Assembly: GCA_964016885.1 (NCBI GenBank)
Contig: OZ024756.1
Location: forward strand, 9,424,001 to 9,488,000
Direction of reading: 5' to 3'
Length of the DNA stretch: 64,000 nt
Origin: Eledone cirrhosa
Lineage: Eukaryota
Positions 1 to 64,000 of this stretch are shown here, in pieces. A program made the position numbers and the translations under genes. The notes under the pieces were generated by a model. The model did no database searches. It was not told where the DNA came from and worked only from the letters and a program-made list of their open reading frames with translations. The stretch's first letter is position 1. The number at the start of each line of letters is the position of its first letter.

Positions 1-11
1 AATATCATTGA

Positions 12-98
<87 letters not shown>

Positions 99-1292
99 TA
101 ATACAATAACAGAGATAGTTTAAAGCTAAACTCTGACTGGTAACCATCTCACTCAACAAACATTAGGTTATATTAAAATATAAACCCAATTTAAGTGTTT
201 GGGGTGCTAACAATATGTATAATGTGGAAAAACCAGTTGTATTATTTTATGAGATATAATTAAAGTTAAAGTATATCTCTCTTTCCAAACAATTGTTTCA
301 TTATAAGTTTTCTACAAGTTTGGGAGAATGTTTCCAGTTTATGTAGAAGCCTAATATATATTCATGTAAGAATATATTTAGGTGGGCACTTATAAATCAT
401 CAGTGGAAGCCCATTAAACATTGATATAAGAAAACAATTTCTTACCGCTGTCAAAAATCATGTCCGTAAAGTTGCTCTCTCTCACCTCGAATGACCGCCA
501 AATTTGAAATTCCAGCAGTTTTTGACTGAGGAAGTATCATAGCGACACGAAGCGGGAAGAGGAGACAACCCACGATCCACGAAATGAGGAAAAAAAATAA
601 TATACACGCGGGTTAATTAGTTTTTTTGAAAACATTATAAATCCAACGTGTTTAAGAACTCAATTGAAAATAAAAAAATAAATATAGGCTTGTATAAATT
701 ACACACGCATATAGATATTTTCTTAGGCTAAATCAGAAGTTGTACCCGAATAAGAACCGCTTCTCATAACCTCAGTAAATGCAGAAAGTTATGCTATAAA
801 GGGCAAATGGGAATATAATTCTCCGGCTGAATTATTAAGAGTAAAATATAAAACACACGCGGGTTAATTAGTTATTCCAAAACCAATATTAATTCCTCGT
901 GTAAAGAACTCAATTAATAAAAGAAAATAAATACATATATGCATGTAATTATATACGTAGGCATATATATAATTTTCCTAGGCTAAAAAACAGAGAAGTT
1001 ACAACCAAAAAAAGCCACAATATTTCACAACAGTAATAAATACGGAAAGTCAAATTCATAAGGTACCTGGAAATAAACACCTCTGGCCAATCAAGAGTAA
1101 ATATTTATATATATATAAGCAAAAGGGATATTCAAATTGTTGGTAATTCAACAAATATAAATGTTTATAACTGGTTAAGAGCACTCGACAGTTTTCTGGA
1201 GTATAATATTCAATGATATTAAATAAATGGAAACTATATTTAGAATAAATATGGTTTTGTAAATATAGTTTCCATTTATTTAATATCATTGA

Positions 1293-1363
<71 letters not shown>

Positions 1364-1842
1364 CAACTAGAAAAGAAATTGATTAACATATAAATAAAGA
1401 TATGAAACAATCACAGGGGATAATTTTTACAAGTGTGTAAACACACACAGCTAGGTAGGTAACTAAATAAAGTTAACTAGAACTTCAAAAATAGATACCT
1501 TATAATATGATTAATCTTCCCTGAATATATTCCATTAAAGAAATATATTTCACCAATTAATCGAATGGTAAACCACGGATGCCGATACTTGGATTTTCAA
1601 CAAGGAAGAAGTCCGGCTGTCTGTGTTTACGCATTAAGTTCAAATCAGCGACTGGCCAGTAACACGTGTTGTATCTACTAAAAATACACACATTATACCA
1701 GCTTCGTCCCAGTTGTTATAAAATGCTCGGACCTATTCATTAGAATCTTGGAGCTTATTTTACGGGTGATATGGCGCATGCTTTGTGGCATGACACCCAT
1801 AATTTTTATTTAGATTAAATTCATTTTGATTTATCTTAATTT

Positions 1843-1880
<38 letters not shown>

Positions 1881-2068
1881 TTATTCCGGTGGCAAACATC
1901 TCAATATGTATGTTGTCTGTGAGTATGTGTACACATCTACACATCTACACATCTACACATCTACATATCTACACATCTACATACCTACTTATAACACATA
2001 TCCAGGGCAATTTACGTTAGTAATTTCTGTTTGTTTTCACTGTGATGATAGACTACGAGAAAACAAAT

Positions 2069-3457
2069 CGGAGCCCGGGTATAATTCGCTTCTATAACCA
2101 CCCAGCCACCAATTCCACGGAGCCCGGGTATAATTCGCTTCTATTACCACCCAGCCACCAATTCCACGGAGCCCGGGTATAATTCGCTTCTATTACCACC
2201 CAGCCACTAATTCCACGGAACCCGGGTATAATTCGCTTCTATAACCACCCAGCCACCAATTCCACGGAGCCCGGGTATAATTCGCTTCTATTACCACCCA
2301 GCCACTAATTCCACGGAACCCGGGTATAATTCGCTTCTATTACCACCCAGCCACTAATTCCACGGAACCCGGGTATAATTCGCTTCTATAACCACCCAGC
2401 CACCAATTTCACGGAACCCGGGTATAATTCGCTTCTATTACCACCCAGCCACTAATTCCACGGAACCCGGGTATAATTCGCTTCTATTACCACCCAGCCA
2501 CCAATTCCACGGAGCCAGGGTATAATTCGCTTCTATTACCACCCAGCCACTAATTCCACGGAACCCGGGTATAATTCGCTTCTATTACCACCCAGCCACT
2601 AATTCCACGGAACCCGGGTATAATTCGCTTCTATTACCACCCAGCCACTAATTCCACGGAACCCGGGTATAATTCGCTTCTATTACCACCCAGCCACCAA
2701 TTCCACGGAGCCCGGGTATAATTCGCTTCTATTACCACCCAGCCACTAATTCCACGGAACCCGGGTATAATTCGCTTCTATTACCACCCAGCCACCAATT
2801 TCACGGAACCCGGGTATAATTCGCTTCTATAACCACCCAGCCACCAATTTCACGGAACCCGGGTATAATTCGCTTCTATTACCACCCAGCCACTAATTCC
2901 ACGGAACCCGGGTATAATTCGCTTCTATTACCACCCAGCCACTAATTCCACGGAACCCGGGTATAATTCGCTTCTATAACCACCCAGCCACCAATTCCAC
3001 GGAGCCCGGGTATAATTCGCTTCTATAACCACCTAGCCCCCAATTCCACGGGCCCGGGTATAATTCGCTTCTATTACCACCCAGCCCCCAATTGCACGGA
3101 GTCCGGGTATAATTCGCTTCTATTACCACCCAGCCACCAATTCCACGGAGCCCGGGTATAATTCGCTTCTATTACCTACTATCCAGCCCCCAATTCCACG
3201 GAGCCCGGGAATAATTCGCTTCTATTACCTACTATCCAGCCCCCAATTCCACGGAGCCCGGGAATAATTCGCTTCTATTACCACCCACCCAGCCACCAAT
3301 TCCACGGAGCCCGGGTATAATTCGCTTCTATAACCACCCAGCCCCCAATTCCACGGAGCCCGGGTATAATTCGCTTCTATTACCACCCACCCAGCCACCA
3401 ATTCCACGGAGCCCGTGTATAATTCGCTTCTATAACCACCCAGCCCCCAATTGCACG
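2069..3457. repeat. 49-bp GC-rich minisatellite, ~28 units
   Basis: Unit GAGCCCGGGTATAATTCGCTTCTATTACCACCCAGCCACCAATTCCACG, period 49 (2071 to 2120). Confidence 0.95.
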
Positions 3458-3720
3458 CTTTGTTCATAGACCCACAAGGCGAGGAGGAAGGAAAATGACC
3501 GACAGATATATGTTAGGAAGACAACAGTTGATATCTGTCATTTGTAATTGCTGCCAGCAGTTTAATACCAACTTCCAATTGCTGCTGTCTATTACCATTT
3601 TAACAAAACTCCTCTAATAGCCTAAAGATGTGCTTAGAAAATTCTAGATTTTCAGACACAGCTTTGATATTGCACTTCATTTCTCTCCGTCTACCTTCTA
3701 AAGTCTTGGGTAGATTTGGG

Positions 3721-3755
<35 letters not shown>

Positions 3756-3880
3756 TAATACATTAAATCTACCCAAGACTTTAGAAGGTAGATGGAGAAA
3801 AATGAAGTGCAATATCAAAGCCGTGTCTGAAAATCTCTATCTCTCTCTCTCTCTAGCTCTTTCTCTCTCTCACTCCCCCC

Positions 3881-3925
<45 letters not shown>

Positions 3926-4245
3926 CGTTATTCCGGGTTCAATCGGGGGTAACCACAGTAAGTAAGGTACTCAATACATTGTAGAGTATAACAGTTTTAA
4001 TATAGATGAGATTATACAGGACTAGAACTGTTTCATTCTTTAGAAATCATCAGGAATCCCTGATGATTTCTAAAGAATGAAACAGTTCTAGTCCTGTAGA
4101 ATCTCATCTCTCTATATATATATTAGCTTCTCGCTAAAACAATTTCTATACCTTTCATTTATATATATAACCAAAAGTTAAACAAGACTGCCAAGACTGG
4201 AATTGAACCATCAGCACAGTTGAGATATGTCATCAATTTATTTTA

Positions 4246-4307
4246 TTTTATCTGATGAGGACGTACTGAGGAAACAGCACGGTACCTCTGAAATATATAT
4301 AATAAAA
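4246..4307 (+). ncRNA. Type-I minimal hammerhead ribozyme motif
   Basis: TTTTAT-CTGATGA-stem II-GAAAT ATAT ATA-ATAAAA; stem I is TTTTAT/ATAAAA. Confidence 0.75.
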
Positions 4308-4351
4308 TATATTTGATCACATGAATGCCTATATTTATTAATATTTTGAAG

Positions 4352-4421
<70 letters not shown>

Positions 4422-4862
4422 GGAGGGAGAGAGTGAGAGAGAGATATATATACACACAAGACAACTAGAATGTCTCATAATGTATACCTATGTGGGTTAA
4501 TTATACATATGTTGAACATACATTTCTAGATAGAGTGTATATACTAGATAGAGTGTATACACTTCATGATATTACAAACATACATATTTACTATCTATCA
4601 AAATGACCATAGTTTGTATTTAGAGATATATAAAGAGAGGTACACATAAACTGTGTGTATATACATATATAAACTGTGTATATATATATATATATTATAA
4701 AATTAGTCCCTCATCAGTGATTTGCCAACCATCATTGGTATTTCATCGCATTTGATTTTTAATGCGATGAAATACCAATGATGGTTGGCAAATCACTGAT
4801 AAGGGACTAATTTTATAATATGTAATCCATGTGCAACCATGCAGTATTCTTCTCCCCTTGTT

Positions 4863-4897
<35 letters not shown>

Positions 4898-4900
<3 letters not shown>

Positions 4901-6066
4901 CGGCTTCAGAGAGGGAAGATCAACCACCAGTCACATCCTGATGCTGAGGAGGATATTAGAGGGAGCTAGAGCAACGTGCCTTCCTGAGGTCATGGTTTTC
5001 ATTGACTTTAGGAAGGCCTTTGATTATGTGGACCGTCACTGTCTGATGAAGATCTTACAAGCTTATGGAACCCCCAAGAAGAAAGTGGACCTGATATCAC
5101 TGCTCTACACCAACACCAAAGCTCAAGTCATTACACTTGATGGGATGACAGAGTTCTTTGAGATACTGGCTGGAGTGCTCCAGGGAGATACATTGGCTCC
5201 CCACCTTTTTATCACCGTAGTGGAATATTGTATGCGCCTTGCACTGGAGAAACACCAGAACTCTGGCTTTACTGTAGCACCGGCTCAGTGCAGGAGAGTT
5301 AAGACGAAAAAGATTTCGGATGCTGAATTTGCCGACGACATAGCTTTGGTGACAAATAAAGTGAAGGAGGCAGAGGATTTGATGCAGGAGGCTGAGACTG
5401 TGTCGATGAGTGTGGGGCTGAGAATGAATGAGACTAAAACAAAATCTGGTAGAGAATGTTGAGAAGCCAGAGGGAATCACTAATGTAGGCGGGAAGCCGC
5501 TAGAATTAGTTGAGGAATTCCTGTATTTGGGAGCAAAGATTGGGAATACGGAAGATGATGTGGTTGACAGGAAGAGCAAAGCCTGGGCGGCGTGCCACAG
5601 CTTGAGATCGGTGTGGAAGTCGGACCTTCGTATAGACCCGAAAATCCGCCTCTTCTGTGCTGCTGTACGGGTCTGAGACTTGGACACTGACCAAGAAACT
5701 CACTCAGATGGTGGATGGGTGCTACACGAGAATGCTGAGGATGGCTCTGAAATTAATCAGTATACACTGAGGATGAAAAACTCAGAGCTGTATGGGAGCC
5801 TCCCAAAAGTCAGCTCAAAAGTGACACAGAGGAGACTGAGGTTAGCTGGACATGCTCACCGACATCCAGAGTTGACATTTCACTCAGTGCTCCTGTGGGA
5901 GCCCCAACATGGACACACCGGAAGAGGAAGACCAAGGTTAACGTATGTTGATGCCCTAAGGACAGACACTGGTCTGTTGGAGACGCAGGACATGGCAGCG
6001 ATAATGAGGGACAGAGACCGCTGGAGAGAACTCGTCCATGGATCTCGGGAATTTTACCCGCCCTAG
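4898..6066 (+). mobile_element. 5'-truncated RTE/RTEX-type LINE (RT pseudogene) inserted in (TA)n
   Basis: NGFREGRSTT, FIDFRKAFD, GVLQGDTLAP, FADD, FLYLG, RRLRLAGH, GRGRPRLTY, DRDRWR; frameshifted. Confidence 0.92.
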
Positions 6067-6231
6067 AATATATATATATGTATATATAACCAAAGATTAA
6101 TATGGTTCATTGATTACTCAATGAATATAGTTTTACAATAGACTAAAAGCACTCTACAGTGAAGTTTTCTGGAGTTTTAATATTATTCAAAATATTAATA
6201 AATGAAGACATTCACATAATCAAAATATATG

Positions 6232-6293
6232 TTTTATTATATATATTTCGAAGGTACTGTGCTGTATTTTCAGTACGTCCTCATCAGATAAAA
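6232..6293 (-). ncRNA. Hammerhead ribozyme motif (left arm of palindrome)
   Basis: Minus strand: TTTTAT CTGATGA GGACGTACTG..AGTACCTTC GAAAT ATAT ATA ATAAAA. Confidence 0.75.
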
Positions 6294-6434
6294 TACATGA
6301 ATTGATGTATGACATGTAATACACGAATTGATGTATGACATACCTCAACGGTCTTGATGGTTCAATTCCAGTATTGCCAATACTGGAATTGAACCATCAA
6401 GACCGTTGAGGTATGTCATATATCAATTCATGTA

Positions 6435-6496
6435 TTTTATCTGACGAGGACGTACTGAAAAAACAGCGTAGTACCTTCGAAATATATATAATAAAA
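6435..6496 (+). ncRNA. Hammerhead ribozyme motif (right arm of palindrome)
   Basis: TTTTAT CTGACGA GGACGTACTG..AGTACCTTC GAAAT ATAT ATA ATAAAA. Confidence 0.75.
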
Positions 6497-6546
6497 CATA
6501 TATTTTGATTATGTGAATGTCTTCATTTATTAATATTTTGAATAAT

Positions 6547-6604
<58 letters not shown>

Positions 6605-6868
6605 GTGGGAAAGTAAAAAATCGGAGAATATACCGTTAAAACATGTTTATTTAAAACAGCACCTAAGTACGTTTCGCCCAGTTGGGCTTCTCAAGGGCAT
6701 AAATAATCACAAGTGTTCCTTATATTGCTCGGAAAGAGTTTTTGGGGTTACCTCCCTTGACCTGCTGCACAATCAAAACAAGATATTTTTGCGAGCAATG
6801 AACCTTGATGTGGATTTAACCCCCAAAACTCTTTCCGAGCAATATAAGGAACACTTGTGATTATTTAT

Positions 6869-6906
6869 GCCCTTGAGAAGCCCAACTGGGCGAAACGTAC
6901 GTAGGT
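6869..6906 (+). ncRNA. Variant-core hammerhead motif
   Basis: GCC CTTGAGAA GCCC-AACT-GGGC GAAAC GTAC GTA GGT. Confidence 0.55.
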
Positions 6907-7123
6907 GGTGTTTTAAATAAACATGTTTTAACGGTCTATTCTCCGATTTTTTACTTTCCCACGTGCTTACGCTCTGCTAACTCTCTAGCCCACTAAATAT
7001 TAACACTTCGAATATTTAATACTGCCGGTACTAGTATCGAGCACCTTTGGCATACGCTACTTGGCAAATAACTATATGTATCACCTATCCTCCCCTTTTT
7101 TTCTCTTTCTCGATACGTAAATA

Positions 7124-7167
<44 letters not shown>

Positions 7168-8284
7168 AGGTGCAATATTGGTTGTATAAAATGGTCCAAT
7201 AACTTTATGTTAGCAATATTAAGTTCTCCACGCTTTTGTATATCTCCAATTCCATTCAAGGGAACAGCTAGATGATGTAAAACGGAGTATAAGTATCAAA
7301 ATGAAAATCCGAAAGCAAGGTAAAATTCCAATCATTTAATCACGACACATGTTTCAATAAGGGATAGATCGATTGTGAATCCATGATCGATTATCACTGA
7401 TCTCATCAGATGAAAATGAATTGTCTTCAAATTCTTGATATGAGGGAGAAAAAATAACGATGTTCTCTCACATAATTCATTCCTCCATATGGAGACACAC
7501 CAGCCAGTCAGAGACATGGCGACTGCTATTAGCTTCAGTTGAGGTCATAAAAGTTTTCAGATTTCTATCCCTGCAAAAGGCGCTGGACATCAATCAAATC
7601 TGTAGGGATACAGTCAGTCACAGTTAATGTGAGTGGGTACTCACACACTCCACACGCACATACACCGGCTCGAGGTCAAAGAAAAATATATACATATATA
7701 TACACACATCAACACAGTATTAAACCCGTAGAGTTAGCGTGGGTGGGTACACACACACTTTCACACACACACTTGCTCTTCACATGGATGTGTATATACC
7801 CGGACAGACCCTTTCTTGGACGATTCGGATGGGATGTGTATATACCATAACATACACTTAAAGATATGGATGTTACAATTCGATCTATGCACGTATAGCA
7901 GAACACTGAACTGAACTTACTTGCGTGTGTGTGTGTGTGTGTGTGTGGGGCGTTGGTTAACCCAATATTTCCAATTTACATCGTCAAATTGAGATTTGAC
8001 CAATACAGCTTCTGTTGCTTTGTGAACTAACTTTCGCTGAGTGCTGTGTTGGTACATTCTTATATTTGTTTTTTCTCGGACATCGCTTCGGTGTGTATGA
8101 AAGTGTGTGTGTAGCCACCCATCACATATATATATATATATACATGTATATATAAATATATAGATATACATACATGTATACATATATACTTGTATATTTG
8201 TGTGTGTGTGCGTGTATGTATATGTGTGAATGTGTGTGTATGTATGTTTGTATATATTTAAACATATAAACACACACATCAGAT

Positions 8285-8316
<32 letters not shown>

Positions 8317-8586
8317 ATATAAATATATAGATATACATACATGTATACATATATACTTGTATATTTGTGTGTGTGTGCGTGTGTGTGTATATGTGTGAAT
8401 GTGTGTGTATGTATGCTTGTATACATTTAAACATATCCACACATACGCACACATATATAAACGCGGGTCCACTAATATTTATGTATATTATAATTGTACA
8501 TATATTATACCATACACACATTTGCCTCTGTGTGTGTCTATGTGCCTATGAGTTAATATGTGTGTGTGCGTGTGCGTGTGTGCATA

Positions 8587-8639
<53 letters not shown>

Positions 8640-8644
8640 TATAT

Positions 8645-8830
8645 AATTGTTTCTACTTTAGGCACAAGGCCAGCAAATTACCCAGTGCATTACTGGTACT
8701 TTATTTTATCGACCCCGTAAGGATGAAAGGCAAAGTCAACCTCGGCGGGATTTGAACTCAGATCATAAAGGGACGTAACTATGCTGGAAAGCATGGCGTC
8801 CGACCCTCTACCGATACTGCCAATCCACCA
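8645..8830 (-). mobile_element. Deu/Nin-type SINE
   Basis: Reverse complement closely matches 45933-46120. Confidence 0.85.
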
Positions 8831-8961
8831 CCCTGCAACATCGTCAGTGGTGTTATATTCATTGTTCCTCCTGTTGTGTTGTATGTCTACGCCATTTTTT
8901 TTTTTTGTTCAGTCTGTCTATATATTTATTTAAAAAACCTCGCAAAACTAATTCATCGCCG

Positions 8962-9043
<82 letters not shown>

Positions 9044-9069
9044 CAGTCCTATGCGAGCAAGACAACCAC

Positions 9070-9160
9070 TCTTGCCTCAAGTGGGAAAACTCCCGTCCAA
9101 ACCCATGCAAGCGTGGAATATGGACGTTAAACGATGATGATGATGATGATGATGATCATG
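9070..9160 (+). mobile_element. SINE/LINE 3' tail with (GAT)n
   Basis: CCGTCCAAACCCATGCAAGCGTGGAATATGGACGTTAAACGATGATGAT. Confidence 0.55.
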
Positions 9161-9268
9161 ATATATATATATATAATATATATATATTATATATATCTAT
9201 TATATATATATATAATAGAGCACTCTTCATTTCTATGACCTTTTCTGTTTCTCACTGAAATTTCAATA

Positions 9269-9355
<87 letters not shown>

Positions 9356-9786
9356 TATATATATATTATATATATCTATTATATATATATATATATATAT
9401 GTATTATCTCTCTCTCTCTCTATATATATTATATTACATATATATATACATATATACATATAAACATATATCTCTCTCTCACTATATATATATATATATG
9501 TGTGTGTATGTGTGTGTATGTATACGCGTGCTATTGCCAACCAGTATTTGAATAAGGTACATCTTGTTAAACATGACAGTTTTCATAAAACTTGATGTAG
9601 ACTTTCTCAGGAAGCCATGTTAAATCTTCAGTTTGATGTTTGGAGATGAAACGTTGGACATTAGACATAATTTTAGATTTCAATGGAACATTGCTAAAGG
9701 TTTCAGGATATTTAATTGATCTCGGCCGAATATAAATACACCTATATACAACAAACACCTTATAACTATAGAAATACACACACAAG

Positions 9787-9903
<117 letters not shown>

Positions 9904-10022
9904 TTAGTATATCTACCAACATATGTATACAGATGTATACCCATGCTAGCAAATATATATGTTATGTCTTAGTACCTTTGTGGTTCTATGCAGGGGGATG
10001 CAGAACAATTATATGAAAGACG

Positions 10023-10059
<37 letters not shown>

Positions 10060-10314
10060 TATATATATATGTATATATATACATATATATATAATTTATA
10101 TATATATAGGTTTTTATATATATATATATATAGGTTTATATATTTATGTGTGTGTGTATATATATAAATTTATATATATATATAAACATACACACACATG
10201 TATATATATATATTCATATAAATTATATATATATATATATGTACAACCACATAAATATATGGACCTATATATATGTATAAGCCTATATATATATAAATTA
10301 TATATATATATATA

Positions 10315-10373
<59 letters not shown>

Positions 10374-10505
10374 CTGTATGTATTAGAGAGAAAAATAAAT
10401 GTATAGATATTTCGTAGATATAACGAAACTATTTTTCATGAAAGAATTTAACATAGTGTTAAATGAAATATATAAACTACTAGAATTTCAAATTGACAAT
10501 TTATA

Positions 10506-10549
<44 letters not shown>

Positions 10550-10591
10550 AATGTAAGTGTATATATATATTAATATATATAAATGTAAGTG

Positions 10592-10627
<36 letters not shown>

Positions 10628-10957
10628 GTATATATATATATATATATATTATATATATGTATGGTTTAGACGTAATGACTCATTGGAAATATATCAAAGA
10701 ATATACATTAAAATAAACCTTTTTTTCTATGTTCTGTCCATCTTGCTGATGTAAATATATAAAATTATATTTACACCTCGTAACATCTCACAAAACCAGA
10801 GGAAAAACACAAATTCCACCTCGAACGCGAGACCGGTGTAATTGAAAAACATTAACCGGTGTATATTATGAAAGGTCGGAATTTATATGCATTAAAATAA
10901 CAAGATTTTGTATACGTATATAAAGAATACACCATGACCATGTATAAAAAATATAAG

Positions 10958-11493
10958 TTGAAGTATCTCGGGGCCGTGATAGAAGGCAGGAGGCTGAATT
11001 AAATGCAAGAATTGCAAAAGCTGGTCCAGTCATGCGCCATCTTCAGCATTCAGTAATCAGAAGAAGGGAAATAGGCGTAAAAGACAAACTCTCTCTCTTC
11101 AATTTGTTATTCGTGCCAACTCTTACCTAAATAATACGATCGCGAATACAAGCAGCCGAAATGGGATTCCTCCGAAAGGTCTTTGGAGTAGCGTTACTCA
11201 ATAAATTGCGTAGCTCGGAGATCAGAGCGTCACCCCAGCTAGAGTCTCTACTTCTCCGAATTGAGAGATCACAGATCCGATACTATCGGCATGTGATTAG
11301 AATGTCTTAGGAAAAATTCGCTGGAGAGATTTTACGAGCAAAACCAACCGGTAGGAGAACCAGGGGTAGGGTAAGATCCATGAGCTTGGCTGGTATCGCC
11401 TGGTGATCTAGCTGGATCAGTTGGAGACGGTTGCTTCTGACAGGACCCGCTGGAAGGAATGTTTGAGAACTCTTCTCCCACGACCCTCTCAGG
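10958..11493 (+). mobile_element. RTE-clade (Expander/Rex3-like) 3' fragment
   Basis: KYLG..ARIAKAG..KLSLF..FVPTLT..RSRIQAAEMGFLRKV; homologous to 22665-23105. Confidence 0.8.
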
Positions 11494-11870
11494 AGTGCAT
11501 TCATCTCTCCAGATCTGTCTGTCGTGCCATCCACCTCATACAAAACGCAACATCCCATACTGCCTAGCCAGAAGAATTTGTACCATTGTAGAAGATACGA
11601 ATACCAGGTACAAACGCCTAACAGAACTAAGAGAATTTTTGCTCAGACAAAAATACCCATCTCTACTTATAGAAAATGGCATATAGCGGGCTATGAAAAT
11701 ACCTATACAACAACTTAGAACAACCCAAGGAAGAAGAAACCAAGAACTGGTCATACCATTTATAATGACACACAACCCATGTCACCAGAATATCTTCAAC
11801 ACTGCCAAAGCAAACCTATCGATCATTGCTCAAAGTAGTGAATTAAAAGGCTTAATCACAGATCGATCTT
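11494..11870 (+). mobile_element. Penelope-like (Neptune-type) RT-thumb/linker fragment
   Basis: SCHPPHTKRNIPYCLARRICTIV..KRLTELREFL..KYP..VIPFIMTHNP, with an internal stop. Confidence 0.8.
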
Positions 11871-12122
11871 TGACTCTTTAACAGTTGATAGATGTGAATC
11901 CGAAATATATAGGGACGATTAAATCTCTCCCAAGGTAACTCCCTCTCGTGTTGTTATTTTTATTTTATCCTTTATACTTTTTCCTTCATTCTTCTACACA
12001 TCTTATACACACCACGCATCTTAACGTACACCCACTTACATCTCTCTCTCCACCACCGGATCTTGTTACCCGGAGATTTACCCATTTGCATTGTCGAGGC
12101 TTCCAAACGACTTAAAGATATT

Positions 12123-12234
<112 letters not shown>

Positions 12235-12244
12235 AATGTGTCTG

Positions 12245-12810
12245 TTGACACCTGGAATATAGCTTAAGTGAAACATGACAATAATGATATGATAGGCACC
12301 CAATATTTGAACTGGTTTATAGAATTCTCTTGGCCTTTGTCACTCTAAGTAGAGCTTTAAATAATTAGCTTTTAAAGAATTTCCCTTTTCTTTAAATCCA
12401 TCAACCATGACCGACCCCCAACCATCTTATAGACACCTGAAATATAGGCATTGTTAGCTTAAGAGAAACTTAAAAATAAGGAGTGGCACCCCAATCTGAA
12501 CTTGTTTATAGAATTCTTTCTGCCTTTGTCACTCTAAATATAAATTATAGCCTTAAAGAATTAACTTTTAACGAATTCCTTTTCTTTTAACCAATGACCT
12601 CCACCCATCCCACTCCCCACCCTCTCCTACCACCCGAAAAGATATAAATACCACAACATTTATTTTGGAAAGCCAGATTCCTGATGATTTCTAAAGAATG
12701 AAACAGTTCTAGTCCTGTAGAATCTCATCTATATTAAAACTTTTATACTCTGCTATGTATTGAGTACCTTACTTACTGTGGTTACCTCCGATTCAACCCG
12801 GAATAACCTA

Positions 12811-12812
<2 letters not shown>
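12245..12812 (+). mobile_element. Penelope-like 3'UTR/terminus with a hammerhead; family shared with 3927-4109 and 27668-28070
   Basis: Shared terminus GTATTGAGTAC..TTACTGTGGTTAC..CCGATT(C/G)AACCCGG(A/G)ATAA next to (TA)n. Confidence 0.7.
12675..12725 (+). ncRNA. Type-I hammerhead ribozyme motif with a full stem III
   Basis: AGATTC CTGATGA T-TTCT-AA-AGAA-T GAAACAG TTCTAGTC CTGTA GAATCT. Confidence 0.8.
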
Positions 12813-12880
<68 letters not shown>

Positions 12881-13205
12881 TAAAGTGGTCCTTCATCAGT
12901 GATCTTCCAACCATCATCGGTAATACTCCGCTTTAAAGACCATATACCTCCGGTTGGTGCGAGCAACGGCTAAAAAAAGTCGTTGGGACACGTAAATAAA
13001 GGGAACAGCGAGAGTGTAAACAAACAAAAATGGTGAAGCAACGAAAAGTGAGGAAGAACGAGTCAAGTCCCAAATTTCCATGAATATAAGTTCGGTGAAA
13101 TCGTGAACGAGAGAGAATAAAGACCATCAAACCTGGTTGGAAAGTGAGCAAGGAAGAAATTCCGTACAGGTCTAACGGGAGGAAGAAGGAATCTAGTCTG
13201 TGAAT

Positions 13206-13376
<171 letters not shown>

Positions 13377-13882
13377 TTAATAATATCGATAATGAAACCA
13401 AGAAGGATTCCGACGTCTGAGAGATGAGAATTTCAAGTAGAAAGGAAAACTATCGGAGATTTGTTCACTTGAAACGAAATTCCAGTGTCTACCGGGACTG
13501 AGATATGTAGACCAGTTTTTGCTGTTTAGAATTGACAGTCTTTTGTCGCGACAACCATAATCCTGTCGTGTAAACATTATGACATCTCACCCTATTGGTT
13601 CGTTTAATCGATCAATCGGCAACGTTCGAGATATAATGATATTTCGTCCTATTGATTAGTCTAATCGATCAGTCAGGAGCACTAGAGATATTCCAGACAC
13701 GTAATGCTACTATTGGCTCTTGTATAACAAACATCCTTATACCTATATTTATATATATATACACACATACATATGTATGTGTGTGTGTATATACATATAT
13801 GTATGTGTGTGTGTGTGTGTGTACACACATACATATGTATGTGTCTTGGTATATATATATATATATATACATACATATATAT

Positions 13883-13972
<90 letters not shown>

Positions 13973-14099
13973 GACTTACTTACTAAAATTTCACTCCAAC
14001 TAATTAGTTTCTGTAAGGGGATAAATATGGTTACGGAGCGTATCCATAGAGAAGCCTTACGTCATCAGGGAGTCTTTTTAAGTGTTTTTACGGAGGTAC

Positions 14100-14943
14100 C
14101 TCCGTAAAAACACTTATTAGCAAGACGTACCCGTTCCAAAGACCCTCATGTATAGATAAGAAATGTATAACCTGTAAAATAAGCCCCCATATTAACTGTA
14201 AAACTAGAAATGTAGTGTATAGCATAAGATGTACAGAAGGACAATGTAGAAACAAAAATATAGTGTACATAGGTGAGACAGCTCGTAGTATAGGGGAACG
14301 AATAAATGAACACTGGCGAGACCTTCAAGATAATAAAGAATCATCTGTGCTCTACCAACATGCTAAGATAGAGCACAAGGGTAAATTAGAGAACATAGAA
14401 ATAAAAATAGAATCCACACACAGAAAAGATGCAATGTTTAGGCAAATTACAGAGGCAGTAAGCATAAAAGAATTACAACCAAAATTAAATAGAGAATATG
14501 AGTGGAACAGCAACATCACAACTTACAATTAAGGACAAAATGAAAACACACACACACATAGAACAAACAACCAACCAACAACATGTAAATAAATAAATAA
14601 ACAAATAAATAAATGAACACAAACACACACAGACACCCGGATGTGGCGCATGCCCAAACTGAGCACACAACACACACACAGAAACAAAATGGCGTAGGAC
14701 AGAAGAAAGGAAAGGCACAGAAACAAAGAAAGGAATCCCCAGTCACTGAAGAGGTCACAGAGTGTGTGACGAAAGGACTATGACAATATATAAACAACTA
14801 TCTGGTTGTGGAACCAACCAACCAACCAGAAATTTATAAGTTTGTAGATTTGTAAATTTATAAATTTATAAATATATAATAAATTGAAGTGAAAGCAACT
14901 GGTGCGTGTGTTTCTTATTGGCAACATGACCCTCCCAAAGTAT

Positions 14944-14950
<7 letters not shown>
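14100..14950 (+). mobile_element. Penelope-like 3' fragment (GIY-YIG + 3'UTR)
   Basis: CKTRNVVYSIRC..VYIGETARSIGERINEH..SVLYQH..RQITEAVSI..PKLN. Related copies lie at 25740-26640 (-) and 62420-62675 (-). Confidence 0.9.
14742..14784 (+). ncRNA. Minimal hammerhead motif in a Penelope-like 3'UTR
   Basis: GTCA CTGAAGA G-GTCAC..GTGAC GAAAG GA CTA TGAC; related motifs on the minus strand at ~62570-62613 and ~25936-25978. Confidence 0.7.
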
Positions 14951-15037
<87 letters not shown>

Positions 15038-15107
15038 TATATATATATATATATATATTATATATATTATATATATATATGCGTGTATATTTCTATATAA
15101 ATATATA

Positions 15108-15360
15108 AGGCCACATGTGGCCTTGTGGTAAGAGTGGGCTCGATTCCTGGGCTGCGTGTTGTGTTCTTGAGCAAAACACTTCATTTCACGTTGCTCCAGT
15201 TTACTCAGCTGAAAATGAGTACCAGCAATAGCTGGAGGTTTAACCCTGCGATGGACTGGCGTCCTGTCCAGGGGGTAGTCTTGTACTCTCAGTCGCTTCC
15301 CGCCATGAAACCGGGATAAGCACCAGCCAAATGAGCCTTCTGGCTTAAGACAGACTTTAG
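15108..15360 (+). mobile_element. tRNA-derived SINE with a V/Meta-type central domain
   Basis: TGGCCTTGTGGTAAG..GGCTCGATTCC head; one copy of the 45-bp segment; AACCCTGCGATGGACTGGCGTCCTGTCCAGGGGG. Confidence 0.75.
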
Positions 15361-15469
15361 ACTTTTTTTTTAGACATATATTATGCCTTTATATACAGAC
15401 GTCTACATCCATATTTGGATAGGTGTGTGTGGTTTAAATGATGGATAGGTTGTTTACATAATGTCAGGT

Positions 15470-16620
<1,151 letters not shown>

Positions 16621-16819
16621 TATGTACTAATAACAAATTCATATTTTAAGTCTATATTCGAAGATTTCTAAAAATAAGATGTAATAAAGAATCTATAAAT
16701 AGGTTTAGGCTGTATCGATATAATATCAATTACCAGTTATATAGACAAACATTTGTTGTTCGATCATCAGTGTTCCGCATAAGACAATGAGGGATTACTG
16801 TTTCAATACTACTGGTTCT

Positions 16820-18165
16820 GATGAGGTATTCCGTCGGTTAGGACGACGAGTGTTTCAGTTGCTCCGATCAACGGAACAGCCTGTTTGTGAAATTAATGTG
16901 CAAGTGGTTGAGCATTCCACAGACAAGCGTACACTTAACGTAGTTCTCAGGGAGATTCAGCGTGACACAGAATGTGACAAGGCTGACCCTTCAAACTACA
17001 GATACAACTCAATGTTGCCAGCTGAGTAGACTGGGGTAACATGAAATAAAATGTCTTGCTCAAGGACAGTGGACTGGAGCAACGTGAAATAAAATGTCTT
17101 GCTCAAGGACACAGTAAACTGGAGCAACGTGAAATAAAGTGTCTTGCTCAAGGACACAGTGGACTGGAGCAACGTGAAATAAAGTGTCTTGGTCAAGGAC
17201 AGTAAACTGGAGCAACGGGAAATAAAATGTCTTGCTCAAGGACACAGTGGACTGGAGCAACGTGAAAAAAGTGTCTTGCTCAAGGACACAGTAAACTGAA
17301 GCAACGTGAAATAAAGTGTCTTGCTCAAGGACACAGTAGACTGAAGCAACGTGTAATAAAATGTCTTGCTCAATGACACAGTGGACTGGAGCAACGTGAA
17401 ATAAAGTGTCTTGCTCAAGGACACAGTAAACTGAAGCAACGTGAAATAAAGCGTCTTGCTCAAGGACACAGTAAACTGAAGCAACGTGAAATAAAGTGTC
17501 TTGCTCAAGGACACAGTAAACTGAAGCAACGTGAAATAAAGTGTCTTGCTCAAGGACACAGTAAACTGAAGCAACGTGTAATAAAATGTCTTGCTCAAGG
17601 ACAGTGGACTGGAGCAAGGTGAAATAAAGAGTCTTGCTCAAGGACACAGTGGACTGGAGCAACGTGAAATAAAGAGTCTTGCTCAAGGACACAGTGGACT
17701 GGAGCAACGTGAAATAAAATGTCTTGCTCAAGGACACAGTAAACTGAAGCAACGTGAAATAAAGTGTCTTGCTCAAGGACACAGTAAACTGAAGCAACGT
17801 GTAATAAAATGTCTTGCTCAAGGACAGTGGACTGGAGCAAGGTGAAATAAAGAGTCTTGCTCAAGGACACAGTGGACTGGAGCAACGTGAAATAAAGAGT
17901 CTTGCTCAAGGACACAGTGGACTGGAGCAACGTGAAATAAAATGTCTTGCTCAAGGACACAGTAAACTGGAGCAACGTGTAATAAAGTGTCTTGCTCAAG
18001 GACACAGTGGACTGGAACAACGTGAAATAAAGTGTCTTGTTCAAGGACACAGTGGACTGGAGCAACGTGAGATAAAGTCTTGCTCAAGGACACAACGTAA
18101 CCCCGGGAATCAAACTCACGACCTTACAATTGTAAACCGAATGCCCTAACCACAAAGCCACGTGC
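16820..18165 (-). mobile_element. tRNA-derived SINE with an internal 45-bp tandem expansion
   Basis: Minus-strand head GGCACGTGGCTTTGTGGTTAGG..GAGTTTGATTCCC (A/B-box-like). The body segment TGTGTCCTTGAGCAAGACACTTTATTTCACGTTGCTCCAGTCCAC is amplified; the 3' body occupies 16820-17025. Confidence 0.8.
17025..18095. repeat. 45-bp minisatellite (~24 units, some 43-44 bp) derived from a SINE body
   Basis: Unit GTGGACTGGAGCAACGTGAAATAAAGTGTCTTGCTCAAGGACACA. Confidence 0.95.
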
Positions 18166-18331
18166 CATCACAATTGGTTCTACCCACGTACATATGTACT
18201 TTAACTTGTATTTTAAAATATTCTTGGGTCCTTAATAATAGGGACCGGGCATTATTCGAGACTCGAGAGTGCACAGCAATAAATTTGGGTTCACGCTGTC
18301 CTTATATTATTCCAGTAAACCTTACAAGTGA

Positions 18332-18450
18332 AGGTGCGTGGCTTAGTCGTTAGAGAATTGGGTTTACAACCGTGAGGTTGCGAGTTAAATTCGCGGACCG
18401 AACGTGGCATTATGTCCTTGAGCAAGACACTTTATTTCCCGTTGCTCTTC
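18332..18450 (+). mobile_element. SINE 5' fragment
   Basis: GGTGCGTGGCTTAGTCGTTAG..GAGTTAAATTC..TGTCCTTGAGCAAGACACTTTATTT. Confidence 0.7.
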
Positions 18451-18734
18451 CTGCCAGGAGTTGTGATCAGTAGATAGTATCAGCAATGGAAACATTTTTT
18501 TCCTTGGTCCAATTCAAGGAGTTCTATTCAATTCAGTAAACGCAAGAAGACTGGCATCAATTCGCCTCTTAACATTGGCCCCTGGTCTTTGATATAGTCG
18601 AGAACTACATATGGAGAATAATATGACCCCAGAATTTAAAATGACCCCTTGCAGATAAGACTTTCAAAGGTAAATGAATAACTTAAACAACGAGTATAAT
18701 GAAGCAAAGTAATATCTTAGACTTGTCTAATTGA

Positions 18735-19380
18735 TTAACCCTTTAGCATTTACATTACTCTTGGTTTACTATTGTATTTTCACAGTAAAGGCTTTACCTC
18801 ACATAATATCTCACATAACATTTACATTACTCTATACATACTATTGTATTTTCACAGTAAAGGCTTTACCTCGCATAATATCTCACATAACATTTACATT
18901 ACTCTATATTTACTATTGTATTTTCACAGTAAAGGCTTTACCTCGCATAATATCTCACATAACATTTACATTACTCTATATTTACTATTGTATTTTCACA
19001 GTAAAGTCTTTACCTCACATAATATCTCACATAACATTTACATTACTCTATACATACTATTGTATTTTCACAGTAAAGTCTTTACCTCACATAATATCTT
19101 ACATAACATTTACATTACTCTATATATACTATTGTATTTTCACAGTAAAGGCTTTACCTCACATAATATCTCACATAGCATTTACATTACTCTAGATATA
19201 CTATTGTATTTTCACGGTAAACACTTTATTTCACATAATATCGAATCTTCGAGATTTTGATATTATTTATTTTAAGAACGATACCTTAACGTCAGTATGA
19301 GTTACAGCCGGTTGAGAGAATTCAGAAAGAGTTGAGAGAATTCTGGTCATATATGGCCTGTTTAAACGCTAAAGCGTTAA
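18735..19380 (+). mobile_element. Complete TTAA-flanked piggyBac-type MITE with 6 amplified 72-bp internal units
   Basis: TTAA at 18735-38 and 19377-80. The left terminus CCCTTTAGCATTTA matches the reverse complement of the right terminus (CGCTTTAGCGTTTA) at 12/14. The 72-bp units span 18757-19188. Confidence 0.85.
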
Positions 19381-19619
19381 AGGAGGGTGTCTTCAGTTAA
19401 GTCCGTTCTGTGTCACCTCTCACACTATTTTCGGTGACCCTTAAAAGAATCATTGGCCTTGACTTTCCTCCAGTCTAATCGATTAAAGAAAGGTGGCTTT
19501 AGTTCAATTATTCAGATCAAGTCTTCGGTGAGAACATACCATTGTTTCTATCCCTGACACTGTTGTCGGAGGTACTTAAAAGAGTAATTAGCCTTGACCT
19601 TTTTCTAAACTAAGTAATT

Positions 19620-19890
19620 AAATTGAGAGATCACAGCTCCGATACTATGGACATGTGGTTAGAATGTCTGAGGAAAGAATCAGTGGACAGATTTTATGGG
19701 CAAACCAACCAACAGGAGAGCAAAGGGGGGAAACCCCGACCAAGGTGGTTGGATAACATCCATGAGCTTGGCTGGTCTCGCTTGGGGATCCAGCCGGATA
19801 CGGTGGAGACGGTTGCTTCTGACAGGACCTGCAGGAAGGAGTGTTTGAGGACTTTACCCCCAACGACCTTCTCAGGAATAAGTGGACGAC
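19620..19890 (+). mobile_element. RTE 3' fragment ending in a (GAA)n tail
   Basis: Homologous to 11260-11493; ends AGGAATAAGTGGACGACGAAGAAG. Confidence 0.8.
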
Positions 19891-20117
19891 GAAGAAGAAG
19901 AAAAAGAAAAAGAAAAAGAAAAAGAAAAAGAAAAAGAAAAAGAAAAAGAAAAAGAAAAAGAAAAAGAAAAAGAAAAAGAAAAAGAAAAAGAAAAAGAAAA
20001 AGAAAAAAAACGAAAAAGAAAACGAAAAAAGAAGAAAAAATAATAACAAGAAGAAAAAAGAAAAAGAAGACGGAGGAGGAGGAGGAAGAAGAAGAAGAAG
20101 AAGAAGAAGAAGAAGGA

Positions 20118-20148
<31 letters not shown>

Positions 20149-20159
20149 AAGAAGAAGGA

Positions 20160-20190
<31 letters not shown>

Positions 20191-20307
20191 AAGATGAAGA
20201 AGAAGAAGGAGAAGAAGAAGAAGGAGAAGGAGAAGAAGAAGAAGAAGAAGAAGAAGAAGAAGAAGGTGAAGAAGAAGAAGAAGACGAAAAAGAAGAAGAA
20301 GAAGAAG

Positions 20308-20337
<30 letters not shown>
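19890..20337. repeat. (GAAAAA)n/(GAA)n microsatellite
   Basis: Seen directly; follows the RTE 3' end. Confidence 0.95.
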
Positions 20338-20338
<1 letters not shown>

Positions 20339-20449
20339 TAAAGCTGTCTATTCTGCCATAACCATCTGTTGTAGTATTAGTTGTAGTTACACGGTTATTT
20401 CATCATTTATCCGTTCACTAATAATCTATCATTTAGAACCTAACCAATT

Positions 20450-20990
20450 GGTAATCTAATCAATGACAGGTAATCTAATCAATGAGAGGTAATCTAATCG
20501 ATGAGAGGTAATCTAATCAATGACAGGTAATCTAATCAATGAGAGGTAATCTAATCAATGAGAGGTAATCTAATCGACGAGAGGTAATCTAATCAATGAG
20601 AGGTAATCTAATCGATGAGAGGTAATTTAATCAATGAGAGGTAATCTAATCAATGAGAGATAATCTAATCAATGAGAGGTAATCTAATCAATGGGAGGTA
20701 ATCTAATCAATGAGAGGTAATCTAATCAATGAGAGGTAATCTAATCGACGAGAGGTAATCTAATCAATGAGAAGTAATCTAATCGATGAGAGGTAATCAA
20801 ATCAATGAGAGGTAATCTAATCAATGAGAGGTAATCTAATCGACGAGAGGTAATCTAATCAATGAGAGGTAATCTAATCGATGAGAGGTAATCTAATCGA
20901 TGAGAGGTAATCTAATCAATGAGGGGTAATCTAATAAATGAGATATTCGTAATCTAATCGATGAGATATTGGTAATCTAATCGATGAGAG
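20450..20990. repeat. 19-bp minisatellite, ~28 units
   Basis: Unit GGTAATCTAATCAATGAGA. Confidence 0.95.
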
Positions 20991-21201
20991 GGAAATACGA
21001 TTCCTGTCCAGATATTGGTAAATACGATTCCTGGCCAGATTAGACAACAATATATAATTGGTTACTTTACATGATCTTCGATTATTAAAGGAGTTTAATT
21101 GATTTATTTATGGAAACGATTAAAAGATATAATCACCAGAGAACCATGGAATGGTTGTTTCTAGACAACCTAAGAATGGTGACCTGAGATGTCACTTATA
21201 G

Positions 21202-21276
<75 letters not shown>

Positions 21277-21755
21277 AACAGTAGCAGCAGCAGCAACAAC
21301 AACAGCAACAACAGCAACATCACCACCACACGGTGGTGGTGGTGGTGTTGGTGGTGGTGGTGCTGGTGGTGGTGGTGGTGCTGGTGATGGTGGTGGTGGT
21401 GGTTGTACTGGTGATGGTGGTGTTGGTGGTGGTGGTGGTGGTGTTGGTGTTAGTGGTGGTGGTGGTGGTGTTAGTGCTGGTGGTGGTGCTGCTGGTGGTG
21501 GTGGTGGTGTTGGTGGTGGTGGTGGTGGTGGTGGTGGTGTTGGTGTTGGTGGTAGTAGTGGTAGTGGTAGTAGTGGTGGTAGTAGTGGTAGTGGTAGTAG
21601 TAGTGGTAGTAGTGGTAGTTATAGTAGTGGTAGTAGTGGTGGTAGTAGTGGTAGTGGTAGTAGTAGTGGTAGTAGTAGTAGTAGTAGTGGTGGTGTTGGT
21701 GGTAGTGGTAGTGGTAGTGGTAGTGGTGGTAGTAGTAGTAGTAGTGGTGGTGGTG
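21202..21755. repeat. (AAC)n followed by (GGT/AGT)n microsatellite
   Basis: Seen directly. Confidence 0.95.
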
Positions 21756-22664
21756 CTTATTAATGAAAATAGTTTGCTCCACTGTCAGAGGAAAACTTTA
21801 CTAAACAAACAATGTCTTGTGCAACGCAAAAATTCTGATCATTTGAAAGTTATTGTATGTTTTGTTCTCTTTTTTATTCTCTCTTCCTCTCTCTTCCTCT
21901 CCCTCTCTCTCTTTCTCCCTCTCTTTCCCTCTCCCCCCTCTCTCTCTCCCTGATAATTATATAAATCTCTGTGATCTCTCACGCTCTTTGATATCTGTCT
22001 CTCTCTCTCTCTCTGATCTCCCTTTTTCTCTAATCTCCTCTCTCTGATTTCGCTCTCTGATATATCTCTCCCTGATCTCCATCGCTCTAATATTTGTCTC
22101 TCATCTCCCCTCTCTCTAATCTCCCTCTCCCCTTCTCTCTCTAATGTCTTTCTTTCTCTCTCTGATATTTCTTTTGTTTGTGACGTTATTTAGTTGAAAC
22201 AAAGCTTCCGGCGGAACTAAATCGTATTCCCATTTCAATCGCCCCAGTTAATATTATACTTCAACCCCACCACAACTCATCGAACACTATATAAAATATG
22301 AAGCATATATATTTCATATCCATCACAACCTTTATGACAAACAGATATTTAACATCTACCGCCCATCCAGCCCATCCAGCCCACCACCTCTGTATATCAA
22401 CAGGGCTGATCACACATGGACGAATATCTTTGATCTCGACAATCCAAGTATTTGACAGTACAATACGTCGTTCCTTTTATTGATTCTCTACAGTAGTTTA
22501 GCTATAAAAATATGTATCCATATCTAGAGGCCTAGACACGGAGCTATTTTCCTCTCAGTATTCCACTTGCATCGATAAAACGTTAGGATAGGAAAATACT
22601 TGAATATTTCGGAAGCAACCGCTCCATTTTCGAACAAATATGGAGTATTTGCGTCTAATAGCTG

Positions 22665-23105
22665 TTATTCGTGCTAACACTTACCTATAGTCATGAATCT
22701 TGGGTAATGACCGAAAGAATGCGATCACGAATTCAAGTGGCCGAAATGGGTTTTATTCGAAAGGTCTTTGGAGTAACGTTACTCGATAGAGTGTGTAGCT
22801 CAGAGATGAGAGAGTCACTCCAGGTAGAGCTGCTACTTCTCTGAATTGAGAGATCACAGCTCCGATACTATGGACATATTCTTTAGAATGTCTCGCTGGA
22901 CAGATTTTACAGGCAAAACCAACCGACAGGAGACCCAGAGGTAGACCTCGAGCAAGATGGTTGGATAACATCCATGAGCTTGGCTCGTCTCGCTTGGGGA
23001 TCCAGCTGGACAGTTAGAGATGGTTGCTTCGCACAGGACCTGCTGGGGGGGGGGGGAGTGTGTGAGGACTCTGTCCCCCACGACCCTATCAGGAATAAGT
23101 GGGCG
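22665..23105 (+). mobile_element. RTE 3' fragment ending in a (GAA)n tail
   Basis: LTYSHESWVMTERMRSRIQVAEMG; ends AGGAATAAGTGGGCGAAGAAG. Confidence 0.85.
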
Positions 23106-24229
23106 AAGAAGAAGAAGAAGAAGAAGAAGAAGAAGAAAAAGAAAAAGAAAAAGAAAAAGAAGAAGAAGAAGAAGAAGAAGAAGAAGAAGAAGAAGAAGAA
23201 GAAGAAGAAGAAGATTTGGTTATTCCATGAGAGTATCTTGGTCAGTCTATGAAGGAGTGATGCTAGAGCTGTGAAATCATGCATGTATTAATTTCAACTT
23301 TTCTTATTAATAACTGCATTATTTCTTTCCAGGGACTATGTTGAAAAATAAATCTCATTTGTTCATTCCATGAGAGTATCTTGGTCAGCCTATGAACTTT
23401 TCAGTCTCAGAACCTTTCAGCCGACCTTCGTAAGAGAAAAGGGCAGTGAGACAGATGAGGAATGTTGCAGCCAGGTGCAACATTGGTAAGATTCTTTCTG
23501 TGTTATTTATGTGAAAGACACCTCCCGTGATATTTCACTATATTCTACAGATGTACACTTTAACATACAGATGTTTCACACCCGACATTATGCCATAAAC
23601 CGCAACAAATTCCCAATATGGGGAATAAAATACAATAGGTTAATTTACATCGTAGAAAAATAAAAATAAAAATCCGAATAAAATAAAATAAAAAAAAAAA
23701 AAAAAAAAAATAAAATAAAATAAAATAAAATAAAATAAAATAAAATAAAATAAAATAAAATAAAATAAAATAAAATAAAATGAGAACACTGAAATAGAAT
23801 CACAAAAAAAAATTTATTTTCGTTTTTATTTTGTTTTTCGTTTCCTGTCATAGTAATAGAATCTGAAAGATTGTCAGATTTAGAATTACTCCAAGTTAAG
23901 AAAGTTTTTTTGTTCTCCTCTGTTTTCCCCTCATTTCAAACAACACGTGTGTTTGTGTCTAAATATATATTTTTTTGTCGAAAACCCAATGAAAATAAGT
24001 GAAATTATATTCTTCATAGCTTTTAACAAGATATTCAATCTGAATTTTTTTTTGTATTTTCGTATTTTCGTATTTTTCCAGATGATTAAATGAAGAGCGT
24101 TGCTGTAAATGGCGGATATGTAAGAACTAGAAACATCTCACGTAGTCTGTGTTTATGACGCATAAGAATACAAGTGATGCGCTTAAATTTTGACAGGACA
24201 AAAGAAAACCATTCTGTAAACGGCTGCTA

Positions 24230-24372
24230 TTAACCCTTTACCATGTACATTACTCTATATTTACTACTGTATTTTCACGGTAAACACTTTATTTCACATG
24301 ATACCGAATCTACAAAATTTTGATATTATTTATTTTGAGAACAATACCTTAACATAAGTATGGGAAGCTAGT
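24230..24372 (+). mobile_element. Truncated copy of the same MITE with a single unamplified unit
   Basis: TTAACCCTTTACCATGTACATTACTCTATATTTACTACTGTATTTTCACGGTAAACACTTT..., continuing into sequence like 19215-19300. Confidence 0.75.
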
Positions 24373-24504
24373 TATGACCATTTTTTTTTTGTATTTTCTA
24401 TTTTCGTATTTTCCCAGCTGATTAAATGAAGAGCGTTGCTGTAAATGGCAGATATGTAAGAACTACAAAGAGCTCACGTAGTGTGTTTTTAAGAGACATA
24501 AAAG

Positions 24505-24718
24505 TCTTCTTCACCCACTTATTCCTGAGAGGATCGTGTGGGAAGAGTCCTCAAATACACCCACCAGCGGGTCCTGTTAGAAGCAAACGTCTGCAACTGA
24601 TCCGGCTGGATTCCCAAGCGTGACCAGCCAGGTTCGGGGTCTTCCCTTTGGTCTTCTACCTGTTGGTTTTGCCCGTAAAATCTGTCCAGCGATTCTTTCC
24701 TGGGACATTCTAACCACT
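24505..24718 (-). mobile_element. RTE 3' fragment
   Basis: Reverse complement of the same 3' end (CTTCTTCACCCACTTATTCCTGAGA). Confidence 0.8.
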
Positions 24719-25213
24719 GCCAAATATGTAAGTAAAAACTAATTTTTTCTCCATATTCTTATTATTCTTATTAATATGCAATTTAATTGCAATATACACT
24801 TACGTCGTTGAAAAAGCATATAAGCTGAAACCGGTACAATTAAATGCGGAAATTCCTATTTTGTAAATAAAAGTTTTGAGGTTATTCTGAGAGAAAATCC
24901 CTTTAGCATTTTCTACATTTTTTTCCTTTTTTAATATATATATATATGATTTTTGTTTTAGTTTCAGAAGATCCCGTTAAGGATTCTTTGCTTAAACTTT
25001 AATCTGTTATTTTAATAAATATTTGCTCTATGGTTTTTATATATTTGATATATATCTATCCTTATATCGAGCCCTATTTGGATTTTAGTCTTCACGTTTA
25101 TTATTATTACTATATATATGTATATATGATTGTATACACCCAGACACAAACACACATATATAGAAACATTGATCTGTGAAACTACACCACTACTACTAGT
25201 ACCTACATAGTGG

Positions 25214-25253
<40 letters not shown>

Positions 25254-25478
25254 GATATTAATAAATGGAAACTATATTTATAAAACCATATTTATTTCAT
25301 TATACATATTTCAGGGATACCACATTAAATTATGGTATGCCTTCATCAGACAAAATACAATATATAACAGTTTTACAAATAGGTTTGACGTACCCTTTAA
25401 AATACAACCATTTCTTTTGGAGGCTGTTGTATTTTAAAAGGTACGTCCAACCTATTTGTAAAACTGTTATATATTGTA

Positions 25479-25539
25479 TTTTGTCTGATGAAGGCATGCC
25501 ATAATTTAATGTGGTATCCCTGAAATATGTATAATGAAA
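25479..25539 (+). ncRNA. Hammerhead motif (mirror copy on minus strand at ~25293-25356)
   Basis: TTTTGT CTGATGA AGG..GCCATA..TGTGGT..CCT GAAAT ATGT ATA ATGAAA. Confidence 0.7.
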
Positions 25540-25739
25540 TAAATATGGTTTTATAAATATAGTTTCCATTTATTAATATCGTATATCTACTCCAAAAATT
25601 TGTCGAGTGCTTTATGTCGGTTATAAATATATTTACTTGTTGTATCCCAACAACTTTAAATAGAACTTTTGCATATATATATATATATATATATAGTTTT
25701 GCGAGGTTTTTGATATGAAATCGTGTGTCGAAACAAATA

Positions 25740-26183
25740 TTGTTATACTTGGGGAGGGTCATATTTGTGTAATATTGCCAGAATTAATAACAGAACACAC
25801 TCATTGTTTGGTTGATTTTCGCTTCTGTGTCTTTTATATCGGTTAATTTAATTTATTCAGTCCTCAATGTTGCCATTGACTGACCAACGGTCAAAAACAC
25901 AGATACAATATAGACACAAACACATATATATAGTTTATCAAAGTTCTTTCGTTGCACATCTGCAACATCGTCAGTGGTGCTATTGTTTCCTCCCGTTGTA
26001 TCGTATGTCTACGCCATCTTTATTTAGTCTGTTTATATATTTATTTCTTTGTTTTTTTTTGTCTTCTTTGCGCATGCGTTTGCGTGTGTGTATAGTGTTT
26101 GGGAACTGTGTATTGGTTAATGTATTCTATCTTTACTAGTGTGTGTTTATATGTGTTTGTTGTTATTGTGCTTGTGTATGTAT

Positions 26184-26214
<31 letters not shown>

Positions 26215-26640
26215 TACTTCTCTTAGGTCAGTCTTGTTTGTTTGGGTGTTTTTATTCCATTCATTTTTTCTGTTTAGCCTTGGCCTTCTAAGTTCTATAT
26301 CACTGGCCTCTCTGATTCGCCTATCTGCTGGGTCATTTCTATGTTTAGATATTATTCTAATTTCTATGTAGTCTATGTTACCGTCGTGTTGTTGTCTGGC
26401 ATGTTCGTATAGTACTGAACCGTTTTTTCGTCCTTTTAGTTCCCCCCAGTGTTGGCTACGAGCTGTCTCGCCTATGAATGTTGTTGTCATGTTTCTGCAA
26501 GTACCCTCTGTACATCTTATGCTATAGACTACGTTTCTAGTTTTACAGTTTATCCGGGGGTTTACCTTACATATGATACATTTCCTATTTGTACAGTGGG
26601 TTTTCTTAAAAGGGTAGCTTTTGCTGATCAGCCGTTAATA
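25740..26640 (-). mobile_element. Penelope-like 3' fragment related to 14100-14950
   Basis: FIGETARS..SVLYEHA..RRIREA..PRLN; shares the terminus ATGACCCTCCC..AAGTAT. Confidence 0.85.
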
Positions 26641-27001
26641 TGCATAAGGAAGGTATGTGCTTTCAGACGTTAAGTCATCTGGCAGGAAGGTGTACGTTGC
26701 TGACAATAGCTAATAGGCTTGAAACTAGTACAGCGTTCCTTTGTCAGTGTTGAACAAGTGAGCAACGATGGTTGCTGGACACTGTACGGCTTAATTCGGG
26801 ATGTTTGTTTGCAAACGCACCGAGCATTATAATAAATGTTCGGTGAGTCCATGCGTACATATATGTATGTGTGCATGTATATATATATATATATACATAC
26901 TACTGTGCGTCTGTATACATATATGTATGTACGTATACATACTTATATTTAAGTAACAGCCGTGCTAGGAGTGAAAAATGAAATTTCGTTTCATTTTTTC
27001 C

Positions 27002-27063
<62 letters not shown>

Positions 27064-27219
27064 CGAAGGAAGTGTGGTAAGGAACCAGGTGGACCATAAC
27101 GCACCAGAGTACTTGATACTTTGGGTAGCAGAGTCAATATATATATTGGGTTGTCAAGTATGAAATTTGGAGAAATTCGTTTTTATCTACAAATTTCTAC
27201 AAATTTTATACTTGACGAC

Positions 27220-27296
<77 letters not shown>

Positions 27297-28097
27297 GATT
27301 CAGGAGCCCGACGGCTGAGCCCCGGCCACCATGAAGGTAATAAACTATGTACCCGACATCCCAGACCACTGACCAATCCACGTGACAGAAAAGAAAAACA
27401 ACAAACTTTTAAGAATTTTTGGTTAGCTTTTTTTTAGCTTTGTTTGCTTTGACTGCATGCCCATATATGGACTGTACTCCTTGATAAGTTGAGCTAGGCG
27501 CCCGCCATTCTAATACTGGTGGCTTAATTCAGATCGAGCTGTCGAAACGGCCAGAGCTCAGCCGTTGGGATTCTGAATCTTTTCCTATTACCTACTCTAC
27601 TACCCTAAGTATCGAGTACTCTGGTGGGTTATGGTCCACCTGGTTTCTTACCACACCCTCTTTGTTATTCGGGATAAATCATCAGGAAGCCGACTGTCCA
27701 AGTAATATGGTGGTATTTATACCTTTTCTGGGGGTAGGAGAGGGTGGGGATTGGGATGGGTGGGGGTCATTGGTTGATGGGTTTAAAGGAAATGGAATTC
27801 TTTAAAAACTATATATATATATAGTTTTTAAAGAATTGCATTTTCTTTAAACCCATCAACCAATGACCCCCACCCATCCCAATCACCACCCTCTCCTACC
27901 CCCAGAAGAGGTATAAATACCACCATATTACTTGGACAGTCGGCTTCTTGTTGATTTATCCCGAATGAAACAGTTTTAGTTCTGTAGAAGCCATTTCTAT
28001 ATTAAATATTTATACTCTGCTATGTATTGAGTACTTTACTGTGGTTACTCCCGATTGAACCCGGGATAAACTTATATGTATATACATATATAGATAT

Positions 28098-28212
<115 letters not shown>

Positions 28213-28335
28213 GGAGGTGAGTTTTATTGTGGCACAATAAAGCAATGCAAATATCGGATAAGTAGCACTCTACAGTTTGTAGGACTGGAGTATAAATAAT
28301 ATAAAATCAAAAGATGGTTAAAAGAGTTCCAAGTA

Positions 28336-28402
28336 TTTTATTATGCGCATTTCAAAAACAAATATCATCATGAGATGATATCTGCGTTTTCATCAGATAA
28401 AA
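28336..28402 (-). ncRNA. Hammerhead ribozyme in the pseudo-LTR of the Naiad-like element
   Basis: Minus strand: TTTTAT CTGATGA AAACGCAGATATCATC-TCAT-GATGATATTTGTTTTT GAAAT GCGC ATA ATAAAA. Confidence 0.85.
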
Positions 28403-29571
28403 GAGGGATACATGATATGAAGGTTAAAAAACACTTGTGAATAGTGAAGTTTTAAATCAACATATGAAAAATAATTTAAAATTGATGTGTGATATTGGGA
28501 AAAAATGAGGCGGGGCTGGAAAGGGTAAGGAAGAGGAGGAGATGAGAGTAAAGAATGGTGGGGGAGGAGTATAAGAAGGAAGGATGAGAGAGGAGGAGAG
28601 ATGGGTGATAGAGAGAGAGATAGCCTTTACAACTGAGAAAAATATATATTGTCTCACAGAGAGAAGTTAAAAAGCCGTTGGAAGATAATAGATAATTTAA
28701 AAGAATTTGAAATTAAAAGTTGATGAAGAGAAAAAGGGGTTAAGAATAATATTAAATTAAGGTTTGTATATTGAAGGGTTTAATAATATATGCGAGGAAA
28801 AGAAATTGTTAATATGTATTATTAAAATAAAAATATTAATGTTATTAAGGATATAATGTGAAAAGAAGTAGAAGAGTGGATGAGTTATGAATTTAGAGGA
28901 ATTAGTTAGTGTTTAAGTTTGTTTTTATGTAATGTAATATGTGTGCGTAATATATGTAAATAGTTTTTTTAAAAATGAGCGCAGAAAGCAAAGAAGAAAA
29001 GAATGTTTAAGGAAGAAAATATCTAACATCAAAATATATATGTTTACGAAATATTTTCTAATGGTAGTACTATAATATATTAAAGGAAATTAGTTAGGGT
29101 TTAAGTTTGTTTTTATGTATTGTAATATGTAATATGTAAAAGTCAAACGAGCATGAAAGAAAGATATAAGGAACTTAAGGAAGAAAAATCTAACGTCAAA
29201 AAATGTTTATGTTTACGAAGGACTATTAAAGGTAATACTATAATGTATTTAAAAGATAATAATAATATTTATGGCCAATGATATGAAAAAAGATGGAAGA
29301 GTGGATATGTTGTGGTGAGTAATAATAAGAATTGAGAAATACTTAGGGAGAAAAAGTACAGATTAGAGGTTAGAAATTAAAAAGAAAAAAGAAAAAGAAA
29401 AAAGAAAAGAGGAAGAAAGGAACGTGATAAAGAGGAATGATATAGAATGAGTAACTTGTATTATATAATATATAATAAATAATATTGAAATAAGGTAGAA
29501 AGATGGGTATATTTAAAAAAAATATATAAGCCTTTCAGAAAAAGGATTTTAAACTAGTAAAGTATTAGATA

Positions 29572-32160
29572 TTAGCTGTATACTTTATGCAATGTTCTGT
29601 GGAATTTATGCAAGCAGAGAGAAAATAAATCAGTGCGTCTATTTATCATAGAATCTAAATTAGATATAATGGTAAATTTCTCAGATAGGCAAATATTACA
29701 CGTTCTGGATAGGAAGGCATTCAAGTAGGGAGAGGCAGAACAAACTTTCCTCCAAGAGATGTTAAAGTTAATATTTTTGTCTTTCAAGGACCATATAAGT
29801 TCTGAGAGTGCCGTGTTAGTTCTTTTAAGTTGGTATCTAAAAGACGAATTGTGATTATAAAATCTAGCTTTGAAGAAGGTGGAAGTGGAACCGAAATAGG
29901 TAAAGGAATTGGTATTAGTTATAACCTTACATTCATAGACTAAGTTTTTTTCAAGACAATGGTTATTGAGAGGACATTTAGTTCTAACAGGGCAATTACA
30001 ATTACGATTAGAGAAATTAACAGAGTTATTAACAAGTGACTTAGTGTTATTTATAGGAGGAATTGGATTGGAGAAGTTATTTACGATAGGAATAATAGTT
30101 TCCTGATTTAGATTGGTATTATGAACATTTAACGAAGTTACGTTTGACGTCGTATTTGAGTTTGCAGAATCTAGCCTAGAGTTAACAATGATGTCGGGAG
30201 TACTACTGCTATTATTGTGTTATTTATAGGAGGAATTGGATTGGAGAAGTTATTTACGATACGAATAATAGTTTGTTTCCTGATTTAGATTGGTATTATG
30301 AACATTCAACGAAGTTACGTTTGACGTCGTATTTGAGTTTGCAGAATCTAGCCTAGAGTTAACAATGACGTCGGGAGTACTACTGCTATTATTATGACAC
30401 TCAGTGTTGGAAGGATGTGATTTAATATTTAATATTTTATTGTTGTGTTTAGAGATAATGTTAGAGATGTTGGAGGAGGTGGAATAGGAAAATGTTATTG
30501 TATGTTTGTTAAAGATTTTACTATAGATATGTGAGGGAGGGAAGCATTTATCTAAGGCCCTAAAGAATAGTTTTGGAATATTATTATTAATAGAAATAGA
30601 GAAAGGAGCATTATACCAGATTATATTTTTGTATCTAGGTCTTTTATTTAAGTTATTGGAATGATCATAATTAATTATTTTACTGTAAGACCTTCTAGGA
30701 TTGGTTTCTTTACTGTATTTAATTTTATCAGGATAACCGGCTTGAGAAAGCGCATTATTATAGTAATTGGCTTTAGCATCAAAGATATTTTTATTGGAGG
30801 ATAGGTTTTATATTGTTTTTCCAATATTACTAACTATAGCATTTTTAATATTAGTGGGGTGGTTAGATTTAAAATCAACATAATTTAGATTCTCATTGTT
30901 TTTATGGTAAGGGTAATATAGGCCAATGTCAAGATTGAGGGATATATCCAAGAAGTTAGCTAGTTTCACGTTGTTATCAAATTCGATTTTAAGGTTATGT
31001 TGCTTAAAGAGATCACGTATATTGTTCTTAATAATATTAAGGTTAACCAAATTGCAATTTAAGATAGTAAAAAGTCAATGGTCACGATAAATTCCACCAC
31101 GAAGTTGAGGAATTTTCCGATTTAAAGAATTCAAAATAAAAATACCAATCAAATCAGTCAATTGCGATGAATCGGAAGCACTCATTGTGATATCAAAGTT
31201 GTTGGAGGTATCAGCTCTAGTCCAGTATTCATTGTTGAATTCTAAGATGGTTTTTCTTGCGGTGAGAATGATGTGAAGTTCATCTGTGGTGATGTCAGAA
31301 TATTTAAATGCGAAAGATAGAGCATTGTTGAGAAGTGAAGGCGAAATAGAAGAATAGTAGCTGGCAATATCAAATTGAATACATTTTTGTTTGTTTTTCT
31401 TATTCAGGTTGTTGAACCAGCCAATTACTTCAGATGTACCAAACCATAAATTTAAGTTAGAAATAGAGCAATTAGAACAAACCTGTGGGATAGTTCTATC
31501 CAAGATGGCTTTACTAACAACCCCCAGATCTGATTTAGAGGGGGCGATTAGTCTAACAGATAGTTCCGTTCGAAAACTACTTTTATGATCCTTGAGATTT
31601 ATCCTCGGAGTTCTTGGGAGGAATGGTTCGGTCTTTTTTTCATTGCCAAGTTTTGACATAATCTCAGAAGCTTCAAAGTTTATAGATTCCAAATTATCAT
31701 GGTTAGTTTTACGATATTCCTTCCTTAGTTCTTTAAGGATAAGGTTATTATAGTTATCCCTAGATACACCATATAAATTATTAGTTTGTCGGAGTGGACT
31801 AAGACATTTTTAGAGGAATTAAGGTTTAAAATCGTATTCCTGAGATTTACAAGGTGCTCTTGTCCTCTGTAAGGGTTTCTCTTGAATTTAAGATTTCTTA
31901 TCATATTAGTTAATTCTTCCTCGAATTGCACTAGATTTTTGTTGGAAGGAGGATTTCTTCTAGAGTTAAATAAATGATCAAGAAAGTTATGTTTCTTAGT
32001 ATAGAAATTTCCTTTTTGGCGCTGGTAATGGAAGAAAGCTATCCATCTAAGCCTTCTCATAAAGGAGTCAGTTTTTTTCAATCAGAAGTTTGGTGAATTC
32101 AGATTTACCAGGGATAGGAATGTCTTTAGTTGAAGTGGTTATGTTGTAATAATCCACGTT
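29572..32160 (-). pseudogene. Disrupted Penelope-like RT/GIY-YIG ORF
   Basis: Track fragments 31725-32081, 31075-31692, 30808-31050 and 29572-29787 are pieces of one ORF. It carries frameshifts, a stop at 31075-77 in the catalytic motif and an internal ~174-bp duplication. Confidence 0.85.
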
Positions 32161-32235
32161 GTAGAAGAAAAATGAAAGACCATCAAAAGGTATCCGATAT
32201 GAGGGTTAGCGCTCAACCGTTAAGGAGCAAGTTAA

Positions 32236-33902
32236 TGTAGGAGTTTTATTGTAGCGCAATAAAGCAATGCAAATATCGGATAAGTAGCACTCTACAGTTT
32301 GTAGGACTGGAGTATAAATAATATTTGATCAAAAGATGGTTAAAAGAGTTCCAAGTATTTTATTATGCGCTTTTCAAAAACAAATATCATCATGAGATGA
32401 TATCTGCGTTTTCATCAGATAAAATAGGGATACATGATATGAAGGTTAAAAAACACTTGTGAATAGTGAAGTTTTAAATCAACATGTGAAAAATTATTTA
32501 AGATTGATGTGTGATATTGGAAAAAATGAGGGGGGTTGGAAAGAGTAAGGAAGAGGAGGAGATAATAGTAAAGAATGGTGGGGGAGGAGTATAAGAAGGA
32601 AGGATGAGAGAGGGGGAGAGATGGGTGATAGAGAGAGAGATAGCCTTTACAACTGAGAAAAATATATATTGTCTCACAGAGAGAAGTTAAAAAGCCGTTG
32701 GAAGATAATAGATAATTTAAAAGAATTTGAAATTAAAAGTTGATGAAGAGAAAAAGGGGTTAAGAATAATATTAAATTAAGGTTTGTATGTTGAAGGGTT
32801 TAATAATATGTGCGAGGAAAAGAAATTGTTAATATGTATTATTAAAATAAAAATATTAATGTTATTAAGGATATAATGTGAAAAGAAGTAGAAGAGTGGA
32901 TGAGTTATGAATTTAGAGGAATTAGTTAGTGTTTAAGTTTGTTTTTATGTAATGTAATATGTGTGCGTAATATATGTAAATAGTTTGTTTTAAAATGAGC
33001 GCAGAAAGCAAAGAAGAAAAGAATGTTTAAGGAAGAAAATATCTAACATCAAAATATATATGTTTACGAAATATTTTCTAATGGTAGTACTATAATATAT
33101 TAAAGGAAATTAGTTAGTTTGTTTTTATGTATTGTAATATGTAATATGTAAAAGTCAAACGAGCATGAAAGGAAGAGATAATAAACTTAAGGAAGAAAAA
33201 TCTAACGTCAAAAAATGTTTATGTTTACGAAGGACTATTAAAGGTAATACTATCATGTATTTAAAAGATAATACTCATTTTTATGGCCAATGATATGAAG
33301 AAAGATGGAAGAGTGGATATGTTGTGGTGAGTAATAATAAGAATTGAGAAGTACTTAGGGAGAAAAAGTACAGATTAGAGGTTAGAAATTAAAAAGAAAA
33401 AAGAAAAAGAAAAAAGAAAAGAGGAAGAAAGGAAAGTGATAAAGAGGAATGATATAGAATGAGTAACTTGTATTATATAATATATAAAAAAATAATATAG
33501 AAATAAGGTAGAAAAATGGGTATATTTAAAAAAAATATATAAACCTTTGAGAAAAAGGATTTTAAACTAGTAAAGTATTAGATATTAGCTGTATACTTTA
33601 GGGAATGTGCTATGGAATTTATGCAAGCAGAGAATAAATCAGTGCGTCTATTTATTATAGAATCTAAATTAGATATAATGGTAAATTTCTCAGATAGGCA
33701 AATATTACACGTTCTGGATAGGGAGGCATTCAAGTAGGGAGAAGCAGAACAAACTTTCCTCCATGAGATGTTATAGTTAATATTTCTGTCTTTCAATGAC
33801 CATATAAGTTCTAACAGTGCCGTGTTAGTTCTTTTAAGTTGGTATCTAAAAGACGAATTGTGATTATAAAATCTCGCTTTGAAGGTGGTGGAAGTGGAAC
33901 CA
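32236..33902 (-). mobile_element. Partial tandem (pseudo-LTR) copy of the Penelope-like 3' region
   Basis: Direct repeat of 28209-29892 at high identity, including the GIY-YIG C-terminus (track ORF 33578-33796). Confidence 0.9.
32358..32424 (-). ncRNA. Hammerhead copy in the tandem pseudo-LTR (stem III pair mutated)
   Basis: Same motif but reading GAAAA GCGC ATA. Confidence 0.7.
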
Positions 33903-33903
33903 A

Positions 33904-35964
33904 ATTTCTATTAATAATAATATTCCTAAAATATTCTTTAGGGCCTTAGATAAATGCTTCCCTCCCTCACATATCTATAGTAAAATCTTTAACAAACATA
34001 CAATAACATTTTCCTATTCCACCTCCTCCAACATCTCTAACATTATCTCTAAACACAACAATAAAATATTAAATATTAAATCACATCCTTCCAACACTGA
34101 GCGTCATAATAATAGCAGTAGTACTTCCGCCGTCATTGTTAACTCTAGGCTAGATTCTGTAAACTCAAATACGACGTCAAACGTAACTTCGTTGAATGTT
34201 CATAATACCTATCTAAATCAGGAAACTATTATTCCTATCGTAAATAACTTCTCCAATCCAATTCCTCCTATAAAGGTCACTTGTTAATAACTCTGTTAAT
34301 TTCTCTAATCGTAATTGTAATTGCCCTGTTAGAACTAAATGTCCTCTCAATAACCATTGTCTTGATAAAAACTTAGACTATGAATGTAAGGTTATAACTG
34401 ATACCAATTCCTTTACTTATTTCGGTTCCACTTCCACCTCCTTCAAAGCTAGATTTTATAATCACAATTCGTCTTTTAGATACCAACTTAAAAGAACTAA
34501 CACGGCACTATCAGAACTCATATGGTCCTTGAAAGACAAAAATATTAACTATAACATCTCTTGGAGAAAAGTTTGTTCTGCCTCTCCCTACTTGAATACC
34601 TCCCTATCCAGAACATGTAATCTTTGCCTAGCTCAGAAATTTACCATTATATCTAATTTCAATTCTATAATAAATAGACGCACGGATTTATTTTCTCTCT
34701 GCTTGCATAAATTCCATAGAACATTCCATAAAGTATACAGCTAATATCTAATACGTTACTAGTTTAAAATCCTTTTCTCAAACGCTTATATATCTATTAA
34801 AAATATACCCATCTTTCTACCTTATTTCAATATTATTTATTATATATTATATAATACAAGTTACTCATTCTATATCATTCCTTTTTATCACTTTCCTTTC
34901 TTCCTCTTTTCTTTTTATTTTCTAACCTCTAATCTGTACTTTTTCTTCCTAACTACTTCTCGATTCTTATTATTACTCACCATAACATTATCGATTTTTG
35001 CATCTTTCCTCATATCATTGGCCATAAAAATTATTATTTTTTAAATACATTATAGTATTACCTTTAATAGTCCTTCGTAAAGATAAACATTTTTTTTTTA
35101 CGTTAGATTTTTCTTCCTTAAATTTCTTTCACGCTCGTTTGACTTTTACATATTACAATACATAAAAACAAACTTAAACCCTAACTAATTTCTTTTAATA
35201 TATTATATTATTACCATTAGAAAATATTTCGTAAACATATATATTTTTTGATGTTAGATATTTTCTTCCTTAAAAATTCTTTTCTTCTTTGCCTTCTGCG
35301 CTCATTTTAAAACAAACTATTTACGTACACATATTACGCACACACATTACATTACATAAAAACAAATTAAAAACCTAACTAATTCCTCTAAATTCATAAC
35401 TCATCCACTCTGCTCCTGCTTTTCACATTATATCCTTAATAACATTAATATTTTTATTTTAATAATACATATTAATAATTTCTTTACCTCGCACATATTA
35501 TTAAACCCTTCAATATACAAACCTTAATTTAATATTATTCTTAATTCCCTTTTCTCTTCATTAACTTTTAATTTCAAATTTTTTTAAATTATCTATTATC
35601 TTCCAACGGCTTTTTAACTTCTCTCTGTGAGATAATATATATATTTTTCTCAGTTGTAAAGGCTATCTCTCTCTCTCTATCACCCATCTCTCCTCCTCTC
35701 TCATCCTTCCTTCTTATACTCCTCCCCCACCATTCTTAACTCTCATCTCCTCCTCTTCCTTACCTCCCCCCTCATACATCAATCTTAAATTATTTTTTAT
35801 ATGTTGATTTAAAACTTCACTATTCACGAGTGTTTTTTAAGCTTCATATCATGTATCCCTATTTTATCTGATGAGAACGCAGATATCATCCCATGATGAT
35901 ATTTGTTTTTGAAATGCGCATAATAAAATACTTGGGACTCTTTTAACCATCTTTTGATCTTATA
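33904..35964 (+). mobile_element. Inverted copy of the Penelope-like 3' region
   Basis: Reverse complement of ~30597-28300; track ORF 34529-34744 (+) matches 29572-29787 (-). Confidence 0.9.
35862..35928 (+). ncRNA. Hammerhead copy in the inverted segment
   Basis: TTTTAT CTGATGA GAACGCAGATATCATC..GATGATATTTGTTTTT GAAAT GCGC ATA ATAAAA. Confidence 0.85.
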
Positions 35965-36958
35965 TATGCTTTTTGCTACAATATTTTCTATACTTTCTAT
36001 ACCTTTCATTTATATATTTATACTCGGATTTCTGTCCTAGAGTGCTTAAATTATTTGTGACTAATCCCGGTATTTTTGTATAAAAAACCGCGATAATATT
36101 GCTTTTTGCTGAACTCCTTATTGTAGAGTTTTTTTCGGAATGTTTTTGACTGTTGTTTCTTGTAAACAAACATTCGTCTAATTCTGACGTCACCAGCCCT
36201 GTCTTTCCACATGTGCGTTTTATTTTTCATAATCACGCATGATGGTGAACTAGCCTGCTTTTAATTCTCTTTTTGGCATATTAATCAGTGAGAAAATTTG
36301 GTTATCGAGTTGAGCTCTGCTGAGGATCGAATTCTAACCGTGACCATCTCCACTGAAAGTTTTCGTGAAATAGTCTTCAAGACTATACAGAGCATTTGAA
36401 GTTTTTTCCAAATTGAAGGATGAGTATTTTAAACTTTATTTTATCATGAATTAAGGCTCTATTGATTTTTCCCTGGATTTCACTAAATTCTGTTGGATAA
36501 ATCTATATCCTGATTCTTTTTGAATTGAGTTTGAATTATTTTTCCCACATCTTACGTTAACTATTTTCCCATTTTGACGCTATAGTCACTTATATATTAT
36601 GGAATGCTGTTGGCTTTTTGCTACAATATTTTCTATACCTTTCATTTATATATATATATATATATATTAGAATTGGTGCTCTGAAATAGCTATATATATA
36701 TGAATGTATATATAGTGTATTTTGCAATACACTGTATGCTTAATTAAAAGCATTTCGAAGACCTTATGTTATTGTTTTAGAGTAGTGACAGACTCACTTA
36801 CTTTAATTTCAGCAAACAGGGGGAGATAAAGCTTTATCTCCCCCTGTTTGCTGAAATTAAAGTAAGTGAGTCTGTCACTACTCTAAAACAATAGCATAAG
36901 GTCTTCGAAATGCTTTTAATTAAGCATACAGTGTATTGCAAAATACACTATATATACA

Positions 36959-37058
<100 letters not shown>

Positions 37059-37246
37059 AATATCTATCTATATATAATTTTAATTTTCCTAAATTTGTTG
37101 ATGTAGCAGTAAGATGGTGTTCTGTCTTAGTTCCAAATATCAGATAATGTTTCAAATTGATTGACGTTTGATTAAATGAAGAATCTCTCTCTTACATGTA
37201 TTACACATACTGACACTTGTATGTATTTATCTATACTTATATATAA

Positions 37247-37312
<66 letters not shown>

Positions 37313-37376
37313 ATATCTGTGTGTGTATACACATATATATATACACACACACATATATATATATATATACATACAC

Positions 37377-37427
<51 letters not shown>

Positions 37428-37441
37428 CATGTAAAAATAAG

Positions 37442-37475
<34 letters not shown>

Positions 37476-37567
37476 CACATTTATATATATATATATATAT
37501 ATACACAAGATTGAATATATGTGTGTGTGTGTGTGTATACACACACACACATATATATATATGTGTT

Positions 37568-37633
<66 letters not shown>

Positions 37634-37683
37634 ATATAGAAAAAGAGATGTGAGAAAAACCACAGACCCTCCATCTCAACTCA

Positions 37684-37721
37684 CCTTTTGAAAAGCAGAA
37701 GAACTGCGAAACCGGTAAAGG
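37684..37721 (+). ncRNA. Variant-core hammerhead motif
   Basis: CCTT TTGAAAA GCAG-AAGAA-CTGC GAAAC CG GTA AAGG. Confidence 0.55.
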
Positions 37722-37852
37722 AACCAAATAAATATATATATTTAAAAAAAAAATAAGACTCCAGTTGCATTTTCGATTTCATCTCTTTTTCTTTATACTT
37801 TCACTCGTGTAGGACACCTCGGTTATTTTTCAATTTGTAAAAAATACCTCAC

Positions 37853-37907
<55 letters not shown>

Positions 37908-37939
37908 TATACATATATATGTATATATATATATATGTG

Positions 37940-38025
<86 letters not shown>

Positions 38026-38710
38026 GTTATTCCCTTTAATACAACACACGTAAATAGGTACCTTCAATCTTTACCCGTACCCGAGTTTCTGCCACACTTA
38101 ATGCAGCAATAGAGTGCACTGCACCTAATGTCTGCATATATTATGCATCAATGCACAATCGGTGCGTGTGGCTTCATCAGCGGGTTTCGCATAATCAATA
38201 ACAAATCAATCAATACAATTCGATTTCAGTCCGTGTCGGCTATGACTGTATGTGACGGCCAGCACAGTAAAACTGAAATCCCTACGCATCATCACAATGA
38301 CCTCCACCGATCGGCTACAACAGGAGACGAAATTCAAATAGTTCCTCTCCTGCCATAAGCACTCTCCAACATGTCTCAAACACAAATTAAAAAGCGAGTG
38401 AAAAATCGGTTATTAGAAAAAATCAGTCTCCAAATGCTGTACAATAGAATGGTAACATTCGGCTCCTGTCTCCAAGTACTATGGAGAGAAATAGTGCGAC
38501 AGTAACAATGGTAGTGCCTAAAACCTTTCCGGACATTAAATGGCAATACATATGTATATCTTAAGATAATAGGAAAGGGTTTTCCGTTGTCTTAGCTACT
38601 CTCTGATACTTACTCAACAAAGGATGTTTCAAAGCGGAAGCGATCAAAATACTCGGAGTTCTTACCAAATGTACATTTGTAACGGATATATATATATATA
38701 TATATATATA

Positions 38711-38909
38711 TGTAGGAGGTGAGTTTTATTGTAGTACAATAAAGCAATGATATGTTGATTTAAAACTGCACTATCCACAAGTGTTTTTTAACCTTCATAT
38801 CATGTCTTCCTATTTTATTTGATGAAAACACAAATATTATTGCATGATGATATTTGTTTTTGAAATGCGCATAATAAAATACATGGAACTCTTTTAACCA
38901 TCTTTTGTT

Positions 38910-38915
<6 letters not shown>
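38711..38915. mobile_element. Miniature derivative of the same Penelope-like family within (TA)n
   Basis: About 40 bp of the terminus TGTAGGAGGTGAGTTTTATTG joined to an inverted ~165-bp ribozyme-bearing segment. Confidence 0.8.
38813..38879 (+). ncRNA. Hammerhead copy in the miniature element (core C>T)
   Basis: TTTTAT TTGATGA ... GAAAT GCGC ATA ATAAAA. Confidence 0.6.
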
Positions 38916-38949
<34 letters not shown>

Positions 38950-39039
38950 GGGAGTCTAACGTGAAGTTACTGTATGAGCACTCGATGTTTAGGTTCACGT
39001 CATTGATGAGGTGTAGAGCTAAACAGAGTGTAATATAAT

Positions 39040-39175
39040 AATTGTTTTGTTTCTACTACTGGCACAAGGCCAGAAATTACCCAGTACATTACTGGTACTT
39101 TATTTTATCGACCTCGTAAGGATGAAAGGCAAAGTTAACCTCGGCGGGATTTGAACTCAGATCGTAAAGGGACGT
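39040..39175 (-). mobile_element. Deu/Nin-type SINE, 5'-truncated
   Basis: Matches 8645-8776. Confidence 0.85.
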
Positions 39176-39792
39176 ATAATAATACAGTCATTACAACAGC
39201 AGAGGTCCGACAAACTTTTGATTCCAGAGATGGACCAGATCGATACAGATCGAACCTTAGGCTGATCAATAGCAAGACGCGCGTCACCAATCAATAAACG
39301 TAATGAAAGCTTAACAAATCGTCAGCTTCGTACTTACATGCACACACACTCTTTTACTCACATATACACACACATTTCTTGTTAGCTTCGTACGGACGTA
39401 AAATAACACACACACACGGATGCACCCACACACCCACACATGCTTACACACGTGCACAAGTACAGCTCTTTTTACATACCGTTTTTTTTTTCATTTCAGG
39501 TAGACGCGTGCCATCATCCACTTTTCTAAAAAATAAATCATACACAAAACGCCAGCACCAAAAGTTTCGCAAAAGATGTCAACATGAATGGACCTGTTAT
39601 TTTTATCTAAAGATATTTTTTCCAATTCCACCCCGCCCGTCCCCTCAATCTATCTTATTTCTCATTCTTTCTTCTGAACGGTTAAGACCCTCCTCCTGCT
39701 ATATCAAGCGTTAACCTAATATATACCTTCCATATACTGTACTGATTGTGTTGTTATTTCTGTTTACCTTTTACATACACATATATATATAT

Positions 39793-40515
39793 AGTAATAA
39801 TAATAAATTTGAAGACTAAAATCCAAAGAGGGCTCGATAAGGATAAATATATATCAGATATATAAGAACCGTAGAGAAAATATTTATTAAAATAACAGAT
39901 TAAAGTTTAAGCAAAGAATCGCTGCATTCATCCTTAACGGGATCTTCTGAAACTAAAAAATTCAATCTTTGAACGCAGAAGTAAATATTTCAAAAAACGT
40001 TGCAACCGAAGGAAGACAGGAAGACGATACTTTGGTTCGTGGAAACGTTCCCTATACAAATAAGTAATGGTATAAACATAACAAATACTAGCTACCACCT
40101 GAAGACGTAAAATATCCGCGTATAGTTCCTACTATCCGTTAGGGTATAATGTGGGGCTGTAATACAGGAAAATTTTGTGCAATTTATGTTTACAAGCCGA
40201 AATTCCCTCAGATTTTTTGTTTAAGATGTGGTCTTTGGCGTAGAGTATTTCCGGGGTCTCAGCGGCGTAGAGGTCACATGGTCTTTTATTTCCGTTATAC
40301 GATCTAGCCCTAGCTAGGATCTCCCAGTATAACTCATATTGGGTGTGGTTGTCTTTTAGACTCCAGATATAAGCTGAAAGTGACGTCATATTCCTTCTTA
40401 AAGGGTTAACAAAAGAATGGGTAATCATGTAAAGACGCTGCTTGAATCTATTGGCGGTTAACCCTATGTAGGCCCTACGGGACGTGGGTGTTTCAACCTT
40501 ACATTTGTAGACAAT
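39793..40515 (-). mobile_element. 3' fragment of a third Naiad-like Penelope family
   Basis: NIVYKCKV..AYIGLTANRFKQR, then TSLSAYIWSLKD..LYWEILARARSYN..LNKKSE..CKH. Its terminus recurs inverted at 24955-25112. Confidence 0.85.
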
Positions 40516-40545
40516 GTTACTGAAAGAGACAGGTGTGGAGAGAGT

Positions 40546-40590
<45 letters not shown>

Positions 40591-40734
40591 GGAGGGAGGG
40601 AAAGGGGGAGGGGTAGAGAGAGGGGGAGATATATATATAGAGGGGAGTGGGGACGTCAGTAAATGAGAGGTGGCAAAAGTTAGAAGAAAAATAATTGAAA
40701 CTAGGAAAAGGGCGTGATAAATCTTGTTTAGAAA

Positions 40735-40775
40735 ACAGCAGCAACAACAACTGGAACAACAACAACAACAACTGG

Positions 40776-40806
<31 letters not shown>

Positions 40807-42160
40807 GCAACAGGAGTAACAGAAACAGTAGGAACAACAACAATAACAACTGGAACAACAACAACAACAGCAACAGCAACAACAGTAACAACAACAACAG
40901 TAACAACAACAATAACAACTGGAACAACAACAACAACAGCAACAGCAACAACAGTAACAACAACAGTAACAACAACAACAGCAACAGCAACAGGAGTAAC
41001 AACAACAACAACAGCAACAGCAACAGGAGTAACAGCAGCAACAACAACAGCAACAACAACTGGAATAACAACAACAACAACAACAACATATTGCGGTTGT
41101 ATTAACGAGAATTCACAAAAATGTGCAAAAGAAAGTAAAACACTTCCTCTGGTATTTGTCATAACACCTCGTTCTTTACTGGAATGGTACTGGTGGTGGT
41201 AGTGGTGGTGGTGGTAGTGGTGGTGGTGGTGGTAGTAGTGGTAGTGGTGGTGGTAGTGGTGTTAGTATGGTGGTAGTGGTGGTAGTAGTGGTGGTGGTAG
41301 TGTGGTGGTACTGTTGTTGTTGGTGGTGGTACTGTTGTTGTTGGTGGTAGTGGTAGTGGTGGTGGTGGTGTGGTGGTAGTGGTGGTAGTGGTGGTGGTAG
41401 TGGTGGTGGTGGTAGTGGTGGTGGTGGTGGTAGTGTGGCGGTAGTGGTGGTAGTGGTGGTGGTAGTGGTGGTGGTGGTAGTGGTAGTGGTGGTGGTGGTA
41501 GTGTGGTGGTAGTGGTGGTAGTGGTGGTGGTAGTGGTGGTGGTGGTGGTAGTGTGGTGGTAGTGGTGGTGGTAGTGGTGGTGGTGGTGGTAGTGTGGTGG
41601 TAGTGGTAGTAGTGGTGGTGGTGGTGTGGTGGTGTGGTGGTGTGGTGGTGATAGTGTGGTGGTAGTGGTGGTGGTGTGGTGGTGGTCGTAGTGGTGGTGA
41701 TAGTGTGGTGGTAGTGGTAGTGGTAGTAGTGGTAGTGGCAGTATTTGTAGTAGTGGTGGTAGTGGTAGTAGTAGTGGTAGTGGTAGTAGTGTTAGTGGCA
41801 GTAGTTGTAGTAGTGGTGGTAGTGGTAGTAGTAGTGGCAGTAGTTGTAGTAGTGGTGGTAGTGGTAGTAGTAGTGGCAGTAGTTGTAGTAGTGGTGGTAG
41901 TGGTAGTGTAGTGGTAATAGTACAATAGTTATATAACCAGTCACTAAACAGCCCACCCCCATTGAAACACATCCTTATCACATCTCTACCAAAATTCTAA
42001 TTAGGCTTCCTCTATCTTGCTGTAGCGTTGTTGTTGTTGTTACTGTTGTTGTTGTTGTTACCTGTTGTTGTTGTTGTTACTGCTACTACTGCTGCTATTG
42101 TTTCCCCCGCCGCCGCTGTCGTCGTTGTTGTTATTGTTACTGTTGTTGTTGTTGTTGTTT
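40735..42160. repeat. (AAC)n, (GGT/AGT)n and (GTT)n compound microsatellites
   Basis: Blocks at 40735-41090, 41190-41920 and 42028-42160. Confidence 0.95.
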
Positions 42161-42252
42161 GCATCTTACAACAAAAGGAATAATTTACTTTTGCTAAATT
42201 GATGAATTCTTATTTAATTTTTCATCTATTTATTGGCATGAGCGTGGAAACA

Positions 42253-42302
<50 letters not shown>

Positions 42303-42655
42303 CACACATATACATATATGTATGTATATATATATACGCACACACACACACACACACACACACATACATATATATATGTATACACAAACAAACACACACA
42401 CACATATATATATATATACATATATATGTATACATACATATATATATATATAGAGAGAGAGAAAGAAAGGAAGAGAGAGAATGAATCCCCTAGAGGGTTC
42501 CAATCTATATTTTTATCTAAGTTTCTTCATGTGGTCCCTCCCCCCATCTCCACCATCGCCACCACTATTAGGGATTTTTGTTTTGTTTTTATTTTTATTG
42601 TTCGCCATTTTGTTTTTGGTCTTATTATTTTCCTTTCTTACAATTTTACATTTTC

Positions 42656-45420
42656 ATATAAACCCACACTACATCAACAACCATATAGGTCCTTAATCTT
42701 TATATAAACCCACACTACATCAACCACCATACACGGCCCTTAATCTTTATATAAACCCACACTACATCAACAACCATATAGGTCCTTAATCTTTATATAA
42801 ACCCACACTATATCAACCACCATACACGATCCTTAATCTTTATATAAACCCACACTACATCAACTACCATACACGGCTCTTAATCTTTATATAAATCCAC
42901 ACTACATCAACTACCATACACGGCCCTTAATCTTTATATAAACCCACACTACATCAACCACCATACACGGCCCTTAATCTTTATATAAACCCACACTACA
43001 TCAACTACCATACACGGCCCTTAATCTTTATATAAACCCACACTACATCAACTACTATACACGGCCCTTAATCTTTATATAAACCCACACTACATCAACC
43101 ACCATACACGGCCCTTAATCTTTATATAAACCCACACTACATCAACAACCATATAGGTCCTTAATCTTTATATAAACCCACACTATATCAACCACCATAC
43201 ACGATCCTTAATCTTTATATAAACCCACACTACATCAACTACCATACACGGCCCTTAATCTTTATATAAACCCACACTACATCAACTACCATACACGGCC
43301 CTTAATCTTTATATAAACCCACACTACATCAACCACCATACACGGCCCTTAATCTTTATATAAACCGACACTACATCAACTACCATACTCGGCCCTTAAT
43401 CTTTATATAAACCCACACTACATCAACCAACATACACGGTCCTTAATCTTTATATAAACCCACACTACATCAACTACTATACACGGCCCTTAATCTTTAT
43501 ATAAACCCACACTACATCAACTACCATACACGGCCCTTAATCTTTATATAAACCCACACTACATCAACCAACATATAGGTCCTTAATCTTTATATAAACC
43601 GACACTGCATCAACCAACATACACGGCCCTTAATCTTTATATAAACCCACACTACGTCAACTACCATACAAGGCCCTTAACCTTTATATAAACCCACACT
43701 ACATCAACTACCATACACGGCCCTTAATCTTTATAGAAACCCACACTACATCAACCACCATACACGGCCCTTAATCTTTATATAAACCGACACTACATCA
43801 ACCAACATACAGCCCCTTAATCTTTATATAAACACACACTACATCAACTACCATACAACCCTTTAATTTTTATATAAACCCACACTACATCAACCAACAT
43901 ACACGGTCCTTAATCTTTATATAAACCCACACTACATCAACCAACATACAGCCCCTTAATCTTTATATAAACCCACACTACATCGACTACCATACACGGC
44001 CCTTAATCTTTATATAAACCCACACTACATCAACTACCATATACGGTCCTTAATCTTTATATAAACCCACACTACATCAACCAACATACACGGCCCTTAA
44101 TCTTTATATAAACCCACACTACATCAACTACCATACACTGCCCTTAATCTTTATATAAACCCACACTACATCAACTACCATACACGGCCCTTAATCTTTA
44201 TATAAACCCACACTACATCAACCACGATACACGGCCCTTAATCTTTATATAAACCCACACTACATCAACCACCATACAGCCCTTAATCTTTATATAAACC
44301 CACACTACATCAACCAACATACACGGCCCTTAATCTTTATATAAACCCACACTACATCAACCGACATACACGGCCCTTAATCTTTATATAAACCCACACT
44401 ACATCAACCACCATACACGGCCCTTAATCTTTATATAAACCCACACTACATCAACCACCATACACGGCCCTTAATCTTTATATAAACCCACACTACATCA
44501 ACCAACATACACGGCCCTTAATCTTTATATAAACCCACACTACATCAACCAACATACAGCCCCTTAATCTTTATATAAACCCACACTACATCAACCAACA
44601 TACAGCCCCTTAATCTTTATATAAACCCACACTACATCAACCAACATACACGGCCCTTAATCTTTATATAAACCCACACTACATCAACCACCATACACGG
44701 CCCTTAATCTTTATATAAACCCACACTACATCAACCACCATACACGGCCCTTAATCTTTATATAAACCCACACTACATCAACCAATATACACGGCCCTTA
44801 ATCTTTATATAAACCCACACTACATCAACCAACATACAGCCCCTTAATCTTTATATAAACCCACACTACATCAACCAACATACAGCCCCTTAATCTTTAT
44901 ATAAACCCACACTACATCAACCAACATACAGCCCCTTAATCTTTATATAAACCCACACTACATCAACCAACATACAGCCCCTTAATCTTTATATAAACCC
45001 ACACTACATCAACCACCATACACGGCCCTTAATCTTTATATAAACCCACACTACATCAACCAGCATACACGGCCCTTAATCTTTATATAAACCCACACTA
45101 CATCAACCAACATACAGCCCCTTAATCTTTATATAAACCCACACTACATCAACCAACATACAGCCCCTTAATCTTTATATAAACCCACACTACATCAACC
45201 AACATACAGCCCCTTAATCTTTATATAAACCCACACTACATCAACCAACATACAGCCCCTTAATCTTTATATAAACCCACACTACATCAACCAACATACA
45301 CGGCCCTTAATCTTTATATAAACCCACACTACATCAACCACCATACACGGCCCTTAATCTTTATATAAACCCACACTACATCAACCACCATACACGGCCC
45401 TTAATCTTTAATATAAACCT
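42656..45420. repeat. 47-bp minisatellite (45-46-bp variants), ~59 units
   Basis: Unit TATAAACCCACACTACATCAACCACCATACACGGCCCTTAATCTTTA. Confidence 0.95.
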
Positions 45421-45456
45421 GTGTGCTTCATAAAGAAATCATTATTAGTAGTATTG

Positions 45457-46125
45457 TATTGGATTAGCAGAATCGGTAGAGCGTCGGACAACATGCTTTG
45501 CGGCATAGAGTTATGTCTCTTTACGTTCTGAGTTCAAATCCCGCCGAGGTTAGCTTTGCCTTTCATCCTTACCGGGTCTATGAAATAAAGTACCAGTAAT
45601 GCACTGAGATCATTTAATCGACTTTTCCCTCCACCTCAAATTACTGGCCTTGTGCCTCAAGTAGAAACAATTATTATTATTATTATTGCTCTCTAAATGG
45701 CTGGGGATTATCAGTATTGGTAGAGGGTCGGACGCCATGCTTTGCAGCATAGAGTTACGGCCCTTTATGGTCTGAGTTCAAATCCCGCCGAGGTTAACTT
45801 TGCGTTTCCTCCTTACGGGGTCGATAAAATAAAATACCAGTCACGCACTGGGGTCGATTTAATCGACTTTCCCCTCCCCCAAAATTGCTGGCCTTGTGCC
45901 TATATAAGAAACCATTATTATTGCTCTCTAAGAGTGGATTGGCAGTATCGGTGGAGGGTCAGACGCCATGCTTTCTAGCATAGTTACGTCCCTTAACGAT
46001 CTGAGTTCAAATCCCGCCGAGGTTGACTTTGCCTTTTATCCTTACGGGGTCGATAAAATAAAGTACCAGTAATGCACTGGGTAATTGCTGGCCTTGTGCC
46101 TAAAGTAGAAACAATTATTGCTCTC
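45457..46125 (+). mobile_element. Three head-to-tail tRNA-derived SINEs with a Deu/Nin-type domain
   Basis: Each has GAGTTCAAATCCCGCCGAGG (B box), then TTTGCCTTTCATCCTTACGGGGTCGATAAAATAAAGTACCAG-like sequence, and a GGCCTTGTGCC..AGAAACAATTATT-like end. Confidence 0.85.
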
Positions 46126-46644
46126 TAAGAGTTAATCATTTCTCGTTTCACAGAATTTTTCTGTCCGAATTTAAAACAAAGACAAAAAAACAACAACAAA
46201 AAAATAAGAATAAAAAGAAAAACAGTTATTTCCTCTCTCTTAAATTTTCCATTTTCCCATTTCTTAATGAGGTGAAAACTGCTGACGTCTTATCACAAAC
46301 ATATCTACTTTTCACCGATAATTTACAGTTTCAGATGTGTTTAGTCTTAACGGACAATGTTAATGGTATATGGAGGCCCCACGAGACATTTATGACTAAT
46401 ACATGAAGGGCAAATAATGAAAGCAAAAGTCATCATAGGTTTAGAAACTAAAATGATAAAACCACTCCTTGTCACATTTTCTAAAGAAAGACTGTGTTTA
46501 AGTTTTTCAAATCCATTTTGAAAATAATGAAACATTTGAAGGGATTTAGTATTATAACGAACTTTCTTAGTATTTATATGGTGTTTGAAGTATAACTTAA
46601 CAAAGACATTTATCATGGGAAGTTTTTACACAAATATTTATATT

Positions 46645-47595
46645 TTAACCCTTTAGCATTAACATTACTCTATATTTACTATTGTATTTTCACAGTAAAG
46701 GCTTTACCTCACATAATATCTCACATAACATTTACATTACTCTATATATACTATTGTATTTTCACAGTAAAGGCTTTACTCCACATAATATCTCACATAA
46801 CATTTACATTACTCTATATATACTATTGTATTTTCACAGTAAAGGCTTAACCTCACATAATATCTCACATAACATTTACATTACTCTATATATACTATTG
46901 TATTTTCACAGTAAAGGCTTTACCTCACATAATATATCACATAACATTTACATTACTCTATATATACTATTATATTTTCACAGTAAAGTCTTTACCTCAC
47001 ATAATATCTCACATAACATTTACATTACTCTATATATACTATTGTATTTTCACAGTAAAGGCTTTACCTCACATAATATCTCACATAACATTTACATTAC
47101 TCTATATATACTATTGTATTTTCACAGTAAAGGCTTAACCTCACATAATATCTCAGATAACATTTACATTACTCTATATATACTATTGTATTTTCACAGT
47201 AAAGGCTTAACCTCACATAATATCTCACATAACATTTACATTACTCTATATATACTATTGTATTTTCACAGTAAAGGCTTTACCTCACATAATATCTCAC
47301 ATAACATTTACATTACTCAATATATACTATTGTATTTTCACAGTAAAGGCTTTACCCCACATAATATCTCACATAACATTTACATTACTCTATATATACT
47401 ATTGTATTTTCACAGTAAAGGCTTCACCTCACATAATATCTCACATAACATTTACATTACTCTATATATACTATTGTATTTTCACAGTAAAGGCTTTACC
47501 CCACATAATATCTCACATAACATTTACATTACTCTATATATACTATTGTATTTTCACAGTAAAGGTTTTACCTCACATAATATCTCACATAACAT
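46645..47595 (+). repeat. Left end of a piggyBac-type MITE (TTAA|CCCTTTAGCATT) followed by 13 units of the 72-bp satellite
   Basis: Unit ACTCTATATATACTATTGTATTTTCACAGTAAAGGCTTTACCTCACATAATATCTCACATAACATTTACATT. From 46667 to the insertion point is 13x72 minus 7 bp. Confidence 0.92.
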
Positions 47596-47806
47596 CTCGT
47601 ATACGAGAGACGTGTGTTGACGTGTGTGAACAAGCTCGGCTACCGAGTCGGATTTACTTACTCAAAAAGTGAGTTTTGATTAATTTTTTTATACTGTAAT
47701 ATACGTTAACCCCTTGCCTTGGTCGTCAAACTTTGAGTTTATTTATTTTCGCCCCTTTTTGGGGCGAATTTTCCAGTTAAAAATTTATTACGGCAAACTA
47801 ATAGAA

Positions 47807-49549
47807 ATGGACGGAATTTTCACATCTCATCCTAACGTGAAAGCCACGCCCCCTAAGAAAGGTGATACAGAGAAGCTAGAAGCACAAGGCTCTAAGTCTT
47901 CCCTCCTGACTTCTGCAAAAGAAACATGGAACACGGAATTAAAAGAAAAATTTGTAGAAATGGGTGAAAACCCAGAAAGTCACATAAACGCAGACAAAAA
48001 CATCAACGACAATAACAGCAATAGTCACAACACCAACCAAGGAAAAAATAACGATAACACCAAACAAAGTGAACCCACTACTGGTACCTCCTTTGCACAG
48101 GCGGTCCGGAAAACACAAACCTGCAAGCAACTGGACATTACAACTCTGAGAGAAAAGATGAAGGAAGCGAAACAGTATGTAACTTTCAAAGAAGGAGGAG
48201 ACTTCACAATCACCTCCCCACAAGAAATCAAAAGAGACACGACGCTAAGAACGATATCTTTCAGAACAATTTCCAACATAACAAGGAAACCAACTCAATT
48301 ATCCCAAAAAGAGATTGAGCTGGTCCTAAAAAATGTGTGGAGTGATATATCGTTCATACAAAAAGGGCCACTCTATGGGAATATAACGGTCCTAATGAAG
48401 GATCAATTGACGGCCAGGAAATACTCTGTGGCACCAATTGTTTCCAAGATATATACATTTTTCCCCACATATTTAGGGAAAAGAACGCAGAAGATAAGGG
48501 TCTCCGGAATCCGGCCAAATGCATGCATTTCCTGGGTACTAACAGGATTTTTAGAAGACGAGGACGGAATCCTCTCAGTAGGAGAAGTCACCACAGACGT
48601 TTTCGGCGGTTTGAGCGTGGAGGTTCTGGTCCAAATGAGACCAGAACGAATCGCTAGAATACCACAGAGGGTGTCCCTCGATGGAGAAACATTTATATAT
48701 ATTTCAGCCGAGGGTAGGAGGCCCATATGTTACTACTGTTCAAGCAGGGGTCATCTAAGGGCTGCTTGTCCTCAATTGACAAAAAAAAAGGCTCTTTTGC
48801 CTACACCCCACACACCACCACCGCCACCACCACCACCACCACCACCTCCACCACCACCACCACAACAACAACAAAAACAACAGGGAAAAATAACACAAGA
48901 CACGGCCCCACCCAAAACAACTCCCAAAACACACACAAATACAACAAAACCCCAAAATACACCACTACCCGACAGCACGGACGAGGACCCAGCGGAAACG
49001 GCACCTAGTGACGAAGAGGGGGAACCCTTCCAACCTGTAAAAAGGAAAAAAAGAAAGCACCACTCGAACATAAACGAAACAAACACACAACCACCAACAA
49101 AAACAAAACAAACAGAACAAACAAAATCCGCCCCACCCCAAAACATAACACATACAACAAAACGTAAGCACACACAAGAACAACAAACAAACACAACACA
49201 AATAAAACAGTATACATACATTAACACAAATAACAAAGAACTAGTAAAAACAATACACAAAGACCCTTTGGTGGAAACTGAAGGGCAATTCTTTGCAAGC
49301 GCGGCCAACAAACCGCATTTAAAAATGATAAGACTCCCAATGGACACCTATGCAAAACTAAGAGAGAACTTTCCTGAGGACGTGGGGAAAACATGTACTC
49401 GACCCTATAACCGCGTCCTCTTGAAACGTTTCCCCACCCACACCTCACCAAACACCCCCACTCCACCACAGAACAACACCCCACCAAACAACCCCTCCAA
49501 TACGCCCATGGATATTGTGCAACCTGCTCCTCAGGAGCCGAACAGGTAG
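47807..49549 (+). CDS. LINE ORF1 (gag-like nucleic-acid-binding protein), copy 1
   Basis: Open frame; first ATG at 47807 (MDGIFTS), while the track start at 47714 is a TTG. Contains a CX2CX4HX4C zinc knuckle (CYYCSSRGHLRAAC), then a Pro/Thr/Gln-rich tail with basic KRKKRK. Confidence 0.9.
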   Translation: MDGIFTSHPNVKATPPKKGDTEKLEAQGSKSSLLTSAKETWNTELKEKFVEMGENPESHINADKNINDNNSNSHNTNQGKNNDNTKQSEPTTGTSFAQAVRKTQTCKQLDITTLREKMKEAKQYVTFKEGGDFTITSPQEIKRDTTLRTISFRTISNITRKPTQLSQKEIELVLKNVWSDISFIQKGPLYGNITVLMKDQLTARKYSVAPIVSKIYTFFPTYLGKRTQKIRVSGIRPNACISWVLTGFLEDEDGILSVGEVTTDVFGGLSVEVLVQMRPERIARIPQRVSLDGETFIYISAEGRRPICYYCSSRGHLRAACPQLTKKKALLPTPHTPPPPPPPPPPPPPPPPQQQQKQQGKITQDTAPPKTTPKTHTNTTKPQNTPLPDSTDEDPAETAPSDEEGEPFQPVKRKKRKHHSNINETNTQPPTKTKQTEQTKSAPPQNITHTTKRKHTQEQQTNTTQIKQYTYINTNNKELVKTIHKDPLVETEGQFFASAANKPHLKMIRLPMDTYAKLRENFPEDVGKTCTRPYNRVLLKRFPTHTSPNTPTPPQNNTPPNNPSNTPMDIVQPAPQEPNR

Positions 49550-49570
49550 GTCCTTCCTCTTTTAACCAAC

Positions 49571-52500
49571 ATGGCTGATATAAGAGTTGGGTTTCTGAAT
49601 GTACGTGGCCTGGGACTGTCTTGGAAACAAGGCAAACTTTTAAACGATCTCAGGTCACATAGAATGGATGTAATGGCTATTTGCGAGTCCAGGATCAGCA
49701 GCGAGCACCAACTGGCGCCCCTCTTCGACGACTTTGAGATCTTCGCATCTCTCTGTCAACCGGGGGGTGGGGGTGGAGTTGTCGTTCTGCTGCGAAAACA
49801 CCTGGGCCTCGCCATACAGAAGGTGCACCTGGACCCGGAGGGTCGACTGGTGGTTTTAGACGTCGGCAGTAGTGAAAGTGGAGCCCTTAGACTAATAGCT
49901 GTGTACGCCCCTTTTTGGGCAGCGCGGCCGGAATACTTCCAACGTCTGGAAACTTTTCTGGGAACGTCCCGCTCCTTGCTTTTAGTGGGGGACTGGAATG
50001 GTATCCTGGATGCACGTTGGGACTATGTAGGGGCATGTGCCAATAGAGGGGGGTGTAAAAGCCTCAAAAGGTTAATCGGCCGATTTGACCTGGCCGATAG
50101 ATATCGACTAGATTTTCCGACTGTACCACTATGGACGTGGACCAATCGCAGTGGAACATCTAGGTCGTACCTAGATAGGGTCCTAGTTAGAGAGAACGAT
50201 AGGGACACATTTAGCTGTCCAAAAATGTTCATGGTTGACTATTCGGATCACAAGTTAGTGACCTGCATAGCCAACCTTGATAGAACCCATAGACAGGGAC
50301 CCGGTTACTGGAAGCTGAACTTGTCCTTACCGAGAAGCAAAGCTTACAGTAAACGGATTAGCACGTTAGTTAAGCAGAATTTGACAGGGGCAATTGTCAA
50401 CAACAGGTGGTGGAGCTCTCTTAAGAGAGCAATTAGAATAGAATCGATAGGTTTTAGTCAGGAATTAGCAAGGGATAGGAACAAGACGGAAAGGGAATTA
50501 GTAGATAGAGTAGAAGAGGCGATTAGGAGTGGCAATGTAGCCGGCGTGCTGGCATCAAGAATGGCCTTAGACCAGTTCTTTGAGGTGAAGCATGAAGGCT
50601 GCGTTGTCAGGAGTAAAATACGTGCTCTGGGTAATGAGGGAGCCAAAGCTGTAAGCTGGGCCCGAGTGACAGAGGCAAAAAGTGGGAACAAGTCCACGAT
50701 TCGGTCTTTGAAGGACCAGAATGGGCGTGTGATCCTTGAACCTGGGCAGATGTGTGCGGCCTTTCAGCGGCACTTTGCACGACTGTTCGAGAGGGGCGGC
50801 GCGCCGGGTGAGACTATGGATTTCAATCCATACCTCGACGGTCTGCCGCGCCTCTCGGACGCGGAGGCGAAGTCCTGCGAAAGGACGATTTCAGCTGCTG
50901 AGATAGGGGCGGCGCTGAGCCAATGCGGCAAACGCAAATCCCCGGGTCTCGATGGTCTACCATACGAGCTATATGTAGCGATGCCGGACTTGTTCTCCGA
51001 TATCCTCGAAGCGGTCTACTGCAACTGGCAGCAGAACGGGAGAATTCCCAGTTCTGTGACCAAGGGCGTAGTTACGCTGGTGAGGAAGGATGAGAACAAG
51101 GGGGATGACATAAGTAACTTCAGGCCCATAACTCTGCTAAATACAGAGTTAAAGATTTTGGCCAAGGTGTTAGCGAAGAGGTTGGCGCTTGTCGTTGGAA
51201 ACCTGGTGGGAGAAGCGCAGACATGCGCAATCCCGTCCAGGTCCATTCACGACAATCTCCACCTTATGCGATACATCATAGAGAGGGTAGGGAATGAACC
51301 CGGCTTTGGTGGGGCCCTGATCAACTTGGATCAATCTAAAGCTTTCGATAGGGTTGACCATCGTTACCTGGATGCGGTGCTCGCGGCGGCAGGCTTCGGA
51401 CCCGTTTTCAGGGGTTGGATTGCTGCGATGCACAGCAGCAACGTCTGCTCAAGGGTCAAGGTGAACGGCCACCTCTCGGAGCCGTTCCAAATCATGCGAT
51501 CCATCCGACAGGGATGCCCTCTCTCCTCCCTACTGTATGTGCTGGCTCTTGAGCCACTACTGCGGAAGTTGGAGCGGTTGCAGGGCATCCCTTTGGAACC
51601 GGGATTGCAGAAAGCGGCGTCGGCCTACGCCGATGACGTGACAGTAATGGTGTCGAAAACCTCGCAAATCGGTGAGATCGGCACCTTACTGGAGGAATAT
51701 GAAAGGTTTACAGGAGCCAAGCTGAACCGGGACAAGTCCGTCGGTTTGCAACTCGGAACATGGAGAGGCAAACCGATGCCCTCCAACGACGTCGTCGGAC
51801 GCTGGACGGAGGGCCCGGTGAAGCTGCTTGGGGTCTGGTTCGGACCAGACCTCCAGGTGGAGAAAAACTGGAACGAGGTAACGGCCAGGGTGTTTGCACT
51901 CACCCAGAAGTGGGCCCAGTGCAAACTATCCCTGAAAGGTCGAGCGGAGGTGGCGAATACTTATATAGCATCCGTCATCTACTACCGCTTGACCGTCGTG
52001 CCTTGCCCAGTGAAAAGACTCGCCAAAATGGAGTGCGCGCTGTTCCAATTTCTTTGGAACAAGCGGACCCCTTTGGTGAGGAGATCCATCTGCTGTCAAC
52101 ACCCTTCGAAAGGAGGGCTGGGGATGCCGTGGCTACAGATGCGTAAACACGCATTAAGGCTACGGCACCTCCAGGTATTCCTCACCGGTCAACCGGTGTG
52201 GGCCCCGTTTGTGAGGCGAGCCTTTCCCAGACTCGTCTCGCTCACCGAGCTGCAATCCTGGGTCAAGCAAAGACCGAGAAAAGTGGGCGACTGGCACATT
52301 GAATGTGCCCAGGCGCTCACGGCCCTCTGGAAAGCGGACCCGGCAATCAGTGGAGACTCCACCTCGACATTCTATAGAGGGTTGGTACGCAGCAGGTGCG
52401 ACGATGCTCTCGGAGAAGCTCTAGGCATGGAGGAAGATGAACTGGCCAGTCTGTTCGGTAGGACGTTTGGCCCTGGACCGATGGACAACTTCCAAAAGTC

Positions 52501-53008
52501 CCTGGCTTGGCAGTGCTACCGAGGGGCTCTACCCGTTCGAGACAAGCTCCACAGGCATGGGAGCCTGGGTAGAGATCCTTTGAATAAGATCTGTCCGAGA
52601 TGCGTGCATGATGACGAAACCGTTGCGCACGCATTCGTACACTGCCCAGGCATTGCTGACCTGTGGGGCTATGTGGAACGACTACTGTCGAGGGTGGGAC
52701 CAATCTGGTTGACCACCGAGTCCATTGTCACGATCAAACCGCCTCCCCCTTTCAAAAACGAAGGAGAGGCGGTTTTTCTCTGTGTGGTAGCCATGGCTAA
52801 AGAAGTTGTATGGTGGACGAGGCTGAAAGGGCTGAGGTCAGACACCTTTCTCTCCGGCCAACAACTGGTCCCCTTTTTCAAATACCATTTTAAAAGAAGG
52901 ATCAGAATGGAGAGAGAGGTGCTCTACCCCAGCAAGTTTTATGAAAGGTGGGTGAAAGTAGGGAGAATGGCCAGAGTGAATGGGTCTTCTCTCTATATCA
53001 GCCTGTAG
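49571..53008 (+). CDS. LINE ORF2: APE endonuclease, reverse transcriptase and C-terminal zinc motif, copy 1 (1145 aa)
   Basis: APE motifs GFLNVRGL, ICESR, VGDWN, SYLDRV, YSDH. RT motifs SPGLDG, FRPITLLN, DQSKAFD, RQGCPLS, YADD. C-terminal CPRC..HAFVHC. GPGYWKLN and GGLG motifs are typical of L1/Tx1. Confidence 0.97.
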   Translation: MADIRVGFLNVRGLGLSWKQGKLLNDLRSHRMDVMAICESRISSEHQLAPLFDDFEIFASLCQPGGGGGVVVLLRKHLGLAIQKVHLDPEGRLVVLDVGSSESGALRLIAVYAPFWAARPEYFQRLETFLGTSRSLLLVGDWNGILDARWDYVGACANRGGCKSLKRLIGRFDLADRYRLDFPTVPLWTWTNRSGTSRSYLDRVLVRENDRDTFSCPKMFMVDYSDHKLVTCIANLDRTHRQGPGYWKLNLSLPRSKAYSKRISTLVKQNLTGAIVNNRWWSSLKRAIRIESIGFSQELARDRNKTERELVDRVEEAIRSGNVAGVLASRMALDQFFEVKHEGCVVRSKIRALGNEGAKAVSWARVTEAKSGNKSTIRSLKDQNGRVILEPGQMCAAFQRHFARLFERGGAPGETMDFNPYLDGLPRLSDAEAKSCERTISAAEIGAALSQCGKRKSPGLDGLPYELYVAMPDLFSDILEAVYCNWQQNGRIPSSVTKGVVTLVRKDENKGDDISNFRPITLLNTELKILAKVLAKRLALVVGNLVGEAQTCAIPSRSIHDNLHLMRYIIERVGNEPGFGGALINLDQSKAFDRVDHRYLDAVLAAAGFGPVFRGWIAAMHSSNVCSRVKVNGHLSEPFQIMRSIRQGCPLSSLLYVLALEPLLRKLERLQGIPLEPGLQKAASAYADDVTVMVSKTSQIGEIGTLLEEYERFTGAKLNRDKSVGLQLGTWRGKPMPSNDVVGRWTEGPVKLLGVWFGPDLQVEKNWNEVTARVFALTQKWAQCKLSLKGRAEVANTYIASVIYYRLTVVPCPVKRLAKMECALFQFLWNKRTPLVRRSICCQHPSKGGLGMPWLQMRKHALRLRHLQVFLTGQPVWAPFVRRAFPRLVSLTELQSWVKQRPRKVGDWHIECAQALTALWKADPAISGDSTSTFYRGLVRSRCDDALGEALGMEEDELASLFGRTFGPGPMDNFQKSLAWQCYRGALPVRDKLHRHGSLGRDPLNKICPRCVHDDETVAHAFVHCPGIADLWGYVERLLSRVGPIWLTTESIVTIKPPPPFKNEGEAVFLCVVAMAKEVVWWTRLKGLRSDTFLSGQQLVPFFKYHFKRRIRMEREVLYPSKFYERWVKVGRMARVNGSSLYISL

Positions 53009-53245
53009 GTGAAAGAAGAGGAAAAAGCGGAGACGAGGGAAGCACCTACTCTTTGTGCTCCTGAGGAGAAGGGTTACACATTTTTTCCGGGGTGTGTGCG
53101 ACCCATGTTAATGCCCCCTCCCTATTGAGGACTTCGTTTGTTGTTGTTATTTCATTGTTATATTTTTGTACTCGTTAATTATATGTAAACTTCCCCCCTT
53201 GTATCTGTCCCTACCTTTTGTGCCCTAGTGGCAAATAAAGAAACC

Positions 53246-53742
53246 ACTCTATATATACTATTGTATTTTCACAGTAAAGGCTTTACCTCACATAATATCT
53301 CAGATAACATTTACATTACTCTATATATACTATTGTATTTTCACAGTAAAGGCTTTACCTCACATAATACCTCACATAACATTTACATTACTCTATATAT
53401 ACTATTGTATTTTCACAGTAAAGGCTTTACCTCACATAATATCTCACATAACATTTACATTACTCTATATATACTATTGTATTTTCACAGTAAAGGCTTT
53501 ACCTCACATAATATCTCACATAACATTTACATTACTCTATATATACTATTGTATTTTCACAGTAAAGGCTTTACCTCACATAATACCTCACATAACATTT
53601 ACATTACTCTATATATACTATTGTATTTTCACAGTAAAGGCTTTACCTCACATAATATCTCACATAACATTTACATTACTCTATATATACCATTGTATTT
53701 TCACAGTAAAGGCTTTACCTCACATAATATCTCACATAACAT
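53246..53742 (+). repeat. 72-bp satellite, 7 units minus 7 bp, between the two LINEs
   Basis: 497 bp = 7x72-7; same unit as 46667-47595. Confidence 0.95.
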
Positions 53743-53953
53743 TTCGTATACGAGAGACGTGTGTTGACGTGTGTGAACAAGCTCGGCTACCGAGTCGGAT
53801 TTGCTTACTCAAAAAGTGAGTTTTGATTAATTTTTTTATACTGTAATATACGTTAACCCCTTGCCTTGGTCGTCAAACTTTGAGTTTATTTATTTTCGCC
53901 CCTTTTTGGAGCGAATTTTCCAGTTAAAAATTTATTACGGCAAACTAATAGAA

Positions 53954-55696
53954 ATGGACGGAATTTTCACATCTCATCCTAACGTGAAAGCCACGCCCCC
54001 TAAGAAAGGTGATACAGAGAAGCTAGAAGCACAAGGCTCTAAGTCTTCCCTCCTGACTTCTGCAAAAGAAACATGGAACACGGAATTAAAAGAAAAATTT
54101 GTAAAAATGGGTGAAAACCCAGAAAGTCACATAAACGCAGACAAAAACAACAACGACAATAACAGCAATAGTCACAACACCAACCAAGGAAAAAATAACG
54201 ATAACACCAAACAAAGCGAACCCACTACTGGTGCCTCCTTTGCACAGGCGGTCCGGAAAACACAAACCTGCAAGCAACTGGACATTACAACTCTGAGAGA
54301 AAAGATGAAGGAAGCGAAACAGTATGTAACTTTCAAAGAAGGAGGAGACTTCACAATCACCTCCCCACAAGAAATCAAAAGAGACACGACGCTAAGAACG
54401 ATATCTTTCAGAACAATTTCCAACATAACAAGGAAACCAACTCAATTATCCCAAAAAGAGATTGAGCTGGTCCTAAAAAATGTGTGGAGTGATATATCGT
54501 TCATACAAAAAGGGCCACTCTATGGGAATATAACGGTCCTAATGAAGGATCAATTGACGGCCAGGAAATACTCTGTGGCACCAATTGTTTCCAAGCTACA
54601 TACATTTTTCCCCACATATTTAGGGAAAAGAACGCAGAAGATAAGGGTCTCCGGAATCCGGCCAAATGCATGCATTTCCTGGGTACTAACAGGATTTTTA
54701 GAAGACGAGGACGGAATCCTCTCAGTAGGAGAAGTCACCACAGACGTTTTCGGCGGTTTGAGCGTGGAGGTTCTGGTCCAAATGAGACCAGAACGAATAG
54801 CTAGAATACCACAGAGGGTGTCCCTCGATGGAGAAACATTTATATATATTTCAGCCGAGGGTAGGAGGCCCATATGTTACTACTGTTCAAGCAGGGGTCA
54901 TCTAAGGGCTGCTTGTCCTCAATTGACAAAAAAAAAGGCTCTTTTGCCTACACCCCACACACCACCACCGCCACCACCACCACCACCACCACCTCCACCA
55001 CCACCACCACAACAACAACAAAAGCAACACGGAAAAATAACACAAGACACGGCCCCACCCAAAACAACTCCCAAAACACACACAAATACAACAAAACCCC
55101 AAAATACACCACTACCCGACAGCACGGACGAGGACCCAGCGGAAACGGCACCTAGTGACGAAGAGGGGGAACCCTTCCAACCTGTAAAAAGGAAAAAAAG
55201 AAAGCACCACTCGAACATAAACGAAACAAACACACAACCACCAACAAAAACAAAACAAACAGAACAAACAAAATCCGCCCCACCCCAAAACATAACACAT
55301 ACAACAAAACGTAAGCACACACAAGAACAACAAACAAACACAACACAAATAAAACAGTATACATACATTAACACAAATAACAAAGAACTAGTAAAAACAA
55401 TACACAAAGACCCTTTGGTGGAAACTGAAGGGCAATTCTTTGCAAGCGCGGCCAACAAACCGCATTTAAAAATGATAAGACTCACAATGGACACCTATGC
55501 AAAACTAAGAGAGAACTTTCCTGAGGACGTGGGGAAAACATGTACTCGACCCTATAACCGCGTCCTCTTGAAACGTTTCCCCACCCACACCTCACCAAAC
55601 ACCCCCACTCCACCACAGAACAACACCCCACCAAACAACCCCTCCAATACGCCCATGGATATTGTGCAACCTGCTCCTCAGGAGCCGAACAGGTAG
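53954..55696 (+). CDS. LINE ORF1, copy 2
   Basis: Same protein as copy 1 apart from a few substitutions; zinc knuckle intact. Confidence 0.9.
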   Translation: MDGIFTSHPNVKATPPKKGDTEKLEAQGSKSSLLTSAKETWNTELKEKFVKMGENPESHINADKNNNDNNSNSHNTNQGKNNDNTKQSEPTTGASFAQAVRKTQTCKQLDITTLREKMKEAKQYVTFKEGGDFTITSPQEIKRDTTLRTISFRTISNITRKPTQLSQKEIELVLKNVWSDISFIQKGPLYGNITVLMKDQLTARKYSVAPIVSKLHTFFPTYLGKRTQKIRVSGIRPNACISWVLTGFLEDEDGILSVGEVTTDVFGGLSVEVLVQMRPERIARIPQRVSLDGETFIYISAEGRRPICYYCSSRGHLRAACPQLTKKKALLPTPHTPPPPPPPPPPPPPPPPQQQQKQHGKITQDTAPPKTTPKTHTNTTKPQNTPLPDSTDEDPAETAPSDEEGEPFQPVKRKKRKHHSNINETNTQPPTKTKQTEQTKSAPPQNITHTTKRKHTQEQQTNTTQIKQYTYINTNNKELVKTIHKDPLVETEGQFFASAANKPHLKMIRLTMDTYAKLRENFPEDVGKTCTRPYNRVLLKRFPTHTSPNTPTPPQNNTPPNNPSNTPMDIVQPAPQEPNR

Positions 55697-55717
55697 GTCC
55701 TTCCTCTTTTAACCAAC

Positions 55718-58700
55718 ATGGCTGATATAAGAGTTGGGTTTCTGAATGTACGTGGCCTGGGACTGTCTTGGAAACAAGGCAAACTTTTAAACGATCTCAG
55801 GTCACATAGAATGGATGTAATGGCTATTTGCGAGTCCAGGATCAGCAGCGAGCACCAACTGGCGCCCCTCTTCGACGACTTTGAGATCTTCGCATCTCTC
55901 TGTCAACCGGGGGGTGGGGGTGGAGTTGTCGTTCTGCTGCGAAAACACCTGGGCCTCGCCATACAGAAGGTGCACCTGGACCCGGAGGGTCGACTGGTGG
56001 TTTTAGACGTCGGCAGTAGTGAAAGTGGAGCCCTTAGACTAATAGCTGTGTACGCCCCTTTATGGGCAGCGCGGCCGGAATACTTCCAACGTCTGGAAAC
56101 TTTTCTGGGAACGTCCCGCTCCTTGCTTTTAGTGGGGGACTGGAATGGTATCCTGGATGCACGTTGGGACTATGTAGGGGCATGTGCCAATAGAGGGGGG
56201 TGTAAAAGCCTCAAAAGGTTAATCGGCCGATTTGACCTGGCCGATAGATATCGACTAGATTTTCCGACTGTACCACTATGGACGTGGACCAATCGCAGTG
56301 GAACATCTAGGTCGTACCTAGATAGGGTCCTAGTTAGAGAGAACGATAGGGACACATTTAGCTGTCCAAAAATGTTCATGGTTGACTATTCGGATCACAA
56401 GTTAGTGACCTGCATAGCCAACCTTGATAGAACCCATAGACAGGGACCCGGTTACTGGAAGCTGAACTTGTCCTTACCGAGAAGCAAAGCTTACAGTAAA
56501 CGGATTAGCACGTTAGTTAAGCAGAATTTGACAGGGGCAATTGTCAACAACAGGTGGTGGAGCTCTCTTAAGAGAGCAATTAGAATAGAATCGATAGGTT
56601 TTAGTCAGGAATTAGCAAGGGATAGGAACAAGACGGAAAGGGAATTAGTAGATAGAGTAGAAGAGGCGATTAGGAGTGGCAATGTAGCCGGCGTGCTGGC
56701 ATCAAGAATGGCCTTAGACCAGTTCTTTGAGGTGAAGCATGAAGGCTGCGTTGTCAGGAGTAAAATACGTGCTCTGGGTAATGAGGGAGCCAAAGCTGTG
56801 AGCTGGGCCCGAGTGACAGAGGCAAAAAGTGGGAACAAGTCCACGATTCGGTCTTTGAAGGACCAGGATGGGCGTGTGATCCTTGAACCTGGGCAGATGT
56901 GTGCGGCCTTTCAGCGGCACTTTGCACGACTGTTCGAGAGGGGCGGCGCGCCGGGTGAGACTATGGACTTCAATCCATACCTCGACGGTCTGCCGCGCCT
57001 CTCGGACGCGGAGGCGAAGTCCTGCGAAAGGACGATTTCAGCTGCTGAGATAGGGGCGGCGCTGAGCCAATGCGGCAAACGCAAATCCCCGGGTCTCGAT
57101 GGTCTACCATACGAGCTATATGTAGCGATGCCGGACTTGTTCTCCGATATCCTCGAAGCGGTCTACTGCAACTGGCAGCAGAACGGGAGAATTCCCAGTT
57201 CTGTGACCAAGGGCGTAGTTACGCTGCTGAGGAAGGATGAGAACAAGGGGGATGACATAAGTAACTTCAGGCCCATAACTCTGCTAAATACAGAGTTAAA
57301 GATTTTGGCCAAGGTGTTAGCGAAGAGGTTGGCGCTTGTCGTTGGAAACCTGGTGGGAGAAGCGCAGACATGCGCAATCCCGTCCAGGTCCATTCACGAC
57401 AATCTCCACCTTATGCGATACATCATAGAGAGGGTAGGGAATGAACCCGGCTTTGGTGGGGCCCTGATCAACTTGGATCAATCTAAAGCTTTCGATAGGG
57501 TTGACCATCGTTACCTGGATGCGGTGCTCGCGGCGGCAGGCTTCGGACCCGTTTTCAGGGGTTGGATTGCTGCGATGCACAGCAGCAACGTCTGCTCAAG
57601 GGTCAAGGTGAACGGCCACCTCTCGGAGCCGTTCCAAATCATGCGATCCATCCGACAGGGATGCCCTCTCTCCTCCCTACTGTATGTGCTGGCTCTTGAG
57701 CCACTACTGCGGAAGTTGGAGCGGTTGCAGGGCATCCCTTTGGAACCGGGATTGCAGAAAGCGGCGTCGGCCTACGCCGATGACGTGACAGTAATGGTGT
57801 CGAAAACCTCGCAAATCGGTGAGATCGGCACCTTACTGGAGGAATATGAAAGGTTTACAGGAGCCAAGCTGAACCGGGACAAGTCCGTCGGTTTGCAACT
57901 CGGAACATGGAGAGGCAAACCGATGCCCTCCAACGACGTCGTCGGACGCTGGACGGAGGGCCCGGTGAAGCTGCTTGGGGTCTGGTTCGGACCAGACCTC
58001 CAGGTGGAGAAAAACTGGAACGAGGTAACGGCCAGGGTGTTTGCACTCACCCAGAAGTGGGCCCAGTGCAAACTATCCCTGAAAGGTCGAGCGGAGGTGG
58101 CGAATACTTATATAGCATCCGTCATCTACTACCGCTTGACCGTCGTGCCTTGCCCAGTGAAAAGACTCGCCAAAATGGAGTGCGCGCTGTTCCAATTTCT
58201 TTGGAACAAGCGGACCCCTTTGGTGAGGAGATCCATCTGCTGTCAACACCCTTCGAAAGGAGGGCTGGGGATGCCGTGGCTACAGATGCGTAAACACGCA
58301 TTAAGGCTACGGCACCTCCAGGTATTCCTCACCGGTCAACCGGTGTGGGCCCCGTTTGTGAGGCGAGCCTTTCCCAGACTCGTCTCGCTCACCGAGCTGC
58401 AATCCTGGGTCAAGCAAAGACCGAGAAAAGTGGGCGACTGGCACATTGAATGTGCCCAGGCGCTCACGGCCCTCTGGAAAGCGGACACGGCAATCAGTGG
58501 AGACTCCACGTCGACATTCTATAGAGGGTTGGTACGCAGCAGGTGCGACGATGCTCTCGGAGAAGCTCTAGGCATGGAGGAAGATGAACTGGCCAGTCTG
58601 TTCGGTAGGACGTTTGGCCCTGGACCGATGGACAACTTCCAAAAGTCCCTGGCTTGGCAGTGCTACCGAGGGGCTCTACCCGTTCGAGACAAGCTCCACA

Positions 58701-59155
58701 GGCATGGGAGCCTGGGTAGAGATCCTTTGAATAAGATCTGTCCGAGATGCGTGCATGATGACGAAACCGTTGCGCACGCATTCGTACACTGCCCAGGCAT
58801 TGCTGACCTGTGGGGCTATGTGGAACGACTACTGTCGAGGGTGGGACCAATCCGGTTGACCACCGAGTCCATTGTCACGATCAAACCGCCTCCCCCTTTC
58901 AAAAACGAAGGAGAGGCGGTTTTTCTCTGTGTGGTAGCCATGGCTAAAGAAGTTGTATGGTGGACGAGGCTGAAAGGGCTGAGGTCAGACACCTTTCTCT
59001 CCGGCCAACAACTGGTCCCCTTTTTCAAATACCATTTTAAAAGAAGGATCAGAATGGAGAGAGAGGTGCTCTACCCCAGTAAGTTTTATGAAAGGTGGTT
59101 GAAAGTAGGGAGAATGGCCAGAGTGAATGGGTCTTCTCTCTATATCAGCCTGTAG
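55718..59155 (+). CDS. LINE ORF2 (APE+RT), copy 2
   Basis: 1145 aa, intact; 6 aa differences from copy 1 in the provided translations. Confidence 0.97.
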   Translation: MADIRVGFLNVRGLGLSWKQGKLLNDLRSHRMDVMAICESRISSEHQLAPLFDDFEIFASLCQPGGGGGVVVLLRKHLGLAIQKVHLDPEGRLVVLDVGSSESGALRLIAVYAPLWAARPEYFQRLETFLGTSRSLLLVGDWNGILDARWDYVGACANRGGCKSLKRLIGRFDLADRYRLDFPTVPLWTWTNRSGTSRSYLDRVLVRENDRDTFSCPKMFMVDYSDHKLVTCIANLDRTHRQGPGYWKLNLSLPRSKAYSKRISTLVKQNLTGAIVNNRWWSSLKRAIRIESIGFSQELARDRNKTERELVDRVEEAIRSGNVAGVLASRMALDQFFEVKHEGCVVRSKIRALGNEGAKAVSWARVTEAKSGNKSTIRSLKDQDGRVILEPGQMCAAFQRHFARLFERGGAPGETMDFNPYLDGLPRLSDAEAKSCERTISAAEIGAALSQCGKRKSPGLDGLPYELYVAMPDLFSDILEAVYCNWQQNGRIPSSVTKGVVTLLRKDENKGDDISNFRPITLLNTELKILAKVLAKRLALVVGNLVGEAQTCAIPSRSIHDNLHLMRYIIERVGNEPGFGGALINLDQSKAFDRVDHRYLDAVLAAAGFGPVFRGWIAAMHSSNVCSRVKVNGHLSEPFQIMRSIRQGCPLSSLLYVLALEPLLRKLERLQGIPLEPGLQKAASAYADDVTVMVSKTSQIGEIGTLLEEYERFTGAKLNRDKSVGLQLGTWRGKPMPSNDVVGRWTEGPVKLLGVWFGPDLQVEKNWNEVTARVFALTQKWAQCKLSLKGRAEVANTYIASVIYYRLTVVPCPVKRLAKMECALFQFLWNKRTPLVRRSICCQHPSKGGLGMPWLQMRKHALRLRHLQVFLTGQPVWAPFVRRAFPRLVSLTELQSWVKQRPRKVGDWHIECAQALTALWKADTAISGDSTSTFYRGLVRSRCDDALGEALGMEEDELASLFGRTFGPGPMDNFQKSLAWQCYRGALPVRDKLHRHGSLGRDPLNKICPRCVHDDETVAHAFVHCPGIADLWGYVERLLSRVGPIRLTTESIVTIKPPPPFKNEGEAVFLCVVAMAKEVVWWTRLKGLRSDTFLSGQQLVPFFKYHFKRRIRMEREVLYPSKFYERWLKVGRMARVNGSSLYISL

Positions 59156-59392
59156 GTGAAAGAAGAGGAAAAAGAGGAGACGAGGGAAGCACCTACTCTT
59201 TGTGCTCCTGAGGAGAAGGGTTACACATTTTTTCCGGGGTGTGTGCGACCCATGTTAATGCCCCCTCCCTATTGAGGACTTCGTTTGTTGTTGTTATTTC
59301 ATTGTTATATTTTTGTACTCGTTAATTATATGTAAACTTCCCCCCTTGTATCTGTCCCTACCTTTTGTGCCCTAGTGGCAAATAAAGAAACC

Positions 59393-59440
59393 ACTCTATA
59401 TATACCATTGTATTTTCACAGCTACGGCTTTACCTCACAC
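59393..59440 (+). repeat. Partial 72-bp satellite unit after LINE copy 2
   Basis: ACTCTATATATACCATTGTATTTTCACAG..GGCTTTACCTCACA, after which the sequence degenerates. Confidence 0.85.
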
Positions 59441-60780
59441 TAACCACACACCCTACTACCACCACTAACCCTCACACACACATCCCCCCCTCCTCCCACC
59501 ACCCTACAACTGATACCACTAACATCTCCCCGACCCCACGTACACGAACACACACACCCAGCCACACCCACTTGCACCACCCACTCTACACACCCTACCA
59601 CCACTGACCCCCACTAACACACCCGCATTCAACCCTTTCCCCACCACCAGTATACTAACACCCATTAATATCCCCTTCACCACACACACACTCATCCAAA
59701 CACGCACACACACACCAGTACACTACACACCCTCCATCGCCCCCACACCTTTCTCTCCCTCTCCCCGCTCCTCCCATACCCCTTCACACATACACACACA
59801 TCCCACTAACACCTCTACTAATACACCCCCTCCCCCGAACGACCCCCTCCCCACTCCACCTTTCACACCTACCCATCCTCTCCCCTGTCCACCGCACCTC
59901 CGCACACACTGACACACCTACTTTCTCCACCTGCCATTCTCCCCTACTGCTGCTATGCCCTGACTCTCTGACCACCTCTCCGCACACACAGACACATAGC
60001 CCTCTCCACCTGTCCTTCTCCTCTACCCTCCTCCTGCCTTGACCCTCTGACCACTTCCTGTTGCGCGCGCACCCCACATCTCCCCTCTTCCGACCAACCC
60101 AACCACGGATTACACACATTGGACATCGCTCCCACGAATCAACTCCATCACAAGGAAAATATCCGGCACCCACCACATCCCCTACGGAACTACCTTAGGA
60201 ACTTACCCACGGACATACACTCATAAAAATTTGTTTTCCCACACGCCACCTACATCCACAATACGTATAAACACCACACACACGTGCGTACCCCCACATA
60301 TTTACACACTCAGCCTCCGGAATCCTCTCCCCCACCCCTCTGACCCCTCCCCATCCACACACGCACACACGCACACCGACCTACACCCCACCCCACACAC
60401 CTTTTCCTGAACATGGAACCTCGTTCTTCCCCTAACTCTCACATTCACATACACACACACACACACACGTACACCTACACACACACACACACACCACCTT
60501 CAGCCCTCCCCGCTCGGACACCCCGCCTCCCTCTCCCCACTCAACCCGCCACCACCCCTACACGCCCCACACCCTTCCACCACTTGTTTATCTTCATCTT
60601 TATTTTTATTTTTATTTTTTTTAAATATTTATTTTCATTTGTACCGCTTCCACCGTTTCCTCTCACCCCTTTTTTCTAAATGTCTCTCCCCCACTCCCCT
60701 ACACACCCTTGGAATTATCTTCACACACACTTTTCGCCTGAAGAAGGGCTTATGCCAGAAACGTCCCCCCCACTCTCAAG
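59440..60780. other. C/A-rich non-periodic low-complexity tract, possibly low-quality consensus
   Basis: Abrupt compositional switch in the middle of a satellite unit; strongly G-depleted. Confidence 0.5.
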
Positions 60781-60844
60781 AGCGTGAAACTAATAAACCT
60801 TTGTTCGTACTGCCTCTCTGTTTTGTTCCCGTTCCATTTTTCAC

Positions 60845-60881
<37 letters not shown>

Positions 60882-60894
60882 TGAGTGAGTGAGA

Positions 60895-60933
<39 letters not shown>

Positions 60934-60937
60934 AGAG

Positions 60938-60980
<43 letters not shown>

Positions 60981-61072
60981 AAGTGAGAGAGAGCTTGAGA
61001 GTGTGAGAGAGAGAGAGATAGAAAGATAGAGATAGAGAGAGAGAGTGAGAGAGAGAGAGATAGAGAGAGAGA

Positions 61073-61778
61073 GCTGTAATTTATGAAGCTGTGGTCACTT
61101 CCAACCGACCAAACCAACCACAGGAGGTCAAATCCTATGTGTGCATGGTGGAGGGCCGTTTAAGGACGTTTCCTGAACCATCAGTCGACCTTTAGGTACC
61201 CGGATAGACCTTCATCCACGAAACTCGCGAGCCACGTATGGTCCCTCAAGGACTCAAGTATAGACTACTCCATTCAATGGAAAGCCATCACTAAGTCCAA
61301 GCCATACGCAAGGGGAAATCCGTCGTGTGGACTATGTATTGACGAACGAATAAATATTCTAAAGAAATTATGCAATAGTGATTGCCTAAACACGAGTAAT
61401 GAATTTTTCACACGTTGTCCACACGTCTCGAAACACCTATTGCATAACTACAAAGCTCCGGATTGAATGAATTATTGTAACAACATCAATATTTTTTCTC
61501 ATCAACTAAAAACTTTTCGGACTTTCGCAGTTATCTCCCTTACACCTTTCGCACGCATTTTAGTATTGCCTGTGTGAAGTGACTGGTTTCTGCGCATGCG
61601 CGTTCGTACGGTTGTCCTTCCTGTTCCGCATAACCATGCCCATTACGAGCTGAGGATCCGCTAAGGTGAAACAATTGTTCTCGGTATGGTGAACTAACTG
61701 TTGTGTAACCACTTCTACCTAACTCGTCCCATGGACTGAGTGCTCTACCACTACGGATATTACCTTCCAGTGTTCTAC

Positions 61779-61782
<4 letters not shown>
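61073..61782 (+). mobile_element. 3' fragment of a second Naiad-like Penelope family (GIY-YIG + 3'UTR), absent from the ORF track
   Basis: AVIYEAVVT..KSYVCM, frameshifts, then RFLNHQSTF..TKLASHVWSLKD..IQWKAI..PYARG..CGLCIDERINIL..LN..NEFFTRCPH, stop at 61464-66. Ends in (TA)n. Confidence 0.85.
61646..61683 (+). ncRNA. Minimal hammerhead motif downstream of a GIY-YIG fragment
   Basis: CGAG CTGAGGA TCCGCTAAGGT GAAAC AATT GTT CTCG; palindromic AACAATTGTT. Confidence 0.7.
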
Positions 61783-61830
<48 letters not shown>

Positions 61831-62419
61831 TAACAGGAGGCTGGACTGGTGTAAATCATTGAAAGGTTTATTATACAATGACCGGGTTCCATATGAATCC
61901 GGTGATATCATCAGGTATTCGAAATATAACAAAGGAATATGTAAAAACCATGGGTCCGAAAAATCAGAGACAGAGAAGACGACTGACCAACTAGCTGCTT
62001 TCACCTCGGCCAGTCGCCCTCAAAGTGATGGCTACTTGGTCTGCTAATGACGATCTGGTGAGGGGGCGAAGGCTTATAATGTACTACCACCTCGCCGTGA
62101 AAGAATAACAAAAAAAATGAAAGAAAGAAAGAAAGAAAGAAAGAAAGAAGAAAAAAGAAAGAAGTCAGCGTAAAAGTCACACTACAGTCATGCTAGAAAA
62201 CGCCGCGAAAAATGTTATTCCTAAGAATCTATATTTAACAAAGGCATATATAATGGGTGTCTGTAGGGTCTAATGTGTGAACAGAAAATTGGAACGTATG
62301 ACCCCCGACGGCAGAGATCAAACCGTTTCGACGGCTATTTCTGGACTAGAAATAGCCGTCGAAACGGCTTGAGCTCTGCCGTCGGGGTCATACTTTTTCC
62401 TATATATATATATATATAT

Positions 62420-62675
62420 TGATATACTTTGGGAGGGTCATGTTGCCAATAAGAAACACACGCACCAGTTGCTTTCACTTCAATTTATTATAATAAATTT
62501 ATAAATTTAGGAATTTATAAATTTCCGGTTGGTTGGTTGGTTCCACAACCAGATGGTTGTTTATATATTGTCAAAGTTCTTTCGTCACACATTCTGTGAC
62601 CTCTTCAGTGGCTGGGGATTCTTTTCTTTGTTTTTTGTGCCTCTCCTTTGTTCTGTCCTACGCCATCTTGTTTTC
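62420..62675 (-). mobile_element. Penelope-like 3' terminus, same family as 14680-14945
   Basis: Reverse complement of 14685-14945. Confidence 0.85.
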
Positions 62676-62819
62676 TATATATAAACACATATATATATAT
62701 AAACATATATATATATAAATATATATATATATAAACATATATATATATAAATATATATATAAACACATATATATATATAAACATATATATATATAAATAT
62801 ATATATATATAAACATAAT

Positions 62820-63880
62820 ATAAGATCAAAAGATGGTTAAAGGAGTTCAATATATTTTATTATGCGCATTTCAAAAACAAACATCATGAAACAATAATAT
62901 TTGTGTTTTCATCAGATAAAACAGGAGAACATGATATGAAGGCTAAAAAAACACTTGTTGATAGTGCAGTTTTAAATCAACATATGAAAAGTGGTTTTAG
63001 ATTGATGTGTGATATTGGGAAAAATATTTTATTTAGAGAGGGGGGGAGAGAAAAGGATGAAAAGGGAAGGAGATGAGAGGGAGAGATGGGTGATAGAGAG
63101 AAAGAGATAGTTTTTATAACAGAGAGGAGATATATTTTATATAGAGGGGTTGAAAACCGTTGGAAGATACTGTATAAATTAAAAATTTTGAAAATTAACG
63201 AAGGGAGGATATGTGCGAGGAAAAAATATATTATATTTAGGGAGGGGTGGGGGTGGAAAGGATGAAAAAAAAGGGGAGGAGATGAGAGTGAAGGTGGAAA
63301 GGGAGAGATGGGTGATAGAGAGAAAGAGATAGTTTTTATAACTGAGAAAAAGATATAATGTTTTAATATAGAGAGGTTGGGAACCGTTGGAAGATAATGT
63401 ATAAATTAAAGGAATTTGAAAATTAACGAAGGGAAATTATGTATGGAGATAGAGAGAAAAAAATAACGAAGGGAGATTATGTATGGAGATAGAGAGAAAA
63501 AAAAAAAAAAAAAAAAAAAAAAATAATAATTGTGGGTGAATATTCAAAAGGAGAAATGTAGGAATTTTAAAATTAGCAAAGAGAAAAAGTTTATGTATAG
63601 GATTTGAGAAAAATAATGTGAAGTTAAAGTTTTTATATTGAATTCATATGTATTAATAATGAGTTCGTTGATGGGGAGAAAAAAATAATAATAAATTAAG
63701 GATGAAATTGAGATTAAAAAGATTTATGATAGAGAGAAAAAATAATAATGATTGCGGATGAATACTCAAAATGTCAAAAACAAATGTTATTGTTTTACGA
63801 GGAGATATAATGAGGGTGATGAGTAAACGGGTATTATAGAGTGTATAATGCCCTTTAAAGTGTATAATGCCCTTTAAACT
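62820..63880 (-). mobile_element. Diverged 3' region of the same Penelope-like family
   Basis: Begins GATCAAAAGATGGTTAAAGGAGTTC..TTATGCGCATTTC, like 28306 onward; similarity weakens toward the right. Confidence 0.75.
62855..62921 (-). ncRNA. Hammerhead copy, Naiad-like family
   Basis: Minus strand: TTTTAT CTGATGA AAACAC.. GAAAT GCGC ATA ATAAAA. Confidence 0.75.
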
Positions 63881-63882
63881 TA

Positions 63883-64000
63883 ATTTATGAATGTAAAATT
63901 ATAACTAGCACCAACTCCTTCACCTATTTTGGCTCCACTTCCACCTCTTTTAAAGCTCGTCTCTATAATCATCATTCATCTTTCAAATACAAACTTAAAA
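63883..64000 (+). mobile_element. Inverted GIY-YIG fragment of the same family, running off the window
   Basis: Translates IYECKIITSTNSFTYFGSTSTSFKARLYNHHSSFKYKLK. Confidence 0.85.

Follow-up and report, generated by a model that had tools for sequence, protein, structure and literature searches.

Base-precise insertion of a young L1-group LINE into the tandem repeat of a piggyBac-type MITE in the octopod Eledone cirrhosa

Two intact LINEs lying 6,147 bp apart on the same strand interrupt a 72-bp tandem repeat inside a MITE with TTAA at its left end on Eledone cirrhosa contig OZ024756.1 (the window is the whole stretch of 64,000 nucleotides that was analyzed), which raises the question of how both came to occupy the same position of the repeat unit. 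The first-pass annotation had described this arrangement, and the coordinates and open reading frames bear it out (Table 1). Both LINEs split the unit between ..CATAACAT and ACTCTATA.., so that 7 unit bases (positions 66 to 72) are absent at each of them, and they differ at 23 of 5,649 bases (99.6% identity). LINE 1, a member of the youngest copy group, has no poly(A) tail and carries an AATAAA at 53234-53239. A single extra C at 47596 separates it from array 1; the base before LINE 2 (53743) is a T, whereas it is a C in the 71 fetched copies with a 5' end. The segment of array 2 corresponding to the leader discussed below lies at 53720-53742, and LINE 2 is flanked by two units with a common private variant at position 14. 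Short-read contigs from two runs cross the 5' junction with 0 substitutions; as these runs may come from the sample that was assembled, this counts only against an assembly artefact. LINE 2 had been thought to be followed by more satellite, but only about 45 bp of a unit were found there, and then an unrelated dispersed repeat with 2,758 candidate matches in the genome and 87-94% identity to 7 other loci. No right end of the MITE was found in the ~19.5 kb after LINE 2.

Table 1. Features of the LINE-bearing MITE and of a LINE-free copy in the window
Feature	Position	Strand	Basis
TTAA target-site copy at the MITE left end	46645..46648	+	sequence
Left end of the piggyBac-type MITE; its 14-bp inverted repeat merges with the end of the 72-bp unit	46649..46666	+	ends match the 2,567-bp autonomous piggyBac
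Array 1: 12 full 72-bp units + 65 nt	46667..47595	+	
Putative target-derived 5' leader of LINE 1: unit positions 43-65 + one C	47573..47596	+	junction comparison across loci; overwritten variants
LINE copy 1, 5,649 bp	47597..53245	+	
LINE 1 ORF1, 580 aa; CCHC zinc knuckle at aa 308-321	47807..49549	+	
LINE 1 ORF2, 1,145 aa: APE endonuclease, reverse transcriptase, C-terminal zinc finger	49571..53008	+	Pfam, motifs
Array 2: 6 full units + 65 nt	53246..53742	+	
LINE copy 2, 5,649 bp; ORF1 53954-55696, ORF2 55718-59155, both open	53744..59392	+	
Partial unit (about 45 bp), 3' flank of LINE 2	59393..59440	+	
Unrelated dispersed repeat piece in place of the MITE right end	about 59434..60864	.	genome matches
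Empty-target control: copy of this MITE without a LINE, with 7 units, both termini and flanking TTAA on each side	18735..19380	+	

The MITE is a non-autonomous piggyBac element present in many copies with TTAA on both sides. It measures ~220 bp, mostly contains a single unit, has no ORF and ends in a 14-bp terminal inverted repeat starting with CCC. Exact left ends number 10,681 genome-wide, and TTAA followed the right end in 32 of the 35 copies in which that end was found (50 examined). Near-identical ends on both sides were present at 20 of 30 fetched PF13843 loci, representing an autonomous partner of 2,567 bp (3 measured copies) with an open 561-aa transposase frame. The initial assignment to the piggyBac type is thus upheld by the TTAA flanks, the inverted repeats and an autonomous partner with matching ends.

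The LINE belongs to the L1 group of non-LTR retrotransposons. Its ORF2 matched only PF03372, PF00078 and PF13966 in Pfam; the APE domain spans aa ~10-227, YADD lies in the reverse transcriptase at 686-689 and the zinc finger at 1008-1025, and the catalytic motifs are present. There is neither an RNase H nor a REL domain, and the domain order fits the L1 group (L1 and Tx1 clades). The best PDB match was human L1 ORF2p (E 2e-53, aa 5-857), compared to E 3e-23 for R2, in a database that covers few clades. The closest named relative of ORF2 is a protein of the octopod Argonauta hians. In a quick tree, from which one short row was dropped and which contained no labelled Tx1 references, ORF2 formed a group (support 100) with the Argonauta protein, a sister LINE of the same genome and P0001, and plant L1s fell outside it. 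ORF1 proteins of the Tx1 clade carry a CCHC zinc knuckle and not the domains of vertebrate L1 ORF1. Our ORF1 has this feature (CX2CX4HX4C; Pfam zf-CCHC at E 0.007, below the cut-off) and matched no other Pfam family at E 0.1. Tx1 is the sole L1-superfamily clade named for bivalves in excerpts of PMC10294476. Membership of the Tx1 clade is likely. Both ORFs are open in 24 of 73 copies, and 322 exact 5' ends occur genome-wide. The copies had no A-to-I editing signature (private A>G 56 versus T>C 61 per 1,000 sites), and the 3' end of the LINE folded no more strongly than shuffled sequences.

We then examined the target genome-wide. Exact 3' ends of the LINE were followed by ACTCTATA, the first 8 bases of the unit, in 254 of 260 cases, and reversed-pattern controls of the search returned 0, which excludes chance. 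All 80 fetched loci, taken from the first 100 of the 260 listed 3' ends, represent the same site of the 72-bp unit; its first 15 bases were present with at most 2 mismatches at every one of them, including the 3 exceptions among those first 100. Because an exact 23-mer was demanded, older decayed copies fall outside this sample. As worded in excerpts of Kojima 2015 (PMC4494074), a LINE counts as target-specific when its target sequence occurs in >20% of flanks, a share that these figures far exceed. The proposal in the first-pass annotation that a sequence-specific LINE, which we place in the L1 group, uses the internal tandem repeat of the MITE as a multicopy target therefore held in the whole genome, the flanks being the unit and not unrelated DNA. 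More than 33,000 exact empty target sites were counted.

The 5' junctions fall mainly into two classes. The 5' end was kept in 71 of the 80 copies (~89% full-length), together with the 7-bp target deletion. Upstream of these copies, unit positions 43-65 (23 bases, a boundary picked after inspecting the data) were perfect in 70 of 71 cases, compared to 552 of 960 other units (57.5%; Fisher p 4e-15). Among the sites at which both neighboring units had a variant in common, those up to position 28 still showed it in the LINE-adjacent upstream unit in 13 of 15 cases, but those from position 41 onward in 0 of 5, a test that covers 4 loci with non-independent sites. Truncated copies instead carried short target duplications, namely in L093 (2 nt), L100 (6 nt), L130 (2 nt), L139 (3 nt), L024 (9 nt), L121 (~10 nt) and L118 (~16 nt, with one mismatch). 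The 10 non-full-length copies also included L088 with a junction of the full-length type, L135 with a 41-nt microhomology junction and L128 with an unrelated repeat at its 5' end. A search for further very short copies added none to the 4 already known. A ~42-bp target duplication for full-length copies was considered and rejected, since just 10 of 51 pairs of flanking units agreed fully across positions 9-42, a share not above that of ordinary neighboring units. The private position-14 variant around LINE 2 is also what a long duplication would leave; across loci, however, the two LINE-flanking units were no more alike than such neighbors.

From these junctions, we consider it probable that a young L1-group LINE has inserted at a fixed base of an older MITE repeat by separate target-primed reverse transcription (TPRT) events, and that a target-derived leader on its RNA provides the precision. 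A protein that cuts the top strand 7 bases upstream and demands a perfect 43-65 segment would also produce the fixed deletion and the invariant upstream segment without any leader, and the conservation of unit bases 1-8 downstream of the LINE could be read in the same sense. However, truncated copies occupy targets that vary at positions 61-62 of the segment or that do not contain it (L118, L130, L139, L093, L121). Furthermore, at L073 the first unit of the MITE and both neighbors vary at positions 41 and 46, while the LINE-touching unit has the consensus there and keeps the local variants at 17-28. Such strict recognition without a leader is thus unlikely.

Could a few targeted insertions have been spread by DNA recombination, such as ectopic gene conversion, possibly triggered by the nicks that the LINE itself makes? 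This would account for the identical junctions and for the excess of full-length copies, and tandem runs of the LINE do occur on two contigs (C1 and C10). Moreover, the divergence between loci is 5.2% for the middle units of arrays that bear a LINE and 7.2% for the units of 11 LINE-free arrays, versus 16% for single-unit MITEs, so that exchange of sequence between arrays is likely and could move some LINEs. As a general explanation, we find it quite unlikely. At almost all loci, co-converted flanks would have to extend no further than 8 bases past the 3' end and ~25 bases ahead of the 5' end; local array variants start 9 bases past the 3' end of the LINE at L010 and L014. Three copies on different contigs (L081, L124 and L137 on C2, C15 and C18) have zero substitutions among their LINEs, but their flanking units differ, and the truncated copies with short duplications indicate that retrotransposition does reach the site. 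Wholesale import of arrays by the LINE machinery was considered separately and is unsupported where arrays consist of locus-private units (L303, L305, L306), though it may apply to consensus-like ones.

The suggestion that the LINE moves together with the MITE, as one piggyBac unit resembling the Tx1C composite, found no support in the comparison of the two elements. The autonomous piggyBac with its matching ends and open transposase frame could in principle mobilize such a unit, and several composites retain both MITE ends. Nevertheless, the LINEs are on average 1.06% apart (70 copies) and the MITE right ends 16.3% (33 loci), and the two distances are uncorrelated (Mantel rho -0.21, p 0.92); L137 and L138, for example, differ by 0.04% in the LINE and by 20.6% in the MITE tail. 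LINE and MITE shell thus give no sign of a common history, and it is likely from these distances that the copies were inserted one by one, independently. The numbers of upstream and downstream units also vary by locus, and the right end has been lost at the present one. Composite movement is therefore largely refuted as the main route and very unlikely as the explanation of the system, even if rare composite moves may occur. Finally, one chance insertion duplicated by unequal crossover, or an assembly duplicate, which the first-pass annotation had named as the outcome that would overturn its reading and which the 99.6% identity within one tandem array might suggest, is almost certainly wrong, since the site is common to 254 of 260 copies and the distance of LINE 1 to LINE 2 (0.4%) exceeds its distance to copies on other contigs (0.05%); on these distances, LINE 2 is an insertion independent of LINE 1.

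Under insertion by TPRT with a target-derived leader, the fixed 3' junction suggests that the APE would nick the bottom strand at ..TTACATT^ACTCTATA.. and that reverse transcription would begin at the last base of the element. Since the inserted DNA lacks poly(A), the LINE transcript may extend by a few bases of unit sequence, which could base-pair with the primer. An early stop of the cDNA would then let the top strand be joined 2-16 bases downstream of the nick, giving the short duplications observed on truncated copies. A complete cDNA would instead end in ~23-25 bases corresponding to unit positions ~41/43-65; this end could hybridize with the unit just upstream, replace the local variants there, remove positions 66-72 and serve as the primer for the second strand, giving the junctions observed on full-length copies. 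Annealing of the leader would make full-length copies more frequent and give tandem arrays an advantage over MITEs with one unit. In agreement with this, among the 71 full-length copies there was none whose two flanks were both arranged as in a single-unit MITE, although many distances were out of range. The MITE would have spread long before and would serve as the landing pad, not as the carrier of the LINE.

The insertion site of Xenopus Tx1L lies in the internal tandem repeats of Tx1D, and the insertion produces a ~23-bp target duplication. Excerpts of PMC4494074 and PMC1950540 describe Tx1L and Tx2L of Xenopus laevis as APE-type LINEs whose insertions occupy a specific sequence of non-autonomous piggyBac elements. 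The Eledone LINE resembles them in being of APE type and in using a fixed site in a non-autonomous piggyBac, but it differs in its octopod host, its ~220-bp and mostly single-unit MITE, its ORF2 of 1,145 aa, and a junction made of a 7-bp deletion and an invariant upstream leader. In the part of the alignment covering the endonuclease hairpin loop, the Eledone LINE agrees with the loop length of L1, whereas the loop of Tx1L is longer. The choice of target is likely convergent. The crocodilian families Tx1-Mar and Tx1-9_AMi, according to excerpts of PMC4494074, likewise prefer DNA transposons (Mariner-N4_AMi, Harbingers); as described there, these are preferences and old insertions, whereas the Eledone family is young (1% apart), base-precise and located in a tandem repeat. 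For SINEU-3, which is associated with these families, the same excerpts reject hitchhiking because of truncated copies. The Eledone system is a variant within the type known from Xenopus Tx1L/Tx1D and crocodilian Tx1-Mar.

The junctions have their closest parallel in other clades, which target the 28S rDNA. Excerpts of PMC2718515 report that full-length R1A of the Drosophila melanogaster type shows a precise 9-bp target deletion, that it carries as many as ~27 target bases from upstream and that duplications mark the truncated copies. Excerpts of PMC3774820 report uniform junctions for R2 RNAs that include as many as 36 target bases. The same division into uniform full-length junctions with a deletion and truncated copies with short duplications was found in Eledone, in an L1-group element and a transposon-derived satellite. 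Unlike in R1A, no rearranged junction combining a duplication with the leader was seen among the 71 copies. As to an HDV-type ribozyme such as the one that cleaves R2 RNA upstream, no Rfam ribozyme or other relevant RNA family matched the LINE region (45400-54000, E up to 5), a search that diverged folds can escape.

This is a second case, after Xenopus, of a LINE with a non-autonomous piggyBac as its landing pad; our search of the literature, with Repbase, Dfam and the supplement target list of PMC4494074 outside it, found no such system described in cephalopods. It also provides an element of the L1 group in which ~89% of insertions are full-length and base-precise and whose junctions follow an R1A/R2-like logic, which in an APE-type LINE makes second-strand priming directly testable. 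With its many exact empty sites and its intact copies, the family might be developed into a tool for targeted insertion in octopods and, if the leader model is true, would be a natural precise gene-insertion system. A more far-reaching version, in which the LINE would depend on the satellite at both ends of its RNA and help maintain it, is doubtful. The 23-nt leader would pair with the first ~34 bases of the element in a hairpin whose outer stem starts at the first base of the leader and marks an RNA-processing step, and the AATAAA would direct cleavage in the downstream unit. Nicks would grow and homogenize arrays in distal chromosome regions, so that the LINE would make its own landing pads, and a switch from (ATT)n to the satellite would have required few endonuclease changes and the capture of the leader.

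The sister LINE, also young, has an ORF2 69% identical and an APE 62% identical to ours and targets (ATT)n. This microsatellite target recalls Kibi and Koshi, Tx1-clade fish elements that target (TC)n and (TTC)n in excerpts of PMC4494074. The two young sister families with different targets form a natural pair for mapping the specificity of the APE. The first-pass annotation contained neither the 7-bp deletion nor the invariant 23-nt leader, and it also lacked the excess of full-length copies over truncated ones and the sister family that targets (ATT)n.

The last 23 bases of the LINE, a 5,649-bp L1-group retrotransposon, occur as 260 exact copies in the genome, and 254 of them are followed by the first eight bases of the 72-bp unit, the tandem repeat of a piggyBac-type MITE. 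This tabulation of 3' flanks supports the proposal of the first-pass annotation that the LINE targets a fixed site in the satellite. Among the first 100 listed 3' ends, each required to carry the exact 23-mer, 80 loci were fetched (12 tandem neighbors or already sampled loci, the two copies of the window and the last six listed were left out). The first 15 bases of the unit were matched with at most two mismatches at all 80, including three of the six exceptions. Separate sets of 30 loci for the 3' side and of 30 5' ends, both overlapping with the 80, agreed. A satellite-targeting LINE system is thus well supported. On contigs C1 (4.22-4.26 Mb) and C10 (40.72-40.75 and 41.41-41.42 Mb), a single array can contain as many as six LINE copies in a row, some copies being only one 65-nt unit apart.

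Features of the window and autonomous partner loci
Feature	Position	Remark
TTAA	46645-46648	then MITE left end
Array 1	between MITE left end and LINE copy 1	12 full 72-bp units + 65 nt
LINE copy 1	47597-53245	5,649 bp
Array 2	between LINE copies 1 and 2	6 units + 65 nt
LINE copy 2	53744-59392	same strand as copy 1
Piece of unrelated dispersed repeat	about 59434-60864	3' of LINE copy 2 flank
LINE-free copy of same MITE	18735-19380	both ends present
Other tandem arrays	2069-3457; 17025-18094; 42656-45419; 45461-46081	units of 49, 45, 47 and 244 bp
Short ORFs	4941-5462 (+); 31075-31659 (-)	by eye, like reverse-transcriptase fragments of other retroelements
Autonomous piggyBac copies	L192-L200, L202, L203 and others	loci elsewhere in the genome

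The two LINE copies of the window differ at 23 bases, and ORF1 (580 aa) and ORF2 (1,145 aa) are open in both. More satellite had been reported beyond the second LINE; unit sequence is indeed present there, but just about 45 bp of a unit is left, and the roughly 19.5 kb past this copy yielded no MITE right end. The piece that follows is C/A-rich, comes from an abundant dispersed repeat (2,758 candidates) and has a short sequence in common with the unit at the join. Its end near 60730-60810 looks Penelope-like, and 61080-61780 may be another fragment of this kind.

Sequence exchange between arrays likely exists and could move some LINE copies, since array units differ less from locus to locus (5.2% at LINE-bearing loci, a sample that may lean to consensus-like arrays, and 7.2% in 11 LINE-free arrays, partly chosen by exact motif) than single-unit MITEs do (16%). 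The earlier suggestion that the LINE may move with the MITE does not describe the main route. Indeed, 70 near-complete LINE copies had a mean distance of 1.06%, some cross-contig pairs lacking any substitution, whereas MITE right ends at 33 loci were 16.3% apart, and the two distances were uncorrelated (Mantel rho -0.21, p 0.92). At loci L137 and L138, the LINEs differ by 0.04% and the MITE tails by 20.6%. Around the youngest LINE copies, unit numbers and unit types vary by locus. The spread of the MITE preceded the arrival of the LINE, whose copies probably arose by separate insertions. As for a single insertion duplicated by crossover, copy 1 of the window belongs to the youngest LINE group and copy 2 falls outside it, so that the pair represents two events.

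The MITE left end has 10,681 exact occurrences, and the exact empty array junction has 33,583. Among 50 MITE copies examined, the right end lay within range in 35 and was followed by TTAA in 32 of these; most are about 200-225 bp long with one unit. On C1, 8 of 30 copies within the initial 31 Mb contained arrays, versus none of 20 from 40-53 Mb. A transposase search recovered an autonomous piggyBac family with near-identical ends at 20 of 30 fetched loci; it is 2,567 bp long, its ends match those of the MITE, and a 561-aa transposase frame is open in several copies. A second piggyBac family with other ends was seen at L201, L204, L206, L208, L213 and L217. LINE copies and MITE arrays are located in the distal ~30 Mb of C1 and C2, the two largest contigs; no LINE 3' end among those listed falls in the 31-431 Mb stretch of C1, although its first part, 31-53 Mb, is rich in single-unit MITEs. 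Arrays at L294-L309 and at LINE-bearing loci have 72-bp or 60-bp units and an identical junction within unrelated MITE shells. Some consist of locus-private units and many of a common consensus-like unit, the last unit drifting back to old MITE sequence.

The LINE 5' end was kept at 71 of the 80 loci, some with internal deletions; genome-wide, its exact sequence occurs 322 times. All 71 junctions read unit position 65 plus C and then the element; positions 66-72 are therefore lost. Positions 43-65, a boundary taken from the data themselves, were perfect in 70 of the 71 units touching the LINE (the other has a small variant) versus 552 of 960 other units at the same loci. Where both neighboring units have a variant in common (4 loci), the touching unit retains it at 13 of 15 sites up to position 28 and at none of five from position 41. 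The simplest reading of these junction sequences is that the LINE RNA would begin with about 23-25 bases of the target, a leader whose cDNA would anneal to the preceding unit and prime the second strand. Against this reading speak the likely exchange between arrays, which could move some copies, and a possible strict recognition of positions 43-65 in place of an RNA leader. A long target duplication at full-length junctions was not supported by the flanking-unit comparison. Truncated copies differ from the full-length ones: seven have duplications of about 2-16 bases, and targets with variants within positions 43-65, or without that segment, are used as well. Three further copies, L088, L135 and L128, do not fit this pattern simply.

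The proposed leader is predicted to pair with the first ~34 bases of the element, and its first base would open the outer stem (z -2.2 to -2.6; as-good folds in 5 and 2 of 200 shuffles). An Rfam search of 45400-54000 gave no ribozyme match. A perfect 14-bp palindrome spans the leader/element junction (47595-47608), and the 5' UTR has several further predicted hairpins.

A search with a related protein revealed a sister LINE of about 6.1 kb (ORF2 69% identical; APE 62%, RT 77%), whose tailless 3' end is similar to that of the satellite-targeting LINE. In the 39 of 110 matches fetched, (ATT)n adjoins 35 of 37 recognized 3' ends and all 32 recognized 5' ends. Since ATT^A is common to both nick contexts, a small specificity change may separate the two families. 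The sister loci (L255-L293) lie on many contigs, often in tandem, with ORF2 open in many copies; L280, with ~80% DNA identity, represents another subfamily, again in (ATT)n.

In ORF2, APE endonuclease and RT domains with intact catalytic motifs are combined with a zinc finger at the C terminus; ORF1 has a CCHC knuckle. Human L1 ORF2p is the best match of ORF2 among solved structures (E 2e-53), and an Argonauta hians protein is the closest named relative (64% identity across 44% of the length), which makes an octopod host likely. Architecture, targeting and the prevalence of L1-Tx1, a type described as common in molluscs and Octopus and as recently active there (PMC10294476, PMC8967140, PMC13282606), make membership in the Tx1 clade likely. 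The system works in the manner of Xenopus Tx1L in Tx1D and of crocodilian Tx1-Mar (PMC4494074, PMC1950540, PMC6719617, PMC3747384). The 5' junction is R1A-like, with the pattern described for melanogaster-type R1A (PMC2718515), and in many R2 elements such a pattern is said to arise through upstream ribozyme cleavage (PMC3774820). The literature searched, mostly open-access, gave no account of this LINE family, nor of LINE target specificity in cephalopods.

Other elements also interrupt these repeats. At L017 (1600-2200), L021 (1600-2050) and L170, the unit is broken by an element starting TACTAACAG or CACTAGCAG and of Helitron/Helentron-like appearance; two of these insertions share one position, 15 bases past the LINE 3' end. 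At L146, a MITE copy is split by a ~900-bp element resembling, by eye, a Tc1/mariner fragment. In the window, the 45-bp and 244-bp array units look as if derived from SINE-like repeats.
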